Made by a program: the position numbers and the translations under genes
DNA from: Promethearchaeati archaeon
Lineage (GTDB): Archaea; Asgardarchaeota; Atabeyarchaeia; Atabeyarchaeales; Atabeyarchaeaceae
Assembly (NCBI GenBank): GCA_019058495.1
Contig: JAHPYV010000002.1
Span: forward strand, 3,143-67,142
Length of the DNA: 64,000 nt
Reading direction: 5' to 3'
The notes under the pieces: generated by a model
Seen by the model: the letters and a program-made list of their open reading frames with translations, nothing else
The model's database searches: none
What the model was told of the DNA's origin: nothing
Part shown: piece after piece, positions 1 to 64,000 of the stretch
Numbering within the stretch: position 1 is the stretch's first letter
How the letters are laid out: every line of letters starts with the position of its first letter

Positions 1-51
1 TTGGTTTCTAAACAACATATATAAATATGGGTTAGGTATTAAACACTTTCG

Positions 52-60
52 CCTATAAAT
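52..60 (+). promoter_or_regulatory. TATA-box-like element upstream of the mrp cluster
   Basis: CCTATAAAT ~43 nt upstream of ATG 103. A second A/T box, ATATATAAAT, lies at 17-26. Confidence 0.35.
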
Positions 61-102
61 GATTGACTAGTCGCGTCTAGCACAGACAAGAGAAGATTAG
101 CT

Positions 103-1074
103 ATGAAGAATGAATGTGACGGCAAATGTGATTCCTGCTCGAAGACTGAGGGATGCAACGATCCGAGAAAGGAGAGGTATGAAAGGGAGCAGCGTCTCAA
201 ACTCAGAATGAGCAGGATTGGGCACAAGATTGCCGTGATAAGCGGCAAAGGAGGAGTTGGTAAAAGCACTGTGACCGTGAATCTCGCTGTGGCTTTCGCA
301 ATGCGGGGTTACGTCAACTCTGTGGGCATTCTTGATGCAGACATTCATGGTCCCTGTGTGCCTGGTATGCTGGGTCTCAAAGGTCAGAGGCTCCTCCCTG
401 ATCCTGAAGGAATGCTCCCTGTGATAGGTCCTCTGGGGATCAAGGTCATGTCTATGGCATTTCTGCTTCCAAATGATGAGGCGCCTGTGATTTGGCGCGG
501 CCCGCTAAAGATGGTAGCCATTGAACAGTTCCTTTCCGACACGGTGTGGGGAGAACTCGAGTTCCTGTTTATAGATCTTCCGCCTGGAACTGGCGACGAA
601 CCATTGAGCATAATGCAGTTAATCGCCAATATGGATGGCGTAGTAATAGTTACAATGCCCAACAAGGTTGCCCAAGATGTAGTGAAGAAGGCTGTGACAT
701 TTGCCCAACAATTGAGCATTCCCATAATTGGAATAATCGAGAACATGAGTGGCTTCATCTGCCCGAAGTGCGGGCATGAAATCAACACCTTCAAAACTGG
801 CGGAGGGCAGGAAATGGCAAGAGACTTCTCGGTTCCTTTCCTAGGGAGGATCCCAATTGACCCCGCGATTTGCCAGGACTCTGACGATGGAACCCCATTC
901 ATAATTAAGCATGCAGACTCGGCAGCGACAAACGCGTTCACAGAAATCACCAAGAGAATTGAGCATTTCTTGGAGAACAGAAAGCGAGTTGAGAGTACGC
1001 AGACAAAAGCATCTCAGGGAATCAAACAGCCTAATCATTCGGAAATATCACAAAGATCAACTGAGATGTGGTGA
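103..1074 (+). CDS. Mrp/NBP35/ApbC-family P-loop ATPase (Fe-S cluster carrier)
   Basis: 323-aa ORF. Deviant Walker A VISGKGGVGKST, conserved CPKC motif (GFICPKCGHE), and an N-terminal CX3CX2CX5C cysteine cluster. Confidence 0.9.
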   Translation: MKNECDGKCDSCSKTEGCNDPRKERYEREQRLKLRMSRIGHKIAVISGKGGVGKSTVTVNLAVAFAMRGYVNSVGILDADIHGPCVPGMLGLKGQRLLPDPEGMLPVIGPLGIKVMSMAFLLPNDEAPVIWRGPLKMVAIEQFLSDTVWGELEFLFIDLPPGTGDEPLSIMQLIANMDGVVIVTMPNKVAQDVVKKAVTFAQQLSIPIIGIIENMSGFICPKCGHEINTFKTGGGQEMARDFSVPFLGRIPIDPAICQDSDDGTPFIIKHADSAATNAFTEITKRIEHFLENRKRVESTQTKASQGIKQPNHSEISQRSTEMW

Positions 1075-1078
1075 TCTA

Positions 1079-1477
1079 ATGAAAATATGTGTGACTGCGG
1101 CATCAGGCATTCTGGAAGCTCAGGTGGACCCGCGGTTTGGTAGATGTCCATACTTTGTGATTGTGGACTCAGAAACAACGCAATTTGAGGCTATTCCAAA
1201 CCTGGCTTCTGGCGCAATGGGCGGTGCGGGAATTCAGGCAGCGCAAACCATCGCGAGTAGAGGCACTAAGGTGCTGATAACTGGAAGCATTGGTCCAAAT
1301 GCCTTCCAAGCGCTATCAGCTGCAGGGGTAAGAATCATGATAGGGGCTAGTGGGACTGTAATAGAGGCCCTTGAGAAATATCGGAAAGGGGAACTAGAGG
1401 AGGCAAGCTCACCGACAGTTCCTGGGCATTTCGGCACAGGTATGGGTAGAGGACGCCGTTGGGGGCAACGACGATGA
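1079..1477 (+). CDS. NifX/NafY/NifB-C-like (dinitrogenase FeMo-cofactor-binding family) small protein
   Basis: ATG at 1079 inside ORF 911..1477, 5 nt after the mrp stop. MKICVTA...PRFGRCPYFVIVD...GSIGPNAF pattern is typical of this family. Confidence 0.8.
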   Translation: MKICVTAASGILEAQVDPRFGRCPYFVIVDSETTQFEAIPNLASGAMGGAGIQAAQTIASRGTKVLITGSIGPNAFQALSAAGVRIMIGASGTVIEALEKYRKGELEEASSPTVPGHFGTGMGRGRRWGQRR

Positions 1478-1950
1478 GACACTCGGAGAGTACAAACGAC
1501 AAAGAGCTTGAAGATATAAAAGGAAAAGAACTTCAGAGAATGCTGGACAAAATCAAGAAGGAAGGAGGTAAGAGATTGGGTGTAAGAATCGTGGTTCCAA
1601 CAGTAGACGAAAGTGGGCTCAACTCTCAGCTGGCCGAGCACTTTGGAAGAGCTCCCTATTTCGCTGTTGTTGACTTGGATGAGAATGGGGAGGTTTCGAG
1701 TGTGAGAACGTCCCCAAATATAGGTGAGCATGCTGGCGGAGTGGGCCAAGCCCATGACAACGTCTTGGAGTTAAAGCCAAATGCAATCATAGTCTATGGG
1801 ATGGGCCCAAGAGGTTTACAGGGATTCCAAGGTAGAGGGGTAGCAGTGTTAAAGGCCAATGCTAATACAGTTAGAGGAGTGATCGCCGCGTACAAGGACG
1901 ATAAACTCCAGGAGCTCACCGAAGGCTGCCATGAGGCGCATCACAAATAG
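1474..1950 (+). CDS. NifX/NafY/NifB-C-like family protein with a charged N-terminal coil
   Basis: ATG 1474 overlaps the upstream stop (ATGA). HFGRAPYFAVVDLDENG...GMGPRGLQGF matches the same family. The ORF track starts at 1459 (TTG). Confidence 0.75.
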   Translation: MRHSESTNDKELEDIKGKELQRMLDKIKKEGGKRLGVRIVVPTVDESGLNSQLAEHFGRAPYFAVVDLDENGEVSSVRTSPNIGEHAGGVGQAHDNVLELKPNAIIVYGMGPRGLQGFQGRGVAVLKANANTVRGVIAAYKDDKLQELTEGCHEAHHK

Positions 1951-2076
1951 GGTGGGTCTCTGGAAAAAGGACAATGCAAGATCGTGGGATGTGGGGTAAT
2001 GTTCGGAGAGTCAGCAACAGATGAACTTGAGTTATTGAAACAGTCAGGTTATTCCGAGGAAGCCATCTAGCAAGAG

Positions 2077-2484
2077 GTGATGGATATAAAAGGGTATGTA
2101 ACCGCTATTGAAAAAGAGACGAGGAAAAACACTGATTTCCGCCGCGTCTTGTATACGGGGAAGTACAGCCAACTTGTGCTCATGAGCATGAAGCCCGGCG
2201 AAGAAATAGGTGAGGAGACCCACGAGGATGTGGATCAATTCTTTCGGTTTGAGGGAGGAGAAGGAAAGGTAATTATTGACGGCGTTGGACATGCTGTCAA
2301 GGACGGACATGCAGTTATCGTCCCTGCGGGCGCCAAGCATAATGTTATCAACACCTCTAAACAATCGGAACTCAAATTGTACACGGTCTACTCGCCGCCC
2401 GAGCACCAAGATAAAATAGTGCGACGTACCAAAGCGGAAGCAATGGCGAATGAAGAGCATTTTAACGGTAAAACTACCGAATGA
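2077..2484 (+). CDS. cupin-domain protein
   Basis: 135-aa ORF. Cupin motifs GEEIGEETHEDVDQFF and AVIVPAGAKHNVIN. Confidence 0.75.
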   Translation: MMDIKGYVTAIEKETRKNTDFRRVLYTGKYSQLVLMSMKPGEEIGEETHEDVDQFFRFEGGEGKVIIDGVGHAVKDGHAVIVPAGAKHNVINTSKQSELKLYTVYSPPEHQDKIVRRTKAEAMANEEHFNGKTTE

Positions 2485-2887
2485 TGAACATGACTTGGCC
2501 TTAATTGATATCAAATCGAACCTAAGTTCTAGGTTGATAAAAGTTAAGTGTGGTGTCTGAGCGAATTCATGAGTCGAATCTCGCGGTTCAGTCGGGCTCT
2601 CTGTCTCCTCTAGGCGTGAAGTTGAACCTGTTCCATAACGAGAGACTATTGGTTTTCCCGAATTGTCCCTGAAACTTGTCGAGCGAGGTAACAATGCAAG
2701 GATATTTGTATCAGTTGCGTCGTATGGCTTGGGCGCCATATTGGATCCAAGATCTGGTAGGTTCTGAAGTTTGTCATCTTGGATTCCGATACAATGCAAC
2801 TTGAGTCGATGCAGAACAGGTTTCAGGTGCCGTTGTTGGTACCACAATTTGAGCCGCCAACAATTCTGATAAAATCAAGTCGCTAAC

Positions 2888-3772
2888 ATGTCAGATTGCA
2901 TGAACGATCTCCGATTACTTTTCGAGGTGTTATTTGTGATTGTGTCTGTTGCCAGTGGAAAAGGAGGAACGGGGAAGACATCGATAGCTGTGAACTTAGC
3001 GATCTCCATAGGAAGCGCTCAACTTCTGGATTGCGACGTAGAAGAGCCGAACGCCCATCTCTTTTTCCATCACGAGACAAATCAAGTGGAGCCGGTTTCA
3101 ATTCTGGTTCCTCGTGTAAATGAACAACTATGCAACCATTGTGGGGAATGCGCAAAAGTCTGCCAGTACAATGCCATCTTTGTCGCGTCAGAGCGAGTTA
3201 TGATTTTTCCTGAGGTCTGCCACAGCTGCGGAGGATGTCTTCTAGTTTGCCCCAAGAAAGCGATCACAGAAGAAAGACATAGGATTGGGGTGATTAAAGT
3301 GATTCGCGAAGGAGACTTGGAACTCGTGTTCGGTGAACTCGAGGTAGGCGAGCCTTTGTCTGTTCCTCTCATAAAGGAAGTCAAAAAGAAGCTCGATGTC
3401 GGCAAGAACGTGATTCTTGACTCTCCGCCTGGAACTTCTTGCCCAATGATTGAGACTGTGAAGGGATGCGATTTCTGCATTCTCGTCACAGAGCCCACAC
3501 CGTTTGGTTTACACGACCTGAATATCGCTGTTCAGGTTCTCGAAGATATGAAGATCCCTGTTGGAGCGATTGTCAACCGCGCAGACATTGGAGACAAGAA
3601 GATTTATGACTTCTGTAGCGAGAAGGGCATACCTATCTTACTTGAGATTCCTTTTCAAAGAAGGATTGCAGAACTCTACTCCAGAGGAATTCCCTTCAGC
3701 CTAGAGATTCCTGAGTGGGGAGAGAGACTAAGGGTGTTATTTGATCAGGTAAGGAGGATTTCTAGTAAATGA
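2888..3772 (+). CDS. MinD/ParA-type P-loop ATPase with 2x[4Fe-4S] ferredoxin insert
   Basis: Walker A ASGKGGTGKTS followed by CNHCGECAKVC and CHSCGGCLLVCP. The real start is probably GTG 2936, preceded by GAGGTG. Confidence 0.85.
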   Translation: MSDCMNDLRLLFEVLFVIVSVASGKGGTGKTSIAVNLAISIGSAQLLDCDVEEPNAHLFFHHETNQVEPVSILVPRVNEQLCNHCGECAKVCQYNAIFVASERVMIFPEVCHSCGGCLLVCPKKAITEERHRIGVIKVIREGDLELVFGELEVGEPLSVPLIKEVKKKLDVGKNVILDSPPGTSCPMIETVKGCDFCILVTEPTPFGLHDLNIAVQVLEDMKIPVGAIVNRADIGDKKIYDFCSEKGIPILLEIPFQRRIAELYSRGIPFSLEIPEWGERLRVLFDQVRRISSK

Positions 3773-4644
3773 AGCAATTGACGGTTCTCAGTGGTAAGGG
3801 TGGCACAGGTAAGACAACAGTAACAGGCTCGTTTGCTGTTTTGGCAGAAAACCCTGTCTTAGCAGATTGTGATGTTGACGCGCCTGATCTTCACATGCTT
3901 TTGCATCCCACGATAATCAAAACATACGAATTCAAGGGATCAAAGCTGGCTGTCATCGATAAGGCGAAGTGTACCGAGTGCGGTTTGTGTAGAGAGAAAT
4001 GTAGGTATGGTGGAATCACAGCGAGGTTTGAGGTTGATCCCCTCTCCTGCGAAGGTTGCGGCGTATGTGCCATCGTCTGCCCAGTGGAAGCGGCGAGTCT
4101 GGTTGAACGAATCTCTGGACACGCGTACGTCTCGAGAACCGAATATGGTTTCATGGTCCACGCCATGCTCAGACCCGGTGAAGCAAATTCGGGAAAACTG
4201 GTGACCTTAGTAAGGCAAAAAGCCGAAGAACTAGCTGAGACGCTGAGCGGCAGTCTCATCATAATTGATGGTCCGCCTGGAATAGGGTGCCCCGCGATTG
4301 CTTCAGTGACTGGAACGGATGCAGGTCTGGTTGTTACTGAGCCAACTATGTCTGGGATCCACGACCTCAAGAGGGCACTGCAACTACTGAAGCAATTCAA
4401 TGTGCAACCGTTTGTCTGCGTGAACATGTATGACATAAATCAATATAACACGGAGATGATCGTGGATTTTTGCGAAGAAAACGGAATAGAAGTTGCTGGA
4501 ATGATTCCCTTCAATCGCATTGTAACAGAAGCCATGGTCAATGGAAAGCCTGTAGTCGAATACGCCCTCAAAAGCGATGTCGCCAAAGAAATACAGAATG
4601 TGTGGAGAAAGCTTCTTTCAGCTTTAAAGCTGGGAAGTGACTGA
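3769..4644 (+). CDS. MinD/ParA-type P-loop ATPase with 2x[4Fe-4S] ferredoxin insert (paralog)
   Basis: LSGKGGTGKTT Walker A, plus CTECGLCREKC and CEGCGVCAIVCP. Overlaps the upstream gene by 4 nt. Confidence 0.85.
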   Translation: MKQLTVLSGKGGTGKTTVTGSFAVLAENPVLADCDVDAPDLHMLLHPTIIKTYEFKGSKLAVIDKAKCTECGLCREKCRYGGITARFEVDPLSCEGCGVCAIVCPVEAASLVERISGHAYVSRTEYGFMVHAMLRPGEANSGKLVTLVRQKAEELAETLSGSLIIIDGPPGIGCPAIASVTGTDAGLVVTEPTMSGIHDLKRALQLLKQFNVQPFVCVNMYDINQYNTEMIVDFCEENGIEVAGMIPFNRIVTEAMVNGKPVVEYALKSDVAKEIQNVWRKLLSALKLGSD

Positions 4645-5635
4645 TCTGCGAGGCTTGGAAATGTCAGCTTTTGGTCCTGTTCCGTCAAGACGCCTTGGAA
4701 GAAGCTTGGGAATAAACAATATTCCAGCCAAGATGTGTCCTTATTCATGTGTTTACTGCCAGTTAGGAAAAACGATGAACATGACTGTTGAAAGGCAAGC
4801 CTTCTATCAGCCAGAAGACATTTTCCGTGAGGTCAAAACAAAAGTTGATGAAGCAACTTCGCGGAATGAAAAAATCGGCTATCTGACGTTCGTCCCGGAT
4901 GGAGAGCCAACCCTAGAAATTAACTTGCGTCAAGAAATAGCTCTTCTAAAACAGATTGGAATTCCAATAGCTGTTTTGACTAATGCCTCGCTTCTCTGGC
5001 GGGAAGACGTGAGAGAAGATCTGTTTGAAGCAGACTTTGCTTCTCTGAAATTGGACGCCGTTACCGAGGATCTATGGAGAAACATTAACAGACCTCACAA
5101 AGATCTGAAGCTAGACAGAGTCTTGGAAGGTGTAGTTGACTTCGCAACAGCATTCAAAGGGACAATTGTCAGCGAGACCATGCTTGTCAGTGGCATAAAC
5201 TATGGAGCTGAATCCGAAAGGATAGCGGGATTTCTGAGACATCTGAAGAAACTTGATAAAGCCTATATTGCGATTCCAACAAGGCCCCCAACAGAGAAGT
5301 GGGTTAAACGCCCCGCGGAGGAAGTAATAAACGCTGCCTTTCAAGCCTTCATTCAAGAGCTCAGCCCAAAGAGAGTCGAGTATTTGATTGGTTACGAAGG
5401 GAACGCCTTCGCCTTCACAGGAAACGTTAGAGAAGACTTGTTAGCCATAACAGCTGTTCATCCCATGCGCAAGGAAGCAGTGAAAGAGTTCTTGAGGAAG
5501 GCAAACGCAGACTGGCAAATCATAGAGAAGCTTTTGCGCGAAAACAAAATCATAGAACTCGATTATGAGGGAAACCTGTACTACATGCGAAAGTTGCCAA
5601 GCAAAACAGGCAATTCTGTTAAACATAGATCCTAG
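4637..5635 (+). CDS. radical SAM protein (function unknown)
   Basis: GPVPSRRLGRSLGIN...CPYSCVYCQLG carries the CX3CX2C radical-SAM motif. Alternative ATG start at 4661. Confidence 0.8.
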   Translation: MTDLRGLEMSAFGPVPSRRLGRSLGINNIPAKMCPYSCVYCQLGKTMNMTVERQAFYQPEDIFREVKTKVDEATSRNEKIGYLTFVPDGEPTLEINLRQEIALLKQIGIPIAVLTNASLLWREDVREDLFEADFASLKLDAVTEDLWRNINRPHKDLKLDRVLEGVVDFATAFKGTIVSETMLVSGINYGAESERIAGFLRHLKKLDKAYIAIPTRPPTEKWVKRPAEEVINAAFQAFIQELSPKRVEYLIGYEGNAFAFTGNVREDLLAITAVHPMRKEAVKEFLRKANADWQIIEKLLRENKIIELDYEGNLYYMRKLPSKTGNSVKHRS

Positions 5636-5677
5636 AACATCAATTCGATAATGATGTGCAGTCTTACCCGAATCTAT

Positions 5678-6943
5678 TCATTGGCGGCTGTCTTTTTCAT
5701 GGTTTTGAGTTGGTGACACCATTCTGTCTAATATACCTTGATTCAGCATATAGACTGCTTCCCTAATCTCAACTGATTTTGGAAGATAATAGATCTGCAC
5801 TGAGCTATCTCTTAACACGTGGAACGGACCTTCTCCTACTCCTCCTGCAAGCAGCACATCAACTTTTTGGTCAAGTATTAAGTGAGAGACGGCTATCCCC
5901 TTCTTTTGCGTCATTCCTGCTGCTTTATTCACTCTTATGTAAACCCTTTCTATTTGTCCCTTTTCAATCACGACAAAGGCGAAATAAGGCGCTTTTCCAA
6001 AATGAAGGGCAGTCATTGATTCTAATCTCTTGTCTTCTAGTACTGGAATGGCAATCTTGATTCTTTCTTTCACTGCAGGTCCCATGTGAATAGTAATTGA
6101 CTCTATGTCTTTCAACTGTTTTCTGATTTTTGTTTCAATCTCCTCCGAAATCATGTGGGCTTTGTTCAAAGGAAGGTCGTCCTGTAATTCGATTTCCATC
6201 TCACCGAAGGAAACGGGCCCAGATTTCCTCAATCTGATATTGTGAACTCCCTTAACTCCGTGCACGCTTTCTGCTATTTCTCTTATTTCCTTTGCTTTTT
6301 GAGGGCTCAGACAAGCGTCCATTAGAACTAGTACAGAGTCTTTTCCGAACCAGAGTCCCACTTTAACTACGTATACCCCGATTGCTAAGCCTACCAGAAC
6401 CTGTGCTACGAAATAGCCATATTGAGATATCAGGACTCCGGCGACAACCAGCAGTGAGGTGTAGACATCAACCAAGGAATGTTGCCCCTCACTAATTAGG
6501 GACTGAGAACCAATCTTGAGTCCAGTCTTTCCTTTGATTCTAGCAAGGACGTAGGAAACTAGCGCAGAGAGGCCGGCGGTTGTCAATGCGAGCACTGGAA
6601 AGGAGACACCCTTAGGTTCAAATAGCTGATCTGTTGACTCTTTTAATATCAATGCACCTGATACTGTGATTATCAGAGAAACTGTCAGAAGAGAGAAAGT
6701 CTCTGCTTTGTAGTAGCCGTACGGAAATTTCTCACTTGGCTTTTTCTGTATGAGTTTCAGGCCTGCCCAGACTGCTATTGAAGAGAAGATGTCTGAAAAG
6801 GAGTGAATAGTATCAGCCAGAAGGGCTATGCTGCCAGAAAGAACAGCCACAATTCCCTTCAATATACTGAGAGCAAGGAGAACAAAGGCGGATAGTCTAG
6901 CCGCTTTTTCTCCTTCCCTAAAGAGCATATTTCCTTTGCTCAC
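5678..6943 (-). CDS. cation diffusion facilitator (CDF) transporter fused to a C-terminal NifX-like domain
   Basis: CDF signatures SIALLADTIHSFSD and HSLVDVYTS, six predicted TM segments and a cytoplasmic domain. The C-terminal ~110 aa (HFGKAPYFAFVVIE...LLAGGVGEGPF) resemble the NifX-like ORFs nearby. Confidence 0.8.
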   Translation of the reverse strand: MSKGNMLFREGEKAARLSAFVLLALSILKGIVAVLSGSIALLADTIHSFSDIFSSIAVWAGLKLIQKKPSEKFPYGYYKAETFSLLTVSLIITVSGALILKESTDQLFEPKGVSFPVLALTTAGLSALVSYVLARIKGKTGLKIGSQSLISEGQHSLVDVYTSLLVVAGVLISQYGYFVAQVLVGLAIGVYVVKVGLWFGKDSVLVLMDACLSPQKAKEIREIAESVHGVKGVHNIRLRKSGPVSFGEMEIELQDDLPLNKAHMISEEIETKIRKQLKDIESITIHMGPAVKERIKIAIPVLEDKRLESMTALHFGKAPYFAFVVIEKGQIERVYIRVNKAAGMTQKKGIAVSHLILDQKVDVLLAGGVGEGPFHVLRDSSVQIYYLPKSVEIREAVYMLNQGILDRMVSPTQNHEKDSRQ

Positions 6944-7436
6944 TATCAGCGCGTCCTTCTTACTCTGAGGTTTATGCTTTTTCTGTCGACTGGGTTTTTC
7001 TGGGCAATCGTTATCTGTTCTTAGCTTCGTTTGTTCTCAGACATTATCACCCTTTTAATCCATTCTTCCCCGATTTCTTGCTTTCAAGGTTGAATTTCGT
7101 TATCATGGTATTATATTTCGGATTTCGAAGAGATTAAGACTCCTAGCGCAGTGGAAGATGCTGCATCGATAGCACGGGAGCGACCAGCGATCACTTTCTC
7201 CCCATAGGCAAGTGCGCCGCTTTAGACGCGTGCGAGGAGCACTCACATGGATAGGGAACTGTTGCTAAGCCCCGAACACCTATCCGACACTTGCGTTCTC
7301 GTGCGAATATTCTCTCCCCGAGATTCTGCCTCACAACTCTGACGGTCTCTTATTTGAAGAGAATGCTGGAAAGAAAATCCATGCAACACAGCTGTGAATG
7401 TTTCCTGTCACACTAGAGAAGTCGATTCGTCGGCAG

Positions 7437-7814
7437 CTACTCGAAGGCAGAACCCTTCGACTTCGACAAAGCTTCTCTTACACAATCTGCAACTTTCTTG
7501 TTGCGTCTAACTGAGATTCTCCCAATGTTGTGATGCTCAAGTAGACCTGAAGCTCCTGGACCGAATTGGGTTGCCATCACCGAGTTTACTTTGAGATCTG
7601 CTAGTGTTTTTGATGCTACTGGTCCAGAACCATAGCGATAGGATGCGGCCGGGTTGTCAACCACTTGTACGTCCTTAACTTCGTCATTCTCGAGATCTAT
7701 TATTGTGAAAGTCTTGGCTTTCCCAAAAACCTCAGAAACAGAATCTTCCAGCCCTCTACGCCCGTTTGTTGCTACAGCAATCCTAGTTTTGCTCACCCTT
7801 CTTTCCACCTCCAA
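7437..7814 (-). CDS. NifX/NafY/NifB-C-like family protein
   Basis: 125-aa ORF. RIAVATNG...VFGKAKTFTIIDLEN...ATQFGPGA pattern. Confidence 0.75.
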   Translation of the reverse strand: MEVERRVSKTRIAVATNGRRGLEDSVSEVFGKAKTFTIIDLENDEVKDVQVVDNPAASYRYGSGPVASKTLADLKVNSVMATQFGPGASGLLEHHNIGRISVRRNKKVADCVREALSKSKGSAFE

Positions 7815-7861
7815 GTTGACTCATGTTATCCAATTTCGTACGTTCAAAAAAGAGTGAGGCT

Positions 7862-8206
7862 TCAGACTTGGCTGGACTCTGACTTTTTCAGTTCATCTAG
7901 TCTCTCCTGCATCTTCTTTAGCGTTTCCTGTATAGCCTTTAGTTGTTCTTCCATGAACGTTTTTTGTTCAGTTAGCAATGTTGTCTCATCTTCAGGCTTC
8001 AATGCAGGCACCACGTCTGGGGGCAACACACCTGCAGGTGGCACGTATGCTCTGTAAGCTCCATAAGGCCTGAACAACCACCAGCATGCGCCTCTGCCAT
8101 AGAGCCAGCCAGGCCTCTGCCAAGGCGGTAGATAGCTGAAGGGACCTCTTCCAGGCCATCGTCCTCCGCCTCTGCCTCTCCAACCATATGCCATGTCCTT
8201 TTTCAC
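7862..8206 (-). CDS. Gly/Arg/Pro-rich N-terminus plus C-terminal coiled coil; DUF5320-like protein
   Basis: 114-aa ORF. GWRGRGGGRWPGRGP...PPWQRPGW, then a coiled coil EEQLKAIQETLKKMQERLDELKK. Divergently paired with the DUF134 gene, as is common for this family. Confidence 0.45.
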   Translation of the reverse strand: MKKDMAYGWRGRGGGRWPGRGPFSYLPPWQRPGWLYGRGACWWLFRPYGAYRAYVPPAGVLPPDVVPALKPEDETTLLTEQKTFMEEQLKAIQETLKKMQERLDELKKSESSQV

Positions 8207-8292
8207 CTCTATAATCTATTTTGTGCTTATGCACACATTCAATTATGGAATAAGACACAAAAATATATAAGCCTTGTGTTGAGAGCTAGTAG

Positions 8293-8631
8293 GTGATTGT
8301 CATGGGATGGCGAAATAGACGCAGGCACGGTAGAAGAGGGCGATTTCCAAAGCCCATCAGCGTAGAGAAGGCTCCAACAACAGACATGTTTACTCCCACT
8401 CCGGAAGGGAATCAGGAAGCGATCTGCATTGAGCCAGCCGAACTGGAAGCTCTCAGACTCGTAGACCTCGAAGGGCTCTCTCAAGAGGAGGCTGGAGAGA
8501 GAATGGGTGTCTCGAGGGGAACAGTATGGAGGTTCCTCCAGAGCGCAAGAAAGAAGACCACACAAGCCCTGACCGAAGGAAGAAGAATACAAATTCTTTC
8601 GGAAGAGGCCGGCCAGAGCAAACAAAATTGA
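8293..8631 (+). CDS. DUF134/UPF0251-family HTH protein (sigma-70 region-4-like)
   Basis: Arg-rich N-terminus, then LEALRLVDLEGLSQEEAGERMGVSRGTVWRFLQSARKK, which is typical of DUF134. Confidence 0.75.
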   Translation: MIVMGWRNRRRHGRRGRFPKPISVEKAPTTDMFTPTPEGNQEAICIEPAELEALRLVDLEGLSQEEAGERMGVSRGTVWRFLQSARKKTTQALTEGRRIQILSEEAGQSKQN

Positions 8632-8714
8632 TGATAAGATACATTCACCTGACATGCCCTCTTTTGCTTTTAGGAACCAAAGATTGATAAACTTCAGTTT
8701 TCCAGTGTCTTGTC

Positions 8715-8954
8715 ATGAAGGCTAGAATAAGGCTCATTATTGGTGCAGTACTACTAGTTGGGTTCGCGTTAGCTTGGGCTCCATGGATTACGGACAATTA
8801 TGCTATCGACAGAGTAGTTGAGGAATTGGGCGGTCCAGAAGCCCGTTTCACCTACCTCGGTGAAGACATGGCTCTAAGAGATGTTCCAAAGGAGGTTCAT
8901 TGGGTACCCTTTGGGAGATTTGTCACATTCCCAGGGGGGCAGGTTGGTTCGTGA
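8715..8954 (+). CDS. small hypothetical protein with N-terminal TM/signal anchor
   Basis: 79-aa ORF with hydrophobic N-terminus LIIGAVLLVGFALAWAPW. No recognisable family. Confidence 0.35.
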   Translation: MKARIRLIIGAVLLVGFALAWAPWITDNYAIDRVVEELGGPEARFTYLGEDMALRDVPKEVHWVPFGRFVTFPGGQVGS

Positions 8955-9752
8955 CATTCTATGGTAGTGTTGCCTAGACGAGCACTATCCGGATTATTCT
9001 GCTCCAGACCCTTAGTGCAACAAACCAAGATCAATCTTCTCTATGAGGATGAGCCCGATGAACATCCCTTCATTGAAGATGGCTTTTCGCGTCTGGCTGA
9101 TTGAGACATTGGTTTCAGGTTCAACTTCTTTATACTCATGAATATGATTTATGAATCGATGTGAGGGTTTCTGGTTGCGCACCAAATCGGAATGACCACC
9201 CAAATTGCGCATATCCTCGTTTTCGCGTATTTCCTGCTCCGATATGTCAAATAGTATGAAACCATAGACCTGATTCATGTTGGGCTTCTATGGTTGGGCT
9301 TGGAACTCTTATTTGAATGGAGAGGAAGTCTTGCTATAGGGCGTCTTGTCGGAGAGATCCTGATAAGCTGGAACGTCTTCGCGGGATATATGTGGCCATA
9401 CGTGCTGCTGACTTATCTGTTATCAAATCTCACTGTCGGCACAATTCTGCACCCAGGCAAATAAGGAGGATGAGTAACTCTCATTCTCTCACAACATGGA
9501 ATCTCAATCGCTACAGCATACTAGTTGATGTTGTAAGAGATGTTACTGAAAAGGGGTGTCTGATGAAACTAACGATCCGATGATGACTCGCCCCAATCTC
9601 AGAACTTTCATGCTTATTATATTCATTTTCGTGTGACAAAAGTTTAAAATAAGTTAAGCTCAAGTGGTCTCTAATTAGAATACTGCTCATCTTGAATAAG
9701 CTAATATTACAGAAGTTATGGTTATAGGTAATCAAAGGAGGCCAATTAACGA

Positions 9753-12101
9753 ATGGCAAATAAACCTGCAAGAATTAAGGCGAACGAAATCCAGTCGAGT
9801 TTTGGAATCATAAAAGGTCTAGATCTCAGCATCGGCAAAATAGTCACTGAAGAAGAAGCCGAATGGGAGCCAATGGGTCCCACCCCCTACCCTGCGGTTG
9901 AAACCTTGCGTTCATGGGATCAGAAATTACTAGCAAGGTACAAACCATTCTACACCCCGATCTGTGACATGTGTTGCCTTTGCACAATGGGCAAATGTGA
10001 CCTGACAGCAGGCAAGAAGGGAGCGTGCGGCATAAACATAGGTACGCAACAGGCTCGAATGTCCCTGATGGCAGGGCTTATGGGTTGTACAGCTCACGTT
10101 GCTCACGCCAGGCACCTAACGGAACATCTTATCAGGAAATATGGTCCGTCCACACCCATTTCACTCGGGGCTGAAATAGATGTCGAAGCTCCCAACATGA
10201 GACTGGTTCTGGGGACAAAGCCAAAGACACTAGAAGACCTTGAGGAAGGATTATCTTACTGCGAGCGCGAAGTAACACAGCTGTTAGCTTCTACTCACAC
10301 TGGACAAGAAGGTAGCAACTTGGACTATGAGTCGAAACTTCTCCATGCAGGCATGCTCGATCATGTTGGCATGGAAATCGCAGACATCGCTCAGATATCA
10401 GCTTATGGTTTTCCGAAGGGTGCCTCCGACGCTCCATTGGTCGACTGCGGCATGGGCACTGTTGATGCATCAAAACCCATGATTCTGTGTATAGGGCACA
10501 ACGTTGCTTCAGGCGTCGAGATAGCAGATTACCTGCATGCAAATAAGTTAGATGAGAAGGTTGAAGTCGGCGCCATTTGTTGCACGGCAATCGATCTTAC
10601 AAGATACTATACTGGAGCGAAAGTTGTGGGTCCCCTCTCTCAACAATTGAGATTCGTAAGATCGGGCGTTGCAGACGTAGTAATGACTGATGAGCAATGT
10701 GTGAGAACTGATATCCCTGAGGAAGCGCAGGTTGTCAGGGCGCCCGTTATCGCCACTAATGCAAAGATATGTTATGGATTCCCAGATCGTACAAGCGATC
10801 CAGCTGATCAGATAGTGAAAGATGTGGTATCAGGGGCGCAAAATGGTGTGCTTATACTCGATCCGTACAAAGCTGCTGAAGTAGCTGTCAAGGTCGCTGT
10901 CAGCATCGCACCCGCGAGAGCCAAGTTCAAGGCTCTGCCTGATGCAAGCAAGATTGTAGAGATTGCCAAGGGTTGCACAGGTTGTCAGAGTTGTCGAAGA
11001 GCATGTCCAAACGATCTGCACACAGACGAGGCTGTCCAACTAGCCAAGAAAGGAGATCTTTCTAAGCTAGCTGATCTGTATGAGTTCTGCATTGCGTGTG
11101 GAAAGTGTGAGCAAGCTTGCAACAAGGGCATACCGGTGACAAGCTTGATAACGGTTGCCGCTGAACGAAAGGTCAAACAGGAGCGATTCAAGATGCGAAG
11201 CGGGCGAGGTCCGGTACGGGACACAGAGATTCGTAATGTTGGCGGACCAATTGTATTAGGTGAAATACCCGGCATAGTCTTGTTCGCTGGTTGCTCCAAT
11301 TACCCTAACCACTTGGACGTCGGCGAGATGGCGGCAGAGTTCTTAAAAAGAGGCTTCATAGTAACAGCTACAGGTTGCTCGGCTATGGACATATCGAGAT
11401 ACAAGACAGAAGATGGAAAGTCGCTCTATGAGGAGTATCCGGGTGATTTCGACAGAGGTTGCTTGTCGAATATTGGCTCGTGCGTGTCTAATGCACACGT
11501 CACTGGCGCGGCCATCAAGGTTGCAAGCATCTTTGCAAGGAGACCACTAAGAGGGAATTATGAGGAGCTAGCTGATTACGTCTTGAATCGTGTAGCGGCA
11601 GTTGGAATCGTTTGGGGAACTTATAGTCAGAAAGCCGTATCGATTGGGACAGGAGCCAACAGACTTGGTGTTCCAGTAATCCTAGGTCCCCAAGGTAGCA
11701 AATATAGACGTATGATGGTCGGACGTGCCGATAAGGATGAGGACTGGTATATCTACGATGCTAGAACAGGCGACCGAACATATGTAGGACCAGTTCCTGA
11801 ACACTTGGTGTACGCTGCTGAATCCAAAGAGGAAGCTATGATCATGGGAGTGAAACTCTGTCTAAGAGCAAACGACACATCCAAGGGACGAAGTGTCAAG
11901 CTGTCTCACTACATCGACCTAACCAGGAAACTGCTCGGCAAAGAGTATCCAGACGACATTCACAAATTCATTCGCATGGAGTCAGATGTCCCACTAGTGT
12001 ACAAGGAAGACTTAATGAAGATGCTACAGAGCAAAGGGTGGAAACCAACAACAATACCTGACCCAACTCTCCTGAAAAGACTTGTAAGGACAAGCGGATG
12101 A
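9753..12101 (+). CDS. cdhA: CODH/ACS complex alpha subunit (Ni-CO dehydrogenase catalytic subunit, archaeal type)
   Basis: 782 aa. N-terminal Cys clusters (CDMCCLCTMGKCDL), ferredoxin insert CTGCQSCRRACP / CIACGKCEQAC. SD AAGGAGG lies 12 nt upstream. Followed by cdhB. Confidence 0.93.
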   Translation: MANKPARIKANEIQSSFGIIKGLDLSIGKIVTEEEAEWEPMGPTPYPAVETLRSWDQKLLARYKPFYTPICDMCCLCTMGKCDLTAGKKGACGINIGTQQARMSLMAGLMGCTAHVAHARHLTEHLIRKYGPSTPISLGAEIDVEAPNMRLVLGTKPKTLEDLEEGLSYCEREVTQLLASTHTGQEGSNLDYESKLLHAGMLDHVGMEIADIAQISAYGFPKGASDAPLVDCGMGTVDASKPMILCIGHNVASGVEIADYLHANKLDEKVEVGAICCTAIDLTRYYTGAKVVGPLSQQLRFVRSGVADVVMTDEQCVRTDIPEEAQVVRAPVIATNAKICYGFPDRTSDPADQIVKDVVSGAQNGVLILDPYKAAEVAVKVAVSIAPARAKFKALPDASKIVEIAKGCTGCQSCRRACPNDLHTDEAVQLAKKGDLSKLADLYEFCIACGKCEQACNKGIPVTSLITVAAERKVKQERFKMRSGRGPVRDTEIRNVGGPIVLGEIPGIVLFAGCSNYPNHLDVGEMAAEFLKRGFIVTATGCSAMDISRYKTEDGKSLYEEYPGDFDRGCLSNIGSCVSNAHVTGAAIKVASIFARRPLRGNYEELADYVLNRVAAVGIVWGTYSQKAVSIGTGANRLGVPVILGPQGSKYRRMMVGRADKDEDWYIYDARTGDRTYVGPVPEHLVYAAESKEEAMIMGVKLCLRANDTSKGRSVKLSHYIDLTRKLLGKEYPDDIHKFIRMESDVPLVYKEDLMKMLQSKGWKPTTIPDPTLLKRLVRTSG

Positions 12102-12144
12102 TTAGCGTTTGGTGAGGTGTAAAATAAAATTGTCTACTCGAACA

Positions 12145-12678
12145 ATGCCTTGGCAAACTGCAAACGTTCCAGGTCCGAAATTCGCCATGGATCTTAAGGG
12201 CGAAGTAGCAGGGAAAATGATCCAGAAGGCAAAGCGACCACTCTTAATCGTAGGGATTAACTCTGCGAAGGATGAGGTCAAGGGACGGAAACTTATAGAT
12301 TATGCCATCGAAATGGGAAAGGCAGGGGTCAAAATAGTAGCTACAGCCCACATGGTGAAAGAGTTCTCTAACCGTGGTTACAAAGTCGATGCAGACATGC
12401 CTGTAGTTAACATAACCGACAGACTGAAAGACCCAGAATGGAAGGGCATTGATGGACGCGGTGCTCACGACGTTGCAGTCTTCTTAGGCGTCCCGTACTA
12501 CTTTGAATCTCAGATGCTTTCGACGTTGAAAAACTTTGCACCCGATCTTAACACAATAGCCATCGATGCACAGTTTCAACCAAATGCTAAGTGGTCATTT
12601 CCAAATCTGAAGGAGAAAGACTACGAAGCAGAGCTGACCAGTATGATGACAGCCCTTAAAGAGAAGAAGTCTGCTTAG
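12145..12678 (+). CDS. cdhB: CODH/ACS complex epsilon subunit
   Basis: MPWQTANVPGPK...QKAKRPLLIVG is typical of CdhB, and the gene sits directly after cdhA. The ORF track begins at TTG 12109. Confidence 0.85.
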   Translation: MPWQTANVPGPKFAMDLKGEVAGKMIQKAKRPLLIVGINSAKDEVKGRKLIDYAIEMGKAGVKIVATAHMVKEFSNRGYKVDADMPVVNITDRLKDPEWKGIDGRGAHDVAVFLGVPYYFESQMLSTLKNFAPDLNTIAIDAQFQPNAKWSFPNLKEKDYEAELTSMMTALKEKKSA

Positions 12679-12693
12679 ATCCAAAGTAGACTC

Positions 12694-12708
12694 ACTTTTT
12701 CTATTTTG
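12694..12708 (+). terminator. oligo-T archaeal terminator candidate after cdhB
   Basis: CTTTTTCTATTTT 16 nt after the cdhB stop. Confidence 0.4.
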
Positions 12709-13032
12709 GGAAGGCACTTAGTTCCTTCAAAACTCGTTTTGGCGCGTTTTTCTACTTTATGGGTCGTTGTGAGAATTATGCAGAGGTTTGGTTTCTAAAC
12801 AATCTTGAAAGGGTCTCAAATCAGCCGTACCGTATTAACTGCTACGTCTAGACTTGACTAAAACGTAGTTTTGAAAAGTCAAGCAAGAACCTTGCTGTCA
12901 GCAGGATGCACTACTATAAACTTATAAGTATTAAGCAATTCTCATTGAAATGTCATTTGAATTAGATTAATTCACAATGAGTGTTAATGAAACATGTTGA
13001 AAATCCGACTAGCCCACGGAGAGTGATACAGG

Positions 13033-14448
13033 ATGAGTTCAAAAGGTCTTTTTGCAGACATACCTGTCGATGTTGGAGTAGTTTATGAAGGCGAAAGAAT
13101 CAGGTCACAGCAAATGTTCGTCGAACTTGGCGGACCAAATGAGGAAAGAAAGTTCGAGTTGGTGCAAGCAAGGAAACCAGAAGAGATCGAAGATGGCAAG
13201 TTCATAATAATTGGACCTGACATCAAAGACATGAAAGAAGGTGGTCACTACCCACTTGGAATCTTGGTCGAAGTAGCAGGAAAAGAAGTTGAGAGAGATC
13301 TTGAGTCAGTAATTGAACGTAGGATACACCAATACAGTAACTACATCCAAGGTTTCATGCACTTAAACCAGAGATATGACATCTGGTTCAGACTGAGCAA
13401 AGACTCGTTCAAGAAGGGATTCAACTCCTTCAAGTTCGTAGGAAAAGTTCTTCAGAAGCTCTACAAAGCAGAGCTTCCGATAATAGAAAAGATCCAAGTA
13501 ACTTTCATTACAGACCCCGAAAAAATCAAGGACTGGTACAACAAAGCACTTGAGATCTACGAAGCGCGAGATGCCAGAGCAAGAAAACTAAAGGAAGCCG
13601 ACGTCAAAGAATTCTATGGTTGCGTTCTATGCCAGTCATTTGCTCCGACCCATGTCTGTGTTATCACACCTGAGAGAGTATCACTCTGCGGCTCAATCAA
13701 CTGGTTTGACGCTAGAGCTGCAGCAAGGGTTGATCCTAAAGGACCCAACTTTATGATTCCGAAAGGGGAGCTTCTAGACCCTGAACGTGGAGAATACTCA
13801 GGTGCAGATGAAGCAGTTCAGAAGAAATCACTGGGTGGCGTCAAGAAAATTTTCTTACATAGCATGTTCGGACATCCACACACATCATGCGGCTGCTTCG
13901 AATCAATAGCATTCTACATCCCTGAAGTTGATGGCGTAGGAATAGTTGATAGACACTACAAGGGAAACGCAGTCAATGGTTTACCTTTCTCCGCCATGGC
14001 GAACGAAACCGGTGGAGGCAAACAGGTCGAAGGATTTGTAGGAATAGCAATCGAATACATGCGTTCACCAAGCTTCTTCAAGGCGGATGGAGGGTGGAAC
14101 AGAGTAGTTTGGCTGCCATCAACCGTCAAGGAACGAGTTAAGACCGCCATACCACCCGAACTGAAGGACAAAGTAGCGACAGAGAAGGAAGTTCAGAACA
14201 TTCAAGACCTGAAGACCTTCCTGAAGTTGAAAGCACACCCAGTAGTATCCAGATGGCCACCTGAAGAAGCAGTAGCCAAGGTTCCGACAGCTGAAGCTGC
14301 AGTAACTCCTGAAGCAATGCAACCCACGGTGGCCACCTCGACAATAACCCTACCCATAGGTGGAGGCGGGGGAATGGGCGGCTACAGACTAACGTTAAAG
14401 AACGTGAAGATCGTAGCCAAGAAGCTGATCCTGAAAAAGGCCAAATAA
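13033..14448 (+). CDS. cdhC: CODH/ACS complex beta subunit (acetyl-CoA synthase, A-cluster)
   Basis: 471 aa. CVLCQSFAPTHVCVITPERVSLCGSINWFDARAA and HTSCGCFE A-cluster region. Confidence 0.93.
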   Translation: MSSKGLFADIPVDVGVVYEGERIRSQQMFVELGGPNEERKFELVQARKPEEIEDGKFIIIGPDIKDMKEGGHYPLGILVEVAGKEVERDLESVIERRIHQYSNYIQGFMHLNQRYDIWFRLSKDSFKKGFNSFKFVGKVLQKLYKAELPIIEKIQVTFITDPEKIKDWYNKALEIYEARDARARKLKEADVKEFYGCVLCQSFAPTHVCVITPERVSLCGSINWFDARAAARVDPKGPNFMIPKGELLDPERGEYSGADEAVQKKSLGGVKKIFLHSMFGHPHTSCGCFESIAFYIPEVDGVGIVDRHYKGNAVNGLPFSAMANETGGGKQVEGFVGIAIEYMRSPSFFKADGGWNRVVWLPSTVKERVKTAIPPELKDKVATEKEVQNIQDLKTFLKLKAHPVVSRWPPEEAVAKVPTAEAAVTPEAMQPTVATSTITLPIGGGGGMGGYRLTLKNVKIVAKKLILKKAK

Positions 14449-14509
14449 ACCAGAGAAAGAAGAGTCTCAACGTTTGAGAGAATTATGACAACAGAGGAGA
14501 GAGTCAAAA

Positions 14510-15709
14510 ATGCCAAAGGAAGAGATCGAGAAGTTTGGGGAAGCACTACTTAAAGCGCTTCACGAAGCTAATGAGCTAACCTTGGAAGACACTGAGATCA
14601 ACGCAGAGGAACTTGTCATAGACTTGGTTCCTTTCGTTGGAGCGGCTGTCGGGGCGCCTGTTCAACTCCCTTCGTTGGGTGTAGGAGTTCCGCCAGTCCT
14701 AAAATACATCGAAGCAGTTTTTCAGCCGCCCAAGCTTGACTTAATTGGGAAAATAAACGAAGTGAGATATGGTGGTTCAAAAACCCGAAAGAAGATTGTC
14801 ATCGGTGGAGAAACTACCTTACCATTCTACAGATTTATGGCTCCTTCGCCGCACAGACCAGTCGTGACATTTGATATTTTTGATATGGAGCAACATCTAC
14901 CTAAGCCGATCAGGGTTAACTTCGAGGAAGTCATGGGGGATGCTGGCGAATGGGCTAAGCGTGCCGTTCAGAGGTTCGGAGCAGACGCTGTGACAATACA
15001 CCTTGTTAGTACCGACCCCTATATCAAAGACACACCAGTAGCAGAGGCAGCTAAGACTGTTGAGAAAGTTCTTCAAGCAGTAAATGTTCCTGTGTTGGTC
15101 GGTGGTTCAGGCAACAAGGAGAAAGATCCTGCAGTTCTCGAGAAGGGGGCCGAAGTGGCTCACGGCGAGAGGGTTTCACTGAACTCGGCAGCCCTCGACT
15201 TGGACTACAAGAGAATTGCGCGCGCCGCGAAGAAATATGACCATATTGTTTTGTCATGGACTTCACTTGATATGAACAACCAGAAGAAGTTAAACACTCT
15301 GCTATTGGATGAAGGCTTGCCTCAGGATCAGATCGTCATGGATCCAACATGTGCCGCTCTTGGCTATGGGCTTGAGTACTCATTCAGCATATACGAGCGC
15401 ATTAGGATTGCAGCCCTCAAAGGCGACACAGTTCTTGCAAACCCGATGAGTGCCGGCGCAACTAACGCATGGGGCGCAAGAGAAGCTTGGATGAGTGAGA
15501 AGAAAGTTCCAGCTTGGGGACCAAGTGAACTGAGGGGTCCAATATGGGAAGCTCTAACAAGCTTGACGCTCTGCTTGGCTGGGTGCAACATATTCATGAT
15601 GCTCCACCCAGGAAGCGTTAGAATGTTCAAGACGATGGTTGACTACCTATTGGCCGAGCCTAAGGCTTTAGCATCATCGATCGAAAACTGGGTAGCCATG
15701 AAATCCTGA
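14510..15709 (+). CDS. cdhD: CODH/ACS complex delta subunit (corrinoid Fe-S protein small subunit)
   Basis: 399 aa. Position between cdhC and cdhE, with a TIM-barrel CFeSP small-subunit-like sequence. Confidence 0.85.
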   Translation: MPKEEIEKFGEALLKALHEANELTLEDTEINAEELVIDLVPFVGAAVGAPVQLPSLGVGVPPVLKYIEAVFQPPKLDLIGKINEVRYGGSKTRKKIVIGGETTLPFYRFMAPSPHRPVVTFDIFDMEQHLPKPIRVNFEEVMGDAGEWAKRAVQRFGADAVTIHLVSTDPYIKDTPVAEAAKTVEKVLQAVNVPVLVGGSGNKEKDPAVLEKGAEVAHGERVSLNSAALDLDYKRIARAAKKYDHIVLSWTSLDMNNQKKLNTLLLDEGLPQDQIVMDPTCAALGYGLEYSFSIYERIRIAALKGDTVLANPMSAGATNAWGAREAWMSEKKVPAWGPSELRGPIWEALTSLTLCLAGCNIFMMLHPGSVRMFKTMVDYLLAEPKALASSIENWVAMKS

Positions 15710-15733
15710 AACAAAGGAGGTTAGTATCGAGAA

Positions 15734-17527
15734 ATGTCAAAAAGACCAAGTCCGTTGGAGCTTTACAAGTATCTCCCACAGACCAACTGTCGCAAATGCG
15801 GTGAGGACAGTTGTATGGCGTTTGCAATGAAACTTATCGATCGTTCAGCTGAACTAAATCAATGCACGCCTTTATTGACACCCGAATATAAGAAGCAACT
15901 GGAAACTCTCGAGAAACTAACTACACCGCCTGTTCGTGTGGTGAGATTCGGTGACGGACCAAGGGCAGCGAAGATAGGCGGAAAGGAAGTTGTTCACAGA
16001 CACGAATTGACCTACATTAACCCAACAGCCATTGCCATTGATGTTCATGATGAAATGCCTGAAGAATTAATCATTCAAAGAGTCAAAACGACAAGCGAGT
16101 TCAGCCAGATAAGGATCGGAAAAGAGTTGAAATTGGACGCAATAGCCGTGAGAAGTGTTTCATCCGATCCGAAGAGATTTGCAAAGGCCGTCGAAGCAGT
16201 AGCAAGGAACACCAATCTGCCCATGATCTTATGTTCATTTGATCCTAAGGTTCTAAAAGCTGGTCTCGAGGTTGCCAAGGGTAGGCGACCACTGCTATAT
16301 GCCGCTACAAGAGACAACTGGAAGGACGTAGCCTCATTAGCGGTTGAGTACAACACTCCTGCCACCGTTTTTGCACCTGGCGACTTATCGACCGTAAAAT
16401 CACTTGCTGTAACTCTTCAGAAAGGCGGGGTGCAAGGTATAGTTTTGGATCCTGGCACATTTTTCGGCGAGGGGCTGATAGGTCAGACTCTTGATAGATT
16501 CGTGATGCTGAGAAGAGCAGCAATTGAGGCAGGTGACGGAGATGTCGGTTGGCCGTTAATGGGAGTTCCCGCAGTAGTCTGGGCAGGACAGAATGGAACT
16601 CACACAAATGAGGAGCTGATTGAGCTAACGTCAAAGGAGTCCATCTTGGCATCTACTCTAATGTTAAGATACGCTGACATTTTGATATGTCATTCCCCTG
16701 ACATGTGGGCGCTGCTGCCTGAGGTTACCTTGAGGCAGAACTTGTACGCAGACCCAAGAATTCATCCAGCTGTTGAATCAGGGCTAAAGAGCGTAGGTGC
16801 TCCGAATGAGTGGTCTCCAGTATTCCTTACCACGAACTTCGCTCTGACCTATTATACAGTGCGTTCAGACATTGAACAGGCTAAGCTAGACGCGTGGATG
16901 TTAGTTCTTGACACGGGAGGCATCGGAGTTGAGAGCTCATCAGCAGGTGGACAATTGAATGCTGGAGCTCTAGGTGAACTAGTTAAGTCATCGGCGATAG
17001 CGACTAAAGTGAAACACAGAGCACTGGTAATACCTGGTATGGCGGCGAGGTTCCAAGGTGAGATGGAGGACACGACAAAGTGGGACATATTCGTTGGCCC
17101 AAGAGATTCTTCAGCCATACCTGATTTCATACGAGAGAAATACGTCGTGAAACCCGACATGAGATTCGTGGGTGAGCCAAAAGCGGAATCCCCAGTGTTG
17201 CTTACCACAAATGGATTCAAGTCCTACTACAATGTTAGAGTCTCGATCGAAGGCAAGATGGACGCATGGATTCTAACGCTCAATACTCAAGGCAAGGAAG
17301 TTGAACAAGCACTTAGCGAGAAACTACTGACACCTCAGAGTGTGGCGAAGCTGATAAATGATACAGAAATTGAAAAACAAGTCAAGCACAGGAAGCTCGT
17401 GGTTCCCGCTCAAGCTGAAAGCCTCAAGGCGGAGATAAAAAAGGCAACAGGTTGGGAAGTATTCGTTGCACCACCTGATTCCTCCAAGTTGCCAGATCTA
17501 CTCAAAAAGCTGCCTGGAAGCAAATAG
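15734..17527 (+). CDS. cdhE: CODH/ACS complex gamma subunit (corrinoid Fe-S protein large subunit) with duplicated C-terminal domain
   Basis: N-terminal [4Fe-4S] motif NCRKCGEDSCMAFAMKL. The canonical C-terminal domain (SPVFLTTNF...VKHRALVIPG) is followed by a second, diverged copy (SPVLLTTNG...VKHRKLVVPA). 597 aa. Confidence 0.88.
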   Translation: MSKRPSPLELYKYLPQTNCRKCGEDSCMAFAMKLIDRSAELNQCTPLLTPEYKKQLETLEKLTTPPVRVVRFGDGPRAAKIGGKEVVHRHELTYINPTAIAIDVHDEMPEELIIQRVKTTSEFSQIRIGKELKLDAIAVRSVSSDPKRFAKAVEAVARNTNLPMILCSFDPKVLKAGLEVAKGRRPLLYAATRDNWKDVASLAVEYNTPATVFAPGDLSTVKSLAVTLQKGGVQGIVLDPGTFFGEGLIGQTLDRFVMLRRAAIEAGDGDVGWPLMGVPAVVWAGQNGTHTNEELIELTSKESILASTLMLRYADILICHSPDMWALLPEVTLRQNLYADPRIHPAVESGLKSVGAPNEWSPVFLTTNFALTYYTVRSDIEQAKLDAWMLVLDTGGIGVESSSAGGQLNAGALGELVKSSAIATKVKHRALVIPGMAARFQGEMEDTTKWDIFVGPRDSSAIPDFIREKYVVKPDMRFVGEPKAESPVLLTTNGFKSYYNVRVSIEGKMDAWILTLNTQGKEVEQALSEKLLTPQSVAKLINDTEIEKQVKHRKLVVPAQAESLKAEIKKATGWEVFVAPPDSSKLPDLLKKLPGSK

Positions 17528-17555
17528 AAGCCGCTCGTAGCCTCAGCTTCCCAGT

Positions 17556-17570
17556 TCTTTCCTTTTTCTT
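17556..17570 (+). terminator. oligo-T archaeal terminator candidate after cdhE
   Basis: TTCTTTCCTTTTTCTT ~30 nt after the cdhE stop, flanked by CTTCC/GGAAG. Confidence 0.4.
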
Positions 17571-18502
17571 GAGGAAGCAGATTGTGACTGAATGGCGTGA
17601 AAAATAGGTCTACTTATCGAAAAAAGGGTTAAAGAATATAACAAAGCATGCTACGAAAGCGGCTCACTTAGCGTAACCTCTGTGTTTCGTGTCCCTTGCA
17701 GTTTTTCACTACTTCAAGCTATGTTATCGACAGCTTGTTGCGCTAGGCTCGTTGTCTTATGGTTCTTTTATGTGCGTTCACGACAACGGGTACTTCGATA
17801 GGTTCTCTAACCGCTTCTGATTCCTCTAATTCATTTTCCAGGATTAGAGGGACACAAACGTTACAGATTCCAGATAGACAGACATCGATTTTATAGTTGT
17901 CACATGGGAGTTTCATGGGATCTCCCACCGAATTGCTACTTTACAACCATAAAATAGCTCGAAATCGATATTTAAGTGTTATCACACTTCTCCGAATATG
18001 AGCTATTACATCGATATTTGTCGATAACCACACCTTTTAAAGAGCAATGCTTACTGCAATTAGAGTACGACACATACTCATATTGTTGGGTCACCTGATC
18101 ATTGCGAGGATTTAGTCTCATGGGTAGAAGCGGATACACATTGACGCCGGTCCACATCTGATGAGCGAGTGCAATTGAACATAGGCCTTGTACGCACCCT
18201 GACCAGTGAAGACCTTAAGAAACAACTGTATTCGGCATGGCATTAAGAGGAATTGGTAACGGCTACAAGGTTAGCGTGATCATTAAGACGATGTGCTTGC
18301 TGGAGAGTAGGAAGACCACTAGAACTGTCTTAAGGAATCAAATCGTTAGTCAGTGACCGACGTGGGAAACAAAAGGGAAAATAAATCCATTAGCCCTACT
18401 CTCTTGATCATAGTTGCTCTACCGATGGTCAATCACCCTTCGAGAATGTTATGCGCAAATAAAGTAGATGAATAGCGTTCTCCGAATAGAGATGAATGTA
18501 AG

Positions 18503-20269
18503 ATGCTCGACAGGTCTTCATCAGATGAAGATTATTGGAAGAAGAAGTTGGAAGTGATCTCTCAACGCAAGTCGGGTTCCCCTTCATTGTTCAACGAGAG
18601 GGCTCTAAAGAGGATCAAGGAGAAGCAGGACGAGTGGGAACTGAAAACTCTAAAACCTTATGTTTCAAAGAACCCAGAACAAAAGGAGAAGTTCGAGAAC
18701 CTGTCCGAGATAGAGATCAGAAGGATCTATACGCCATGTGATATTCAGTCCCTAGATTATGAGCAAGAATTGGGTTTTCCGGGCGATCCTCCATTTACGA
18801 GAGGCGTTTACCCCACAATGTATCGAGGCAGGACATGGACTATGAGAATGTTCGCCGGTTATGGGACAGCTGAGGATACTAACAAGAGGTGGAAATACCT
18901 TCTTGAGCAAGGCGAAACTGGACTAAGTACTGCTTTTCACATGCCTACCATCTACGGTTATGACTCTGACAGCATTAGGGCTTATGGAGAAGTTGGCAAG
19001 TGTGGGGTTGCCATTGATTCATTGAGAGACATGGAGATATTGTTTGATGGAATACCATTGGACAGGGTTAGTACCTCGATGACTATCAACGCCCCAGCTG
19101 GCATCCTCACGGCAATGTATGCAGCTGTTGGTGAAAAGCAGGGCGTTCCTAGAGATAAGTTAAGGGGAACCATACAGAATGATCTGCTGAAAGAGTATAT
19201 TGCCCAGAAATCTTGGATATTTCCGCCAGAGGCTTCATTGAGAATAATAAGGGACATAATGGTTTACTGCACCAAGGATATGCCTCTATGGAATTACATT
19301 AGCATAAGCGGATACCACATCAGGGAAGCCGGGGCAACTGCGATCCAAGAACTAGCATTCACTCTGGCAGACGGCTTCGCGTATGTCGACTTGGGAATAA
19401 AGGGAGGTCTAAACGTGGATGATTTTGCTCCGAGACTGTCATTCTTCTTCAATTCCCACAATGACTTCTTTGAAGAGATAGCTAAGTATCGTGCGGCTAG
19501 GCGAATATGGGGCGCTGCATTGAAGGAGAAATACAGGGCTAAAGATCCTAGATCGATGTTGCTAAGGTTCCATACCCAAACAGCAGGCTGCTCTTTGACT
19601 TGGCAACAACCACTAGTCAATATCGTGAGGGCTGCCTACCAAGCTTTGGCAGCGGTGCTTGGGGGAACACAGTCTTTGCACACAGACTCCTATGACGAAG
19701 CTTGGGCAGTCCCATCAGAAGGAGCTGCATTAGTAGCTCTACGGACCCAACAAGTACTCTCGGAAGAAACAGGTGTTACCAACACGATCGATCCACTGGC
19801 CGGCTCCTACTATGTAGAGTGGCTTACGAGTGAAATGGAGGAACAAGCCTACAAGTATTTTGAGAAAATAGACTCAATGGGCGGTGTTCTTGAAGCAATA
19901 AAGAATGGCTACCTTCAACGAGAAATCGCCGAAAGCTCATACAAATATCAGAGAAAGGTAGAGCATGAGAAAATCCCGATCATAGGTGTTAACAAATATC
20001 GCATGGATGAGGAAGAACCAATAAACTACCTGAGAGTCGATCCTGTAGTTCAAGAGAAGCAGATTCAAAGAGTCAGGCAACTACGCGAAGAACGAGACGC
20101 TTCTAAGTGGGAGAATGCGATGAATGAACTCAGGAAAGCGATGGAGAATCCAGATGCGAACTTGATGTATCCGATTCTCAAAGCCGTCAAAGCGTATGCA
20201 ACAATAGGAGAGATCATAGATCTGGGAAGAGAAGTGTACGGTGAATGGAAGGAGCCAGCGCTCTTCTAA
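18503..20269 (+). CDS. methylmalonyl-CoA mutase, large (catalytic TIM-barrel) subunit
   Basis: 588 aa. [52 protein letters not shown] is characteristic of MCM-family mutases. Confidence 0.92.
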
Positions 20270-20316
20270 TCCGAGAGAGTCCTATCAGATAGAGCAAGTT
20301 TGCGGATCTGGGCATA

Positions 20317-20784
20317 ATGGAGATGGGATCTCGTATGACGAAACTTGAAAACAGAATAAGAATCTTGGTGGCGAAACCAGGACTTGACGGCCATGATAGA
20401 GGTGCATTAGTCCTCTGCAGGGCCTTCAGGGATGCAGGCGCCGAAGTGATTTACACGGGGTTACTAGCGACCCCAGAACAGGTCGCACAGACAGCAGTAG
20501 ACGAAGACGTCGACGCTGTTATGTTGTCACTTCTGAATGGCGCCCACATGGTCGCATTTCCCAAGGTTGTAACGCTATTGAGAGAGAAGGGCGCTGGAGA
20601 CATACTCGTTTTTGGTGGCGGTATAATACCTGAAGACGACAAGCCGTCACTTGAGAAGGAAGGTATACATGGAAATTGGGGTCCAGGGACTCCCCTTGAC
20701 ATAATAGTCAATACTGTTTATGAAAACGTCAGGATACACAGGCGGAAAGGCAAAGGAAAGCAAATGGGCAAGGTGAGGGCCTGA
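20317..20784 (+). CDS. methylmalonyl-CoA mutase, B12-binding small subunit
   Basis: RILVAKPGLDGHDRGALVLCRAF carries the DxHxxG cobalamin-binding motif. Adjacent to the large subunit, the usual archaeal split arrangement. Confidence 0.9.
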   Translation: MEMGSRMTKLENRIRILVAKPGLDGHDRGALVLCRAFRDAGAEVIYTGLLATPEQVAQTAVDEDVDAVMLSLLNGAHMVAFPKVVTLLREKGAGDILVFGGGIIPEDDKPSLEKEGIHGNWGPGTPLDIIVNTVYENVRIHRRKGKGKQMGKVRA

Positions 20785-20874
20785 CCTAGATTGGCCTGTA
20801 GGGACAACCAGAAACAGTCTATTCTTCGTATAAACGTGATATCGCACGCTCGGGAACTGAGATGGGTGTGTTAA

Positions 20875-21840
20875 TTGTTGAGTGCTGATCTTGTGGAACG
20901 GTTACTAGCTGGTGACCGCAGAGCACTGGGCAAGTTGATTACCCTCGTCGATGACGGGGCATGCGAGGGCAGAGAAGCAATTGTGAGACTATTCCCCAAA
21001 ACAGGGCGCGCACACATCATAGGTATTACGGGTCCCTCTGGGGTTGGAAAGAGTTCCCTGATAAATGCAGTAGTCAGAAATCTCAGGGTGAAGAAGAAGA
21101 CTGTTGGAGTAGTGGCTGTTGACCCTTCAAGTCCTTTCAGTGGGGGTGCACTCCTCGGTGACCGGATCAGGATGCAGGATCACTTCACAGACGAAGGAGT
21201 GTTCATTCGCAGCCTGGCTTCAAGAGGATCCTTGGGAGGATTGTCGAGGTCAGTAAATAACGTGATCAGACTACTCGACGCGTTTGGCAGGGACGTTATC
21301 ATAGTCGAGACTGTTGGCGCAGGGCAAGTAGAGGTGGAAATAGTCAAAGTAGCACAAACGATCATTGTGATGATGTCTCCAGGGTACGGTGATGTCATCC
21401 AGATGCTCAAAGCCGGGATTATCGAGATCGGAGACATATTTGTGATCAATAAATCGGACCTTGAGGGCGCCCACCGAACTGTAGAAGGATTGATGTCGGT
21501 GCTTGAACTGAATCAGCAGAAAGAAGGGTGGAAACCACCCATAATTGAGACAGTGGCCATAGGGCAAAAAGGTATCAGTGAGCTAGTCGACACGCTTGAA
21601 CGCCACAGGGATTACATCCAAAAGACTGGCGTGCTTAGTACCAGGGAAAGTAGGAGAATCGAAAACGAACTAATACAGTTAGTCAATGAACAGGTTTACG
21701 AGAAAATCACGAGATGTGACACAGGAGAAGGAGAAAGTCTCAGAACAATAGTATCGAAGGTTCTTTCCAAGCAGCTTGATCCATACTCCGCGGCTCAGAG
21801 AATCATATCGGCCCTAAGTCAAGGCAAATACAAATTCTAA
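20875..21840 (+). CDS. meaB: MeaB/ArgK-type G3E GTPase (mutase chaperone)
   Basis: Walker A GPSGVGKSS and NKxD motif VINKSD. Immediately downstream of the mutase genes. Confidence 0.9.
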   Translation: MLSADLVERLLAGDRRALGKLITLVDDGACEGREAIVRLFPKTGRAHIIGITGPSGVGKSSLINAVVRNLRVKKKTVGVVAVDPSSPFSGGALLGDRIRMQDHFTDEGVFIRSLASRGSLGGLSRSVNNVIRLLDAFGRDVIIVETVGAGQVEVEIVKVAQTIIVMMSPGYGDVIQMLKAGIIEIGDIFVINKSDLEGAHRTVEGLMSVLELNQQKEGWKPPIIETVAIGQKGISELVDTLERHRDYIQKTGVLSTRESRRIENELIQLVNEQVYEKITRCDTGEGESLRTIVSKVLSKQLDPYSAAQRIISALSQGKYKF

Positions 21841-21866
21841 ACCCTATGTTCCCGAACTTTTCTGAG

Positions 21867-22601
21867 CTACGAAGGCATATACCGGTCGAGTGTCTTTGTT
21901 TTAGAGATTTCAATAAATGATATCATATGGACAGCCGGAAGAGAAACGTTGTGAACAGGGACGTCGTTAACCAAAGCAAACGGAATGCCCATATGTGAGT
22001 GCGCACAAATAGCTGTATCAACTTTGTCTTTGTGCAATATTCGTTCACATCGACTGCAACCAATGTGCGGATAGAACATCTTTCGTTCACCTTTCAGAAC
22101 CTTGAATGTTGGGGGGTAATGGGTTAGGAGTATTCTGAGATCTGTCTTAAGTCCGGTGAGGAGCCTGGCGATCTTCTCGATTCTATCTGCGTAAGTCTTC
22201 TCTATGTTGGGTACATTCTTGGCCTGCCAAGGAGTTGGAGACTCTAAGGAACCTTGAGAACCCACAATACCAACTTGCAAGTTATGTACTGTCAATACAA
22301 TGCTTTCGTCATCTACAAACCTCACTCTATCTGTTGCTATCTTCATTACTTGATCACGAATGTCAGAGTACTCCTCATTGCCAAAGCAAGCTAGTACAGG
22401 ACAATTGATTCCCTTCTGTTTTATCGCTTCTAAGACATATTCGAGGTTCGTGAAATTCCCCTTTAATATTAGGTCGCCTGCAAGCAGAAAGAGGTCAAGT
22501 CTGGAAGAATTGAACGACGCTAGAGAACGCCTAAACTCGTCTAAGAACTTAGGTGCGTGTATGTCTCCAACGGCCCCGACAAATATCGATATTCGGGACA
22601 C
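21867..22601 (-). CDS. calcineurin-like metallophosphoesterase
   Basis: GDIHAP, LLAGDL, GNEE and AHSH motifs in order. Confidence 0.75.
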   Translation of the reverse strand: MSRISIFVGAVGDIHAPKFLDEFRRSLASFNSSRLDLFLLAGDLILKGNFTNLEYVLEAIKQKGINCPVLACFGNEEYSDIRDQVMKIATDRVRFVDDESIVLTVHNLQVGIVGSQGSLESPTPWQAKNVPNIEKTYADRIEKIARLLTGLKTDLRILLTHYPPTFKVLKGERKMFYPHIGCSRCERILHKDKVDTAICAHSHMGIPFALVNDVPVHNVSLPAVHMISFIEISKTKTLDRYMPS

Positions 22602-22832
22602 TCTCCAAGGTTTGATATGGTTTGGATTAAGTACTGAACGTATTGGTTAAAAGGTTAGTTACTACCACAAAAACGCGACCTGAGGCTACTGAGCGCCACT
22701 AGATTGTTTAAAGAATGGCAACAAGATATCCAAAAAGCCTTCGGGGCTCTCTAGATGTTACGCTGGGACTCTAATGATCGCAAACTGTTATGTTGGTCTT
22801 TGAAGAATGTTGAAGAGTGAAAGACTTTCGAT

Positions 22833-23477
22833 TTGGCACGCCAGAAAAGCTGGGCGGATCTTCGTGAGGCATTATCAATGAAGAATGTAATTGAGTTCAT
22901 GAAGATAGTTTCTTCACTGAAGGAACTTCAGCGCACAGGATGGAAACAACACGGGGTCACCGGGATTATTGACACCACAGCATCACACACTTTCGGCGTA
23001 ATCTTTCTTTCTTGGCTATTCGCGAAGGACGGGCATGTAGACACGGAGAAAGTGTTGAAGATGGCTCTACTGCACGACTTCGTGGAGAGCGTCATAGGTG
23101 ATTTGACTCCCGAGGAGTCTGAGCGGATTGATAGAGACAGACTTGAGGAAAGTGGCTTGAACACGGTAGAGGAAAGACTTCCTCCTCCATTAACGAAGGA
23201 AACTAGGAGCTTGATCGAGGAATTCCGCAAGGGAGAAAGCGAGGAAGCTAGGATAGTTAGAGTCTGCGACAAGCTTGAAACTCTATTTCAAGCCTATTTC
23301 TACCGAAGAGCGAACCGTCTCAGCGAAGCCAGCTTCAGACAGTTCTTCAGCTATGCAGAAAAAACTTGTAAGCAAGGGCTTGGCAGGGAACTCCTAGACG
23401 AAATACAGGACGCAGCAAAAGAGCAAAGATCATCCATGAAGCATAGGTCGTTCCCTCGGCGGACGCCTGTTCCATAA
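22833..23477 (+). CDS. HD-domain hydrolase (YfbR-like 5'-deoxynucleotidase family)
   Basis: LQRTGW...SHTFGV...LLHDFVESVIGDLTP motif series. ATG start at 22878 is also possible. Confidence 0.75.
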   Translation: MARQKSWADLREALSMKNVIEFMKIVSSLKELQRTGWKQHGVTGIIDTTASHTFGVIFLSWLFAKDGHVDTEKVLKMALLHDFVESVIGDLTPEESERIDRDRLEESGLNTVEERLPPPLTKETRSLIEEFRKGESEEARIVRVCDKLETLFQAYFYRRANRLSEASFRQFFSYAEKTCKQGLGRELLDEIQDAAKEQRSSMKHRSFPRRTPVP

Positions 23478-23505
23478 TTCAGTGCATGCAATCCTGTTGG
23501 ATTCT

Positions 23506-23727
23506 TTACACTCTGCTGGGATAGCATAGGTAAGATAGAGTCATGCGGGTCTTACATACTGAGTCCAAGTAACAGCCTACATTATGGCTGTGAACTGGAA
23601 AACATACTGGCGATGCGATCCGCAACCAAGTAGCATTCAAAATACAGTCAACTCCCAGCAACCAAAAAAGTAGCAGAATAAGGAAGAAAGCGTTCGCACT
23701 GGATTCATTTAGCTCGTCACACGTCAT
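23506..23727 (-). CDS. small hypothetical membrane protein, translationally coupled to the profilin-like gene
   Basis: 73-aa ORF whose ATG overlaps the upstream stop (ATGA). One hydrophobic helix, AFFLILLLFWLLGV. No family recognised. Confidence 0.3.
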   Translation of the reverse strand: MTCDELNESSANAFFLILLLFWLLGVDCILNATWLRIASPVCFPVHSHNVGCYLDSVCKTRMTLSYLCYPSRV

Positions 23728-24110
23728 ATCGTACGCCTTATCATGTCTGCAGCTCTACAGATGTCGGCGTAGCTGCCTCCGGGATCTCCCTGAGGTGTTA
23801 CGTATGCTATCACTATCCCCTTGTCCCCGACTGTCGACATCACTATGTGTCCTTTACCCCCAATGTTTGTGGCTATCAACCTCTCTTCCGTCACCGAAAG
23901 AGTCGAGTATTTCACACTCTGAATTGATACTGATGGATCCTTATTGCGCCAGGAATTTATCAGTTCTGCGCCGTTTACCTTCCAGTTCTGCGTGACGTAC
24001 ACAACGTTTCCAGCATTGTCTAGAACTGCCATTGCTCCTATGGTGTTATTGACTGAAACCAGGTTCCTAAAAACGTCCTCGATGTTTCCTACAGAAACGC
24101 TTACTGCCAC
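23724..24110 (-). CDS. profilin-like protein (Asgard-type eukaryotic signature protein)
   Basis: 128 aa. Pattern GAMAVLDNAGNVVYVTQNW...SIQSVKYSTLSVTEERLIATNIGGKGHIVMSTVGDKGIVIAYV..PG...ADMI is collinear with the profilin fold (AAI..DGsvWA / G.KY.v / kkG..G....T...iv...Y....pG). Confidence 0.6.
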   Translation of the reverse strand: MAVSVSVGNIEDVFRNLVSVNNTIGAMAVLDNAGNVVYVTQNWKVNGAELINSWRNKDPSVSIQSVKYSTLSVTEERLIATNIGGKGHIVMSTVGDKGIVIAYVTPQGDPGGSYADICRAADMIRRTI

Positions 24111-24311
24111 TCTCTCACCACCTTTATTTTCTGATCATCAACATTGAAACTTTCACATTTCAACCGTTGTAGCAGGTCACACGACTAAGCACGAGACAGA
24201 CGATAGCTATCATTAGGTGTGGCATTATTAATATATATTTCGAACGTCTTTGCGATCTTCTCAACAATTTGATGGGATTACTATATATCTCGCTGAATCT
24301 TCGCAATGGAC

Positions 24312-25223
24312 TTAATCTTTCACGGTCTTAAGTTGCTTCCTGTACATGTCTACAATTTCCTGGGTTGAAGTTGCGTCTTCAGGGCTTTTGTCTTCCCGCC
24401 ATTTTCCAGTAAACCTTGGGAATCTAACTGCAAGTCCACTTCCCTTCTTGATCGAATCTTTTGCACATGTGTGGATGGGGCTAAGAGTGATCTCATCACC
24501 AATTATCTCTATGACTCGGGCGGGAGTAAACCAAACGTCAGACTGAAGTATCGCGTCAACTCTGGCATGTCTGTGAGGCATCTGATACTGCTCAAGCATT
24601 TTGGGCATCTTGGATAATATCTCGTCGGTGAAGCCTGTCCCGACTTTGCATATTGTCTTGAAGGAGTCCGCATCTTTGTCGTAGACGGCGACGAGAATAG
24701 CGCCGTAGGTTCCTCCTCTCTTTCCTCTACCTTTGAACGCTCCGACGATCACAACATCGATGGGTTCCACCATTTTAGATTGATAAGAACGCTTTAGCTT
24801 TATCCAGCTCCAGCCCCTCGCGCCGGCTTGATAGCTACTGTCATCTGAAACAGATTTCAGCACGAGACCTTCGCAGCCTGCTTCAATCGCTTTCTCGAAG
24901 AAAGCATCGATCTCATTCACATCTCTGGAGACCAATGCTTCGGCTAACTTGACTCTATCACTCTGATCAATAATGTTTTCCAGCACTTTCCTTCTCTCGG
25001 GGTACGGAACCATTGTAAGATCTTTTCCGTCAGCATAGAGAACATCGAAGGCGTACAAACCCACGGGGTACTTCTTGATCATTTCTTCAACCCTGTATTT
25101 TCTACGGCGGTGCATTAACTCTTGGAAAGGTCTGAATTCTCCTGTGTCCGTATCGATTGCTACACACTCGCCTTCTATGATGGCTTCCTTTGCTTTAAGG
25201 TTCTTCTTAACAAGTTCGCACAC
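24312..25223 (-). CDS. lig: ATP-dependent DNA ligase, C-terminal part (adenylation + OB domains) of a frameshifted gene
   Basis: ORF-track piece. The same frame stays open upstream to ~25380 and there encodes RLTSAGEILEKLGGKAASEYKYDGERIQAH (motif I, KYDGER). Confidence 0.85.
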   Translation of the reverse strand: MCELVKKNLKAKEAIIEGECVAIDTDTGEFRPFQELMHRRRKYRVEEMIKKYPVGLYAFDVLYADGKDLTMVPYPERRKVLENIIDQSDRVKLAEALVSRDVNEIDAFFEKAIEAGCEGLVLKSVSDDSSYQAGARGWSWIKLKRSYQSKMVEPIDVVIVGAFKGRGKRGGTYGAILVAVYDKDADSFKTICKVGTGFTDEILSKMPKMLEQYQMPHRHARVDAILQSDVWFTPARVIEIIGDEITLSPIHTCAKDSIKKGSGLAVRFPRFTGKWREDKSPEDATSTQEIVDMYRKQLKTVKD

Positions 25224-25372
25224 ATCAGGATACTGCGATGTTATATCTTCCAGTCTTCTTGAAAAAAGTTCTACTTTGTTCTCCTTCTTATGGGCCTGTA
25301 TTCTCTCGCCATCGTACTTGTACTCGGATGCAGCTTTCCCACCCAGTTTTTCAAGTATTTCGCCTGCTGAAG

Positions 25373-26071
25373 TTAGTCTTTGAGCATGGGTCTTATTGGA
25401 TTTCCCACTTTGATTCTAAACTTCCTTATTGCTTGAAGTCCTCCGGTGGCAACAGTCACGGCGACTAAGCCTATGTCTGAGCTGAGATTGTAAGCTCTCT
25501 CTATGTCAGCTCTACTGGCTTTGCTGTCTGTAAAGGCAATGGCGAGAGCATCCAATAGGGTCATATCGGCTATTCCAAGCCTAAGTGTACCCGTGGCCAT
25601 TCTAGCGATGTACTTGGCTTCTCCTGGGGTAGCCTCTGCAATCAATTTTGAGAGAAGGTTATTCCTTGTTTCTTGTGACTTTGCCCCGGTGGTTCTTGCA
25701 ATCTTGTCTAGTGTCTCGTAGACTTTATCGATGGTTGGCTCTTGGGGTTGCTGAAGTGCGTCCTGCTTTTTCTCCTGTGCTAAGGTCTCCACAGCTGTTC
25801 CAAGGTCGCCAGTTTCCTTTAGTTGCTCTTCTACTTGGCCAGCGGTTTTCCCGAAAGCGTGCGCAATTGCTTTGATTGCCGTTTTTTCTGCTATGCCTAT
25901 CTCTATGGGTACGAAGAGTGGGTATAGTCTACCCAAAGTGAGATAGGCCACTTTGTCGACAAGATCCTTTGGTGTCTGCTTCAGAAGCTGGACTAGTAGA
26001 TCGGTTATCTCAAGTCTTTTTGTCGTGGCCTCGATTTTGTCGTATACTTCAACGACCTTCGAGTAAAGCAA
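25373..26071 (-). CDS. lig: ATP-dependent DNA ligase, N-terminal DNA-binding domain part of a frameshifted gene
   Basis: 232 aa ending ...GNPIRPMLKD*. The conserved continuation lies in the -1 frame. The break maps to an A-run at 25379-25381. Confidence 0.85.
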   Translation of the reverse strand: MLYSKVVEVYDKIEATTKRLEITDLLVQLLKQTPKDLVDKVAYLTLGRLYPLFVPIEIGIAEKTAIKAIAHAFGKTAGQVEEQLKETGDLGTAVETLAQEKKQDALQQPQEPTIDKVYETLDKIARTTGAKSQETRNNLLSKLIAEATPGEAKYIARMATGTLRLGIADMTLLDALAIAFTDSKASRADIERAYNLSSDIGLVAVTVATGGLQAIRKFRIKVGNPIRPMLKD

Positions 26072-26232
26072 TGTTCTCTGCTCCTCTTTCCCTATATCCT
26101 TCTAGCGAGAGATGCAAGATGCCTTCCATCATAACTTCGCCAGTGAACGTAAAGATAAACAAATATGAGAGAATTCTTAACACTACTATCTCTCTCAGAT
26201 CGGCATAAAAAGGTTATTAGGAGAACGAACTT

Positions 26233-26241
26233 TTTATATAA
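26233..26241 (+). promoter_or_regulatory. TATA box upstream of psmB
   Basis: TTTATATAA in the ligase/psmB divergent spacer, 60 nt before TTG 26301. Confidence 0.4.
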
Positions 26242-26300
26242 ACTACCTTTCATAACATATCTTAATCAAGCAGCAACAGTTACCATACTAGATCGCCATT

Positions 26301-26921
26301 TTGCCATCAGCAAAGGTATTTGAGAAGGAGAGTGTGTGCCAGGTCATGACAACAACAATAGGCCTTGTTTACGACAATGGCGTTATGCTGGGCTCTGAGA
26401 GCCGTGCCACAGAGGGGTACTTCATAGCAAGTAAGGAAGCTCCAAAAGTTTACAAGATAACTGAACGAATAGGGATGACCATCTCGGGTGCAGTAGCTGA
26501 TTGCCAACAGATGGTGAAACAGATTAGGGCGCTCAGCAATATCAGGAAAATGGAAATTGGACATGATGTCAGCGTAAAATCTGTTGCCCAACTAACCTCG
26601 CTATCATTGTTCCAAAGCAGATTGGCTCCATACATCTCGGAGCTAATTATTGGAGGAGTAGATGAGACAGGTCCCCGCCTTTACACACTTGATCCTCTGG
26701 GGTCACTCATCCTTGAAGAACATTATACAGCAACAGGTTCAGGCTCAATAGTAGCTTTTGGAGTCTTGGAGAGCAAATTCAAGGACGGGATGACTCAAGA
26801 CGAGGCAGTGAATCTCATTTCCTCAGCCATCACCGCTGCAAGATCTAGAGATATCGCATCGGGTGGACCCTTGCAGATCATTGCTATAACGAGTGACGGG
26901 GGGTACAAGAAGATAAAGTAG
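26301..26921 (+). CDS. psmB: proteasome subunit beta
   Basis: Catalytic Thr context (M)TTTIGLVYDNGVMLGSESRATEG. Start is TTG 26301 or ATG 26346. Confidence 0.9.
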   Translation: MPSAKVFEKESVCQVMTTTIGLVYDNGVMLGSESRATEGYFIASKEAPKVYKITERIGMTISGAVADCQQMVKQIRALSNIRKMEIGHDVSVKSVAQLTSLSLFQSRLAPYISELIIGGVDETGPRLYTLDPLGSLILEEHYTATGSGSIVAFGVLESKFKDGMTQDEAVNLISSAITAARSRDIASGGPLQIIAITSDGGYKKIK

Positions 26922-27027
26922 ACCAAAAGTCTCAATTACCAATCCCACTATATTGAACCACAGAGATTCTGATAATGTAGTTTGTCTTTACACTCATTCT
27001 CTTGCTCTGCAGTAAGGGGCTGAAAAG

Positions 27028-27447
27028 GTGTCCGAAATAATAGGCAAAGACTCAGTCAAAGGACGACTTATTCGTGAATACATCGAGAAGGATCCATTGA
27101 GATATGAACTCTTTAGGGCCCTCTCAGATGGACGATGGCATTCGACGCTGGATTTGTGGAGGACAATAAGACGGGTCAAGAAGTTTGGACAGCTTGTCGG
27201 CCTTGTCAGAGTTGGGAAGATCTTGGCACAGTTCCAAAACGTAGCTGGCGAAGATGTTCTTGAGAGGAGAGAGGGCCTCGACATAAGCGAATGGAGAATC
27301 AGTTATCTATTCATCTCAATAGTAAATGACATAATCCAATCCCAACCAGCGCCAACAGAGGAAAAGAAGGAAACCGTGAGTGATGGTGAACAACCAGAAG
27401 AAGCCGAAAATCAGGAAGAGACCGATGAAGGCAAGGATCTTCTCTGA
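27028..27447 (+). CDS. hypothetical protein with acidic C-terminal tail (possible winged-helix fold)
   Basis: 139-aa ORF with coding-like composition. C-terminus EEKKETVSDGEQPEEAENQEETDEGKD. No family recognised. Confidence 0.45.
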   Translation: MSEIIGKDSVKGRLIREYIEKDPLRYELFRALSDGRWHSTLDLWRTIRRVKKFGQLVGLVRVGKILAQFQNVAGEDVLERREGLDISEWRISYLFISIVNDIIQSQPAPTEEKKETVSDGEQPEEAENQEETDEGKDLL

Positions 27448-27534
27448 TCTCTTAGACCGATAGGTTTCTAGCTCGGTAATAATCTCTGTTCCAGCATAGG
27501 TCTGAGAACTTGTGGTAAGAAATAGGAGTTCAAC

Positions 27535-28122
27535 TTATCCTAAATAGTGATCAATAAACTTGCTGAACCCGCTGTTACCTACCAAGGCACTCATGAAGAA
27601 ACTGATGAGGATCATTTCAGCCCATGCCTTTACCACGATTGGGAGTAGGAAAAGAGCCCATCCTCCGGGAATGAAGAATGGAAGCATCACGGCGAAGAAG
27701 AAAATGGTGAATAAGGACTCTGGAATGTATCCGACGAGTACCACTGGAATCGCCAAGAGTGATGCTCTGTTGCTCTTGAGTATTCCTGAGAACTTGGCGA
27801 GTATACCAACTGTTAGACCAGTCAAACCTTTCCCAAACATCAATCCAAAGACTCCAAGAATGCCGAGTTGGCCTATTACGAATCCGTACATAATGCCAGG
27901 AACGAATCCAGCTATAAGTCCAGTAAGCCATCCAAGCCGCCATCCAGCATATAGGGCAACAATTGCGACCGCTAGATTGGATAGATCCCAAGCGACTTGC
28001 GACTGAATAAAGCCGATTGAGATTGAGATAAGTGCCAATACATTTCCCAGTGCACCCATGATCCCTACCAATGCTATCGACTTGGATCTCAGCACGGTTG
28101 TATCCTGCATCGCATGGCTCAC
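27535..28122 (-). CDS. polytopic membrane protein (ECF-transporter S-component-like)
   Basis: 195 aa with 5-6 hydrophobic, Gly-rich helices. The product call is tentative. Confidence 0.5.
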   Translation of the reverse strand: MSHAMQDTTVLRSKSIALVGIMGALGNVLALISISIGFIQSQVAWDLSNLAVAIVALYAGWRLGWLTGLIAGFVPGIMYGFVIGQLGILGVFGLMFGKGLTGLTVGILAKFSGILKSNRASLLAIPVVLVGYIPESLFTIFFFAVMLPFFIPGGWALFLLPIVVKAWAEMILISFFMSALVGNSGFSKFIDHYLG

Positions 28123-28166
28123 TGTCCAATGTCTTCGTTAAGTCCTGTATGGCGTTGAGAAATCGA

Positions 28167-28190
28167 CTATATAAAATATTAGTATATACT
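28167..28190. promoter_or_regulatory. A/T-rich double TATA region in divergent spacer (membrane protein / moaA)
   Basis: CTATATAAAATATTAGTATATACT, followed by the perfect palindrome GTTTCTGCAGAAAC at 28206-28219. Confidence 0.4.
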
Positions 28191-28389
28191 CAGATTTGAG
28201 TAGGCGTTTCTGCAGAAACCGTAATCAAGCTTCTGATCATCATTCATGCGGGGTTGCTTTCCAGTTCATCAGCGTTTCACATGATCAGAAATGCATTGTG
28301 TGATTAGAACGAACTTAGCAAATGTAATATGCCCTATGCTTTATTAGGAGAGGTCTGTCGAATGATCGATCCAACCTAGGACTCCAAAG

Positions 28390-29337
28390 GTGATGGCAAT
28401 GCTGACCGATAGTTACAAGAGGCAAGTCACGAACATTAGAATTTCTCTCACTCAACGTTGCAACCTCAACTGCATTTACTGCCATAAAGAAGGACACATC
28501 GGAGAATCGGATCGCGAACTATCTCCTATTGAGATAGAGCGCGTGATGAGAGTGGCTGCGTCACTTGGGGTCAATCGTGTGAAGTTGACTGGTGGTGAAC
28601 CAACTCTTCGCGAAGACCTAGTTGAAATAGTTGAAGGTATCGCATCGATTCCATCAATTGAAGAGATATCCATGACCACAAACGGAATTCTACTTGAGAA
28701 CCTCGCGTCTCGGTTGAAAGAAGCTGGCCTCAATAGAGTGAACGTGACAATAGACTCTTTGAAACATAGTATGTATTGCCAGATTACGGGACATGACTCG
28801 CTTGATTCTGCTTTGAGAGGCGTGAAGTCAGCTGTTTCTGCAGGTCTAACTCCGGTGAAAATCAACTTCGTAGTTCTCAATTCTGTGAATGACTCAGAGG
28901 TGCAGAGCCTAATCAGGTTTTCATCAGAGACAGGAGCTATCTTACAGCTCATCGAACTGGTTTCGAAAGATGATAACAACGAGTTCTACCAAAAATACCA
29001 CTATGATTTGAGAACAATAGAAGACCAACTTAGAAAAGATGCAACCAAGATTGTCGACAGGGTTATGAACAAGAGAAAGAAATATCTGCTTTCTAATGGG
29101 GCTGAGGTAGAGATCGTGAAACCCATGCACAATACTGAGTTCTGTTCGAACTGCCATCGAATACGACTTACCAGCGACGGCAAATTGAAGCCATGCCTGA
29201 TGAGAGAAGGAAACCTAGTCGACATACTCAGTCCCATAAGACAACGGGCTACAGATTCAAGGCTAGCCGAACTAATACGTCAGGCAGTAAGACTAAGAGA
29301 ACCATTTTACAAGTCGAGTTCGACCCGAACCTTTTGA
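28390..29337 (+). CDS. moaA: GTP 3',8-cyclase (molybdenum cofactor biosynthesis protein A)
   Basis: ISLTQRCNLNCIYCH radical-SAM motif, KLTGGEPTLR, and the C-terminal CSNCHRIRLTSDGKLKPCL auxiliary-cluster motif. Confidence 0.9.
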   Translation: MMAMLTDSYKRQVTNIRISLTQRCNLNCIYCHKEGHIGESDRELSPIEIERVMRVAASLGVNRVKLTGGEPTLREDLVEIVEGIASIPSIEEISMTTNGILLENLASRLKEAGLNRVNVTIDSLKHSMYCQITGHDSLDSALRGVKSAVSAGLTPVKINFVVLNSVNDSEVQSLIRFSSETGAILQLIELVSKDDNNEFYQKYHYDLRTIEDQLRKDATKIVDRVMNKRKKYLLSNGAEVEIVKPMHNTEFCSNCHRIRLTSDGKLKPCLMREGNLVDILSPIRQRATDSRLAELIRQAVRLREPFYKSSSTRTF

Positions 29338-29443
29338 AGATTGGTTCTCGATGTTCGCGTGCTGAAAAGTTTTAAAAGGCTAAGCCAACACTTCATTTCA
29401 CACTAATAACGACCAAAAGAAGACGCTTGGAGGTTCACTTGTT

Positions 29444-29635
29444 ATGCCAAGAAGAGGCGGCGGTGCGTTTAGCAGTAGGAAGAAGAGTCTCGTATTACTC
29501 TCGCGCGAGGAAGTCCTGGGAAAATACAGAATCATTGTAGTATCATGTCCCGACAAGCGCGGAGCTTCATGCATGATCACTTACGGCTCATGCAAAGCAA
29601 TCAATTGTCCGAAAGTCTTCAAGACCCCCCAATGA
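29444..29635 (+). CDS. small basic Cys-containing hypothetical protein
   Basis: 63-aa ORF followed by a hairpin at 29643-29672. No family recognised. Confidence 0.3.
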   Translation: MPRRGGGAFSSRKKSLVLLSREEVLGKYRIIVVSCPDKRGASCMITYGSCKAINCPKVFKTPQ

Positions 29636-29818
29636 TCTAGATGCTTTTTTGGGTAGCTCACTCCCCAAAAGCCTAACGGAAACTGTATTGAAGTTCATAC
29701 CTTGGCAATTGGGAATCAAAAGGCTAATTATGAGGGAAAGTTCTTAAAGACACAGTGAATTCTAAATTCGTCCCGTTGACAGATTTATTCTTGAAAACAG
29801 AGCCTGGCTGGTATTCAA

Positions 29819-30598
29819 ATGACGGGTGAACGTGTCTGGAGATACATAAACGACGTTCTAAACCGAGACCACATGATGCACCTAACCCTCATAGACCCCG
29901 ACCCACTTACGCTCACTCCTGAGAAGGCTGGGAAGATAGCCAAGTTAGCAGTAGATGCTGGCACTGATGGCATAATGGTTGGGGGATCTACGGCATTTGG
30001 TATACTTGATCAGACTGTCCAGGAAATCAAGTCAAATGTAAGTGTACCTGTAATACTATTTCCTGGCAACGTAAATGGACTGACCAAATACGCGGACGCT
30101 GTTTTCTTCATGAGCTTACTCAACTCGCGGAACACGTACTGGATAATTGGAGCTCAAATGCTTTCAGCTCCAGCCGCCAAAATGCTTGGCCTTGAAACAA
30201 TTTCCATGGCTTATCTCGTCGTGGAGCCAGGAGGATCAGCTGGCTGGGTAGGTGAAGCTCATCTTATACCTCGAGATAAACCAAAGATAGCTGCAGCTTA
30301 TGCTTTAGAAGCTGAAACAATAGGGTTCAAGCTCGTCTATTTGGAAGCTGGTAGCGGTGCTAGCACAGCCGTTCCGCCAGAGATGGTTAAGCTAGTTTCT
30401 AGCACAATCAGGATACCCATTGCAGTTGGTGGAGGTATTGTCGCGCCGGATCAAGCATTGGACATAGTGAAAGCAGGTGCCAAGATCGTAGTTCAGGGAA
30501 ACATCATCGAGAAGACAGTGCTATCAGATGGAGGAAGACTTCTTAAGACGATGATAACAAGAGTCAAAAGCGAGGCACAGAAGAAAAAAGCGCCGTAG
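29819..30598 (+). CDS. geranylgeranylglyceryl phosphate synthase (PcrB/GGGPS family)
   Basis: HLTLIDPD...GTDGIMVGGS...YLEAGSGA...AVGGGI motif series. Confidence 0.88.
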   Translation: MTGERVWRYINDVLNRDHMMHLTLIDPDPLTLTPEKAGKIAKLAVDAGTDGIMVGGSTAFGILDQTVQEIKSNVSVPVILFPGNVNGLTKYADAVFFMSLLNSRNTYWIIGAQMLSAPAAKMLGLETISMAYLVVEPGGSAGWVGEAHLIPRDKPKIAAAYALEAETIGFKLVYLEAGSGASTAVPPEMVKLVSSTIRIPIAVGGGIVAPDQALDIVKAGAKIVVQGNIIEKTVLSDGGRLLKTMITRVKSEAQKKKAP

Positions 30599-30632
30599 TC
30601 TGAGGAGCGCCTTTCCAGTTCGGCATCGGGTT

Positions 30633-31409
30633 CTAACTTATGTATTCAGGTTCGGAGCTTGATTTCTTCTGAGTCTTAACACCGTATGCCTCAAGAAGTT
30701 TCTCAATTGCCGAGGATAACTTCGCGGAGTCAATGTCCAATCGGAAACACGAGTTGAGAATATCAATGAGTGCTTTTGAAGCGCTTGGATCGCTGGGAAG
30801 TACCTGGCATGCCTCCGCTAATAGTATGCAACCTGGGATTCTGTAAATTCTATCTGTCAAACACGGTGTAACGCCGTTCATCCCAAATATGGTCCCCCCG
30901 TTCAGCATGGATGCGCCGTGTTTCACGAAGAAGTCTAGAAGAGACTTAGATGTTGAAGCGACATAGACTCTTGGGTTCAGGTTAATCGCAGCGGCCGGGG
31001 AAGCTGCAAGAGAGATCAGAGCCTTCACACCGAGGTTCTTGAGGCGCTCAACAATGAAGAGAGACAGTGTATTTATCCCCTCTCCATTTGTAGGCTGCCC
31101 GTCTCCTGTAATGAATACGATATCACGTTGTTTTCCTTTCCAAAGGTATGCGGATGTCTTTAGCGCGCTCATAAATCCCTTTTCATCGACCTTAACGTGG
31201 GGAAGCAGGTCATAAAAGTAGAAATCGTACATTTCCTTAGGCTTGAGTTCCTCTATGATGTAGTCAATTGCCGCCTTGCCGCACATGGCCACACCGGGCA
31301 TGCCTTGAATACAAATTGGTCTTTTCAGGTTAAATGACTTCTGGGTGGCGGCTTCTTTCTCAACTGTTACCACCTTGAATCCAGTTGAGAAGTAATCTTC
31401 TGTTTCCAT
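30633..31409 (-). CDS. PAC2-family (proteasome assembly chaperone-like) protein
   Basis: 258 aa. ICIQGMPGVAMCGKAAIDYIIEEL N-terminal pattern and overall PAC2/COG1938-like layout. Confidence 0.6.
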   Translation of the reverse strand: METEDYFSTGFKVVTVEKEAATQKSFNLKRPICIQGMPGVAMCGKAAIDYIIEELKPKEMYDFYFYDLLPHVKVDEKGFMSALKTSAYLWKGKQRDIVFITGDGQPTNGEGINTLSLFIVERLKNLGVKALISLAASPAAAINLNPRVYVASTSKSLLDFFVKHGASMLNGGTIFGMNGVTPCLTDRIYRIPGCILLAEACQVLPSDPSASKALIDILNSCFRLDIDSAKLSSAIEKLLEAYGVKTQKKSSSEPEYIS

Positions 31410-31528
31410 GTTTATCTCACTTCACGCATCCCACAATTACTGAGAAGCATAGTAATGCTTTTCTTGTTTTCGATCCTATCAACTTGTACGTCACCTGCAA
31501 TGCTTGGATTTGGAGTGGTTAATGATCT

Positions 31529-32134
31529 ATGACTAGAACAGGTGCTTTCATAGCATTAGATGGCATTGATGGATCAGGAAATACGACTCACTCTAAATTC
31601 CTAGCAGACTGGGTTGCCAAGTCGCTCAGACTGAACGTTCTCTTAACTAGCGAGCCCACAATTCAACCAATTGGACAACTGATGAGAAGGTATCTTAGGA
31701 AGCCAAACATCCCGAGTGCTACGGACGCCCTTCTATTCGCAGCTGACAGAGTCGAACACGTTGAAAGCGTTATAAAACCTGCCTTGGCAAGGGGTCAAGT
31801 TGTAATATCTGACAGATATTTGGAATCATCAATAGCTTACCAATCTTCCCAAGGTCTGCCTGTCGAATGGTTACTCTCTATAAACAAGCATGCTATTAAA
31901 CCATCCTTGAACATAATCCTCGAGATAGACCCGGAGAAGAGCCTGCTAAGGAAACCCAGACTGACCGATAAGTTCGAAGATGTCACCTTTCTAAGAAAAG
32001 TTCACAGAATGTTTCTAAGCAGGGCAAGAAGCGAGAACTACCCACTTGTTAGCACGAGTGGTACCCTCGAAGAAGCTCAAGAGAAAATCAGGAATATCGT
32101 GAAATCATTTCTCCGAGATTCCATCCTGAGATAA
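31529..32134 (+). CDS. tmk: thymidylate kinase
   Basis: P-loop ALDGIDGSGNTT and the DRY(L)ESSIAYQ region. Confidence 0.88.
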   Translation: MTRTGAFIALDGIDGSGNTTHSKFLADWVAKSLRLNVLLTSEPTIQPIGQLMRRYLRKPNIPSATDALLFAADRVEHVESVIKPALARGQVVISDRYLESSIAYQSSQGLPVEWLLSINKHAIKPSLNIILEIDPEKSLLRKPRLTDKFEDVTFLRKVHRMFLSRARSENYPLVSTSGTLEEAQEKIRNIVKSFLRDSILR

Positions 32135-32198
32135 GGAGGTATTCCACGGAGCTGGCGGCTTCACTGTGTGATAGATCAGGGATAGGAAGTGCTTACCT

Positions 32199-32588
32199 CT
32201 ATCTTTCACTCCTTTTGGCCAAAAGCAAGGAAATCTTCTGTGCAACTCCTTTTATCATGAGAAAGATCATTCCCAAGTTTGAATCACTTTTCGTCATGAC
32301 TGCCAGAAGCGCATCTTCACCAGCTCTTTTCAGGATGACGTAGCCTGTGTCGCCTTGTATCAATATCTGTTGAAGGTTTCCTCGAGACAACTCCTTCGCG
32401 GCTCTTTCGCCGACACCGAGAATGGCAGCTGACATTGCGGCAATTATAGCATCATCCACTCCCCTGGGCATAGCCGAGACTATCGGGAGGCCTTGGATAC
32501 TAACGAGCGCGCTGGCTTCTATGCCTGGTGTGCTGGCTTCCATAGACTTCAATATCTTCTGTATGTCGTCAACGGCGTCACTTGACAA
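32199..32588 (-). CDS. Roadblock/LC7 (MglB-like) domain protein
   Basis: 129 aa. GIEASALVSIQGLPIVS...AAMSAAILGVGERAAKEL...ILIQGDTGYVILKRAGEDALLAVM. Confidence 0.75.
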   Translation of the reverse strand: MSSDAVDDIQKILKSMEASTPGIEASALVSIQGLPIVSAMPRGVDDAIIAAMSAAILGVGERAAKELSRGNLQQILIQGDTGYVILKRAGEDALLAVMTKSDSNLGMIFLMIKGVAQKISLLLAKRSER

Positions 32589-32797
32589 ATCCCAACCATC
32601 CTCAAACCCCGTTCTTCCTTCGAATGAGAACTCCGATTGGATACTCCGGGAACATGTTACTCAAGATCGTGTGTGGCCATCCCTCTTTCTCCATAGTCTT
32701 GTAGCTCGCTGGTTGTGAGCTCCTCGTGGAAGAGGTAATCTTTAATACTGAGGGAGTTTCATGCTTCTCAGCATCCTAGCTATCTGATCTCAAGTCT

Positions 32798-32808
32798 AAT
32801 TTATAAAT
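32798..32808 (+). promoter_or_regulatory. TATA box upstream of map
   Basis: AATTTATAAAT ~45 nt upstream of the first ATG (32851). Confidence 0.4.
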
Positions 32809-32850
32809 GTGATTACAAAATGATATAACTATCCCTCTGCTCACGTAAGG

Positions 32851-33876
32851 ATGCATATTTCTATCATGATAATAATGTATCGATCATTAATGGAGGTCAG
32901 GAAACCCTTGAGCAAGACGACTCCGAAGTCTTCACAGGTAGTCAAGCCGAAGGATGATAAGGAACCTGCCAAGGAAGCGAAAAGGGAAGAGATACTCGCA
33001 AGCTATAGGAAAGCGGGAGCCATAGCCAAAGAGATTCGCGAAGCAGCAAAACCCTTGGTCAAAGCTGGAGTCCCCATAATTGAGCTATGCGAGAAAATTG
33101 AGACAATGATCATCGAGAAAGGTGGCAATTGGGCTTTTCCATGCAATATATCAATAAACAATCTCGCTGCCCATTACTCACCTCCCATAGGTGACAAGAC
33201 CTCCATAGGTGAAAAAGATGTCGTGAAAGTAGATTTTGGAGTACATGTGGATGGCTACATAGCTGACACAGCCTTCACGATAAGCCTCGACCCTGTATAC
33301 CAGAAACTCGTGGAGGCAGCGGAGAAAGGCGTGAAAGTGGCGATACAGAACATCAAAGGTGGAGCTGATACGCGAAGGATAGGCGCGTTGGTCGAAGTTG
33401 CAGTTAGAGAGATGGGATATAGACCGATCAAGGAACTCACAGGGCATCTTCTTGAACAATTTGAGGTCCACGGTTCAAAAACCATTCCAAGCGTCGGTTC
33501 AGTGGGTGGCTCAAAGCTTGAAGAAGGCGAATTCTACGCAGTCGAGACTTTCGCGACAACTGGTTCAGGAGGCGTCCACGATACGCCATATTGCTACATA
33601 TATAGAATGTTGCCGGTAAGATCTCCAATCAGGTTTGCAGGCTCAAGACAAATCATCTCGATCGTAGGAAAGAAATACAAGTCGCTCCCATTCACGGAAA
33701 GATGGCTCGCTAGGGAGGCGCCTAATATTTCATTGAAATTTGCACTCAAAGAACTCACTGGATCGGGTCTTCTCTACGAATACCATGTCCTTGCTGACAG
33801 GAAGGAAAGCATGGTTGCACAGGCTGAAGAGACAGTTCTAGTAAAGAAAGATGGCTGTGAGGTTCTAACCGCCTAG
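32851..33876 (+). CDS. map: methionine aminopeptidase, type 2, with Lys-rich N-terminal extension
   Basis: AAHYSP, DFGVHVDGYIADTA, HL..F.VHG and YAVETFATTG motifs. About 30-45 extra N-terminal residues rich in K/E/P. Confidence 0.9.
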   Translation: MHISIMIIMYRSLMEVRKPLSKTTPKSSQVVKPKDDKEPAKEAKREEILASYRKAGAIAKEIREAAKPLVKAGVPIIELCEKIETMIIEKGGNWAFPCNISINNLAAHYSPPIGDKTSIGEKDVVKVDFGVHVDGYIADTAFTISLDPVYQKLVEAAEKGVKVAIQNIKGGADTRRIGALVEVAVREMGYRPIKELTGHLLEQFEVHGSKTIPSVGSVGGSKLEEGEFYAVETFATTGSGGVHDTPYCYIYRMLPVRSPIRFAGSRQIISIVGKKYKSLPFTERWLAREAPNISLKFALKELTGSGLLYEYHVLADRKESMVAQAEETVLVKKDGCEVLTA

Positions 33877-34005
33877 GAACGCCTCTGCCTCTCTTCATTC
33901 TCAGTTAGCGAAAACAGTGAGAGAATCATTTCATCGTCAGAGATCCTCACCTGCAGCAAACATGCAAGGAGGGGTGCATCGATATCAATCGACCTAGCAG
34001 AAGAA

Positions 34006-35424
34006 ATGGCGCCTGAGTTAGTAGGCTACGCTTTGAAGCGGGGAGCCAAATATGCAGATGTGAGAGCCCAATTTGAGGAGAGCACTGGCTTCATTATGAG
34101 CGAAGGACTCGTAGAGGAAGGAGGCACTGCCTCGCTGGCCGGTATTGGGGTACGCGTCATCGTGGATGGTGCATGGGGATTCTGCTCCACGGATAACGCA
34201 ATTTCGAAAACTAGGGCAATGGAAACTGTTGATAGAGCATTGCAGCTTGCTTCTCGCAGCGCAGAAGGGTCGAAATATCCAGTAAGGATGGCTCCAACGA
34301 AGACAATTAATGCAAGAATATTATGCGATGATATTAATACCGCTCCAAGCGTGGAATCCATTTTTGACACCGTACTGGAACCAGCAAAAGAATGTGACAG
34401 GCGGGCAAGGTCGGTAGGAAAGGAAGTCCAGGCGTTTTCCCTATCCTTCACGGTTGGGAAATTTGTAGAAACCTTTGCCAACAGTGATAATTCACTCATC
34501 ACGCAATCATATTGCGGCTATCTCGGTACACTATATGTCGTGGCTTCCAGTCGGGGGATATTGGAATACTACCCATACGATTTCGGAGGTCTAGGGAGCT
34601 ATGATGAATTCCTGAACAAGGATCTTCCTCAACTGGCTGAGAGGATCGCTGAGAGGTCATGCCAAATCAGCAAATCCAGGAGCCTGCCCAGAACCGAATC
34701 CTTCAAAACAGTCATAATGGATCCTACTTTCACGGCATTATGGGTTCACGAAACAATAGGACATCCTCTAGAGGCCGACAGAGTACTTGGAGGCCAAGGG
34801 GATCCACAAAACGCGCCGTGGACATGCGCCGCCTTCGGAAACAAGGTTGCCAATGATCTTTTCAGTGTGATAGATGATCCGAGTATGAAGACTCCAGCAT
34901 GGTGCAAGTATGACAGTGAGGGGGTAGAGGCAAAGCAAAAACATCTGATCAGTAATGGCGTAATCAAGAGTTGCATTCACAACCGTGAAACCGCGGAAGC
35001 ATTCGAAGTCGAACCGAATGGCGGTGCGCGGTCCCCTTCATATCATTTCACACCAATGCCAAGAATGAGCAACACATACGTAGAGTCTGGAAGCTGGACT
35101 TTCGAAGAGATCATCGCTGACACAAAGGATGGAATCTACGTTGTAGGCGGCATGACCCCGATAGTAGATGGCAGAGCCGGTGAATGGAAGATTAGTGCGA
35201 AAGAGGCATATATTGTAGCAAAGGGCGAAATCACAGAAGGGCTTCGAGGCATCACTGTTTCAGAAGCAACGCCAGATTTCCTAATCTCATTGGACGCTAC
35301 AGGAAAAGAACCTCAGATCGTAGTTACCCCGGATTGCGGGAAGGGTAGCCCTATTCAAACTCTGCCCGTGGGAAACGGTGGACCAACAATACGCGGTAAA
35401 GCCTTTTTGAGAGGAGTTGCCTGA
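34006..35424 (+). CDS. tldD: TldD-family metalloprotease
   Basis: HETIGHPLEADR zinc motif, 472 aa, followed by the PmbA paralog. Confidence 0.88.
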   Translation: MAPELVGYALKRGAKYADVRAQFEESTGFIMSEGLVEEGGTASLAGIGVRVIVDGAWGFCSTDNAISKTRAMETVDRALQLASRSAEGSKYPVRMAPTKTINARILCDDINTAPSVESIFDTVLEPAKECDRRARSVGKEVQAFSLSFTVGKFVETFANSDNSLITQSYCGYLGTLYVVASSRGILEYYPYDFGGLGSYDEFLNKDLPQLAERIAERSCQISKSRSLPRTESFKTVIMDPTFTALWVHETIGHPLEADRVLGGQGDPQNAPWTCAAFGNKVANDLFSVIDDPSMKTPAWCKYDSEGVEAKQKHLISNGVIKSCIHNRETAEAFEVEPNGGARSPSYHFTPMPRMSNTYVESGSWTFEEIIADTKDGIYVVGGMTPIVDGRAGEWKISAKEAYIVAKGEITEGLRGITVSEATPDFLISLDATGKEPQIVVTPDCGKGSPIQTLPVGNGGPTIRGKAFLRGVA

Positions 35425-35429
35425 AGAAC

Positions 35430-36818
35430 TTGGAGAACTACAAGACCCTGATCTCACTGGCGTCCCATGAGAATGCTGAAACAGAGGTCTTCATACTGAA
35501 AAGGGATCTGAAGTCGATCCGTGTTTGTAGAAATGAGATTGTCGAAGCTCAGAACATTGTGGAAGAAGGCGTCGCAATAAGAGTCATAAAAGATGGTGGC
35601 ATAGGATTCTCAGTAACCAACAAGTTAGAATATGACCCGCTTGAAAGGGCATTGAAGCATGCCATGACAATGGCCAAGTCATCAACCAAGTCCTTCAATT
35701 GGGGTCACCTACCAGAAAGCAACGAACACTCACGACCACCACCTTCACTTCATCTGTCTGACAAGGAGCTTGCAGCTAGCTCACCTGAAGACGTCACCGA
35801 TCTTGCATTGCGAATGTTGAAACAGACAGCCTCGTATGATCAAACTACTTGTTCGATAACATGCGTTGTAATGGTTCTTTCCGAGGAATTCTCCATCCTC
35901 AATTCACATGGTTTAGAGCACTTATCAGAGCCCAATTCAGCTCTCCATTCACGTATCATCATCGAAGCCAAAAAGAACACGAGGTACTTTACTGCAGCGA
36001 AGCAATTCTTATCCCGCAGGCTATCCGAGTTTAGTCCTGAAGAAGAGGTTGCTCAAGTTATTTCCATGGCTGACGAAAGACTTCAGTTACCAAGTAAGAC
36101 CATTTCCAAAGGAAAGTGTGATGTAATTCTGGCACCAGAAGCAGCTGGCGCATTCATTTCATACCTGGTGAGTCCCATGATCGTTGGAAAATCAACTCAA
36201 CAGGGTGTCTCATGTTTCACAGACATGTTGGACGATAAAGTTGCTGCCAGCTCATTCTCGCTTATCGACAATGGAAGAGTCGAAGGTGGCTTAGGAAGCG
36301 CCATTGTTGATGATGAAGGAACGCCAAATAGGTCAACTGCAATAATCGAAAATGGTGTACTCAAAGGTTTTCTCTACGACATCCTCACAGCTTGTCAAAG
36401 TGGCACTGCTTCAACAGGTAATGCCAGGAGAGCATCTGACACTCTTGGAAGAACGTATCTAACCCCTCCTGAGCCTCTCCCGACCAACCTAATAGTGAGA
36501 AATGGAGATTATTACCCTGATGAACTTGTCGAGGAAACAAAGAAAGGTATTCTGATAGACTCACTCAACCATACTTTTCCTTTGGTTCCTGAACGAGGAT
36601 ATTTCACTATAATGAGTTCTTTTCCAGCGCTTATGGTTGAGAATGGGGAAATTGTGGGTCATGTCCATGATATAACAATCTCGGACGAGCTCAGAGAAGC
36701 TTTGATGAAGATAAGTGGCATTGGGAACCGCGCTCAACAATCACTCCACATAGGTTCTGTGGTAGCTATTACTCCTCACTTAAGAATGAGAGGCATGGCT
36801 GTTTCTCAAAAAGGTTAG
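35430..36818 (+). CDS. pmbA: PmbA/TldE-family protein
   Basis: 462-aa paralog lacking the HExxxH motif, adjacent to tldD. Confidence 0.8.
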   Translation: MENYKTLISLASHENAETEVFILKRDLKSIRVCRNEIVEAQNIVEEGVAIRVIKDGGIGFSVTNKLEYDPLERALKHAMTMAKSSTKSFNWGHLPESNEHSRPPPSLHLSDKELAASSPEDVTDLALRMLKQTASYDQTTCSITCVVMVLSEEFSILNSHGLEHLSEPNSALHSRIIIEAKKNTRYFTAAKQFLSRRLSEFSPEEEVAQVISMADERLQLPSKTISKGKCDVILAPEAAGAFISYLVSPMIVGKSTQQGVSCFTDMLDDKVAASSFSLIDNGRVEGGLGSAIVDDEGTPNRSTAIIENGVLKGFLYDILTACQSGTASTGNARRASDTLGRTYLTPPEPLPTNLIVRNGDYYPDELVEETKKGILIDSLNHTFPLVPERGYFTIMSSFPALMVENGEIVGHVHDITISDELREALMKISGIGNRAQQSLHIGSVVAITPHLRMRGMAVSQKG

Positions 36819-37224
36819 ATGGGAAGCTCCAGGTTTCCCGAATTCCCGTTGTCAACGAGGCAGGCTGTTGGATTCCATGTGAAGATCGTAAATGATCTTG
36901 GTATCTTTAACCCTCAAATCCGTTGAAACGCTGTTTTGCAGAGGAATTAGTATACACGGGAGGGCAGGAACAGGTCTTGATCAGTGTCTGAAGTGTTCGA
37001 TTGCTTCCTAATTTCACTACTTCTATGTGCAGAAATCGCACGATGATTGTATTCGCTGATACGCAATTAACCTTTATATAGCGATTTCCTCACTTTTTGC
37101 GCATATAAAACGATAAATTCCAAACTTCGCCAAATGTGATCCAGACATTCTGAAAACAGGTTGGGTTTGTCATCTCCTGTCTAAGTAATCTTGATGTGAA
37201 GAGTTCGGAGGTAGAAGTAGACAT

Positions 37225-37887
37225 ATGATAATAACAGAACAAAAGAAACTAGACGAAATAATAGAGAAGCTTTCTCCTTTCAAGAAAGTCCTTGTGGTTG
37301 GGTGCGGACACTGTGCAACCGTCTGCCAGACTGGTGGAGAAGAGCAAGTGAAAGAAATGGTTGCAAAACTCAAGGAAGCAAAAGGCTCGAGCGGCATCGT
37401 TGTTGAGAGTGCTATGATAGAAGAGCCGTGCGATGTGAGAATCTTCAAACGGGACAGCAAGAAATTTAAGAAAGAGTTCGAAGGCGCGGATGTTATTGTG
37501 CCAATGTCCTGTGGAGTCGGCGTTCAGACAATTGCTCAAGTGACAGGCAAAGTTGTCGTTCCAGCGTTGAATACATTGTTTTTAGGACAAGTTGAGAGGA
37601 TCGGTAAATTTGAGGAAATGTGTCGTGCGTGTGGGAATTGCATCTTAGATCAGACTGGTGGCATCTGTCCAATAACGAGATGCGCAAAGGGATTGCTCAA
37701 CGGTCCTTGCGGTGGTATGAGCAAAGGAAAATGTGAAGTTAACAATTACACTAAAGACTGTGGTTGGGTGTTAATCTACAACAAACTCAAGGAACAAGGA
37801 AGGCTAGACCAATTTAGACAGTATAGACAGCCAAGAGATTACGCGCTGTCAGGTTATCCGAGAAGCGTCGATACTAGAGCTGCTTGA
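37225..37887 (+). CDS. metV: MetV-type Cys-rich protein (methylene-THF reductase C-terminal-domain family)
   Basis: VVGCGHCATVCQTGGEE...MSCGVGVQ...CRACGNC...GGICPITRCAKGLLNGPCGG. Precedes metF. Confidence 0.8.
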   Translation: MIITEQKKLDEIIEKLSPFKKVLVVGCGHCATVCQTGGEEQVKEMVAKLKEAKGSSGIVVESAMIEEPCDVRIFKRDSKKFKKEFEGADVIVPMSCGVGVQTIAQVTGKVVVPALNTLFLGQVERIGKFEEMCRACGNCILDQTGGICPITRCAKGLLNGPCGGMSKGKCEVNNYTKDCGWVLIYNKLKEQGRLDQFRQYRQPRDYALSGYPRSVDTRAA

Positions 37888-37935
37888 ATGGTGGCAATGA
37901 AAAGCAATAATAGTTGTATATTGGAGGTGTAATTA

Positions 37936-38862
37936 ATGGTGCAGGCATATAGCAATCTCATGAAGGAGATCGCCAAAGGCAAGTTCGTTTACACTGGCGA
38001 ACTAGAGCCGGAAAAAACAACGGATATGACTGAAGTAATAAACGACGCGAAAGAACTCGCTGGTTATGCTGTCGCGTGCAATGTTACTGATAATCCAAAG
38101 TCATGTGGGTACTTCAGCAGTCTTGCAGCTTCATACATAGTTCAACGTGACGCCAACATGGAGGCTGTATACCAACTCACTTGCCGCGACAGGAATAGAC
38201 TGGCCTTGATATCCGATTTACTCGGTGCAGGAGCACTTGGCATAAAAAACGTCTTAGCCCTTACTGGAGACCACACGATGGTCGGAGACAATCCAGCTTC
38301 CAAACCAGTATTTGATCTTGATTCAGCACAATTGACATCACTCATAAAAATGATGGATCAAAAAGAAGTGGATCTAGCTGGCAACAAAATCGAACATCCT
38401 CCTAAGCTAAATGTCGGGGTGGCAGCGAATCCAAACGCTGACCCACTGGAACCAGAACTTCTCAAACTTGAGAGAAAAGCAAAGGTCGGCGCAGACTTTG
38501 TCCAAACCCAAGTTGTATTCGACATTGAGAAAGCAAAGCAGTTCCTGAAAGATGCATCATCCTACAATGTTCCATTGCTAATAGGAATCTTTCCGTTGAA
38601 GAGCTACGGAATAGCAGACTTCTTTAACAAGAACGTTCCAGGATGCTCAGTGCCAACTGAGATCCTAGACAAACTGAAGCAGCTAAAGGAAAACATACAG
38701 GACAAGGAAGAGCGAAAGAGGAAGACAGACGAGCTGAACGTAAATTACTTCACCGACTTCATCAGGGAATTGAAGAAGACGAAAGGATGCAGAGGAGTCC
38801 ACGTGATGGCGGTCGGTTATGCCAGTGTAACAAAACAACTTATAGACCGAGTAGGTCACTAG
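37936..38862 (+). CDS. metF: methylenetetrahydrofolate reductase (small MetF type)
   Basis: YTGELEPEK...NVTDNP...LTCRDRNRLALISDLLGAGALGIKNVLALTGDH...FVQTQVVFD. Confidence 0.85.
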   Translation: MVQAYSNLMKEIAKGKFVYTGELEPEKTTDMTEVINDAKELAGYAVACNVTDNPKSCGYFSSLAASYIVQRDANMEAVYQLTCRDRNRLALISDLLGAGALGIKNVLALTGDHTMVGDNPASKPVFDLDSAQLTSLIKMMDQKEVDLAGNKIEHPPKLNVGVAANPNADPLEPELLKLERKAKVGADFVQTQVVFDIEKAKQFLKDASSYNVPLLIGIFPLKSYGIADFFNKNVPGCSVPTEILDKLKQLKENIQDKEERKRKTDELNVNYFTDFIRELKKTKGCRGVHVMAVGYASVTKQLIDRVGH

Positions 38863-38911
38863 TCACTTTATTATGACGATTTTTGGAGAAGTGAAGAGCT
38901 GGGGGCAATAG

Positions 38912-39451
38912 ATGAAAATCTGCATCCCCCTCAACTCAAAAACTGAGACCCTGAGAAAATGGGTTGCCAAGGTCTCATACAAGAATGTACTAGCATTCTA
39001 CGCGATTGGTTCCACGATCGATGAAATTCTAGCCAACATTAAGGAAAAAGCCGATGCACATTTCACGAACCTTGCAAATTTGAAATGGCTTCAAGTGGAA
39101 CTTAAGCGCATCAGCATTGCTGAGGTTGACATAAACGAGGCCTTCATCGTTGATTTTCTTGTGAAATCATCGCAAGAGTGCAAGATTGGAAACAGGATTC
39201 CAGCCGAGATACTCCTGCCTCTTCAAATGACTCTCTGTCCCGTAGTTGATATGTACGATGAAGATCCATGGCTTTCGGAATGCAGAGGGATGGTAGCGAA
39301 GGAGGAGGCATGCTACCTCGCCAACAATGGCATAAGAGGACCGTACTCCATAGCAAAGCTTAAAGAAGACGACAAGGGAGGACTCGTTTGGGATGTCTCA
39401 TCCAGAACCGGCGAAAAAGAGCATCTGATAATAAAGAGCACTATCGACTAG
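38912..39451 (+). CDS. hypothetical protein
   Basis: 179-aa ORF in an operon-like position between metF and the MetF-like gene. No recognisable motif. Confidence 0.45.
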   Translation: MKICIPLNSKTETLRKWVAKVSYKNVLAFYAIGSTIDEILANIKEKADAHFTNLANLKWLQVELKRISIAEVDINEAFIVDFLVKSSQECKIGNRIPAEILLPLQMTLCPVVDMYDEDPWLSECRGMVAKEEACYLANNGIRGPYSIAKLKEDDKGGLVWDVSSRTGEKEHLIIKSTID

Positions 39452-39485
39452 CGACGTAATGCTATTTTCAGGTATGTAATGAAAG

Positions 39486-40343
39486 GTGATTTTGACGAAA
39501 CTGATCCGGCATCTAAGCAACGAGGAATTCGTAGCACTGGCGGAACTAACGTTCAATGAAGGGATTGGCAAGTCATCTTTCATGGGAGAGGCTAGGAAAC
39601 TGTCTAGATTCTGTGATGCGATCGTGGTCTCGGATTACTCATTTGGGCTCCCAACTATGAATCCCATTGTCCCTGCTCTATGGCTGAACAGCGAGGAAAT
39701 CGAATCGGTTATGGGATTCTACATAGAACACAGAAACCCGAAGGCGATATTCTCGGATGTGCTTGCAGGCGTAGAAAGCAGCTTGACCAATGTGATAATC
39801 TCTTCCTATGAGAACTCAAGCGACTTCGGGACCTGTTTGGAATTAGTTGACGGGATAAAACTCACCCTTGAAAAACAATCAAAAGCAAGGATAAGTGAAC
39901 CACATAGACTAGCTAATATCGGGCTCAGTTCAAGCTACATGATCGAGAGGCCTGAGGACAGTGTAGCCCTGGCAAGAAGATACGGAGCCGACTTCGTCTG
40001 TCCCCCGGAGACGTACGATATTTCAGGCATAATTGAGCCCTTAGTGAAAAGAGCAAAATCGATTAGCATGCATACAATACTAAGGACAACTCTGTATGCA
40101 TCCCCCAAAACCGTCAAGTTCGCTCGAAAATTCATACCTGAAATGTTCATACCTCCAGAATTTGTGGAAGCCGTGGAGAGTTCCTCCAATCCCCTGGAAG
40201 TCGGGTTGAAATTTGCCAAGGATTTTGTGGAAACCATAAGGAACCTCGAAGCGTCAGGTGTCTACTTGGTCATGCCACAGAGAACCGAGGTTTACAAGTA
40301 CTTGCCTGACATAACAGGAAAAAACACTTCCGGGGTCGACTGA
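39486..40343 (+). CDS. highly diverged MetF-like protein (catalytic motifs degenerate)
   Basis: 285 aa, collinear with MetF (ALAELTFNEG...CDAIVVSDYSFG...YIEHRNPKAIFSDVLAG...NVIISS). The CRDRNR and LTGDH motifs are not conserved. Confidence 0.5.
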   Translation: MILTKLIRHLSNEEFVALAELTFNEGIGKSSFMGEARKLSRFCDAIVVSDYSFGLPTMNPIVPALWLNSEEIESVMGFYIEHRNPKAIFSDVLAGVESSLTNVIISSYENSSDFGTCLELVDGIKLTLEKQSKARISEPHRLANIGLSSSYMIERPEDSVALARRYGADFVCPPETYDISGIIEPLVKRAKSISMHTILRTTLYASPKTVKFARKFIPEMFIPPEFVEAVESSSNPLEVGLKFAKDFVETIRNLEASGVYLVMPQRTEVYKYLPDITGKNTSGVD

Positions 40344-40451
40344 CTTCGGCATTTTAAGCATTAGTAACCCTGATCGAGTGACACACCAGGAACCTCTCCC
40401 TCGGGATCAATGCTTGACGACCTGGTGCCGTATCAACTCATTTGCATTTTC

Positions 40452-40967
40452 CTAAGTTTCGTCTTCGTGCCCCACATTTTTCGTTAATGGTAATGGAACT
40501 ATAGGCGTTCCTTCGACTTTCAGAGCACGAAGGGCAATGCAGCTGTTGATCGACAGAATTCCTTTGACAAGCCTCAGGCTTTCAATGAATCTTGTTAGCT
40601 CGGTCAGGCTTCCTGTTTCAACTTTCAGCCATATACCACATTTTCCACTCATCCAGTAAGCTTCAGTCACAAGTGGAGATCCAACAAGCATTTCTATGAC
40701 TTCACTTTCATGTCTTGAAGCGGTGCTGACTGTTATGTAAGCTATTATTGACTTGCCTGTTTTTTCGGGATTCAAGGCTATTGTGAATCGGTCAATAACC
40801 TTATCTCTAATCAATCTTTCAACGCGCTTTCGTACAGCAGATTCGGAGAGACCAACGGAGTTCGCTATATCCGCATAGGGTGCCCGACCGTCCTTGAGCA
40901 GGCGCTCTATGATCTTCTTGTCTTTCTTGTCCGCTACTTCTTGATAACTCATTTTCTCCTCCTCCAA
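40452..40967 (-). CDS. Lrp/AsnC-family transcriptional regulator
   Basis: HTH YADIANSVGLSESAVRKRVERL plus a C-terminal RAM/AsnC domain. Confidence 0.85.
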   Translation of the reverse strand: MEEEKMSYQEVADKKDKKIIERLLKDGRAPYADIANSVGLSESAVRKRVERLIRDKVIDRFTIALNPEKTGKSIIAYITVSTASRHESEVIEMLVGSPLVTEAYWMSGKCGIWLKVETGSLTELTRFIESLRLVKGILSINSCIALRALKVEGTPIVPLPLTKNVGHEDET

Positions 40968-41238
40968 CGACTATTTTTCACTCTTTCGTTCACTTATATT
41001 AACCTTTTCACTATTCTGCTGCAAATTCATTGACTGATTATGTACAATGAGGGGCTTGAGACGCCCGTTTTAGTCCAACGAGAGTTGGTTTTCGCCTTCG
41101 TGTGAAGCCTTTTCTCCAGAATGACGCCTAAAATAGTCTCAACTAGGGGGAATTGGACCGTGGTTTCCATAGTATTGCATTGACTTCGGTTACGAATACA
41201 TCACTTTTTGTCCGCTTTCACAGCTTTTTCCATACCTT

Positions 41239-41652
41239 TTGGTTACACTAACTACTTATTCGTGCGTGCTCTATATACCTCATCAATACAGAACAACCGA
41301 AATGTTTGGAGGAGATATGGAGTTGCCGCAAAAACATCTGAAAGAAATTGCCTTGGTCGCTCTAGCAAAGGAGTTGCCGAGTGTAGCTACGTCTATCAGC
41401 CAGGAAAAGAGGGAATCAATCAGCGAGGAGTCGATTGATCTCATACTTCAGTCCCAGAGAAATCCACTGCCTCAAGGTCTAGCTTGGTCGATAATACGCT
41501 TAATGAGCTACGAGAAAGAGACCACTGATGCTGGAATGGAGAAACTGCTTGAGGCCGCCATGATGGTGGAACCTGAAGGGACAATCCAGCTACTTGAGAA
41601 ACATGGCGAGAGGGCAGCCGCGAATGCATTAAGGAGAATAATCTCCACGTAA
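41239..41652 (+). CDS. hypothetical helical protein
   Basis: ORF directly upstream of mer. Likely start is ATG 41302 (MFGGDMELPQ). No family recognised. Confidence 0.4.
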   Translation: MVTLTTYSCVLYIPHQYRTTEMFGGDMELPQKHLKEIALVALAKELPSVATSISQEKRESISEESIDLILQSQRNPLPQGLAWSIIRLMSYEKETTDAGMEKLLEAAMMVEPEGTIQLLEKHGERAAANALRRIIST

Positions 41653-41659
41653 TAGTCTT

Positions 41660-42685
41660 GTGATTTATAAGAAAACAGCGGAAGGGATGATTGCGATGAA
41701 ATTTGGTGTGGAGTTTGTTCCGAACAATCCGATAGAAGAAGTAATGAAGTGGGCGTCGGTCGCTGAGCAGAAGAAGTTCGACTACATCTGGGTCACAGAT
41801 CACTTCAACAACCGCAACACTTACGTCACATTGACATCGATAGCCATGAAGACGTCATCGGTAAGGATTGGCCCAGGCGTAACTAATCCTTATCTCATAA
41901 ATCCAGCTTGGACCGCTTCCGCTGTGGCCAGTATCAATGAGGTGTCAAAAGGTCGCGCCGTCTTGGGAATTGGAGCAGGGGATCGGACTACATTATCGTA
42001 TCTTGGTTTGGAACAGAAGAGCCCTGTATTAGCCTTGGCAGAGTGTGTAGACATCATTAGAGGGCTGTTGAAGGGTGAAGATGTCAAGGTCCCGGGACAG
42101 ATATTCAATGTGACAGGTGCAAGACTAAACTATCAGTCAGGGTTCGTACCTATCTACCTTGGCGCTCAAGGACCAAAGATGCTGCGTTTAGCCGCGAAGA
42201 TTAGCGATGGCGTCTTGATAAATTCGTCTCACCCTGCAGACATATCACTGGCCGTGAAGGAAGTGCGGAATGGTCTTGAGGACGCTGGCAAGTCTTCCTC
42301 GCAGTTTGACGTGGCTGCTTATACGAGTTTCTCAGTAAGCGCAGATCCGGTCGAAGCTGTAAAGCTAGCGAGGCCGGTCGTGGCATTCATTGCCGCAGCC
42401 ACCCCCGATGTCGTGCTCGAGAGACACGGAATTCCTCCTGAGCGTGTACAAGTAATAAAGGAAGCGCTTGCAAGAGGCCAGTTCAAAGATGCGTTTAAAG
42501 CAGTCAACGATGAGCTTCTCGAAGCTTTCTCGATAACGGGAACACCGTCTCAGTGCACCGAGAAAATAGCTGCAATACTGAAGGAAGGGGTGTCGCAATT
42601 CGTAATTGGCTCACCGATAGGAGCAGACAAAGTGAAGACACTTGAGTCCATTGGCTCAGAGATAATGCCACAATTCGTTCAGTGA
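41660..42685 (+). CDS. mer: F420-dependent 5,10-methylenetetrahydromethanopterin reductase
   Basis: MKFGVEFVPN (ATG 41696), GPGVTNPY, YLGAQGPKMLRLAAKISDGVLIN, FDVAAYTSFSV, VVAFIAAATPDVVLERHGI and EAFSITGTP...VSQFVIGSPIG follow methanogen Mer closely. Confidence 0.85.
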   Translation: MIYKKTAEGMIAMKFGVEFVPNNPIEEVMKWASVAEQKKFDYIWVTDHFNNRNTYVTLTSIAMKTSSVRIGPGVTNPYLINPAWTASAVASINEVSKGRAVLGIGAGDRTTLSYLGLEQKSPVLALAECVDIIRGLLKGEDVKVPGQIFNVTGARLNYQSGFVPIYLGAQGPKMLRLAAKISDGVLINSSHPADISLAVKEVRNGLEDAGKSSSQFDVAAYTSFSVSADPVEAVKLARPVVAFIAAATPDVVLERHGIPPERVQVIKEALARGQFKDAFKAVNDELLEAFSITGTPSQCTEKIAAILKEGVSQFVIGSPIGADKVKTLESIGSEIMPQFVQ

Positions 42686-42790
42686 AGACAGCTACAAATT
42701 TCTATCGGCATCTTTCTTTTCTAATCTCTTCTTTTTGTGTATTAAGAAAGAGAGTAATGGCATGCTTCTTCGGCCCACGTTTTTGGGTTT

Positions 42791-43699
42791 CTAGAATGGC
42801 GCCTTTATTGTGTCAAGTCTAGTCGAAACTATGTTGCAGCCAGAGACTCCTTTAACCGTTCTTAACTCCTTGGCTAGCGTGCTCACCAAATTGACATTGG
42901 TCTCGGTGATTCCTTTGCTCTTTACTTCTGTTTTCGATGAGCTTTGCTCTATGTCCTTGATTTTGTTAATGAAGTCTTCGGGTGGTTTTGAGCCTGGGTA
43001 AAGCTTGTTGATCCAATTAGCCGTCTCAACTGAGTCGATAGGATAGAGCGTTATGATCAGAGGCATCCCTACTTTGCTAGTCTGATTGGCAATTATCTTG
43101 GCGTTTTCGCTGTCGTAGACTGGCAATGTCAGGAGATATGAGGCACCAGCACTCTTCTCCTTCCGGATCGTCACTTCTTGCATTTCGGGTCGTGAGTGAT
43201 CGAATCCGAGGACTGCGCCAATCTCGAAGCTTGTGGGTTTCGTAATTGCTTCTCCTGTGAAGGCTTTGCCATTATTCATTTCCTTGATCATTGTTATCAA
43301 TTGAACAGCATCGAGGTCGAACACAGGTTTCGCCTTGACGTATGTGCCTGTAGTCGTATGAGTCCCAATGGAGACGATGATGTTAGTCAATCCGAGCTGA
43401 CTGGCAGTCAGGATGTCAGAGAAAAGACCTAGCCTATTCTTGTCTCTGCTATCCAAACCGTATATGGACTCGAGTTTGAACTTCTCCTTGATCAGGTAAC
43501 AAGGGATTAGAGTGTTAAGGTAGAGTGAAGCCCTAGGGTCTCGTCTTACAATTACAGCATCAACCAAGTTCTGCAGATTCTTCGCTTTATCCTCCAATCT
43601 ATCAATAGATGTTTGGCTGTTGACTTCAAGCTCAGCCATCGTGACGAACTTTCCTTCTTTCAGTTTTCCGACCACACCACTACTCAAAACCTTAGACAT
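42791..43699 (-). CDS. MetF-family methylene-tetrahydrofolate reductase paralog (diverged)
   Basis: 302 aa collinear with MetF (SRDKNRLGLFSDILTASQLGLTNIIVSIGTH, KPVFDLDAVQLITMIKEM). Preceded by a second metV. Confidence 0.7.
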   Translation of the reverse strand: MSKVLSSGVVGKLKEGKFVTMAELEVNSQTSIDRLEDKAKNLQNLVDAVIVRRDPRASLYLNTLIPCYLIKEKFKLESIYGLDSRDKNRLGLFSDILTASQLGLTNIIVSIGTHTTTGTYVKAKPVFDLDAVQLITMIKEMNNGKAFTGEAITKPTSFEIGAVLGFDHSRPEMQEVTIRKEKSAGASYLLTLPVYDSENAKIIANQTSKVGMPLIITLYPIDSVETANWINKLYPGSKPPEDFINKIKDIEQSSSKTEVKSKGITETNVNLVSTLAKELRTVKGVSGCNIVSTRLDTIKAPF

Positions 43700-43736
43700 G
43701 AGTTACAGAACCTCCAGCAATTCATCGCTATAGATT

Positions 43737-44390
43737 CTAATCTGTCCAGACAACTTCTCCAAGAGTGGCCTTAATCGAGCCATCCCTCTCAGGTTGATAT
43801 TTCATCAGATTGTCGAGCTTTCCGAATTGCTTCACTCTGTCGATTATCTGAACCCAGACACAGTCGTTCTTGAAGCCTCCGACTTCACATTTTCCATCGG
43901 CCACTGTTTCACATGGTCCATTGAGAAGTCCCTTTGGGCATCTGGATATTGCGCATATTCCTCCAGTGTCGAATAGGTTGCATGACCCGCACATCCTGCA
44001 TCTTTCGTAGAATCTACCGAGTCTTTCAACCATGCCCAGAAACTTGGTGTCGAGTGATGGAATGACCGGCTTCTCGGTTAGATCCGCAATAGACTGTACG
44101 CCCACTCCACAGGTCATTGCTAGGATGGCGTCTGCCTCCTCGATCTGCTTTTTCACTGTTCTAAGGTCCCTCTTTGATATCCTCATGTCGCAAGGTGTTT
44201 CGACTGCAATTGTTGCCAAAATCTGTTTTTTCTCCTTGAGTTTCTCTACCATCTCTTTGATCTGCTCTTCTCCGCCTGTCTGGCACAGCGCTGCGCACGT
44301 GTTGCAGCCCACAATCACGATTTTATCGGAACCTTCAAGCATCTTCTCAATATCTTCCAGCGGTTTTTGCTCCGTAATTATCAAACTCAA
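43737..44390 (-). CDS. MetV-type Cys-rich protein (second copy)
   Basis: Roughly 50% of residues match the 37225..37887 product in my by-eye alignment (IVGCNTCAALCQTGGEEQIKEMV...CGVGVQS...GGICAISRCPKGLLNGPC). Confidence 0.8.
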   Translation of the reverse strand: MSLIITEQKPLEDIEKMLEGSDKIVIVGCNTCAALCQTGGEEQIKEMVEKLKEKKQILATIAVETPCDMRISKRDLRTVKKQIEEADAILAMTCGVGVQSIADLTEKPVIPSLDTKFLGMVERLGRFYERCRMCGSCNLFDTGGICAISRCPKGLLNGPCETVADGKCEVGGFKNDCVWVQIIDRVKQFGKLDNLMKYQPERDGSIKATLGEVVWTD

Positions 44391-44434
44391 TACACCTCTA
44401 AGACTGTCTTGGAATACTAGCTGTCGTTCTTATC

Positions 44435-45067
44435 CTAGACTTTTTTTGTGACTTCAATCATACCTATCTCAAGCGCCTTCAAAGTATCCGTGGCGCTTCT
44501 CTGCATTTCGTCCTCAAGAACCTCTTTTACTTCATTGATTTCTACAGGCATCTTACCTGTACCGAGTGCGGCCCCAAGCATTATCACATTTGACATTGAG
44601 AAGTCGCCGAACTCGCTCTTTGATATCTCATTGGCCTTTATTGTCTTCACGTCTGGAGAAAATGTTTTCATTATTTGGACAACTTCGTCAAATGTGGCTC
44701 CTTTCCAGTTCTCAGATACGGCTTGAGCTGGAAGTATCTCATACAGATTTACCAGTACACATGTCTTTGGGGATACAAACCTGGCTCCTCGAAGAGCCTC
44801 ATTGGTTTCCATGGCCATTAAGATATCTGCGCCTGCCAGGGGAACCAGTGGAGAGATTACACTCATTCTCTCGTTTAGTTCCTCCCCAGGATCGAAGATG
44901 ACGTATCTTACAGAACTATCAACAGATCCTTCGCGTTGCGATGCTCCGCGTGTCTCTGTGCCGACAACGATCCATCCTTTCTTCTGGCCGACCTTCTTCA
45001 ACACGTTACCGATTGTCATTATTCCTTGCCCGCCAACTCCAACCACTAAGACACTATACTTTTTCAA
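44435..45067 (-). CDS. iorB: indolepyruvate:ferredoxin oxidoreductase beta subunit
   Basis: VVGVGGQGIMT N-terminus, 210 aa, directly downstream of iorA. Confidence 0.85.
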   Translation of the reverse strand: MKKYSVLVVGVGGQGIMTIGNVLKKVGQKKGWIVVGTETRGASQREGSVDSSVRYVIFDPGEELNERMSVISPLVPLAGADILMAMETNEALRGARFVSPKTCVLVNLYEILPAQAVSENWKGATFDEVVQIMKTFSPDVKTIKANEISKSEFGDFSMSNVIMLGAALGTGKMPVEINEVKEVLEDEMQRSATDTLKALEIGMIEVTKKV

Positions 45068-45085
45068 ATCATAGTACCCCCTTCC

Positions 45086-47047
45086 TCAGTCTGGACTCAC
45101 ATGCGGGTTAACAGTGGTTTTGGTTATGGCCATTCCGCTCCTACAGACCTCCTTACAAGCACCGCAAAGGGTGCATCTGGCATCTTCAATGTAAGCGAAC
45201 TCTTTACCATTTTCTGCCTTCCGCACGACTGCTGGGCAGGCGAAGCGTCTATAACATTCTTCGCAGTTTGTGCAACGATCGGAATCGATCGCGTAGTACG
45301 AGTATTTGCCTTTCTCGCGTTCAGCTTCTCTGATCGGTTCCATTCTTCTCTTTGCAGGTAACACGCATTCGCGTTCTGAGATAACTACCCGCACACCTTT
45401 CTCTTCCAATGCCTCAGTGATAACCTCCATAGCGTGGCGGATGTTATATGGATCAAATGATCTTACATATTTCACTCCACAAGCTTTCGCTATGTCTCTT
45501 AGGCTTACTGCTGGTGGAACTTCATCGCGTAGACTGCTAACGCCAGTAGCAGGTGTAGGTTGCCCTCCAGTCATGCCAACCCACTTGTTGTCCATGATAA
45601 CTACAAGAACATTAGCGCCATTGTATACTGCACTTATTAGCCCAGGTATCCCTGAATGCAAGAATGTGCTATCACCGATCAAACCAACCATTGTGTCCTT
45701 GACCTTGAAGCTCATCCCTGCTGCTATGTTGAAGCCAGCACCCATAGAGACGACCCAGTCCTGCATGGAGTAAGGGGGAAGTGCAAGCGTCGCGTAACAG
45801 CCGATATCTCCTCCGAATACGACTTGCCCTTTTCTCTCGGCTTCTATGAATTGCTGAGCTGCCTTCTTCAGTGCATATGCCGTAGCCCTATGTGGGCATC
45901 CTGGGCACATGCCTGGGTTTCTCTGCAGAGCCTTTGCTACGGCCTTGCTGTATTTTGCCTGTATGCCTGCATAATCTACTGGTTCCTTCATCCCAGTCGC
46001 TTTGCACATACCCCTTATGACAATGTCTGTATTCAATTCGCTAACCGCGGGGAAAACGTTTTTCCCATGCATTTCTCTGAGAATCTTCTTCTCGAATAGT
46101 ATCCTTTTTACTTCTGCCTCGATGAAGCCTTCAAGCTCCTCAACAACCAATATCTTCTCGAGGCCTTGAGCAAATCTCTCTATTAACTCGGGATTGATTG
46201 GATAGACCATGCCAAGCTTGAGAACAGGAAAATCGTCAATGCTGAGAGTGTCCGACGCTTCCATTGTATAGTTGAATGCGGCGCCACTTGTTATGATACC
46301 TGTCTTCGCCTTGCCGGGTATTATTCTATTGAGCTCAGACATCTCGCCTGAAGCCTTCTCAACTTTCTGAATTCGGCTCATCAATCTCGCTTTGTTTCCT
46401 ACGGCAACAAGGGTAGCAGAGACGAGTTTTCCAGGCGCTTTCTTGAACAGTCCTTCTGCCTTGGGAGGAGTGAGTTTGCCTAGGGTTACCTCACCTATTC
46501 CATGCAGAGTTCTAGGACCAGCATTTAGGATGACTGGAAGGTCAAACTTCTCAGAAAGTTCGAATGCTTTTAGCGTGAAGTCCTTGCTTTCCTGTGAATT
46601 TGAGGGTTCAAGACAGATCGTGTGGGCGTGTAGCGCATAGTACCTGTTGTCTTGTTCGTTGGTTGAACTTATGCAGCTTGGATCCCCTCCATTGACTAGG
46701 ACAAAAGCTCCAGGTTGAACTCCAATATAGCACAACGTGAAGAACGGATCGGCTGCGATATTCATGCCTACATGCTTCATCGCGCAGAGTGATCTCACTC
46801 CCGACCAAGCACCACCAATGGCATTCTCGAGCGCTACCGCCTCATTCACAGAATATTGAAAATGCAATCCCGGAATGCCTTTGGCGATCTCAGATATGGT
46901 GTCTCCAACTTCTGAGGCTGGGGTGCCGGGATAGGTTGTTACCATACCTACGCCCGCTTCTAATGCGCCACGAGCTATAGCCTCAGCGCCAAGCATGAAC
47001 ACTTTTTCACCAGGTTTATCCATAAGTATTTCTTTAGTAATTGGCAA
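45086..47047 (-). CDS. iorA: indolepyruvate:ferredoxin oxidoreductase alpha subunit
   Basis: 653 aa. TPP motif GDSTFLHSG...N and C-terminal 2x[4Fe-4S] CTNCEECYRRFACP / CTLCGACKEVC. Confidence 0.88.
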   Translation of the reverse strand: MPITKEILMDKPGEKVFMLGAEAIARGALEAGVGMVTTYPGTPASEVGDTISEIAKGIPGLHFQYSVNEAVALENAIGGAWSGVRSLCAMKHVGMNIAADPFFTLCYIGVQPGAFVLVNGGDPSCISSTNEQDNRYYALHAHTICLEPSNSQESKDFTLKAFELSEKFDLPVILNAGPRTLHGIGEVTLGKLTPPKAEGLFKKAPGKLVSATLVAVGNKARLMSRIQKVEKASGEMSELNRIIPGKAKTGIITSGAAFNYTMEASDTLSIDDFPVLKLGMVYPINPELIERFAQGLEKILVVEELEGFIEAEVKRILFEKKILREMHGKNVFPAVSELNTDIVIRGMCKATGMKEPVDYAGIQAKYSKAVAKALQRNPGMCPGCPHRATAYALKKAAQQFIEAERKGQVVFGGDIGCYATLALPPYSMQDWVVSMGAGFNIAAGMSFKVKDTMVGLIGDSTFLHSGIPGLISAVYNGANVLVVIMDNKWVGMTGGQPTPATGVSSLRDEVPPAVSLRDIAKACGVKYVRSFDPYNIRHAMEVITEALEEKGVRVVISERECVLPAKRRMEPIREAEREKGKYSYYAIDSDRCTNCEECYRRFACPAVVRKAENGKEFAYIEDARCTLCGACKEVCRSGMAITKTTVNPHVSPD

Positions 47048-47263
47048 TCGCCTCCAACCATGGCAACGATCAGAGTATGGCTACGGCTTTCCATATTGCC
47101 TAGTCTGATAAGGTGACTCAACTTCGCAGAATTACATGTCCTCCACGTTTTTAGATCAAGAAGAAGATTCTTATATTGTTATCTAGGTTCGTTTTGCGCA
47201 GAAAGGGAAGTATATGCAACACATTTATCTGACGATGAAAAACTTCTAGCTCTCTCTTGAACC

Positions 47264-48757
47264 GTGAATTCAACTCCTGCATTGGGGTGGACGATGATGG
47301 GTTACTCCCGCTATAATAGCGAAAATCCTTCAGCCACGTCAGCTGAGGAACTTGCAGCTGATTATGTTGGCATTGAACGATTCTTCTCCCCTAAGAATGT
47401 GGTCGTTATTGGCGCGTCGAACAGTCCAAGAAGGTTTGGCTACAACGTTATGAAGAATCTGATCGAAGCAGGTTTTGATGGAAACATTTTTCCCGTGAGC
47501 CTGAAGGAAAATATCGTATTCGAGAAACCCGCGTATAAGAGTGTGCTCGACATAAGTGATCCCATTGATCTTGCAATCATTATCATTCCAGCAGCCATAG
47601 TCTCCAGCACCGTTGAGGAGTGTGGAAAAAAAGGTATTAAGGCTATAAGTGTACTCTCTGGCGGCTTCAGCGAAGTTGGGACCAAGGGAGCCGAACTTGA
47701 GAAAGAGGTTACGAGAGTTGCCGAGAAATATGGAATTCGAATAGTCGGTCCCAACTGTGTTGGAACGATGAACACTCATAGAGATCTCAACGCTTCTTTT
47801 GTTATGTACTCAGTGAAAGGAAACATGGGGTTTATCACCCAAAGCGGAGCACTGGGTGCAGCCTGCTCATATGTATCCAAGAGAGAAAAGCTCGGATTCA
47901 GTAAATTCGTAAACCTAGGGAACGCTTGCGATGTCTCTGTCCCAGAGATAGTAGAGTACTACGCACGCGACCCCGACACTAATGTCATTGGTATCTACTT
48001 AGAGGGAGTTAAGGATGGTCGGGAGTTCCTCGATGCCATTAGTGAAACCACACCCATAAAACCTATAGTTGTTGTCAAAGCAGGTCGAACCGAGCAGGGC
48101 GCAAAAGCAGCATCTTCACATACAGGATCGCTTGCAGGGTCGGACAGGATCTATAAAGCGTTATTCAAGCAGAAAGGAGTTGTCAGAGCCAACTCTTTGT
48201 TTGAGTTAATCGATGTCGCCAAAGCGTTTACAAAGCAACCGCTTCCAAAAGGAAAACGGGTCGGAATAATAACCAACGCTGGCGGTGCAGGCGTTCTGGC
48301 CACTGACGCTTGCTCCGATAACGGACTGACCGTGCCGTCTTTAACGAATGAAACCGTGAAGGCGCTCAGATCGTTTCTCCCAGATGTTGCAATACTCAAC
48401 AATCCAGTGGACATAATAGCAAGCGCTAACAAAGACTGCTATCTTAAAACCACGGAGATCGTCGCGGCTGACAAGAACATAGATGCCTTGATAGTCAACT
48501 GTGTTGTTCCAACGTTCTTAGGTATGAAACCCAGTGAACACGCTGAAGGCGTCGCAGGAGCCTATCACAATAAAGTCAAAGAGTACGGTAAACCTGTCGT
48601 ATCTTGCTGGATGGCAGGAGAGCTTGCCGAACCAGGAAGGGAGATCCTCGAAAAAATAGGCATTCCATCATACTCCTCACCAGAAAAAGCAGCAATCGCT
48701 CTCTCATACATGGCAGATTACCGCGAATTCGTCAACAGAGTAAAGAAAGGGAAGTAG
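47264..48757 (+). CDS. acetate--CoA ligase (ADP-forming) alpha-type subunit (CoA-binding + ligase-CoA domains)
   Basis: FFSPKNVVVIGASNSPRRFGYNVMKNL, GPNCVGTMN and SHTGSLAGS (phosphohistidine loop). Confidence 0.85.
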   Translation: MNSTPALGWTMMGYSRYNSENPSATSAEELAADYVGIERFFSPKNVVVIGASNSPRRFGYNVMKNLIEAGFDGNIFPVSLKENIVFEKPAYKSVLDISDPIDLAIIIIPAAIVSSTVEECGKKGIKAISVLSGGFSEVGTKGAELEKEVTRVAEKYGIRIVGPNCVGTMNTHRDLNASFVMYSVKGNMGFITQSGALGAACSYVSKREKLGFSKFVNLGNACDVSVPEIVEYYARDPDTNVIGIYLEGVKDGREFLDAISETTPIKPIVVVKAGRTEQGAKAASSHTGSLAGSDRIYKALFKQKGVVRANSLFELIDVAKAFTKQPLPKGKRVGIITNAGGAGVLATDACSDNGLTVPSLTNETVKALRSFLPDVAILNNPVDIIASANKDCYLKTTEIVAADKNIDALIVNCVVPTFLGMKPSEHAEGVAGAYHNKVKEYGKPVVSCWMAGELAEPGREILEKIGIPSYSSPEKAAIALSYMADYREFVNRVKKGK

Positions 48758-48779
48758 CGGCACTACTCTATGACTCAAG

Positions 48780-49823
48780 GTGAAGACAGTGCAAAGTTCA
48801 GCGAAGGGCTTCAGGGAAGGCGATTTCATCGAGACACACGACAGCTTGATCTTTGATGTTAAAGGACTCTTCCATCCGCCTGACCGAGTCATAGCCTTCT
48901 TGAGATATTACCCTTCTGAAGCAGGTGAAAGAATCAGAAATGGGGTGGCGTACGAAAAGGTATACTCTCTGAATGATCGTTTCAGCTTTCTCAAGAAGAG
49001 ATACCCGTCATACATTTACTTTGACAAGATCTTCGACTCCATCATGCAAGGTGTTCCCAAGAAAGATGTAGCTCATGTCTATCAACCGAGCGAAAAGCTG
49101 GCTGAAGTCACGAATAGCCTTAAGAACTTGGATGATCTTGAGAAGGATTCAATAGAATTCTGTGAGATTCTCTCGAGATCTGCCGAGATACCTCTAAACA
49201 AACTGGGCTTGACAGGGTCGATTCTTGTTGGTCTCCACAGACCTGAGTCAGACATAGACGTAATTGTCTATGGCTACGAGAACTGCGTTGCAGTTTACGA
49301 CGCGCTTGGCGCTCTCTACAGCGATCCTCAATTTGGAGTTAAACCCTACGGTGACAACGAACTTAAGAAACTATTCAAGTTCAGATCATCTGACACATTC
49401 ACTGAATGGGGATCCTTCTTGGCAACTGAAAAGAGGAAGAGACTTCAGGGACTCTTCAAGAACCACGATTACTTCCTACGTTTCATCAAAGATTGGCACG
49501 AGTCGGATAAGAGGTATGGCGACGTAACTTACAAATCCCTAGGTCCAGTAGTAATCAGGGCCACGGTTGCCGACGATAGTGAAGCACTCTTCACACCATG
49601 CACGTACAAGATCAAGGGTACCCAACTGGTTAGGGGACATGAAGCGGGAGAGGCCATGATAAGGGAAGTTGCTTCATTTAGGGGACGGTTCTGTGAAATA
49701 GCGAGAAAAGAAGAACACATAAGTGCAAAAGGAAAACTTGAGCTTGTCAGCGATAAATTTGGCAATACGTATCGCCGCGTCATTGTTGGTGGAGAAAAGG
49801 ACGACTTCTTGACACTGGCTTAA
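48780..49823 (+). CDS. uncharacterised Pol-beta-type nucleotidyltransferase with C-terminal OB-fold-like domain
   Basis: NTase motif GLTGSILVGLHRPESDIDVIVYG in the middle of a 347-aa protein. The C-terminal beta-rich region resembles an OB fold. Confidence 0.6.
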   Translation: MKTVQSSAKGFREGDFIETHDSLIFDVKGLFHPPDRVIAFLRYYPSEAGERIRNGVAYEKVYSLNDRFSFLKKRYPSYIYFDKIFDSIMQGVPKKDVAHVYQPSEKLAEVTNSLKNLDDLEKDSIEFCEILSRSAEIPLNKLGLTGSILVGLHRPESDIDVIVYGYENCVAVYDALGALYSDPQFGVKPYGDNELKKLFKFRSSDTFTEWGSFLATEKRKRLQGLFKNHDYFLRFIKDWHESDKRYGDVTYKSLGPVVIRATVADDSEALFTPCTYKIKGTQLVRGHEAGEAMIREVASFRGRFCEIARKEEHISAKGKLELVSDKFGNTYRRVIVGGEKDDFLTLA

Positions 49824-49870
49824 CAGAATTATATCAAATACCACCGCAAAAGATAGAAAGGGAAACCAAT

Positions 49871-50929
49871 TTGAGAAAACCCAAAGATCGTGACTTCATT
49901 AGAACCAACGAAGATCTAATATTCTGTGTTGTAGGATACCTCCATCCGCCTGACAGACTGCTAGCTTATCTCAAATATATTCCAAGTGACAGCGGGATAT
50001 GGGCTGCAGGAAACTTGCACTTCAAGAGAATGATACGGTACTACTCGTCTAAATCCGTCAGTGACACATTTTTCTTTTTAAAGAACAGATACCCAAAGTA
50101 CCTATTTTACTTCTACATAGACAATATCACTTTTCCTTGCGTTCCTTACTCCGACATCAAAGAGTATTATAAACCGGAGGAGAAATTAGCAGAATTAGCT
50201 AAGGAAGGAGAGAAACTTGATGCACTTCAATTAAGGGCAGTGGAGTTGGCGGAGTATTTGTCCGATAAAGCTGGAGTCCCTTTTGAGAGATTTGGAGTCA
50301 CTGGTTCAATCTTACTGGGAATACATAATCTATTAATTTCCGACGTGGACCTCACGATCTATGGGCACAAGAACGCATTGCTTGTGAAGCAGGCTCTGAT
50401 TGAAGAATACAAGAAAACTGAAATCCCATTAAGGCTAAGGCAACTAAATAGAAATGAAGTAGAGGAGTGGTGCACCAAAAAGACAAAACAATTCTCAATC
50501 GATTATGAATCTGCGGCGCTGATCTTGAAGAAGAAGTGGAACTTCGGATTCTACAAGGAAAAGTTCTTTTCCATTCATCCGATCAAACTTGACTCTGAGA
50601 TAATTGAAAAGTACGGTGAGAAAAAATTTGCAAGTGAAGGCACGGTGGAGATTACTGCAAATGTTGTTGATAACACGGAGGCGCTATTCAACCCTGCCTC
50701 CTATAAAGTGAGTGAAGTTCGAATCTTAAAAGGTTTGAAGGTTAACGACATAAAGGAAGTCGTTTCTTTCGAAGGCGTGTTTTCCGATCTTGCTTCACCG
50801 AATCAACTTATTAGCGCTAAAGGAAACTTGGAGGTTGTCGTGGACGTAAGAAGTAAGGAAACGTATCACAGAGTAGTGGTCGGTTCAAAGAATGTTGGCT
50901 CTCCTGAGCTTATGATTCCTGTCTCTTAG
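49871..50929 (+). CDS. uncharacterised nucleotidyltransferase-OB protein (paralog of upstream gene)
   Basis: Collinear with 48780..49823 (DLIFCVVGYLHPPDR, GVTGSILLGIHNLLISDVDLTIYG, ISAKGNLEVV). Confidence 0.6.
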   Translation: MRKPKDRDFIRTNEDLIFCVVGYLHPPDRLLAYLKYIPSDSGIWAAGNLHFKRMIRYYSSKSVSDTFFFLKNRYPKYLFYFYIDNITFPCVPYSDIKEYYKPEEKLAELAKEGEKLDALQLRAVELAEYLSDKAGVPFERFGVTGSILLGIHNLLISDVDLTIYGHKNALLVKQALIEEYKKTEIPLRLRQLNRNEVEEWCTKKTKQFSIDYESAALILKKKWNFGFYKEKFFSIHPIKLDSEIIEKYGEKKFASEGTVEITANVVDNTEALFNPASYKVSEVRILKGLKVNDIKEVVSFEGVFSDLASPNQLISAKGNLEVVVDVRSKETYHRVVVGSKNVGSPELMIPVS

Positions 50930-50957
50930 GCAGAAGATGTGATGCAAAATCGGTTGG

Positions 50958-51293
50958 TTATAGGAGTTGCGCGGTTGTCTCTTGGGGCTTGTATCTCAGC
51001 AGATGCGAAGTTATTTTCTCTTTTGGGTTCCTACGGTCATCACCTTCGGGAGTTCCTCCTATGACTCTGTCGAATTCTCTGTCTTCTTTTCTGGGTAGTT
51101 CGTGGCAGCGGTCTCGACGTATCTCATCTGTGTGTGAATGACACGCATGTATTATTCTTTTGGCTCTTGCAAGTGAAATCGCTTGCTTTGCTTCTTTTAA
51201 CGCTATGCCTTCCTCAATTAATAATTGTTCCATCTCGTCTACATTGCGGAATTTGATTTTCGTTTTGGCAAATACTTGTTCTATTGCTGACAT
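50958..51293 (-). CDS. hypothetical protein
   Basis: 111-aa ORF with a helical N-half and a CHSH...CH cluster. No family recognised. Confidence 0.35.
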   Translation of the reverse strand: MSAIEQVFAKTKIKFRNVDEMEQLLIEEGIALKEAKQAISLARAKRIIHACHSHTDEIRRDRCHELPRKEDREFDRVIGGTPEGDDRRNPKEKITSHLLRYKPQETTAQLL

Positions 51294-52274
51294 ACGTTGG
51301 TTTTCGCTAATGGTTATCGTCCTCCTTCATTCTTAGCGTCATCCTAAGTGCTCCCTGTTTCCTATCCTGCGGAAACCCTGTTTCTTTGCCGAACATTCTA
51401 CTATCCTCTCTCGAAGCCGTCTGCGGCACCCATTCGACGCTATGGCGTCGAAGCTGGATCGCGTTGCTTCGAGTGATTGGCAAGTGGGATGAGTTGGCTG
51501 CGAGAGCATTCTTCGCTTTCTGATCGTTTTCCGTCGGAGCGCGATCGAGGAGTGTCTGGATCCGAAGCCCGCTCCATCTTCATGGACGAGTAGGGTCGAC
51601 TAAGCACACTTTTGATCCATAAATAGGATCGACTTCTGATGCCGCTGTTGAGCGATGAGAAACAACCCGCCCGATCAGCGAAGTGCGAGATTCTTGAGAG
51701 TGACAGGATAAACCTCAGACCGATTCGCCTTTCCATCACAGCAGAGTTTCTTTCTGATTTGTTTGGGAGAGCTGAACTATCAGAGGCGATGCAGAAAGAA
51801 AATGAGAGGACAGACTGATGAACTAGAAACCCAATGTGCACGAGTCATGACTTGCGTAGTAGTTCCCCAATCAACAATTGCATAACTAGGTGTTGCAGTG
51901 TTAGTTTGCGGCGAAATCCCAGAGAATTGGAAAATCGATTGTAGCGCTCATACTTAAACGCAAGTTGCCGACGACAATCGATTGATCTTTTGGGAGCAGA
52001 CGTCGCGCACACTTTCAGAACCACTTAGTATAGGCGGACACATTACCCCTCTTCTATTTTTGCTTTGTTCATTGGAACCATTGCGCTACGGGTCGAAAGA
52101 CCGTTAGAGAAAACCAAAGACTCCATCGAAGAGAATAAGATATACTATGTATCTCACTCTTCCTTCCTCCTCCCCTATTACAATCGATCCCAATTTTCAA
52201 TACAGCTACAAAAGTCACGTTACATAGGTAAAGCACGCGTCAAAGTAACATCTGAGTCCACCTATAACAGTCCG

Positions 52275-52380
52275 ACAAAGAGGTTCTCAGGAAGACCATT
52301 GCGAGATCCATCCTAGCCGACCGTCCCCCTCTGGGGCTTTGAGTCGGTTAGTCATTGCGATCCAATCTGAACCTCTTTGT
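52275..52380 (-). promoter_or_regulatory. SECIS-like element (eukaryote-type AUGA_AA_GA architecture) overlapping the 3' end of the VhuU-like ORF
   Basis: Minus strand. Helix I: ACAAAGAGGUU (52380-52370) pairs with AACCUCUUUGU (52285-52275). AUGA at 52355-52352. Helix II: CUAACCGAC pairs with GUCGGCUAG. Apical UCAAAG, mini-hairpin CCCC-AGA-GGGG, and 3' GA at 52312-52311. Confidence 0.6.
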
Positions 52381-52501
52381 TAACTAACTCCTTACCGTTC
52401 TCGTCTACCACAAGGAGATGTGCCGCGCAAGAAAGTCAGCAATCGTAACACCTTATAACCATCTCCAGTAGGTTAAGAACTTTCTCATCAACGTCTGCCA
52501 T
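52352..52501 (-). CDS. vhuU: VhuU-like selenocysteine-containing peptide supplying the C-terminal Ni-ligand motif of the [NiFe] hydrogenase large subunit
   Basis: My own translation: MADVDEKVLNLLEMVIRCYDC-U(TGA 52438-52436)-LSCAAHLLVVDENGKELVNKEVQIGSQ*. Matches the large-subunit C-terminus ...R.YDPC..C..H plus protease-cleaved tail. GAGGT lies ~13 nt upstream of the ATG. Confidence 0.75.
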
Positions 52502-52527
52502 TTGGTTTTTTACCTCTTTTTATAAAA

Positions 52528-53901
52528 CTACTTCAAGCTGATCATGGGTTTTGGTAATTTCAATTTTTCATGTGCTTTGTCTTCAATTATCTGTTTAGCA
52601 ATAACCTTCAGTGACTTCTCGATTGCACCGATATTATGATTTGTAGCGACTATCAGATTTGCTTTGGTTATTATCCCTTCCTTGTCAGTCCAGTAGTTGT
52701 GGATCAAGTTTCCTCTCGGCGCCTCAACCACGCCGACGCCGTTTCCTTCACGTGGCTCTACTGTTTCGAGCTTATAGTCCTTGCTCACAATATCTGGATC
52801 CTCAAGCAACTTCTTCGCTTTTCCTGCCGCGTCCAATATCTCTATCACTCTCGCCCAATGATATGCAAATGTCGCGTGGCATGGTCTTCCCACTTTGGCT
52901 CTCAATTGCTTTAGCGCTTCGTTTCCTCTTGGTGTAGCCATCTTGTCAACCACATTTATCCTTGCGAGTGGTCCTGCTCTCCATATTCCATCTGGGTAAC
53001 CAGCTGGCTTATAGAAGAGGTGGGTAGCATAGCAATGCGGTACAACCTTCTCTCCCGCAACGTCCACGTATTCTGCAGCGGGAACTTCCGCTTCGATCTT
53101 ACCTGAAGGGGACATCACTCTAATGTTACCATCATATAAGTTGTGTTCTCCATTCTTGGCTAAACCAATGTAGTATGTTTCGACAACGCCGATTTTTGTT
53201 ATGACATCCCAGTAGTCCTCAACTATCTTCGTTACAAGTCCTAAGCTGAACTCGGCAAGCTCTATGGATCTATCCATTCTCTTAATCCACTCATCTCTCT
53301 GGGTCTCGGTGAGTCCTTTAGTCATCCCGCCAGGTATCGCCGTAACAGGATGAACAGATTTCCCTCCAACTACAGCGCACAATTCCTGCGCATGCTTCAT
53401 GAGTTCAATGGCTTTCTTCGCTGTGTCAGGCATTTTGTTGATCACGGTGACAATGTTTCTTGTTTCTGGCGGAGCGAATGGTCCAAGAAGAAAATCTGGA
53501 GATGCAAGAACATACAAGTGAAGCGCATGACTACTGATCTGCTTTGCCAGTAAGAGCAGTTCTCTGAGCTTCTTTGCTGAATCAGGCGGGTTGACTTTCC
53601 AAGCGTCTTCGACAGCTTTTACGGAAGCTATATGGTGTGGCTCAGGGCAGATCCCGCATATACGTGGCGCTATGATTCGAGCATCTTCAGCAAGTCTTCC
53701 TTCAAGGAACTTTTCGAAGAATCTCACAGAATTAACGTTGAACTGAACGTCTGAGACCATGCCCTTGTTGAGCTTTATCGTGACAGAACCGTGTCCCTCA
53801 AGGCGTGTAATGGGCTCGATCTTTATCTCAGTTTCCTTCTGTTCCTTTGGTTCCCTGACTTCCTTAGCCACGCTTGCCTTACCTTTCACTCTTTGACCCA
53901 C
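52528..53901 (-). CDS. mvhA: F420-non-reducing [NiFe] hydrogenase large subunit, lacking the C-terminal DPCxxCxxH motif
   Basis: RLEGHGS and N-terminal Ni ligands RICGICPEPHH. Ends ...IVATNHNIGAIEKSL...KPMISLK* without the C-terminal Cys pair. Confidence 0.88.
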   Translation of the reverse strand: MGQRVKGKASVAKEVREPKEQKETEIKIEPITRLEGHGSVTIKLNKGMVSDVQFNVNSVRFFEKFLEGRLAEDARIIAPRICGICPEPHHIASVKAVEDAWKVNPPDSAKKLRELLLLAKQISSHALHLYVLASPDFLLGPFAPPETRNIVTVINKMPDTAKKAIELMKHAQELCAVVGGKSVHPVTAIPGGMTKGLTETQRDEWIKRMDRSIELAEFSLGLVTKIVEDYWDVITKIGVVETYYIGLAKNGEHNLYDGNIRVMSPSGKIEAEVPAAEYVDVAGEKVVPHCYATHLFYKPAGYPDGIWRAGPLARINVVDKMATPRGNEALKQLRAKVGRPCHATFAYHWARVIEILDAAGKAKKLLEDPDIVSKDYKLETVEPREGNGVGVVEAPRGNLIHNYWTDKEGIITKANLIVATNHNIGAIEKSLKVIAKQIIEDKAHEKLKLPKPMISLK

Positions 53902-54796
53902 TCCTGATCTTGGATATCAGTGATGACGCATATGTGAACTTGTACAGCTGCCCCACAGGATCCTTGAATGCCGCAAGCATCTTCTTCGGTTCCATATCCG
54001 CAATCCCTCCAAAGGTCCCAATTAGTCTTGCTCCTTGATCGGTGACGCCATCAGGAGGACCATTGCATCCCTTGCACGGATGGTTTGCATTCGGACATTG
54101 AGCACCGCAACCAGCTCGTGTTCCAGGGCCCATGCAGATGTAACCTTGATTAAGAAGGCACTTCTCTGGGTCTGGCCGCCCTTCGAAATCCCTGTGAAAC
54201 TCCTTTATGTTCTTCTCCTCTTTCTTCCTCTCACATTCGTCGCAAACAGACTTAATCGAATGCTCAAGAGGCTTCCCAGTAAGTAGCGATAGAGCTGCAT
54301 TGGCAATCTCAGTGGAAGTTGGAGGACAACCAGGGAGATAGGCATCAACCTTGACTATTTGATCATTTCGGGGAATGAACTTAGTTATAGTTGGCAAGTT
54401 TTGCGAAGGAATGGTGTCTCTGTTGACGACCGTATCGGCTTTGATGAATTTCCTGTCAAGAAGTTCGCTCCTCGTGGAAAGATTTGCTAAGCCAGGTACG
54501 CCTCCAAAGGTGGAACACGTACCGAGGGCAACTAGAGCCTTAGCTTTTTCTCTGCATAATCTGAGGAGATGCACATCTTCTTCCGTTCGGCATAGGCCTT
54601 CAACAAAAGCCGCATCTAGCGAACCTTTTGGGAGCTTCTCAAGGTGATCAAGTTTGAAATCCACGGCAGCAACCCAATATTGAATATCAAGCAAAGGTAT
54701 TACATCAAGCAGCTTCTCATGCAGATCGAAGAGTGATTGGTGGCATCCCCAACAGCTTGATAATTGCATGAAAACAACTTTCTTCTTGTCAGCCAT
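53879..54796 (-). CDS. mvhG: F420-non-reducing [NiFe] hydrogenase small subunit
   Basis: LSSCWGCHQS proximal-cluster motif plus further Cys clusters (GTCSTFGG, CDECERK, CPNANHPCKGC). Confidence 0.88.
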   Translation of the reverse strand: MADKKKVVFMQLSSCWGCHQSLFDLHEKLLDVIPLLDIQYWVAAVDFKLDHLEKLPKGSLDAAFVEGLCRTEEDVHLLRLCREKAKALVALGTCSTFGGVPGLANLSTRSELLDRKFIKADTVVNRDTIPSQNLPTITKFIPRNDQIVKVDAYLPGCPPTSTEIANAALSLLTGKPLEHSIKSVCDECERKKEEKNIKEFHRDFEGRPDPEKCLLNQGYICMGPGTRAGCGAQCPNANHPCKGCNGPPDGVTDQGARLIGTFGGIADMEPKKMLAAFKDPVGQLYKFTYASSLISKIRSGSKSER

Positions 54797-54810
54797 GTTT
54801 GTTCAGCTTC

Positions 54811-55287
54811 CTAACCGAGCAGGTCCTTTTCATCAACAGTCTGCTTCGGTCTGTTATTCTTCATCGGATTTGGTCCAAGTTTCTTGAGTACCCTTACGTA
54901 GTCTTTCACAACTTCTGCAAGCTTGCTGCCCTCACTTGCTGATATCCATTCAAGGCGAAGGCGTTCTGGTTCTAAACCCGTTTGTTGGATGAGCTTCTTC
55001 AGAAGATACACGCGCCTCTCAGTTTTGTAGTTACCGTTTACGTAGTGACAGTCACCAGGGTGACATCCCGAGACAAGAACTCCGTCTGCGCCGAGCTCCA
55101 ACCCTTTGATCATGTACTCTGGGTCAAGCCGACTTGTGCACATGACCCTGACGAGTCTTAGATTAGGCGGGTATTGTATTCTGCTTGTTCCAGCCATATC
55201 AGCACCGGCGTAGGTGCACCAGTTACACACAAGACCGAGAATATAAGGCTCGAACTCTTTGCTTTTACCGCTGTTTTGCTCAACCAA
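54811..55287 (-). CDS. mvhD: methyl-viologen-reducing hydrogenase delta subunit
   Basis: LVCNWCTYAGAD...VMCTSR...VSGCHPGDCHY, typical of MvhD. All Cys, no in-frame UGA. Confidence 0.88.
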   Translation of the reverse strand: MVEQNSGKSKEFEPYILGLVCNWCTYAGADMAGTSRIQYPPNLRLVRVMCTSRLDPEYMIKGLELGADGVLVSGCHPGDCHYVNGNYKTERRVYLLKKLIQQTGLEPERLRLEWISASEGSKLAEVVKDYVRVLKKLGPNPMKNNRPKQTVDEKDLLG

Positions 55288-55300
55288 ATAATACCCTCTC

Positions 55301-57259
55301 CTATTGACTAGGTTTCTCTTCTAACAGAGCCTCTATTTGAGCAAGGATCTGTGAGTCTTTGAAGTGGTTCTGAGTTATTGATCCACTTGGGCAGGTTGCG
55401 ACACAGCATCCGCATCCCTTGCACAAAACGTTGTTTATCTTCGCTTTTCCATCTTCTATCGATATTGCACCAAATGGACACATCGCAATGCACGATAGAC
55501 ATCCGCTACACTTGTCTGAATTGACGATACTGTAGAACGGCTCAACTTCAACTTTGCCTTTGGACATGAGCGAAGCTGCACCTGAGGCAGCTCCTTTTGC
55601 CTGAGCAACCGCGTCAGGTATGTCCTTCGGTCCCTGCACGGCTCCAGCTATGAAAATCCCATCAGTAAGGGTGTCAACTGGTCTGAGCTTAGGATGAGCC
55701 TCTAGATAGAAGCCATCAGCGCTACGCGAAATTTTGAGTAAATGTTGAACTTCCTCTATATCCTGTCTCGGTACCAGTCCTACGCTGAGCACAACGAGGT
55801 CAGCTTCAACTTCGATTGGTCTTCCAAGCTCAGTGCTTTCAGACCTCACGATCAAGTTCTTTGTCATGGGATCCTCTAGAACTTCAGCTGCTCTACCCCG
55901 AATATAGTTTATACCATACTCCCTTTGCGCGCGCTCGTAGAATTCTTCGTAACCCTTTCCAAATGCACGAACATCCATGTAGAGTACGTAGATATTGGTA
56001 TCCGGGTGGTGCTCTTTGAGTTGCCTAGCATGTTTTGTTGCGTACATGCAGCAAACCCTTGAGCAGTAAGTGTTCTTTCTGAAGTTCCTTGACCCGACGC
56101 ATTGAATGAAGGCTACCGTCTTAGGCACTTTGAGGTCTGAGGGTCTAACAACCTCGCCGCCGGTAGCTCCGAATGCACTAAGCATTCTTTCTACCTGCAT
56201 GCCTGTCACGACATTCTCGTATGTGCCGTATCCATATTCTCCGGTGGGGTCGTATGGGTCGTAGCCTGTTGTGGCTATGATCGTTCCAACCTCGACTTCT
56301 TCTTCGGTAGGTTGCTGATTGAAGTCGATAGCCTCAGGTTCACAGGCCTTGACACAGAGCTTGCATTTCACGCATTTGTCCATGTCAATGGTGTACTTGT
56401 TTGGAACCGCTTGCGGAAAAGGCATGTATATTGCTCTTCTGGGTTTCAGTCCCAACTCGAATTCGTTAGGAACGTAGATGGGGCACACTTCCTCGCATTT
56501 GCCGCATCCATTGCACTTTGATTCAATAACATATCTTGGCTTCTTTACTATCTTAGCCTTGAAGTTTCCAACATAGCCTTCTATACTTTTGACCTCTGAA
56601 TAGGCGTGGAGCTTTATGTTTGGATGTCTTCCGACATCCGTCATCTTGGGCGTAAGTATACATGCTGAGCAGTCCATAGTTGGGAAAGTTTTGTCAAGTT
56701 GGATCATACGCCCGCCGATGGTGGTATTCTTCTCAACTAGATGAACCTCGAAGCCAGCCTCAGCCAAATCAAGAGCCGCTGAGATTCCGGATATTCCTCC
56801 GCCAATTATTAGACAGCTCTTCTTAACAGGAACTTCGATGATTTCAAGAGGCTCTATTTTTGACGCCTTGGCCACGGCAGATCGTACGAGGTCTTTCGCT
56901 ATTTCATAGGCTTTCTCAGGTTCATGCATGTGGCACCATGTGTCATGCTCTCTGATGTTAGCCTGTTCAAATAAGTATGGATTGATACCTGCTCCTCTGA
57001 TGGCATTTCTAAAAGTGGGCTCATGCATAAGAGGACTACAGGCAGATACAACTACACGGTTCAACTTGTGTTCTTTGATGTCAGTCTTTATCATTTCTTG
57101 ACCAGGGTCGCTACACATGAACCTGTAATCCTTAGCTAGCACAACGTTGGGCAGTGTTGATGCATAATCAGCAAGTCCCTTGACGTTTACAACGCCAGCG
57201 ATATTCGTTCCGCAATGGCAAACGTAAACTCCAATTCGAAGCTCGGACTCGTCTGACAT
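55301..57259 (-). CDS. hdrA: heterodisulfide reductase subunit A (FAD, multiple 4Fe-4S)
   Basis: 652 aa. IIGGGISGISAALDLA FAD motif. Ferredoxin motifs CNGCGKCEEVCP, CVKCKLCVKACE, CSGCLSCIAMCP and CKGCGCCVATCP. Confidence 0.9.
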   Translation of the reverse strand: MSDESELRIGVYVCHCGTNIAGVVNVKGLADYASTLPNVVLAKDYRFMCSDPGQEMIKTDIKEHKLNRVVVSACSPLMHEPTFRNAIRGAGINPYLFEQANIREHDTWCHMHEPEKAYEIAKDLVRSAVAKASKIEPLEIIEVPVKKSCLIIGGGISGISAALDLAEAGFEVHLVEKNTTIGGRMIQLDKTFPTMDCSACILTPKMTDVGRHPNIKLHAYSEVKSIEGYVGNFKAKIVKKPRYVIESKCNGCGKCEEVCPIYVPNEFELGLKPRRAIYMPFPQAVPNKYTIDMDKCVKCKLCVKACEPEAIDFNQQPTEEEVEVGTIIATTGYDPYDPTGEYGYGTYENVVTGMQVERMLSAFGATGGEVVRPSDLKVPKTVAFIQCVGSRNFRKNTYCSRVCCMYATKHARQLKEHHPDTNIYVLYMDVRAFGKGYEEFYERAQREYGINYIRGRAAEVLEDPMTKNLIVRSESTELGRPIEVEADLVVLSVGLVPRQDIEEVQHLLKISRSADGFYLEAHPKLRPVDTLTDGIFIAGAVQGPKDIPDAVAQAKGAASGAASLMSKGKVEVEPFYSIVNSDKCSGCLSCIAMCPFGAISIEDGKAKINNVLCKGCGCCVATCPSGSITQNHFKDSQILAQIEALLEEKPSQ

Positions 57260-57343
57260 AGATGATAACCCACCATATTAGTCGTGTTCAATAATCGAGT
57301 CTGTTAATATGACAACGTCTTCATGTTAACCGTCACTGATCAT

Positions 57344-57354
57344 TTATATATTTT
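57344..57354 (-). promoter_or_regulatory. TATA box upstream of hdrA-mvhDGA-vhuU
   Basis: Minus strand AAAATATATAA ~90 nt upstream of hdrA ATG 57259, inside the only large spacer of the hdr/mvh cluster. Confidence 0.4.
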
Positions 57355-57545
57355 CATGTTCAACCTCAGTGTTCAAACAATCGGTACTATGAGCAGTTCC
57401 TAGTTCCACCCATTCGGATTGCTCATACTTCATTGTCTGTCTGGCACGTCACCTAAACATGTTTTGGAATAGACAACCACTTTTACGTTTCCTGCAGAGA
57501 AGAAGAATTGGTAATCAATTGAGCCCATCGGCGCTTAAAGCTAAC

Positions 57546-58424
57546 TCAAGAGACCTTCTCAAGTAGGCCATTTGTCTTGATTTTGTGTAAGTTCAGTCCT
57601 AGTTCATCAGAGTTCATTCCGAATGCTATTCCAATCAACTCAGGCAAGTAAAGCACCGGCAGATTGAAGTCCGCTTTCTTTGATCCTCTGAGTTCAATTT
57701 GGCCAGTATCAAATTGTAGGAAGCAGGTTGGGCAGACCACCACAAGGCAATCCGCAGAGGATCGCGCGGCTTGGGCAATCTTCTCACAAGTCAGATCCAG
57801 TGATTGATCTTTGCTCATGCCTCTTACTGGAGCGCCACAGCAAAGCATTTTCTTCAAGTATGGCACGCTATGTGCACCGGTAGATTCAACCAATTCATCC
57901 AAGATTCGTGGTTCTTCTGGATCGTCGACCTTGAGAATGGAGCTTGGTCTAAGAACGTGGCAACCGTAATGAGTAGCGACTTTTATTCCACTTAAATCAG
58001 TCATTACATTCTCTCTGATTCTCTTGGATCCGACTTCGTTATGCAGGATTTCAATTAAATGCTTAACCTTAACTGTTCCATTGTAACTCCTGCCCACCCT
58101 GCTTAGAATAGCATTCACTTTCTCTCTGAGCTTTGTATCCTTTCTCAGAGTTTCATTAACGGTTTTCAGGGTTTCGAAGCAACCATTACACAGAGTAAGT
58201 ACGTCCAAGTTCATGTCTTCAGCTATCGTTAGGTTTCTGGCCCCCAGCGACAGCCATGTAGCGTGGTCAAGGGACTGGATTGCCTCAGGGTCCGGACAAC
58301 AGCTTGCTCCTTCCATATCAACTAGCTTAACATCAAGTGCGCCCAGCACCCTTCTCGCTGAAGCCTCCAAGTTTGGCAGCCTGAGAGGAATCATACAGCC
58401 AAGGAACAGCGCGTACTCTGTCAT
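57546..58424 (-). CDS. hdrB: heterodisulfide reductase subunit B
   Basis: Two CCG-domain signatures (GASCCPDP, KMLCCGAP). Overlaps hdrC by 4 nt. Confidence 0.88.
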   Translation of the reverse strand: MTEYALFLGCMIPLRLPNLEASARRVLGALDVKLVDMEGASCCPDPEAIQSLDHATWLSLGARNLTIAEDMNLDVLTLCNGCFETLKTVNETLRKDTKLREKVNAILSRVGRSYNGTVKVKHLIEILHNEVGSKRIRENVMTDLSGIKVATHYGCHVLRPSSILKVDDPEEPRILDELVESTGAHSVPYLKKMLCCGAPVRGMSKDQSLDLTCEKIAQAARSSADCLVVVCPTCFLQFDTGQIELRGSKKADFNLPVLYLPELIGIAFGMNSDELGLNLHKIKTNGLLEKVS

Positions 58425-58870
58425 CCCTGAATTCGCCTCTCTCTGCGCTCATTGAGTAGCTTATCTAAACCCATCAATCCGATTATGATTCGCACTTCCT
58501 CCACATTGGCGGAAGGCGCAGCGGGAAGACCTAGCGCCTCTCTTCGCTTGCTAATGGCTGGCATCAAGGGAATCGACCAACCCGTGAGACATATCTGCTC
58601 CAGCTCGTCTCTCATGTACTCCTTTACGTCTCCTTCTTGTGTTGCCTTATTCCTCAGGGCTACGATTACATGTGACGGCTTGACTTCTTGGGGGCATCGT
58701 TCAACGCATGAATGGCAAAGCAGACAAAACCATATGCTTGAACTTGGGATCTTATCTTCCCTTTTCAAAAGAAATCTGTGAACTATTCTTCTAGGATTGA
58801 ACTCGGGGTTTCTTTTAGCGATGGGGCATCCGCCAGTGCAGCTACCGCATTGATAACAGGGTTTCGCCAA
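58421..58870 (-). CDS. hdrC: heterodisulfide reductase subunit C
   Basis: CYQCGSCTGGCP and CLLCHSCVERCP. The TTG start leaves only 4 residues before the first Cys, so the N-terminus is uncertain (see findings). Confidence 0.8.
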   Translation of the reverse strand: MAKPCYQCGSCTGGCPIAKRNPEFNPRRIVHRFLLKREDKIPSSSIWFCLLCHSCVERCPQEVKPSHVIVALRNKATQEGDVKEYMRDELEQICLTGWSIPLMPAISKRREALGLPAAPSANVEEVRIIIGLMGLDKLLNERRERRIQG

Positions 58871-58996
58871 TCGCTCGGTTTCGGCTTTAAGAACATCGTC
58901 TTCGATGCCGAATCGCTCAGGAAGTTGCTTGGAATCTGCGCCTGCATCTGGTTGTTGCGTGACACTTCACCCTCGGTTTTCAAACACAGTCATTCA

Positions 58997-59794
58997 TTAG
59001 CTAAGTAGAGTCTCCTCTTGTAGAATCGCTCTGACTGCTTGAAAAGCCTTTGAGTCCTCAGGTAGTTCAAGCAATGAACGCCCGTCCATATTGTATTTTG
59101 CAACCATATCGTCGCTTGGCACAGCCCCACCATATGTCGCTCCTACTTCCTCAGCCTTGGTCCTAACAACCTCTCCAACTTCATCAGTCAGGCGGTTGCC
59201 TACGAAAACAATCTTCTCAATCTTACCCTCAATCTTCTCAGTAAACCTCTTTATTCTCGCAGCTGTCTCCAACCCCATCTTTGAAGAATCAGTAAGGACA
59301 TACATGAGGTCCACATCGCGGGAGGTTCTCCTAGTTACATGTTCCAATCCAGCCGGTAGATCCATAAGTACCAGGCGGTAATTCTTTGACAATGTATCGA
59401 CTATGTTCGCTAACATAGTGTTGGGCATACAGAAACAACCTTGCTTCTCGACAGCTCCCATGACAAGAAGATCGAACTGCTCACCCTCATTCAGCAAACC
59501 GAATATTTCTGTCTCAAGAAAAGCATCTTTACTGAAGTCTTTAGGGAGACTATCACTATCAATCTTGTCCCGCATCTCATGAACAGCCATAGCTACAGTT
59601 CCTTTGACTTTTGCGTTGAGAACTTCAGGCATGTTAGCGTCAGGATCAGCGTCGACCACTAAGATATTGTCAACTCCGTTGAATAGAAAAGACTTCAGCA
59701 CCAACGCCATGAATGATGTCTTACCAACGCCACCTTTCCCAGATGACGCTATAGTAATGCCGTTCCTTAAGATGTTCACCTTCCAGAAGGTCAC
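58997..59794 (-). CDS. cooC: CooC/AcsF-type Ni-insertion accessory ATPase
   Basis: SSGKGGVGKTS Walker A, VVDADPDAN and the CxC metal motif GCFCMPN. Confidence 0.8.
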   Translation of the reverse strand: MTFWKVNILRNGITIASSGKGGVGKTSFMALVLKSFLFNGVDNILVVDADPDANMPEVLNAKVKGTVAMAVHEMRDKIDSDSLPKDFSKDAFLETEIFGLLNEGEQFDLLVMGAVEKQGCFCMPNTMLANIVDTLSKNYRLVLMDLPAGLEHVTRRTSRDVDLMYVLTDSSKMGLETAARIKRFTEKIEGKIEKIVFVGNRLTDEVGEVVRTKAEEVGATYGGAVPSDDMVAKYNMDGRSLLELPEDSKAFQAVRAILQEETLLS

Positions 59795-60617
59795 ACTCGC
59801 TTAATAACTTGCTAATGACCAAATTAACGGATCGAATTCTTTTAAACATAATCCTCATTGCAATCACACGCACACATAAACATGTTATTTCAGAATAACT
59901 ACGTGTTGCATTCATTTCCCCTGATCTTTGAAGGACAACATCAGTCCGAGCTTCCCGTTGCCAGTTCCTAGCCTTATTTACGGGATCTATGTCAAGGCGA
60001 GATGATTTAGCTTCCTTGAATTCGGAGATAGCTCTTTAACTGCAGGCAGCACACAACTTAGCCCGATCTCAACTGGAAAGGAGGTGTCAAGGGAATGGCC
60101 AATCGAACTTGGTATATAGTATTCGGCTTTATGGTGTACATTGCATTTTCGGTACTCTACATAGACAGAGCCAGAAGTTTTATGGGTGTCTTCAGGCATC
60201 AGCGTGATGGTTTGTTGAGGGTGTCACAGGGGACGAGATATACAAGAAACTTGAGGGAACTCACCTGATACATTTGCCAATCAAGATTCCGGATGAAGAA
60301 CAAGGAAAAAAGCGGCGCAAAGGCGCAAAGCCGAAGGAGAGAAGAACTCTACAAAAAACACCAACACGAATTTGGCTTATTCTCAATGCGTTTATAGACA
60401 TAGGCTTGCTTTGTTGACCTAAAATGTCTTCATCCAATTCCTTCCATTCACAACATAGAGAATCGTTCGAGTCAGAACATACATGATATCCCGTTTCCCC
60501 TTTTTTTCTAAAGCGATCAAGTCTCATGTAAAGACTCATTAATGAATTAAGAATCTAATACCAGTGTAAACGAAATTTCAATACCACCGACTATATGATC
60601 AAGTCAGGAGTACCAAT

Positions 60618-61922
60618 TTGGTGATTTGCCCATTGAAAGCAGTAGTTATGGCTGCTGGGGAAGGCGTTCGGTTACAGCCTCTAAGTCTTACGCGACCCAA
60701 AGTAATGCTCCCAGTCGCTGGTAAACCGATCCTCCAGACTATTGTAGAATCGTTAAGAGCAGCTGGAATCCATGACATCTGTATGATTGTCGGTTATCAG
60801 CAGGAAAGAATAACAGAGTACTTTGGCGACGGTTCAAGATTCGGCATCAACCTCAAATACATAGAGCAGAAGAAAGCTAGAGGCACGGGGGACGCGGTAT
60901 CCCTAGCGAAGGATTTCGTGGACGGGGGGAATTTCGTACTGTCCAATGGCGACGTTCTAGTTAGACGTGATGAGTATGGAAAGCTAGTCAAACGTCACTC
61001 TGTTGAATCTCCTGATGTCACGATGGCTGTATTTCATGTGGATGACCCATCTCAGTTTGGAATAGCAGAGTCGACGGACGAAGGCGATGTCACAAAGATC
61101 ATTGAAAAACCTGCTCCAGGTGAAACGAGAAGCAACTTAGCGAACTGCGGGATCTATGGTCTCTCGAGCAAGATATTCGACGCAATAGAGAAGACTGAAG
61201 AATCAAGCAGGGGAGAATACGAGATCACTCAGTCAATCCAATATCTTATGGACCATGAGAATGGACGAGTCATAACGAGTAGAGTCAAGGATTGGTGGAT
61301 ACACATAGGCAAACCATGGGACTTGTTGGAGGCAAATGAGATACTGTTGAAAGAGCATTCGGATGAATATGTTGTTGAAGGCGAAGTTGAGAACTCGGTG
61401 ACGATAAAAACGCCAGTAAAGCTGGGCAAGGGTTCGATTCTACGGGCAGGTACTTACATTGAGGGACCTGCAATTGTCGGTGAAAACTGTGACATTGGAC
61501 CCAACGTCTATATCCGTCCCTTTACATCAATTGGAGACAAATGCCGAGTAGGCAATGCTTGTGAAATAAAGAACAGCATAATCATGCGTAACACTCGCAT
61601 CCCACACCTTTCCTACGTTGGTGATAGTATCATTGGAGAAAACGTCAATTTCGGAGCTGGCACGATAATAGCCAACCTCCGACTCGACGAGAAGCCCATC
61701 TACGTGACAGTCAAAGGCCAGCGTGTCAACAGCGAAAGAAAGAAACTTGGAGCTCTGGTTGGAGACAACGTTAGGACTGGGATAGGCGTCACTATAATGC
61801 CTGGTGTCACCATTGGCCCTGACAGTGCAATAGGTGCGAACCTCACTGTAGATTCCGACGTTCCAAGGAATACCTTCGTATATTCGAAAGGTGAAACTGC
61901 AAACAGGAACTGGGAACCCTAG
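60618..61922 (+). CDS. bifunctional sugar-1-phosphate nucleotidyltransferase / left-handed beta-helix acetyltransferase (GlmU-like)
   Basis: AAGEGVRLQPLSLTRPKVMLPVAGKP nucleotidyltransferase motif. C-terminal hexapeptide repeats (IGENV.FGAGT, VGDNVRTGIGV, IGPDSAIGAN). Confidence 0.82.
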   Translation: MVICPLKAVVMAAGEGVRLQPLSLTRPKVMLPVAGKPILQTIVESLRAAGIHDICMIVGYQQERITEYFGDGSRFGINLKYIEQKKARGTGDAVSLAKDFVDGGNFVLSNGDVLVRRDEYGKLVKRHSVESPDVTMAVFHVDDPSQFGIAESTDEGDVTKIIEKPAPGETRSNLANCGIYGLSSKIFDAIEKTEESSRGEYEITQSIQYLMDHENGRVITSRVKDWWIHIGKPWDLLEANEILLKEHSDEYVVEGEVENSVTIKTPVKLGKGSILRAGTYIEGPAIVGENCDIGPNVYIRPFTSIGDKCRVGNACEIKNSIIMRNTRIPHLSYVGDSIIGENVNFGAGTIIANLRLDEKPIYVTVKGQRVNSERKKLGALVGDNVRTGIGVTIMPGVTIGPDSAIGANLTVDSDVPRNTFVYSKGETANRNWEP

Positions 61923-61938
61923 CACGGCGATTCGGCGC

Positions 61939-62508
61939 TCAACTTTGGCTTGGACGCTTCTTCTCCAAGTAGTCTTCCAGTCTAATCATTTCCTCTCCTG
62001 GGATTCTTATTCTCTCGAAGCTCCCCTTGGGTTTGGACAAACATGTTGCTGCATCAATTCCCATCTTCATCGTTATCAAACTGATCTGGTCAGCTGAAGG
62101 GTTCAGACTTGACCCCTTGGCATTTGGAATTACTATCAGCCCTTTGTCTCCCTGAAACCTTGTTGCTATAGCATACTCCACGTCAGACGGATCATCCGCA
62201 TTGATATCATCATCAACTGCTATAGCCAATTTGAGAGATGGACGTGCTGCAAGTGCAGCTATGATTGCGTTTTTACCGTCTCCCTCTCTCTGTTTCTTCA
62301 AGGACAGCACACAGTGAAGCCAATTGCAGCTTCCCTTGGTTAGCGCGACTCTCTTAAGGTTCGGAATGGTGTTTCTAACCTCCTCCCAGATCTTCACCTC
62401 AAAGGGCATCCCCTGCAACAACCTATGTTCAGATCCCCCAGGAAGCAAAGCTTCATACACATAATCTACTACAATCATAGCTACATCGAGACTGTGACCT
62501 GGGGACAC
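61939..62508 (-). CDS. UbiD-family decarboxylase, C-terminal fragment only
   Basis: 189 aa matching only the C-terminal third or half of UbiD enzymes (LKLAIAVDDDINADDPSDVEYAIATRFQ). No N-terminal part in the 164-nt upstream spacer. Confidence 0.5.
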   Translation of the reverse strand: MSPGHSLDVAMIVVDYVYEALLPGGSEHRLLQGMPFEVKIWEEVRNTIPNLKRVALTKGSCNWLHCVLSLKKQREGDGKNAIIAALAARPSLKLAIAVDDDINADDPSDVEYAIATRFQGDKGLIVIPNAKGSSLNPSADQISLITMKMGIDAATCLSKPKGSFERIRIPGEEMIRLEDYLEKKRPSQS

Positions 62509-62672
62509 TCAGTCCATGAGTTCCACTGCAATTTATAAATAGCATCAACGACTTTAATTTATTCGTCGGTTACGACACTTGCTTAGGGGGGTATTGTGGG
62601 CGCGTCATTTCGTTGACTGATTCTACGGTTCAGAAAGGATGAAGCTCGGGACGTTAGGGACGTGATGAACGC

Positions 62673-63353
62673 TTGGGTAAGAAAGCCATTATCTTGAAGG
62701 ACGTTTCAAGAGTATACTATCTTGGCAAGCAAAAGATCGTAGCCCTAAGCGACATTGATATAGAAATCGCCGAAGCTGAGTTCGCTGTGATTCAAGGACC
62801 ATCAGGAGCAGGCAAAAGCACCATGCTCAACATCATCGCTGGTCTCGACGTTCCAACAACGGGCGCAGTGACCGTGCTGGGGACAAGAGTCGACGACTCT
62901 ACAGAGGACTTTCTGTCATGCTTCCGATGTGCCAATATAGGCTTCGTATTCCAGCAGTACAACCTGGTTTCGACTTTTACAGCGATCGAAAACATTGAAT
63001 TCCCGATTGAACTCAACGAGTCGAACACCAAAAAAGCCGCGAAATTGGCAAATAGCCTTCTCAAAGAAGTTGGCTTATCAAACAGAGCACTTCACTTCCC
63101 AGCACAACTAAGCGGAGGTGAACAACAACGCCTCGCGTTCGCTAGAGCGCTCGCTAATGATCCTCCCATCCTCCTAGCCGATGAGCCGACAGGAAATTTG
63201 GATAGAATATCAGAACGAAAGATCATAGAAATCCTGAATGAGCTGAAAGATCGGCGAAAGACGATTGTTGTCGCGACGCATGACGAGAACATTCTAAGGC
63301 TAGCTGACCGCGTTTTCAATCTTGTGGATGGGAGGATAGAGAATGCCCGTTAG
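62673..63353 (+). CDS. ABC transporter ATP-binding protein (MacB/LolD-like)
   Basis: Walker A GPSGAGKST, signature LSGGEQQR, Walker B ILLADEPT. TTG start. Confidence 0.9.
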   Translation: MGKKAIILKDVSRVYYLGKQKIVALSDIDIEIAEAEFAVIQGPSGAGKSTMLNIIAGLDVPTTGAVTVLGTRVDDSTEDFLSCFRCANIGFVFQQYNLVSTFTAIENIEFPIELNESNTKKAAKLANSLLKEVGLSNRALHFPAQLSGGEQQRLAFARALANDPPILLADEPTGNLDRISERKIIEILNELKDRRKTIVVATHDENILRLADRVFNLVDGRIENAR

Positions 63354-64000
63354 TTCTTTGAGAGATCTTTGGCGTTCGAAGAATCGCTACTTCTCCAGCA
63401 TAATGGGGGCTGTAACTTCCTTCTCTGCGACCACTTTTACGATGATGTTAGGAGCTTCTTTAGGAGTAAACATTGAGGTAAATACGTTAACTGGAGCATC
63501 CCCCGGGTTCAGAAGTATATTTTCTACTTTCATATTCTTAGCGACGATATTCTCTGTCGTTCTCTCTATAATCACTTTCACAAATTTATCTGCAACAATA
63601 ATGAATAACCGAGCCAGGGATATCGCGATTTTGAAAACATCTGGAGGCAGTATCCACAGAATCTATTCTCACTTCATGACGCAGGTTATCCAACTTTCAT
63701 TCCTAACTGGTGGGCTAAGTATATTTGTAGGCATCTTAATTTACGCTGCAGCTTTCCTAATCTTGGGTTTCGCATCTGGATTCAGCTTACAATTCTTTAT
63801 ACCTTGGCCTGAATTGCTCGAGGCGCTTGCAATACTTGTCGCATTCAGTGTGATATTCAGTCACAGACACATTGCTAAAGCAACGAGGGTGCCAGTCGCA
63901 GAAACTTTCTCTCCCAGAATCCGAGACACTTCTCTTTTGATGTCTGAAGGATGGTTTGAGAGAAGAATCAGCAAACCTGGATCGCCACTAAGAATAGCGT
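63343..64000 (+). CDS. FtsX-like ABC transporter permease (partial, runs off the window)
   Basis: My own translation from ATG 63343, which overlaps the ATPase gene end. RARDIAILKTSGG motif and hydrophobic helices. No stop before 64000. Confidence 0.7.
   Translation, partial: MPVSSLRDLWRSKNRYFSSIMGAVTSFSATTFTMMLGASLGVNIEVNTLTGASPGFRSIFSTFIFLATIFSVVLSIITFTNLSATIMNNRARDIAILKTSGGSIHRIYSHFMTQVIQLSFLTGGLSIFVGILIYAAAFLILGFASGFSLQFFIPWPELLEALAILVAFSVIFSHRHIAKATRVPVAETFSPRIRDTSLLMSEGWFERRISKPGSPLRIA

Follow-up and report, generated by a model that had tools for sequence, protein, structure and literature searches.

An ORP-type gene island with a probable role in metal-cluster handling in an Asgard archaeon

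We analysed a 64,000-nucleotide stretch of Asgard archaeal DNA (the window), in which eleven consecutive genes appear to form one functionally linked, nitrogenase-independent module for handling metal clusters. At its core are an Mrp/NBP35 protein, NifX-like carriers and a pair of MinD-type ATPases that each contain a 2x[4Fe-4S] insert, the same set as in the Desulfovibrio ORP (orange protein) cluster. As a whole, and judging by its sequence, the island is probably an Asgard-archaeal, extended and split-gene version of the ORP/IssA-type module of strict anaerobes, and it most likely holds and passes on iron-sulfur material. The initial annotation considered the function of this neighbourhood not established. 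The core neighbourhood is in fact already known, published as the ORP cluster or complex (PMC6345978, PMC8359166), but its cellular role was still termed unclear in 2021 (PMC8359166), and to that extent the statement stands. All eleven genes described there are present at the coordinates given, with matching Pfam families:

4..45, no strand: divergent promoter between an Lrp/AsnC-Cys regulator and mrp (sequence reading)
103..1074, +: Mrp/NBP35-type Fe-S carrier ATPase (PF10609, 1e-95)
1079..1477, +: NifX-like carrier 1 (NifX1), ORP/IssA-like type (PF02579, 89.7 bits)
1474..1950, +: NifX-like carrier 2 (PF02579, 57.8 bits)
2077..2484, +: small cupin (Cupin_2, 55 bits)
2888..3772, +: MinD-type P-loop ATPase A with inserted 2x[4Fe-4S] ferredoxin domain, Orp3/Orp4-like (CbiA/ParA and Fer4)
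3769..4644, +: MinD-type P-loop ATPase B with inserted 2x[4Fe-4S] ferredoxin domain, Orp3/Orp4-like (CbiA/ParA and Fer4)
4637..5635, +: uncharacterised radical SAM protein (PF04055)
5678..6943, -: CDF-NifX fusion, 421-aa frame (Cation_efflux, ZT_dimer and PF02579, 57.2 bits)
7437..7814, -: NifX-like carrier 4 (PF02579, 50.1 bits)
7862..8206, -: DUF5320 protein (PF17253, 29.9 bits; cut-off 27)
8222..8235, no strand: perfect palindrome TGTGCTTATGCACA, TGTGC-N4-GCACA, in the DUF5320/DUF134 divergent promoter
8293..8631, +: DUF134 (UPF0251) small helix-turn-helix protein, presumed regulator (PF02001, 75.4 bits)

Gene content and conservation of the module

The four NifX-like copies first proposed, including the one at the CDF C-terminus, were all recovered by PF02579, and a profile search of the whole genome (2.88 Mb, 94% complete) found these four matches and no others. 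The lack of nifHDK and nifEN, first noted for the window, holds genome-wide: PF00148 (NifD/K/E/N) had zero matches, NifB was not found (top TIGR01290 match 22.8 bits), and neither was NifH, the top PF00142 match (51 bits) being a ParA/MinD-like protein. A nitrogenase elsewhere in the genome that could account for the island was thus looked for and none was found.

The gene-neighbourhood and co-occurrence comparison suggested in the initial annotation was made on 48 loci. These span over 15 phyla, with members in Asgard, Bathyarchaeia, Thermoplasmatota, Dehalococcoidia, Clostridia, Bacteroidota and Desulfobacterota among other groups; they were picked by ATPase similarity and hence are not independent samples. 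Both ATPase paralogues were present at 48/48 loci, always in tandem, and a NifX-like gene was nearby at 47 (two or more at 35). Mrp was found at 22 of the 48 loci, DUF134 at 21, a radical SAM gene at 13, DUF5320 at at least eight and a CDF gene at three. Among 41 Asgard genomes the ATPase genes occurred in 23, in tandem wherever the assembly permitted; 22 of these 23 also had PF02579, which adjoined the ATPase genes wherever both shared a contig. Such co-conservation of the module goes well beyond what chance would give. The cupin is a local passenger outside the module: no homologue was found at any of the 48 related loci, the homologue in relatives lies far from the locus, and another contig of the genome, C282, encodes a second copy (83% amino-acid identity).

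Each MinD-like ATPase was said to carry a 2x[4Fe-4S] insert, and both indeed combine P-loop and Fer4 domains; in an alignment of 16 homologues all eight ferredoxin cysteines are invariant, as are GKGGxGK and an extra cysteine within PPGxxC. ATPase B shares 63% identity with a homologue from Bathyarchaeia whose cluster has the identical gene order, and among solved structures none spans the whole protein. As members of the MinD/ParA family, the ATPases could be spatial organisers in a positioning or cell-division-related system, perhaps placing Fe-S or iron-sulfide bodies. Such a role was the first suggestion made for the ORP complex, and in D. vulgaris loss of orp expression leads to morphological defects and MrpORP is found at a cell pole (PMC6345978, PMC8359166). 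We regard this explanation as improbable, since the invariant inserts and the extra invariant cysteine point to redox or cluster chemistry, the constant partners of the ATPases are cluster carriers and not division proteins, and a separate ParA/MinD-like gene exists elsewhere in the genome.

The CODH/ACS neighbourhood and the radical SAM protein

The start of cdhA lies 1.1 kb downstream of the island, and the initial annotation named CODH/ACS, Mvh and Hdr as possible clients. A dedicated pathway assembling a complex heterometal cofactor for these Ni/Fe-S enzymes, in the style of Nif and FeMo-co, would fit this proximity, the presence of a radical SAM gene and NifH-like P-loop ATPases, and the binding of FeMo-co or NifB-co by the PF02579 fold in NifX, NafY and NifB (PMC5524996). 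However, the same-genus genome is the sole other case of cdh genes beside the module, with 0/48 other loci showing this. Genomes of the same genus and the same family keep the cdh operon (82-88% DNA identity), but both lack window positions 1947-9628, and no match to the MinD-ferredoxin ATPase, DUF134 or DUF5320 was found anywhere in either. NifX1 is broken in one of these relatives and was not found in the other; carrier 2, whose start overlaps the carrier 1 stop as ATGA, is kept at the same position in the same-genus genome. The link between CODH/ACS and the module is therefore local, and a same-genus genome without most of the module implies that it is dispensable in that lineage; with cdh kept, this already points against a need in CODH/ACS metallation. 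The proposed clients were not borne out.

The radical SAM protein bears on the same question. It has three cysteines only, all in CPYSCVYC, and hence no auxiliary-cluster ligands, and it has no TIGR01290 match. It carries a COG0731 label from automatic annotation and is 72-75% identical to Bathyarchaeia sequences named "radical SAM protein". The protein has one [4Fe-4S]/SAM site, and its C-terminal domain is of helix-helix-helix-strand-strand type. For its AlphaFold model (pLDDT 87.8), Foldseek returned generic matches (PFL activase, TM 0.55; TYW1, 0.51; NifB, 0.50). NifB-like synthesis of a complex cluster by this protein is unlikely, and a gene of this type is present at just 13 of the 48 loci. 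Heterometal cofactor assembly is thus a poor candidate, hardly to be expected. Of the dedicated metal-cluster pathway proposed initially, the linked, nitrogenase-independent handling of clusters stands, while the synthesis of a complex cluster in the manner of NifB is unlikely.

Mrp, the NifX-like carriers and the DUF5320 tail

The Mrp protein is the counterpart of the P-loop half in MrpORP (Orp9). Its top NCBIfam match was MrpORP NF041136, at 347.6 bits over model positions 1-264 of 365, which falls under the model cut-off of 450 bits. It contains GKGGVGKS, C220-x2-C223 and an N-terminal C5/C9/C12/C18 group, and its nearest solved structures are those of archaeal Mrp (3kb1/2ph1). The remaining, C-terminal (Di-Nase) third of the model was matched by three of the four NifX-like sequences and the CDF-NifX fusion; the NifX equivalog model scored just 17 bits. 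A Desulfobacteraceae locus retrieved by ATPase alignment has a fused Mrp and NifX beside the same ATPase pair.

Among solved structures, NifX1 is closest to the D. gigas orange protein (2wfb, 1e-21) and next closest to MTH1175. As cited in PMC6345978, the orange protein binds a non-covalent [S2MoS2CuS2MoS2] cluster and not Fe-S, so the island cargo could be another metal sulfide. The module might then serve homeostasis or detoxification of Mo, W or Cu thiometallates, or of Zn, with sequestration by the NifX-like proteins and export by the CDF protein, in keeping with the fusion of a CDF exporter to a NifX-like domain. This fusion recurs across Asgard genomes: in nine others, ten PF02579 matches lie inside long open frames of 406-461 aa, and phmmer verified the fusion at three of these loci. 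Yet a CDF gene is found at just 3/48 loci, the island has no Mo/W transporter or pterin genes, and the tested relatives besides the orange protein bind Fe-S species (PMC6345978, PMC5524996). The best NCBIfam matches of the CDF protein are Fe/Zn-type pumps (TIGR01297, 230 bits; best equivalogs MamB, MamM and FieF, each under its cut-off). We consider another metal sulfide unlikely, and rather favour a module that binds, buffers and delivers inorganic iron-sulfur (metal-sulfide) material.

A link to IssA comes from DUF5320 and NifX1. IssA of Pyrococcus furiosus is a PF02579 member that serves as a thioferrate store and rebuilds the clusters of ferredoxin (PMC5524996). The DUF5320 protein, which likely starts at ATG 8194 (MAYGWRG...), has a cationic N-terminal half rich in Gly/Arg/Trp/Tyr/Pro, followed by a C-terminal half that is acidic and forms a coiled coil. 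The composition of the N-terminal half (in its 56 residues pI 10.7, 11 Gly, 10 Arg/Lys, 14 aromatic and 7 Pro) agrees with the values published for the tail of IssA. With an Asgard fusion protein as query, over 110 of the top 120 homologue clusters had PF17253 joined to the C-terminal side of PF02579; these fusions are a very large family, apparently with the same layout as IssA. NifX1 (pI 9.5, 2 Cys) is collinear with these fusion proteins as far as the start of their tail and ends in a short cationic Gly/Arg tail of ~20 residues, GMGRGRRWGQRR. It falls narrowly short of the published IssA criteria, with 18% Gly across the last 40 residues vs the at least 20% needed.

Two promoters of the island contain putative regulatory sites. 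DUF134, which likely starts at ATG 8302 (MGWRN...), also has sigma-70 region-4-like HTH matches and an NCBIfam match to PRK04217 (96 bits), and in the 41 Asgard genomes about 24 of its 30 matches lie at most 5 kb from a PF02579 gene. The palindrome at 8222-8235 is the single exact occurrence of TGTGC-N4-GCACA in the window and the sole site in island intergenic DNA with up to 2 mismatches allowed. Exact sites with A/T-rich spacers occur in 5/7 other Asgard islands, and in the three with a readable DUF5320 start the palindrome lies 18-30 nt upstream of the start codon. The genome contains 6 exact palindromes vs ~2.3 expected from composition, among which this one alone has an all-A/T spacer, and it is the likely candidate for a DUF134 operator. 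At its other end the island extends upstream past the window, with a divergent Lrp/AsnC-type regulator that has a Cys-rich C-terminus (contig C239:2559-3128). The promoter at 4..45 is an AT-rich TATA-like stretch flanked by two GTTT(AG)-N-(C/T)TAAAC-like boxes. GTTTAG-N3-CTAAAC-type repeats are found in the corresponding Lrp-Cys/mrp spacer of the same-genus genome and of one Bathyarchaeia genome, and the boxes may be an operator.

Proposed working and comparison with known systems

The Mrp/NBP35 ATPase would assemble or carry a bridging [4Fe-4S] cluster and load the ferredoxin inserts of both MinD-type ATPases, a transfer seen in vitro for Desulfovibrio homologues: there, Orp3-Orp4-Orp8 receive Fe-S from MrpORP, and a 3Fe-4S cluster is bound by the MrpORP Di-Nase domain (PMC6345978). 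That the two ATPases are invariably paired, together with their motifs, suggests an ATP-dependent heterodimer of deviant-Walker-A type (MinD/NifH/Get3), whose nucleotide-driven closure, probably with low-potential electron transfer, may be coupled to loading or unloading of the small NifX-like carriers. The latter would be non-covalent holders of labile clusters; in Methanococcus voltae two PF02579 proteins increase on pyrite (PMC8516115). Going by its composition and the fusion family, DUF5320 may provide in trans the kind of cationic Gly/Arg/aromatic tail with which IssA-like proteins, in cis, hold anionic iron-sulfide. The CDF-NifX fusion could act at the membrane to vent or gate excess Fe(II)/Zn(II). 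The radical SAM protein is a frequent accessory. DUF134 may act on the DUF5320 side via the palindrome, and control of the mrp operon probably lies with the Lrp-Cys protein encoded upstream.

With NifX, NafY and the NifB C-terminal domain the island shares the PF02579 fold and the adjacent NifH-superfamily P-loop ATPases and radical SAM gene, but it differs from nitrogenase cofactor maturation in its genome without nifHDK, nifEN or nifB and in its low NifX equivalog score, and from NifB in a radical SAM protein without auxiliary-cluster ligands. The CDF-NifX protein resembles the Fe/Zn-type CDFs (FieF/YiiP, MamB/MamM) in its complete CDF core, cytoplasmic dimerisation domain, and H-x3-D motifs on two transmembrane helices, but its equivalog scores are all far under the cut-offs.

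As in IssA and its short-tail "IssX" relatives (PMC5524996), there is a PF02579/IPR003731 globular domain with few cysteines and a basic pI, and a Gly/Arg tail on NifX1. Unlike in IssA, the long tail is a separate polypeptide and that of NifX1 is short and lower in Gly. The IssA paper (PMC5524996) reports no MinD-ferredoxin or Mrp context, whereas the island has both.

The ORP system of D. vulgaris Hildenborough (Orp3, Orp4, Orp5, Orp8 and Orp9, which is MrpORP; PMC6345978, PMC8359166, PMC3897727) differs in its host, which here is an Asgard archaeon, and in its sigma-54/OrpR control, which is absent here, with DUF134 and the Lrp-Cys regulator instead. In the island the two parts of MrpORP are encoded apart, by an Mrp gene and by NifX-like genes, and DUF5320, the CDF-NifX fusion, the radical SAM gene and the cupin are added. 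Both systems have a paralogous pair of MinD-type ATPases with two [4Fe-4S] motifs each, single-domain PF02579 carriers and an Mrp/NBP35 carrier in the cluster, and both are confined to anaerobes.

Gene content and the nitrogenase question

The window corresponds to contig C239:3143-67142 of the host genome (2.88 Mb, 94% complete). ORF listing and family scans confirmed each gene that the initial annotation had named in the island, all at their coordinates:

103-1074, Mrp/NBP35
1079-1477, plus strand, NifX1 (PF02579)
1474-1950, plus strand, NifX2, joined to NifX1 by an ATGA overlap
2077-2484, cupin
2888-3772, ATPase A, MinD-type with an inserted 2x[4Fe-4S] domain
3769-4644, ATPase B, MinD-type with an inserted 2x[4Fe-4S] domain
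4637-5635, radical SAM protein
5678-6943, minus strand, CDF-NifX fusion, its C-terminus being the third NifX copy
7437-7814, minus strand, NifX4, the fourth NifX-like gene
7862-8206, minus strand, DUF5320
8293-8631, DUF134

The DUF134 and DUF5320 genes exceeded the Pfam gathering cut-off of 27 bits (75.4 bits to PF02001 and 29.9 bits to PF17253, respectively), and a scan of the whole 2.88-Mb genome revealed four PF02579 domains, all of them in the island.

In nitrogenase cofactor maturation NifX, NafY and NifB go with nifHDK, nifEN and nifB, whereas the island does not. There were no matches to PF00148 (NifD/K/E/N) in the 94%-complete genome, the best genome-wide match to NifB (TIGR01290) reached only 22.8 bits, and the best match to NifH (PF00142, 51 bits) was a ParA/MinD-like protein and not NifH. 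Because of these results the island is independent of nitrogenase, as had been proposed, and there is no nitrogenase system to explain its genes. Among the island proteins, the NifX equivalog TIGR02663 matched NifX4 alone, at 17.4 bits vs a cut-off of 112, and the radical SAM protein did not match TIGR01290.

The radical SAM protein is a recurrent but optional partner and is not NifB-like. Its only cysteines are those of CX3CX2C, and a fold search with its AlphaFold model (pLDDT 87.8) retrieved PFL activase (TM 0.55), TYW1 (0.51), NifB (0.50) and viperin (0.49), that is, a generic radical-SAM core. No sequence relative was found in the PDB, and the nearest named relatives, 72-74% identical, are from Bathyarchaeia. 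We rejected the JGI label 'wyosine synthetase', as the TYW1 equivalog scored 23 bits vs a cut-off of 318. At its C-terminus, residues 264-318 (window 5426-5590) of the AlphaFold model make up a domain (helix-helix-helix-strand-strand) resembling a winged helix.

The CDF part of the CDF-NifX fusion was recognized by TIGR01297 (230.5 bits vs a cut-off of 82.35) and PF01545 (146 bits) and carries the H-x3-D motifs on two helices. Its best NCBIfam matches, MamB, MamM and FieF, were each below cut-off, and the fusion recurs in Asgard genomes. The cupin has a second copy at contig C282:697-1095 with 83% amino-acid identity. Since the cupin homologue lies far from the island locus in both a same-genus genome (G001) and a same-family genome (G002), the island cupin may be a duplicate. 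The 490-bp spacer between NifX4 and the CDF-NifX gene (6944-7436) is unusually long for such a compact island. It contains no ORF of at least 60 aa on either strand, and an Rfam scan of window 1-10000 (E up to 0.1) gave no match there or elsewhere. The spacer may harbour the promoter of the CDF gene or a small gene or RNA that has escaped recognition.

Conservation of the module and its absence in close relatives

Of 41 Asgard genomes scanned, 31 had PF02579 above cut-off, 24 had DUF134 and 12 had DUF5320; about 24 of 30 DUF134 matches were no more than 5 kb away from a PF02579 gene. In 23 of the 41 genomes we found the ATPase genes, as a tandem pair wherever the assembly allows one to see. 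PF02579 was found in 22 of these 23, adjoining the ATPase genes wherever both share a contig. In seven Asgard islands belonging to different families the mapped genes run NifX-NifX-ATPaseA-ATPaseB, and DUF134, DUF5320, Mrp, the radical SAM gene and CDF-NifX fusions accompany them in shuffled order. Scanning one genome per species beyond these, we obtained another 41 loci in which the ATPase match was clear (E <=5e-36 by tblastn); these represent Bathyarchaeia, Thermoplasmatota, Methanomethylicota, Micrarchaeota, Dehalococcoidia, Clostridia, Bacteroidota, Aminicenantes, Desulfobacterota, Spirochaetes and others.

Gene content of 48 loci (the seven other Asgard islands and the 41 further loci). 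Counts are lower bounds because many contigs are short, and the loci, picked by ATPase similarity, are not independent samples.
Both ATPase paralogues, in tandem: 48/48
At least one NifX-like gene in the fetched flank: 47/48
At least two NifX-like genes: 35/48
Mrp: 22/48
DUF134: 21/48
Radical SAM gene: 13/48
DUF5320: at least 8/48
CDF: 3/48
Cupin: 0/48

The co-conservation of the cluster, on which the initial proposal depended, thus holds at the phylum level and beyond. The best-matching cluster beyond the genus is in a complete Bathyarchaeia genome (CP170178.1), with the same order LrpCys-Mrp-NifX-NifX-ATPaseA-ATPaseB and a homologue 63% identical to ATPase B. We read this as a possible old exchange between Bathyarchaeia and the Asgard family of the host.

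Among the close relatives, the module is a natural presence/absence polymorphism. In the complete genome G001, window 1-1946 (mrp, NifX1, NifX2) and 9629-12200 (cdhA) align at 570 bp from one another, and the 7.7-kb block from the cupin to DUF134 (window 1947-9628) is absent at this site (G001:C1:868525-869097). In G002, the DNA-level alignment is confined to cdhA and the displaced cupin. MinD-ferredoxin ATPases, DUF134 and DUF5320 were found nowhere in either genome. The NifX1 orthologue of G001 has an in-frame TGA and a 1-nt gap and is thus a pseudogene, and a single PF02579 gene is left in G002. A recent foreign origin of the block was considered and rejected: its GC content is no different from that of the surroundings, and the broken NifX1 of G001 favours erosion of the module in the relatives rather than its gain in the host.

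This contrast bears on CODH/ACS, Mvh and Hdr, which had been suggested as clients of the island, and on the rival explanation that the island is a heterometal cofactor line for CODH/ACS. In G001 and G002 the cdh operon is still present (82-88% DNA identity), and CODH/ACS, Mvh and Hdr of these relatives manage without the 7.7-kb block. In none of the other loci examined were cdh genes encoded near the module. Because of these two observations the client proposal is unsupported, CODH/ACS is rejected as a client, and we rank the cofactor-line explanation lower. The congeneric presence/absence contrast also offers a handle for separating the module from CODH/ACS maturation.

Putative regulators and their candidate sites

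The spacer between the DUF5320 and DUF134 genes contains a perfect palindrome, TGTGCTTATGCACA (8222-8235), of the form TGTGC-N4-GCACA, some 30 nt upstream of ATG 8194, which is probably where DUF5320 starts. An AT-rich TATA-like element (8262-8272) lies between the palindrome and DUF134. The palindrome is the sole exact TGTGC-N4-GCACA in the 64-kb window. Of the seven other Asgard islands, five had exact sites with A/T-rich spacers; three of these offered a readable start codon, and there the site is 18-30 nt upstream of a DUF5320 gene. An 18-nt stretch around the palindrome is identical in an Asgard genome of another family. The palindrome is the obvious candidate operator for DUF134 and would provide a precise site for this uncharacterized regulator. 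Being palindromic, it could possibly also form a small hairpin in the 5' UTR. A wider DUF134 regulon in the host genome was rejected, as only six exact palindromes were found vs 2.3 expected, and the intergenic DNA of the island contains no further site even with two mismatches allowed. Besides the island's palindrome, the sole site examined was that at C57:9687-9700 (spacer AGTT), located right after a TATA-like TTTATAAG and 9 nt before an unannotated 89-aa ORF; this site could be another target of DUF134 or could have arisen by chance.

The island extends past the window edge, where the gene of an Lrp/AsnC-type regulator lies immediately upstream, on the minus strand (contig C239:2559-3128) and divergent from mrp. 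Its C-terminus carries a CX3CX2CX7CX2C motif; this Lrp-Cys protein may be an Fe-S- or metal-sensing regulator. The same-genus genome, with a match of 391 bits, and a Bathyarchaeia genome, with one of 280 bits, also have the regulator paired with mrp. No TGTGC-N4-GCACA site was found on the mrp side. The Lrp-mrp spacer (window 1-102) contains GTTTAG-N3-CTAAAC-like boxes in common with the Bathyarchaeia cluster and the same-genus genome, which suggests control of the mrp operon by the Lrp-Cys protein.

Relation to the ORP and IssA systems

The closest counterpart of the island's core is the orange-protein (ORP) complex of Desulfovibrio vulgaris, in which MrpORP (Orp9) is accompanied by the ATPases Orp3 and Orp4, with two [4Fe-4S] motifs each, by Orp5, and by Orp8, a PF02579 protein with homologues that bear a Mo-Cu-S cluster (PMC6345978). 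The best NCBIfam match of the island Mrp, which has the CXXC motif, was MrpORP NF041136 (347.6 bits vs a cut-off of 450), with an alignment confined to its P-loop part (positions 1-264 of the 365 in the model); NifX1, NifX2, NifX4 and the CDF-NifX fusion matched its final third. MrpORP is a Mrp/NBP35 P-loop domain fused to a Di-Nase (PF02579) domain, whereas in the island the Di-Nase part is encoded by adjacent separate genes. Since the NF041136 match covers positions 1-264 only and the Di-Nase part is separate, we regard the Mrp and NifX genes as a split equivalent of MrpORP and not as a fusion. Among solved structures, NifX1 is most closely related to the D. gigas ORP, 2wfb (1e-21, residues 2-112); MTH1175, the structure on which IssA was modelled, comes second. 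NifX1 is thus a single-domain protein of the orange-protein type, as is Orp8. ATPases A and B both carry GKGGTGKT and, like Orp3 and Orp4, are paired MinD-type ATPases with two CX2CX2CX3C [4Fe-4S] motifs each. In an alignment of 16 ATPase sequences the deviant Walker A GKGGxGK and the eight ferredoxin cysteines were invariant. Because of the MrpORP match, the orange-protein relative 2wfb and the ATPase motifs, the island core is the ORP cluster with MrpORP split into separate genes.

Two further cysteine motifs were observed in these proteins. One more cysteine, in PPGxxC right behind the PPG (switch-II-like) motif, is invariant in 16 of 16 MinD-ferredoxin ATPases (3397-3414 in ATPase A, 4273-4290 in ATPase B) and is a candidate ligand of a dimer-bridging cluster, as in NifH or Mrp. 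The N-terminus of Mrp carries CX3CX2CX5C (residues 5-18, window 115-156), the last three cysteines of which we take to be spaced as in the N-terminal cluster motif of eukaryotic Nbp35; in an Asgard archaeon such a motif might be informative about how the cytosolic Fe-S assembly pathway arose.

The second known system is IssA of Pyrococcus furiosus, a PF02579 domain with a 70-residue tail (pI 10.7, 11 Pro, 7 cationic, 14 aromatic residues, 15 Gly) proposed to hold anionic thioferrate (PMC5524996). In comparison, the N-terminal 56 residues of the island DUF5320 have pI 10.7, 7 Pro, 10 Arg/Lys, 14 aromatic residues and 11 Gly and are followed by an acidic coiled coil. In other Asgard genomes PF02579 and PF17253 reside on one protein, and a search with one such fusion returned both domains in more than 110 of the best 120 clusters, among them Baldrarchaeia, Methanocellales, Bathyarchaeota, Altiarchaeales and Aminicenantes. 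The fusions' tails run from GMGRG-type repeats through a Pro-rich stretch to a coiled coil; NifX1 is collinear with the fusions and ends after GMGRGRRWGQRR. Because such fusions abound and the composition matches the IssA tail, DUF5320 appears to be the Pfam name for the tail module of long-tailed IssA-like proteins, here separately encoded. As a detachable tail it links the ORP and IssA literatures. By the published IssA criteria (IPR003731/PF02579, pI >=9, <5 Cys, >=20% Gly in the last 40 residues; PMC5524996, Supplementary Fig. 7) NifX1 (pI 9.50, 2 Cys, 18% Gly) narrowly fails. By the looser IssX criteria (pI >=8, <10 Cys, >=10% Gly; PMC5524996) NifX1 and NifX4 (pI 9.37, 1 Cys, 10% Gly) pass; NifX2, at pI 6.38, fails, and so does the NifX part of the CDF fusion, at 2% Gly. 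By inspection, residues 1-35 of NifX2 (window 1474-1580, KELEDIKGKELQRMLDKIKKEG), which begin where the ATGA overlap meets the shortened Gly/Arg tail of NifX1, resemble the C-terminal coiled coil of DUF5320 tails. For this reason NifX1-NifX2 look as though a NifX-DUF5320 fusion had been rearranged onto the following gene; no DUF5320 match in NifX2 was reported by Pfam.

Taken as a whole, the island is best supported as an iron-sulfur (metal-sulfide) buffering and delivery module of the ORP/IssA type, by homology, linkage and the biochemistry of relatives, from which we infer the individual steps. Mrp would load the ATPase pair, and the ATPase heterodimer would load or unload the NifX-like carriers using ATP and probably also its ferredoxin clusters. 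DUF5320 would serve as a polycationic holder, the CDF-NifX fusion would vent surplus metal, and DUF134 and the Lrp-Cys protein would act as regulators. In relatives, MrpORP passes Fe-S to Orp3-4-8 (PMC6345978), IssA stores thioferrate and assembles into nanoparticles (PMC5524996), and two PF02579 proteins are induced in Methanococcus voltae grown on pyrite (PMC8516115). Detoxification of Mo, W, Cu or Zn sulfides and a positioning role rank lower than buffering and delivery. The module bears on the storage and distribution of iron and sulfide in strict anaerobes. A more specific reading, which we consider rather unlikely, is that of a two-part IssA system with its own machinery. In it, the NifX-like carriers and the free DUF5320 tail protein would act as nucleators of thioferrate-like iron-sulfide particles, the MinD-ferredoxin heterodimer as an ATP- and electron-driven loader or unloader, the CDF-NifX fusion as the link between store and membrane, and DUF134 as a dedicated repressor at TGTGC-N4-GCACA. 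If true, anaerobes at large would possess a counterpart of ferritin that includes an active mobilization step, represented here in an Asgard archaeon.

The initial annotation held that the function of this neighbourhood is not established. This stands as far as function is concerned and falls as to the core, a known ORP cluster; the module is already known in kind, and what is new is its variant form. The ORP cluster is organized as two divergently oriented operons controlled by sigma-54 and by OrpR, an Fe-S redox sensor, whereas the island has DUF134 and the Lrp/AsnC-Cys protein instead, and no enhancer-binding protein is encoded in it, the upstream Lrp/AsnC-Cys gene included. Archaea are known to lack sigma-54. 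IssA carries its long cationic, aromatic, Gly-rich tail in cis, whereas NifX1 has about 20 tail residues and the tail-like segment is found on the separate DUF5320 protein.

Follow-up and report, generated by a model that had tools for sequence, protein, structure and literature searches.

How one archaeal locus comes to carry several apparent enzymes for a single reaction, the Wood-Ljungdahl pathway's methylene-to-methyl step, and which pterin carrier and electron donor each of them would use, are the questions raised by a gene island in a genome of the class Atabeyarchaeia (GCA_019058495.1). The island lies within the window analyzed here, i.e., the whole stretch of 64,000 nucleotides from contig JAHPYV010000002.1. 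Our preferred answer, held with about even confidence, is that Mer is a true F420-type enzyme, MetV1-MetF1 is intact and linked to H4MPT, MetF3 and the orf179 product are accessory, and MetV2-MetF2 has been repurposed to an Ior-type oxidoreductase. Thus, beside Mer and one MetVF, two altered copies of the MetF kind have apparently taken on other jobs.

Gene order and conservation of the island

All island ORFs claimed in the initial annotation were recovered by an ORF check. On the plus strand, metV1 (37225-37887) and metF1 (37936-38862) are followed by orf179 (38912-39451) and metF3, or orf285 (39486-40343). An Lrp/AsnC-family regulator gene, lrp (40452-40967, minus strand), is divergent from orf137 (41302-41652; listed ORF 41239-41652) and mer (41696-42685), both on the plus strand, and then come metF2 (42791-43699) and metV2 (43737-44390) on the minus strand. 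The regulator had been noted initially together with two unknown ORFs; it was confirmed, whereas the unannotated ORFs number three, namely orf179, orf285 and an ORF of ~116 aa before mer. Matches to MTHFR and MetV in the 2.88-Mb genome are confined to island genes.

The two closed Atabeyarchaeia genomes published by Valentin-Alvarado et al. (2024, PMC11291895), CP147779.1 and CP147780.1, carry the whole island in full synteny and the same gene order, and full synteny was also found in contigs other than CP147780.1. That study describes an H4MPT Wood-Ljungdahl pathway and an expressed MTHFR in Atabeyarchaeia, and its tables give one metF per closed genome, placed in the H4F branch; the accessible text is silent on MetV, on MetF2 and MetF3, on the link to ior and on the grouping with mer. 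Counts in the published metatranscriptome are very low (16 for Atabeya-2 metF and 1 for mer). The core of the island (lrp, orf179, metF3, orf137, mer, metV and metF) was found again in other Asgard families: in the closed genome G116, orf179-metF3-orf137-mer-metV-metF occupy one strand with lrp flanking, the metagenome locus L089 has the same order, and genome G004 has lrp followed by orf179-metV-metF-mer. In addition, mer and metF lie no more than 10 kb apart in at least 10 other Asgard genomes.

Mer and MetV1-MetF1

The description of Mer as a bona fide F420-type methylene-H4MPT reductase proved sound. Both NCBIfam equivalog cut-offs were passed (NF002619, 443 bits against 276; TIGR03555, 424 bits against 348.7), the solved Mer proteins of M. 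jannaschii (8qpl) and M. barkeri (1z69) were matched over the full length at 352 bits, and the equivalents of Glu6, Asp96 and Phe233, catalytic residues of the solved M. jannaschii enzyme, are kept. These family scores and active-site residues identify Mer as a true F420-dependent methylene-H4MPT reductase. The gene likely starts not at GTG 41660 of the listed ORF but at ATG 41696, the point from which it aligns with solved Mer. Unlike its counterparts in these two methanogens, it clusters with metVF paralogues, and McrA was not found in the host. F420 biosynthesis, whose absence had been proposed as an argument against the assignment, is half represented in the class: cofC, cofD and cofE are present, and cofG and cofH (FO synthase) are absent, including from the closed genomes. 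Given the latter absence, a supply of F420 to Mer and Mtd is presumptive.

MetV1-MetF1 is an intact flavin/FeS MetVF of the ANME-1/Bathyarchaeia/Asgard type. MetV1, the Cys-rich iron-sulfur/zinc subunit, scored 121.6 bits against PF12225 (cut-off 23), has 13 Cys columns, all common to MetV2, and clusters with MetV of one Asgard family (f14; tree support 86/85). MetF1 scored 134.5 bits against PF02219 (cut-off 24) and belongs to a large archaeal clade, with ~60% identity to the MetF proteins of Syntrophoarchaeum, Methanophagales, Bathyarchaeia, Helarchaeota and Odinarchaeia. It keeps the equivalents of E. coli Glu28, Asp120, Gln183 and Phe223, and the four positions that Gehl et al. (2024, PMC11094777) call A-D are all kept in 53-55 of the 55 members of its clade. 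As Mer is genuine and MetV1-MetF1 is intact, the methylene-to-methyl step does have two enzymes of different mechanism encoded within 5 kb of the island, as had been claimed. With two kinds of enzyme for one carbon-fixation step side by side, this host is suited to a test of the cofactor of archaeal MetF-type enzymes.

The MetF of ANME-1, Syntrophoarchaeum, Bathyarchaeia and Asgard archaea is likewise paired with MetV, and Chadwick et al. (2022, PMC9012536) put this type forward as a substitute for Mer; here Mer is also encoded, 2.8 kb away, so that MetVF is an addition rather than a replacement, and the island further contains orf179 and an apparently dead MetF paralogue. The pairing with a Cys-rich MetV (13 conserved Cys) is also shared with the two-subunit MetVF found in acetogens, for example Clostridium ljungdahlii (PMC8515935; classes in PMC9430772), but the present host is archaeal and has no folate pathway, so that its MetVF likely acts on an H4MPT-bound substrate.

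MetV2-MetF2, MetF3 and accessory genes

The second, diverged metV-metF pair of the initial annotation exists and passes the Pfam models, but its standing as an equivalent reductase did not survive. MetV2 (105.5 bits against PF12225, cut-off 23) keeps every Cys ligand and is 53% identical to MetV1, close to the half estimated by eye; it forms its own clade (100/100), not sister to MetV1, and evolves as slowly (dN 0.048). MetF2 is 30% identical to MetF1, scored 39.7 bits against PF02219 (cut-off 24) and shows the motif differences quoted earlier (LDSRDKNR and SIGTH, against LTCRDRNR and ALTGDH in MetF1). It has no sequence match in the PDB at E<=1, and the top 50 fold matches of its AF2 model (pLDDT 86.5) are all MTHFR. 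Glu28 is kept, whereas Asp120 is replaced by I, T or A, Gln183 by L, T or I, and Phe223 by I; of the four conserved positions for catalysis or pterin binding, three are thus lost, and only 23 of the 77 columns conserved in the MetF1 clade are retained. The family is isolated: 1.84 billion representatives yielded a single full-length cluster at 50% identity, and only 3 of 400 Asgard genomes encode a member. By dN, MetF2 evolves three to four times as fast as MetF1, but omega is ~0.1, indicating that the gene is maintained.

Upstream of metV2 on the same strand are an iorB-like gene (44435-45067; PF01558) and an iorA-like gene (45086-47047; POR_N, TPP_enzyme_C and Fer4, with a C-terminal 2x[4Fe-4S] domain). 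The former scored 104-106 bits with IOR_beta models, under the cut-offs of 206-238, and the latter 615 bits with TIGR03336, slightly under 650.9. The string iorA-iorB-metV2-metF2 occurs on one strand in all six MetF2 contigs and three further metagenome loci, and wherever a MetF2 contig includes upstream sequence, iorB immediately precedes metV2; none of the remaining 76 sampled MetV loci shows the linkage. Neighboring genes of the string are separated by 18, 44 and 37 nt, and all three intervals contain a Shine-Dalgarno-like motif but lack a TATA box. A gene for an ADP-forming acyl-CoA synthetase of the alpha type (47264-48757, plus strand; Succ_CoA_lig, CoA_binding_2 and Ligase_CoA_2; 522 bits with TIGR02717, cut-off 567) is divergent from iorA. 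MetV2-MetF2 would then be the distal half of an ior operon and not a second reductase copy. With all cluster ligands in MetV2, and MetF2 without the pterin-binding Asp and Gln, the pair most likely serves as an electron-transfer or electron-sink module on an Ior-type 2-oxoacid:ferredoxin oxidoreductase in amino-acid fermentation, acting on something other than a canonically bound pterin. A complex of Ior with MetV2F2 is putative, being suggested by gene adjacency, and MetF2, with its catalytic Glu, could hold a pterin in another way.

The picture originally drawn, in which two working MetVF enzymes and Mer, three enzymes for one step, differ in carrier (H4F or H4MPT), donor or both, seems unlikely, even though both MetF proteins exceed the Pfam MTHFR threshold, both MetV proteins are intact, and MetF2 has the catalytic Glu, the MTHFR fold and signs of purifying selection. 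The flavin-free reductase Mfr, moreover, has Leu at position B, and its position D shows some variation (PMC11094777). However, the Asp and Gln missing from MetF2 hold the pterin ring, which H4F and H4MPT share, these positions vary inside the MetF2 clade, and 54 of the 77 columns conserved in MetF1 are altered. The class has no folate branch or folP, and MetF2 is tied to iorAB rather than to C1 genes, one locus (L027) having iorAB beside MetF2 with no adjoining mer.

MetF3 is a third, catalytically stripped paralogue with the MTHFR fold. It is collinear with MetF1 (19% identity, E 4e-7), and the best PDB fold matches of its AF2 model (pLDDT 73) are all MTHFR (TM ~0.67). The equivalents of Asp120, Gln183 and Phe223 are missing; the orthologue in G116, which passes PF02219 at 38.8 bits, lacks Glu28 as well. 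The dN to the nearest orthologue is 0.096 and the frame is intact in 18 of 18 relatives. The orf179 product has no match in Pfam, NCBIfam or the PDB and no profile match to MetF; among 400 Asgard species genomes, 10 have a homologue, each within 10 kb of mer or metVF, and four metagenome MetV loci have one as well. Given this conservation and residue loss, both are probably non-catalytic accessories of the cluster. For orf137, no family match was found in Pfam or NCBIfam; G116 and L089 carry a homologue in front of mer. Its product of ~116 aa begins at Met22 of the listed ORF, where orthologues begin MFGGD, and a TATA-like CTATATAC lies ~25 nt upstream.

Pterin carrier and electron donor

The comparison of H4MPT with folate genes proposed at the outset, made in this genome and two closed genomes of the same class, points to H4MPT. 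Ftr, Mch and Mtd were found in all three, RFAP synthase exceeded its cut-off in both closed genomes, which also encode Mer, and neither FTHFS nor FolD was found in any of the three; the published tables for the closed genomes give folD 0, fhs 0, folP 0 and RFAP synthase 1. With a full H4MPT branch and neither folate C1 enzymes nor folP, this gene content indicates that MetV1-MetF1 most likely acts on methylene-H4MPT. The consumer of the methyl group, the archaeal CODH/acetyl-CoA synthase, is encoded in the same window by cdhA-B-C-D-E (9753-17527, plus strand; Prismane, CO_dh, CdhC and two CdhD domains). The same MetF clade is found in Lokiarchaeia with fhs and folD and without most of the H4MPT branch (PMC12222021), and in one Asgard family (f20), 127 of 135 genomes encode MetF but not a single one encodes Mer; clade membership alone thus does not fix the pterin. 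Two GlyA copies occur in the class, and scavenged folate is compatible with its gene content.

For the acetogen MetVF-type enzymes, the donor in vitro is reduced ferredoxin and not NADH (PMC9430772; PMC8515935). Electrons would reach MetF1 through the iron-sulfur subunit MetV1, from reduced ferredoxin or an Hdr/MvhD-type module and not from F420. The Hdr/Mvh module placed ~10 kb away by the initial annotation is indeed present: mvhA-mvhG-mvhD-hdrA and hdrB-hdrC (52528-58870, minus strand; NiFeSe_Hases, Oxidored_q6, FlpD, HdrA-type Pyr_redox_2/Fer4, CCG and Fer4_8) begin 8.1 kb past metV2. The coupling suggested along with it, however, found no support in the window, where the two are separate transcription units. 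It appears improbable that MetV1-MetF1 docks on MvhADG-HdrABC in a manner resembling the Hdr-type MTHFR of Moorella and Sporomusa, methylene-H4MPT taking the place of the missing CoM-S-S-CoB as high-potential acceptor when H2 drives electron bifurcation. MetV, MetF, HdrABC and MvhD all lie within 21 kb here, the complete module being 8-14 kb away, also near the island in A. deiterrae; but, unlike the MetFV-HdrABC-MvhD genes of Moorella thermoacetica and Sporomusa ovata (PMC9430772), they are neither contiguous nor one operon, and unrelated genes intervene. Contiguity was seen only in another Asgard family, where genome G127 has an HdrA-HdrA-MvhD fusion immediately before metVF, and HdrA/MvhD adjoins metVF in 2 of 80 MetV loci. 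Hdr-linked archaeal MetVF was described before (PMC9012536), and a published study gives the Hdr substrate of the lineage as an unidentified heterodisulfide. Against docking, HdrA is of the ordinary single-domain methanogen type and hdrBC is retained, which suggests a disulfide substrate. In addition, with textbook potentials of ~-310 mV for methylene-/methyl-H4MPT and ~-414 mV for H2, hardly any driving force would remain for bifurcation to ferredoxin.

Still another arrangement would make Mer and MetVF one unit, MetVF reducing methylene-H4MPT with ferredoxin and Mer re-oxidizing methyl-H4MPT to give F420H2, a ferredoxin:F420 oxidoreductase cycle feeding Mtd. The Mer reaction is close to equilibrium (~-6 kJ/mol), the co-oriented single clusters in G116, G004 and L089 fit co-expression better than alternative use, and the hydrogenases reported for the class are groups 3b, 3c and 4 only, with no F420-reducing group 3a; but ferredoxin potential would be wasted, the annotation of both closed genomes includes a gene of the FrhB family, and mer and metV1-metF1 are different transcription units in Atabeyarchaeia, which makes the cycle very unlikely. 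A purely anabolic role of MetV1-MetF1, supplying methyl-H4F for methionine from serine- or glycine-derived methylene-H4F apart from the acetyl-CoA pathway, has the precedent of Methanosarcina (PMC9012536). In its favor, a pair of glyA genes is reported for the class together with a glycine-cleavage system, and the genome authors placed metF in the H4F branch. This role has little probability, since the closed genomes lack folP, folD and fhs, MetF1 falls in the ANME-1-type and not the Methanosarcina-type clade, and metVF is repeatedly linked to mer, not to folate genes.

In the preferred reading, with MetV1-MetF1 acting on H4MPT beside Mer, F420-linked and low-potential FeS-linked routes would pass through one step under a common Lrp-type regulator. 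The lrp product has HTH_AsnC and AsnC_trans_reg domains, and Lrp genes also border the cluster in G116, G004, G127 and L032 and in 11 of 80 metagenome MetV loci.

Gene content and conservation of the island

The island opens on the plus strand with metV1 (37225-37887) and metF1 (37936-38862), which score above the PF12225 and PF02219 thresholds, respectively, followed by orf179 (38912-39451, +; no family match) and orf285 (39486-40343, +), named metF3 here, whose product has an MTHFR-like fold. The regulator gene on the minus strand (40452-40967) encodes the two-domain Lrp/AsnC architecture according to Pfam, with an N-terminal AsnC-type HTH (PF13404, 54.6 bits) and a C-terminal ligand-binding domain (PF01037, 37.3 bits). 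A small ORF without family match, orf137 (listed at 41239-41652, +), precedes mer (listed at 41660-42685, +), and the second pair lies on the minus strand, with metF2 (42791-43699) only just passing the PF02219 threshold (39.7 bits) and metV2 (43737-44390) above that of PF12225. In both pairs an MTHFR-family MetF thus adjoins a PF12225 MetV, with identities of 53% between MetV1 and MetV2 and 30% between MetF1 and MetF2. The presence of two metV-metF pairs and mer, as proposed in the initial annotation, is therefore borne out by the ORFs, the Pfam matches and these identities. No further MTHFR or MetV matches were detected in the 2.88-Mb, 94%-complete genome, McrA was not found in it, and scanning of the window with Rfam and for tRNA returned no matches.

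The closest relatives of each island protein were Atabeyarchaeia, some of their contigs carrying the NCBI label Njordarchaeota. The collection contains three Atabeyarchaeia species genomes, including the closed chromosomes CP147779.1 and CP147780.1 (Valentin-Alvarado et al. 2024, PMC11291895). The entire island is syntenic in both chromosomes and in other metagenome contigs, with the conserved order metV-metF-orf179-orf285-lrp-orf137-mer-metF2-metV2-iorB-iorA-acd, indicating a conserved trait of the lineage that is already present in public genomes. Elsewhere in the window, a single frameshift at the PML|AQRL junction interrupts the gene for an ATP-dependent DNA ligase (24312-26071, -), leaving two ORFs; the junction immediately precedes the KYDGER adenylation motif, and the break reflects either misassembly, pseudogenization or recoding.

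The product of mer is a methanogen-type Mer, as had been suggested. It matched the NCBIfam Mer equivalogs NF002619 (443.3 bits; cut-off 276) and TIGR03555 (424.1 bits; cut-off 348.7), and a generic luciferase-like (LLM) oxidoreductase is ruled out by the 128 bits of the next best LLM family versus 443. Four other LLM paralogues of the genome all fall under the Mer cut-off. The protein aligns end to end with the solved Mer of Methanocaldococcus jannaschii (jMer) and Methanosarcina barkeri (352 bits), and this alignment begins at Met13, so that the likely start of mer is ATG 41696, which is preceded by GGAAGGG. Glu6, Asp96 and Phe233 of jMer, whose importance was shown by mutagenesis (PMC11094777), align with identical residues. 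The two proteins are also locally identical near positions 160 and 178 of jMer, residue 178 of PDB 8qpl being counted as Asn versus Gln178 in PMC11094777.

Three MetF paralogues

Four positions, Glu28, Asp120, Gln183 and Phe223 in Escherichia coli MetF numbering, are common to methylene-tetrahydropterin reductases (PMC11094777). The three MetF clades were aligned to E. coli MetF, the reference sequence of which was checked against PDB 1zp3. In the MetF1 clade (n=55), all four are kept in 53-55 of the 55 members, and MetF1 of the window carries E, D, Q and F. The MetF2 clade (n=22) keeps Glu28 in every member, with Asp120 replaced by I/T/A, Gln183 by L/T/I and Phe223 by I; the MetF3 clade (n=18) also keeps Glu28, with Asp120 replaced by E/Q, Gln183 by P and Phe223 by A, and Leu takes the place of Glu28 in the MetF3 orthologue of another Asgard genome, G116. 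The complete set of four residues was therefore found in MetF1 and in neither MetF2 nor MetF3. The MetF1 clade has 77 columns with conservation of at least 95%, of which 23 are retained in MetF2 and 19 in MetF3.

Both divergent paralogues are still MTHFR barrels according to structural models: the MetF2 model (pLDDT 86.5) had only MTHFR structures among its top 50 PDB fold matches, and the top fold matches of the MetF3 model (pLDDT 73) were also MTHFR. Their decay as pseudogenes is ruled out by frames that are intact in all relatives and by an omega of approximately 0.1 or lower relative to orthologues, with dS saturated. The substitution rate of MetF2 is 3-4 times that of MetF1 or Mer.

MetF1 falls in a large archaeal clade together with Syntrophoarchaeum, Methanophagales (ANME-1), Bathyarchaeia and other Asgard archaea, which has been discussed as a Mer substitute (Chadwick et al., PMC9012536). 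MetF2 forms one full-length cluster, beyond which exhaustive searching of the 1.84 billion cluster representatives gave no identity above 34%; of 400 Asgard species genomes, only the three from Atabeyarchaeia encode it. A scan of genome contigs with the MetF3 alignment matched only the two Atabeyarchaeia chromosomes, its search patterns being too specific. MetF2 and MetF3 were joined in the MetF tree (SH-aLRT 97), and this grouping is not relied on because both sit on very long branches. MetF2 of the window is closer to that of A. deiterrae from another genus (74%) than to that of Atabeyarchaeia-1 from the same genus (66%).

No family, PDB or MetF relationship was found for orf179 or orf137, and the idea that orf179 is a shrunken MetF relic is unsupported (hhalign probability 0.1%, no PDB match). 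MetF3 and the orf179 product look like a non-catalytic accessory pair. Both MetF2 and MetF3 are missed by standard KEGG annotation in the published genomes, whose tables list one metF per closed genome. The two stripped paralogues show reuse of the C1 reductase scaffold, MetF3 with orf179 and MetF2 on the Ior operon.

The second metV-metF pair and its Ior-like genes

Two genes upstream of metV2 on the minus strand resemble iorB (44435-45067) and iorA (45086-47047). The former scored 104-106 bits, below the NCBIfam beta equivalog cut-offs (206-238), and the latter 615 bits, below the alpha cut-off (650.9), and the encoded proteins constitute an Ior-like paralogue; the closed Atabeyarchaeia genomes carry 2 and 4 iorA copies. 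The genes iorA, iorB, metV2 and metF2 are co-oriented and separated by 18, 44 and 37 nt; a Shine-Dalgarno-like motif is present in each of these intervals, and a TATA box in none. An ADP-forming acyl-CoA synthetase, the usual partner in amino-acid fermentation, is encoded divergently from iorA.

In all six MetF2 contigs examined and three more metagenome loci, iorB lies directly upstream of metV2, and this holds in L027, the most divergent MetF2 contig, even though mer is not adjacent there. Ior linkage outside the MetV2 clade was not seen, with no Ior gene within 4 kb at any of 76 other metagenome MetV loci and none in three distant MetF contexts that were checked. MetV2 is slowly evolving and has retained all 13 Cys. 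Its clade is separate from MetV1 and not sister to it, so that a recent tandem-type duplication of MetV1F1 is not supported as the origin of MetV2F2. The initial annotation had taken metV2-metF2 for a second C1 reductase, which does not agree with the loss of Asp120, Gln183 and Phe223 in MetF2 and with the tie of the pair to iorAB; rather than a C1 reductase, MetV2F2 seems to be an electron module belonging to an Ior-type enzyme. Indolepyruvate oxidoreductase was among the inconsistently co-purifying contaminants of a MetVF preparation from Sporomusa ovata (PMC9430772), which is a weak hint at physical contact between Ior and MetVF.

Two contigs differ in the surroundings of the pair. In L026 (3-3153, Atabeyarchaeia-like), the iorA position upstream of iorB-metV2-metF2 holds an opposite-strand gene for a 335-aa HTH protein and short flanking fragments, and iorA may have been disrupted by insertion. 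In L027 (3027-4963), iorAB-metV2-metF2 is kept and an orf137 homologue directly follows metF2, with no mer between them.

Pterin carrier, electron donors and the wider mer-metVF cluster

Cofactor genes were searched in the window genome and its two closed Atabeyarchaeia relatives. Each of the three encodes Ftr (three copies), Mch and Mtd and lacks FTHFS, FolD and a CofH-type FO synthase, and the archaeal cdhABCDE genes lie within the same window. RFAP synthase scored above cut-off in both closed genomes and was not found in the 94%-complete MAG; CofE was detected in all three genomes and CofD in the closed relatives only. The tables published with the closed genomes are in line with this (folD 0, fhs 0, folP 0, RFAP synthase 1; cofG 0, cofH 0, cofC 1, cofD 1, cofE 3, frhB-like gene 1). 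Of the H4MPT and F420 biosynthesis genes whose absence had been said to count against the Mer assignment, RFAP synthase and cofC/cofD/cofE are present in the closed genomes, and cofG and cofH are missing from them. That Atabeyarchaeia have the F420-dependent Mer and Mtd yet lack FO synthase even in two closed genomes bears on the reconstruction of acetogenic metabolism for these Asgard archaea; salvage of FO, the deazaflavin head-group, is one possibility.

The methyl branch in Atabeyarchaeia appears to be H4MPT-based, without a folate route, which makes methylene-H4MPT the most likely substrate of the intact MetV1F1. Judging from gene content, it would work beside the F420-dependent Mer, and by analogy with acetogen MetVF its donor may be ferredoxin or an Hdr/MvhD module. 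The same MetF clade is also represented in Lokiarchaeia relying on fhs and folD (PMC12222021), so that the carrier does not follow from clade membership. Whether the archaeal MetF clade acts on H4MPT, and with which electron donor, has been a question since the first ANME-1 genomes; here, one small, fully sequenced lineage combines Mer and intact MetVF in a conserved neighbourhood with an H4MPT pathway and without folate C1 and folP genes.

MetVF might be coupled to the products of the Mvh/Hdr genes some 8 kb away. The metVF genes are not contiguous with hdr/mvhD in the window, where unrelated genes intervene and the distance to the nearest mvh/hdr gene is 8.1 kb for metV2 and 13.6 kb for metF1. 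The contiguity that marks the Hdr-type MTHFR (MetFV-HdrABC-MvhD) was found instead in G127, from another Asgard family, in which 3 nt separate metV from the end of an upstream gene for a HdrA-HdrA-MvhD fusion of 1153 residues (L024:7629-12687). The Mer homologue on this contig (2619-4259, -) has 546 aa, of which roughly 220 form an N-terminal extension without family match. Another contig (L031:1299-5870, GCA_037443085.1) carries genes for [NiFe] hydrogenase small and large subunits and HycI protease followed immediately by metV-metF on the same strand, and MetVF may be hydrogenase-coupled there.

Among the 400 Asgard genomes, Mer was detected in 75 and MetF1-type genes in 264, with both present in at least eight coded families; in the largest coded family, 127 of 135 genomes have MetF and none has Mer. 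The two genes are often neighbours in genomes with both. In the closed genome G116, two lrp genes stand beside orf179-metF3-orf137-mer-metV-metF on a single strand, the MetF3 being 29% identical to that of the window and passing PF02219, and the metagenome locus L089 has the same order. In G004, another Asgard genome, lrp is followed by orf179-metV-metF-mer, and an orf285-sized ORF after mer did not align with MetF3. Homologues of orf179 are confined to 10 of the 400 genomes, each within 10 kb of mer or metVF. That mer and metVF cluster repeatedly, in several families of Asgard archaea, speaks for MetVF as a Mer partner rather than solely a substitute.

A broader reading, which we consider unlikely to hold in both its parts, is that Mer, MetV-MetF, MetF3, orf179 and orf137 form one functional unit and that IorAB-MetV2-MetF2 represents a new four-subunit class of 2-oxoacid oxidoreductase. 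The former, possibly one complex, would couple the ferredoxin (or Hdr) pool to the F420 pool via the methylene/methyl-H4MPT pair, and if so, archaea without F420-reducing hydrogenase would run the H4MPT pathway on ferredoxin. In the latter, an integral FeS/TIM-barrel module of C1-reductase origin would serve as the electron outlet. In G116, a gene for a eukaryote-type topoisomerase IB (L022:10433-11929) was also observed 1.5 kb from the mer-metVF cluster.

Follow-up and report, generated by a model that had tools for sequence, protein, structure and literature searches.

A very probable eukaryote-like SECIS element overlapping the vhuU stop codon in an Asgard archaeon near Atabeyarchaeia

Eukaryote-like SECIS elements of Asgard archaea have already been published as a class (Mariotti et al. 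2016; Huang et al. 2024; Valentin-Alvarado et al. 2024), so the element described here is not new in kind. The lokiSECIS of Lokiarchaeota VhuU was reported in 2016 to carry an AUGA motif that doubles as the UGA stop codon of the gene (Mariotti et al. 2016, PMC4989117). Elements of this type combine AUGA with a 9-bp stem and a GA or AA dinucleotide, and have an 11-nt loop that opens with five nucleotides, mostly A, and closes with a G after A. For the type II form of Asgard eSECIS-like elements, a later descriptor (Huang, Xiao and Zhang 2024, PMC11227280) specifies a 5'-GA_[G/A]A-3' core, an upper stem (7-15 bp, no more than two mismatches), a ministem of 2-8 bp, a bulge of 4-12 nt separating these two stems, an apical loop of 2-6 nt, and a position that, relative to the 3' end of the selenoprotein gene, ranges from 30 nt upstream to 600 nt downstream. 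The 'frhA' family of that study takes in the gene type considered here, and neither Atabeyarchaeia nor a three-way junction is mentioned in it. Atabeyarchaeia have separately been reported to possess selenocysteine (Sec) machinery, tRNASec, a VhuU selenoprotein of ~50 amino acids, and 'multiple eukaryotic-like SECIS' (Valentin-Alvarado et al. 2024, PMC11291895). In the literature, SBP2 has not been reported from Asgard archaea, and none is known in archaea.

The window analyzed in this study, which is the whole stretch of 64,000 nucleotides, matches the Atabeyarchaeia of Valentin-Alvarado et al. (2024) in both lineage and gene. The genes hdrA-vhuD-vhuG-vhuA-vhuU follow one another in this order on the minus strand and presumably are transcribed together as an operon. 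A comparison of loci revealed collinearity of the operon with Atabeyarchaeia genomes (~77% nucleotide identity), and VhuA is 88% identical to the protein of Atabeyarchaeia-1. These findings bear out the Asgard origin that the sequence-only reading had proposed. Relative to the two Atabeyarchaeia genomes published in 2024, however, the window represents a different organism, with VhuA identities of 81-88%. It is also set apart from them by a 1.35-kb insertion located directly 3' of the RNA element, and Atabeyarchaeia homology stops exactly at the 3' arm of helix I (52275..52286). The insertion yielded no similarity, RNA family, or Pfam domain matches. Sec machinery and tRNA genes were not found within the window. 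The RNA element described below confirms, from raw sequence alone, that the source of the window is a selenocysteine-using Asgard archaeon near Atabeyarchaeia.

The C-terminal Ni-binding motif of the hydrogenase resides on VhuU, a small subunit split off from VhuA. The open reading frame at 52501..52352(-) translates as MADVDEKVLNLLEMVIRCYDC, then UGA, then LSCAAHLLVVDENGKELVNKEVQIGSQ and a stop. It presents the hallmarks of a VhuU selenoprotein, namely an ORF of ~50 amino acids that follows a truncated large subunit and has UGA at the first Cys of CxxCxxH. The DC-U-LSCAAH motif of the window is one instance of a conserved in-frame UGA (DC-U-LSCxAH) that was observed in ~80 Asgard loci, directly downstream from vhuA, and across these loci the 27 codons past the UGA are kept in frame. 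Additionally, a fusion of VhuA and VhuU aligns end to end with the unsplit protein MvhA (5odc_F), with residues 25-493 matching MvhA 3-456. The reading of this UGA as a Sec codon, originally made from the letters of the window, is upheld by the conserved peptide after the UGA and by this full-length alignment.

A more prosaic possibility is that translation genuinely ends at the UGA at 52438-52436, or that this UGA is a pseudogene lesion, and that the fold downstream is a chance product of hand-folding. Indeed, gene callers miss vhuU in every relative, and one metagenomic relative (L092) has CGC-UGG where UGC-UGA would be expected. Neither a stop nor a lesion accords with 27 in-frame codons that are conserved after the UGA in ~80 loci, or with a fused VhuA+VhuU that matches full-length MvhA. 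Likewise, a chance fold does not accord with covariation in all helices or with a leave-one-out model that recovers the element at E ~1e-15. The conservation data have effectively refuted this explanation already, and we assign it a negligible probability. The RNA element confirms that vhuU, with its 49 codons, is a real gene despite being uncalled, and that its UGA should be annotated as Sec.

Overlapping the stop codon of this gene is a structured RNA (Table 1) that we regard with high confidence as the SECIS of vhuU from an Atabeyarchaeia-like Asgard archaeon, namely a eukaryote-like 'Asgard eSECIS' in its ministem (type II) form. An overlap of this kind had been proposed from the window sequence, and the proposal is substantiated by the finding that the same module follows Sec-containing vhuU in 76 loci and that its helices covary.

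Table 1. Positions of the vhuU SECIS element and of associated genes and codons in the window
Feature	Positions	Strand	Details
vhuA ([NiFeSe] hydrogenase large subunit VhuA)	52528..53901	-	vhuU split off from VhuA
vhuU	52352..52501	-	49 codons, UGA is codon 22; ORF read and translated
Sec UGA	52436..52438	-	in-frame; replaces first Cys of C-terminal CxxC Ni-binding motif
Helix I 5' arm, ACAAAGAGGUUC	52369..52380	-	within CDS, codons 41-45 (N K E V Q); 12-nt perfect inverted repeat
5' linker from helix I to core, AGAUUGGAUCGCA	52356..52368	-	13 nt
AUGA, 5' half of SECIS core	52352..52355	-	its UGA is the vhuU stop codon
Helix II 5' arm, CUAACCGAC	52343..52351	-	9/9 pairs covary, 92% of cells paired (55 sequences)
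UCAAAG with conserved AAA, unpaired	52337..52342	-	loop start xxAAA or AAAAA in all clades
Apical ministem CCCC-AGA-GGGG (type II feature)	52326..52336	-	4 bp, from folding
Helix II 3' arm, GUCGGCUAG	52313..52321	-	pairs with 52351-52343; covariation
GA, 3' half of SECIS core	52311..52312	-	GA in 59/76, AA in 17/76 loci
Third hairpin GGAUC-ucgcaau-GGUCU	52293..52309	-	pair probability 0.85-0.99
Helix I 3' arm, GAACCUCUUUGU	52275..52286	-	in 3' UTR; inverted repeat and compensatory changes

Much of the initial hand-drawn anatomy survived closer analysis. The sequences and coordinates of AUGA, helix II, UCAAAG, the ministem, and the 3' GA were all verified, and the pairing of helix I was as well. 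Helix I had been drawn with 11 bp, however, joining ACAAAGAGGUU (52380-52370) to AACCUCUUUGU (52285-52275), whereas its true extent is 12 perfect base pairs (52380-52369 with 52286-52275). The AAA, previously placed 11-13 nt after AUGA, actually lies 12-14 nt after the last A of this motif. What had been drawn as a 25-nt 3' side of an internal loop is not a loop, but houses a hairpin at 52309-52293. Thus, the RNA does not have the plain layout of a canonical type-2 SECIS, given the conserved third hairpin.

The nine positions of helix II comprise eight standard pairs and one A.C mismatch, and the helix is flanked directly by the GA of AUGA (52353-52352) on one side and by the 3' GA (52312-52311) on the other. 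This 3' GA is presumed to partner the G and A of AUGA in a tandem sheared G.A pair, a geometry suggested by sequence. Above helix II, the bulge has 6 nt on its 5' side (UCAAAG) and 3-4 nt on its 3' side, and the apical loop has 3-4 nt; the register of the ministem is ambiguous because there are five G's. The ministem itself, along with its compensatory changes, occurs only in the Atabeyarchaeia and Jordarchaeia clades. Below the core, the 5' linker is probably unpaired or weakly paired in the lineage of the window, according to folding predictions. A small hairpin predicted in this linker takes the AU of AUGA and is weakly supported.

RNA folding provides a first line of evidence that the structure exceeds chance. 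RNAfold gave z = -3.15, and 0/200 shuffled sequences fold as well. Pair probabilities are at least 0.85 for the upper five base pairs of helix II and for the 3' hairpin, and reach ~1 for helix I.

Comparative data were drawn from a module survey of 76 non-redundant Asgard loci, a covariation set of 55 sequences, and a set of 7 close relatives. At each of the 76 loci, the stop UGA is contained within [A/U/C/G]UGA, and downstream of it come a 9-bp helix with an A-rich loop and then GA or AA. The tetranucleotide always includes the stop codon and is AUGA in 69/76 loci, the exceptions being a single GUGA and the UUGA or CUGA of Jordarchaeia. The distance from Sec codon to stop is likewise constrained, at 84 nt in 71 of the 76 loci and 96 nt in the other 5.

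Covariation supports every helix. Among the 55 Asgard sequences, 85.7% of cells are paired, compared with 35-54% when partners are slid, and 27/30 pairs show compensatory change. Much the same was found for the 7 close relatives in a MAFFT alignment that was unfitted to structure (88.5% paired cells versus 35-58% slid), where 15 pairs exhibit compensatory change versus 1-7 for slid partners and 0/500 shuffles reach the observed value. Compensatory changes at orthologous loci, which had been put forward as a check of the hand-drawn fold, were found in every helix, including helix I in both sequence sets. Independently, RNAalifold predicts these same three helices for the Thor clade and for the Loki-like clade. 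A count of MFE pairs that enclose the SECIS did not discriminate the natural sequence from one with a shuffled 5' flank (72/81 versus 71/81), and covariation counts were used instead.

Searches of the window point to a single site. A covariance model built without the window gave one significant match in 64 kb, with a score of 87.5 bits and E = 1.2e-15. A loose descriptor (NUGA, 9 bp, A-rich, [GA]A) matched 11 window sites versus 4.6 in shuffles, but only the vhuU site has AUGA together with a stop codon. There was no second AUGA site in the descriptor scan of the window, nor did models R1 and R2 give a second significant match. A scan of the window for in-frame TGA codons that might reveal other selenoprotein genes returned only artefacts of adjacent genes, such as that at 45088 between two oxidoreductase genes.

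Searches with the Rfam collection gave a different outcome. The whole window had no matches at the gathering threshold, and a permissive search of 51900-52700 gave no SECIS at E <= 10, but only a chance match to sucC (E = 7.4). Evidently, the eukaryotic SECIS models fail to capture this element, since Rfam has no matches. A covariance-model search, proposed earlier as a check, thus failed with the Rfam SECIS models and succeeded with the Asgard model built without the window.

The silence of the Rfam models, along with the presence of helix I and a third hairpin that are not features of described SECIS elements, might indicate that the RNA acts in mRNA stability, termination, or processing as a structured element of the 3' end, is unrelated to selenocysteine, and resembles a SECIS by coincidence. 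Yet the parts that are invariant correspond exactly to the SECIS signature (GGAUGA, A-rich loop start, GA), and in every clade the structure accompanies a conserved in-frame UGA at a fixed distance of 84 nt. The Cys-type vhuD genes of the same operons do not have the structure. All vhuD genes adjoining vhuA in the fetched loci are Cys-type and carry no SECIS, and no other Sec gene was found in the flanks. As a control in these same loci, a loose SECIS pattern occurred downstream of Cys-type vhuD in only 2/52 cases, compared to 65/84 positioned exactly on the vhuU stop. Moreover, the same module has been published downstream of unrelated Asgard selenoprotein genes. We therefore consider a role unconnected with selenocysteine to be very improbable, and continue to interpret the RNA as a SECIS.

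Among the closest described systems is the lokiSECIS of Lokiarchaeota VhuU.1, which is associated with the same gene and likewise has AUGA directly before a 9-bp stem, an A-rich loop start, and a purine-A after the stem. The window element shares the AUGA, 9-bp stem, and GA/AA combination by which lokiSECIS is recognized, but its 3' dinucleotide is GA where Loki VhuU has AA. Its loop departs from the lokiSECIS pattern, having 21 nt with a 4-bp ministem rather than a fixed 11 nt, and starting with UCAAAG and ending with ACG. Loki-like relatives carry AAAAA loops of 11-13 nt. The extension of a lower helix into the coding sequence and the third hairpin are absent from the main text of the lokiSECIS report (PMC4989117).

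With respect to the type II descriptor of Huang, Xiao and Zhang (2024, PMC11227280), every element of the window structure falls within the published limits. Type I is the major form for frhA (PMC11227280), and therefore the type II form in the window is the minor one. The typical lower stem in that study is [U/C]GG_C[C/U][A/G], whereas the window has CA...U.

Euryarchaeal SECIS elements of Methanococcales and Methanopyrus perform the same job, are located at the 3' end, and serve partly shared genes (vhuU, vhuD, hdrA). Their defining GAA_A bulge, set between a G/C-rich lower stem and a 3-bp G/C upper stem, was not found in a pattern scan of 51800-52560 on the minus strand, which agrees with the initial statement that the element differs from the methanogen SECIS. 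A bacterial-type hairpin, whose apical loop should lie 16-37 nt from the UGA, was not evident just 3' of the Sec UGA, where the fold of 52440-52381 has z = -1.35 and 18/200 shuffles are as good.

The window element shares with eukaryotic type 2 SECIS (Rfam SECIS_1 and relatives) the AUGA...GA core, unpaired A's atop helix II, a ministem, and helix I. It differs in that its 9-bp helix II is shorter than is usual in eukaryotes, and the lokiSECIS stem was also called shorter (Mariotti et al. 2016, PMC4989117). In the window, the core coincides with the stop codon rather than residing far out in the 3' UTR as in eukaryotes. The eukaryotic layout consists of helix I, a simple internal loop, a non-Watson-Crick quartet, and helix II. 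Helix I and helix II are both present in the window and covary, the 5' strand of the internal loop has 13 nt, and on the 3' strand the third hairpin intervenes between the core and helix I.

A kink-turn, such as Kt-7, consists of a canonical helix, a 3-nt bulge, tandem trans sugar-Hoogsteen G.A pairs, and a non-canonical helix. The Asgard vhuU consensus G-[G/A/U]AU-GA ... GA-C is compatible with tandem G.A pairs next to a 3-nt bulge that is closed by a G-C pair, and many vhuU members share with Kt-7 an A.G at the next position. The kink-turn-type G(-2)/C(+1) is present in 74/76 loci. The core context of the window is atypical, since it reads CA-AUGA...GA-U versus the GG-AUGA...GA-C seen in those 74 loci. 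Its closing pair is not G-C, but C..U, or A-U if shifted by one, and the canonical helix below the core has at most 2 bp (the CA/UG option) before the junction. An alternative lower helix directly under the core (GGAUC/GAUCU) was rejected because it is possible only in the window and is not conserved in relatives.

The third hairpin is short and G/C-clamped, and begins 1-3 nt past the 3' GA. It shows compensatory changes within the Atabeyarchaeia clade and across the 55 sequences, and de novo prediction also recovers it in the Thor clade and the Loki-like clade. Its sequence is more conserved than that of helix II, with a loop consensus of CyyGCAAGGG in which GC is conserved in 52/55 sequences, and in 25 of the 76 non-redundant loci the loop is a true GCAA/GNRA tetraloop. 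With this conserved hairpin occupying what had been taken for the 3' side of an internal loop, the element is a three-way junction. As a tentative proposal, about which we are more doubtful than confident, the vhuU SECIS in the sampled Asgard lineages may generally be a three-way junction rather than a simple kink-turn hairpin, with a third arm that could dock a putative archaeal SECIS-binding factor or serve as a tertiary clamp that sets the kink-turn in the manner of a 'k-junction'. The main texts of the three papers that define Asgard SECIS make no mention of a third arm. If the proposal is true, this arm would provide a concrete starting point for explaining how a SECIS is read in archaea, which lack a known SBP2.

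The third hairpin also participates in a competing fold. In the single-sequence MFE structure, the lowest three base pairs of helix II (p ~0.03) lose to a UAGGA/UCCUG pairing (p 0.8-0.98) that buries the 3' GA, and the conserved four-helix structure is calculated at -36.0 kcal/mol versus -47.7 for the MFE. Thus RNAfold, another check suggested with the initial interpretation, recovers helix I and upper helix II, but breaks lower helix II. This dominance of the rival pairing in the single-sequence ensemble raises the possibility of a conformational switch between the SECIS fold and a lengthened form of the third hairpin (paired as UAGGA/UCCUG in the window and as GGA/UCC in relatives), the latter making the 3' GA inaccessible. 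A protein or the translating ribosome, for instance, might then tune Sec insertion, and such a switch would refine rather than replace the SECIS interpretation. Most close relatives could form the GGA/UCC core of this pairing (alignment pairs 86-111, 87-110, and 88-109), and for all five pairs 84.6% of comparable cells in the seven relatives are paired (26/35, with the two outer pairs being mostly gaps). However, the rival pairing shows no covariation in these seven sequences (238/500 shuffles reach the observed value), whereas the lower helix II pairs that it displaces do covary. Nor does the rival pairing occur in the Thor, Loki-like, and Jordarchaeia clades, in which GAC leads directly into the third hairpin. 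Furthermore, energy models credit neither G.A pairs nor protein binding. A switch therefore seems improbable to us, if less so than the other alternatives considered, and the conserved SECIS fold remains the basis for the following model.

In [NiFe] hydrogenases, a maturation protease removes a C-terminal extension. The helix I codons of vhuU are expected to encode this cleaved extension and, because it is removed, they would be free to serve RNA structure. According to the mechanism that we propose, translation would encounter the UGA that alignment places at codon 22 of vhuU, at the position of a Ni-ligand cysteine. At 84 nt downstream, the mRNA is predicted to fold into a three-way junction composed of a 12-bp closing helix, the SECIS arm, and the short third hairpin, the helices being those revealed by covariation. 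AUGA and GA would form a kink-turn-like core of tandem G.A pairs. A ribosome paused at the Sec UGA should cover ~15 nt downstream and thus stop ~40 nt short of helix I, so that the folded element could bring in the Sec-specific elongation factor together with its Sec-tRNASec, whether directly or via a putative kink-turn-binding protein. After insertion, 27 more codons would be read as the ribosome melts helix I and then the core. The second UGA, within AUGA, would have no intact SECIS behind it and would therefore be read as a stop. A minimal-distance argument for reading the second UGA as a stop was made previously (Mariotti et al. 2016, PMC4989117).

Because the class has been published, a single instance adds little for the field. 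Even so, the sequence comparisons make it highly likely that the element is an evolutionarily conserved RNA structure that directs selenocysteine insertion into the small hydrogenase subunit. The more useful result is the wider comparison, which gives a fixed 84-nt spacing between Sec codon and core, a core that in every clade incorporates the stop codon, a closing helix formed by codons of the cleaved extension, and a conserved third hairpin. Together, these characteristics yield a well-defined minimal construct of ~106 nt for studying an archaeal, SBP2-less, eukaryote-like SECIS.

On the minus strand, direct reading of positions 52100-52900 gives a 49-codon ORF (vhuU) of the form MADVDEKVLNLLEMVIRCYDC-UGA-LSCAAHLLVVDENGKELVNKEVQIGSQ-UGA, which is preceded by a Shine-Dalgarno-like AGAGGU and starts 27 nt past the stop codon of a [NiFe] hydrogenase large subunit that is truncated at its C-terminus. 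When VhuA and VhuU are fused (U written as C), residues 25-493 align with residues 3-456 of the unsplit MvhA (5odc_F). This makes VhuU the C-terminal Ni-binding part in detached form, with its in-frame UGA at the expected position of a ligand cysteine. A small ORF with the motif DC-UGA-[LI][SA]C-x-AH follows vhuA in 70 of 80 genome loci, plus further metagenome loci, and the peptide encoded 3' of the UGA is conserved among these ORFs. Together with the MvhA alignment, this conservation bears out the earlier proposal that the UGA is read as Sec. No Cys version of vhuU was found among the genome and metagenome loci compared, and gene callers left vhuU uncalled in all four relatives whose calls were seen. 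The UGC-UGA (Cys-Sec) of every other vhuU is replaced by CGC-UGG (Arg-Trp) in one metagenomic copy (L092, JGI Ga0315296_10000968, 2885-3038), in which the SECIS, the third hairpin and the closing helix remain intact. Sec may have been lost recently in this gene, or the difference may stem from sequencing or assembly.

Coordinates of the vhuU element and neighboring features in the window
Feature	Position	Strand	Remark
vhuU ORF	52501..52352	minus	
Sec UGA	52438-52436	minus	
AUGA containing stop UGA	52355-52352	minus	
SECIS element	52380-52275	minus	
Helix I	52380-52369 with 52286-52275	minus	
3' GA	52312-52311	minus	
Third hairpin	52309-52293	minus	GGAUC-ucgcaau-GGUCU
Direct repeat	52353-52364 / 52297-52310	minus	UGGAUCGCAAUG / UGGAUCUCGCAAUG
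Leave-one-out model match	52267-52395		
Insertion	50930-52274		~1.35 kb
Inverted repeat	50950-50964 / 52261-52275		imperfect, 15 nt, 80% complementary
ORFs in insertion	50958..51293, 51440..51841	minus	no Pfam domain
Hydrogenase large subunit	52528..53901		
VhuD (FlpD)	54811-55287	minus	Cys-type, no in-frame UGA
HdrA	55301-57259	minus	Cys-type, no in-frame UGA
Tandem paralogous ORFs	48780-49823, 49871-50929	plus	~35% identical

The sequence-only reading had placed a eukaryote-like SECIS over the vhuU stop codon. This finding is real and its interpretation as a SECIS is supported, because anchoring on that stop codon yielded the same module, with a SECIS signature and covarying helices, in 76 non-redundant loci. 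The core is AUGA in 69 of these, UUGA or CUGA in four and two loci from Jordarchaeia, and GUGA in one; the 3' dinucleotide is GA (59 loci) or AA (17). The Sec UGA and the stop UGA are 84 nt apart in 71 loci and 96 nt apart in five. Most loops are 10-14 nt long (type I, 65 loci), and the remaining 11, from Atabeyarchaeia- and Jordarchaeia-like clades and including the window, span 18-23 nt and carry a ministem (type II). Each clade has its own sequence in the 9-bp helix, and xxAAA or AAAAA opens the loop. The invariant nucleotides are those of the SECIS signature, namely GGAUGA (each position in 47-54 of 55 sequences), the A-rich loop start, and GA followed by C. The arrangement is G-N-AUGA...GA-C in 74 of the 76 loci and CA-AUGA...GA-U in the window and its nearest relative.

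Jordarchaeia (L002-L004, L039) and Borr/Sifarchaeia (L012, L017) have Sec-type vhuU genes with a SECIS, which in Jordarchaeia combines UUGA/CUGA cores with a ministem. A 2021 paper on Sif- and Jordarchaeia listed only HdrA, Prx and MvhD as selenoproteins. A Hermodarchaeota MAG (L026, JBHLLF010000019) carries, besides the real vhuU 3' end and SECIS structure, a degenerate extra copy of both at 7050-7171, ~2.6 kb further downstream, in which AUGA has become AACA and the Sec codon is missing.

A loose SECIS pattern lies exactly on the vhuU stop in 65 of 84 cases, compared with 2 of 52 downstream of Cys-type vhuD in the same operons, which served as a negative control. No methanogen-type GAA_A element occurs 3' of vhuU, in agreement with the earlier view that this is not a methanogen SECIS, and the Sec UGA has no significant hairpin immediately 3' of it.

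Evidence for the structure comes from a MAFFT alignment of the window and its six closest relatives that was fitted to no structure. RNAalifold recovered helix I, helix II, the ministem and a third hairpin from it. In this alignment, 88.5% of cells are paired (35-58% with partners slid), 15 pairs show compensatory change (1-7 slid), and none of 500 shuffles reached the observed value. Compensatory changes are present in each of the four helices; those in helix I include AAA/UUU to AAG/CUU, GG/CC to GA/UC, and A-U to G-C where AGC replaces AAC.

A covariance model built from this alignment (R1) matched one site in the window and a post-vhuU site in 52 other loci. In L026 it also matched the degenerate copy, and in L073 it gave a shifted match. 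In the resulting 55-sequence alignment, which is fitted to R1, 85.7% of cells are paired (35-54% slid) and 27 of 30 pairs show compensatory change, as do 9 of 9 in helix II (92% paired), 11 of 12 in helix I (80%) and 4 of 5 in the third hairpin (85%). As a check free of this fitting, de novo folding of MAFFT alignments of the Thor clade and of the Loki-like clade yielded a closing helix, a SECIS arm and a third hairpin in each. A leave-one-out model, made from 11 relatives with RNAalifold's own structure and the window excluded, gave a single significant match in the 64 kb (87.5 bits, E = 1.2e-15). At the gathering threshold, the whole 64 kb has no match to any Rfam family or SECIS model, and no SECIS model matched 51900-52700 even at E <= 10.

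The sequences and coordinates of the original hand fold are all correct; helix I is where it was placed, but it comprises 12 perfect base pairs rather than 11. RNAfold of 52270-52390 gives -44.7 kcal/mol (z = -3.15, matched by 0 of 200 shuffles). Helix I and the five upper pairs of helix II have pair probabilities near 1, and those of the third hairpin are 0.85-0.99. For the three lowest pairs of helix II, p is ~0.03, since the energy model prefers a rival pairing, UAGGA/UCCUG, that hides the 3' GA. Over 52265-52395, the conserved four-helix structure scores -36.0 kcal/mol versus -47.7 for the minimum. The rival can form in the seven close relatives (84.6% of cells paired), but covariation does not support it (238 of 500 shuffles reach the observed value), and other clades lack it.

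Instead of the proposed layout of helix I, internal loop and helix II, the conserved structure is a three-way junction. The third hairpin begins 1-3 nt past the 3' GA, with the consensus CyyGCAAGGG, and 52 of 55 sequences retain the GC of its loop. Of the 76 loci, 25 have a closed GCAA/GCGA tetraloop here; the loop in the window is the 7-nt UCGCAAU. The closing helix is built partly from codons of the C-terminal extension, and it is extended by an additional inner helix in the Thor clade. In the window, a direct repeat flanks the SECIS arm: the AUG of AUGA forms the end of one copy, and the second copy makes up most of the third hairpin. Since the close relatives lack this repeat, it probably arose by coincidence or by recent local duplication.

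VhuA has only Asgard proteins as its best relatives (88% identity to Atabeyarchaeia-1, 82-86% to JGI metagenome proteins, then ~60-70% to Njord-, Jord-, Frey- and Thorarchaeota). Eighty loci came from a scan covering one genome per species. The best is from Atabeyarchaeia-2 (81%), and nearly all are labelled as Asgard lineages or unclassified "uncultured archaeon"; the record titles of two (Thermoproteota, Nanopelagicaceae) disagree with the Asgard label. The hdrA-vhuD(FlpD)-vhuG-vhuA-vhuU operon is collinear with Atabeyarchaeia genomes, which together with the VhuA match confirms the suspected Asgard origin. Nucleotide identity is only ~77%, so the window derives from a related but different organism. 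VhuU is Sec-type beside Cys-type VhuD and HdrA, and all 52 vhuD genes adjoining vhuA in the compared Asgard loci are likewise Cys-type. The vhuD-vhuG gap is just 14 nt. ARAGORN found no tRNA genes in the whole 64 kb.

Directly after the SECIS lies a lineage-specific insertion. Homology with the Atabeyarchaeia-1/-2 and JGI relatives breaks off precisely where the 3' arm of helix I ends (~52275), and it picks up again where the second of two tandem ORFs convergent to vhuU ends. The insertion has no blastn or tblastx match to the compared loci or the rest of the window and no Rfam match, and its ends carry an inverted repeat; it may be a small mobile element. The tandem ORF pair, one member of which weakly matches NTP_transf_2 (nucleotidyltransferase), is kept at the same place in Atabeyarchaeia genomes, with no recorded Pfam family there.

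Kink-turns have a closing G-C pair, a 3-nt bulge and tandem G.A pairs, and Kt-7 has A.G next. By sequence, the vhuU family consensus appears to fit this pattern, often including the A.G of Kt-7, and the window element fits less well. The AUGA/GA core would adopt kink-turn geometry, and the element would recruit the Sec elongation factor. The second UGA would terminate because the ribosome has by then melted the element, and the cleaved C-terminal extension would be free to encode RNA structure.

The lokiSECIS was described as AUGA, a 9-bp stem, an 11-nt A-rich loop and GA (AA in VhuU), with AUGA doubling as the stop codon in VhuU.1 (Mariotti et al. 2016, PMC4989117). Type I and type II eSECIS-like models later came from >400 Asgard genomes (Huang et al. 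2024, PMC11227280), and the window element has every feature of type II. Atabeyarchaeia were reported to have Sec machinery, a VhuU selenoprotein and a eukaryote-like SECIS (Valentin-Alvarado et al. 2024, PMC11291895). The element belongs to a class already published, and its source is an Atabeyarchaeia-like organism distinct from all genomes compared. No experimental test of any Asgard SECIS was found in the literature, and the main texts of these three papers do not mention a three-way junction, a tetraloop hairpin or a CDS-internal closing helix. The conserved third hairpin and closing helix, which are possibly new and the only such points of the finding, deserve comparison with other Asgard SECIS families.
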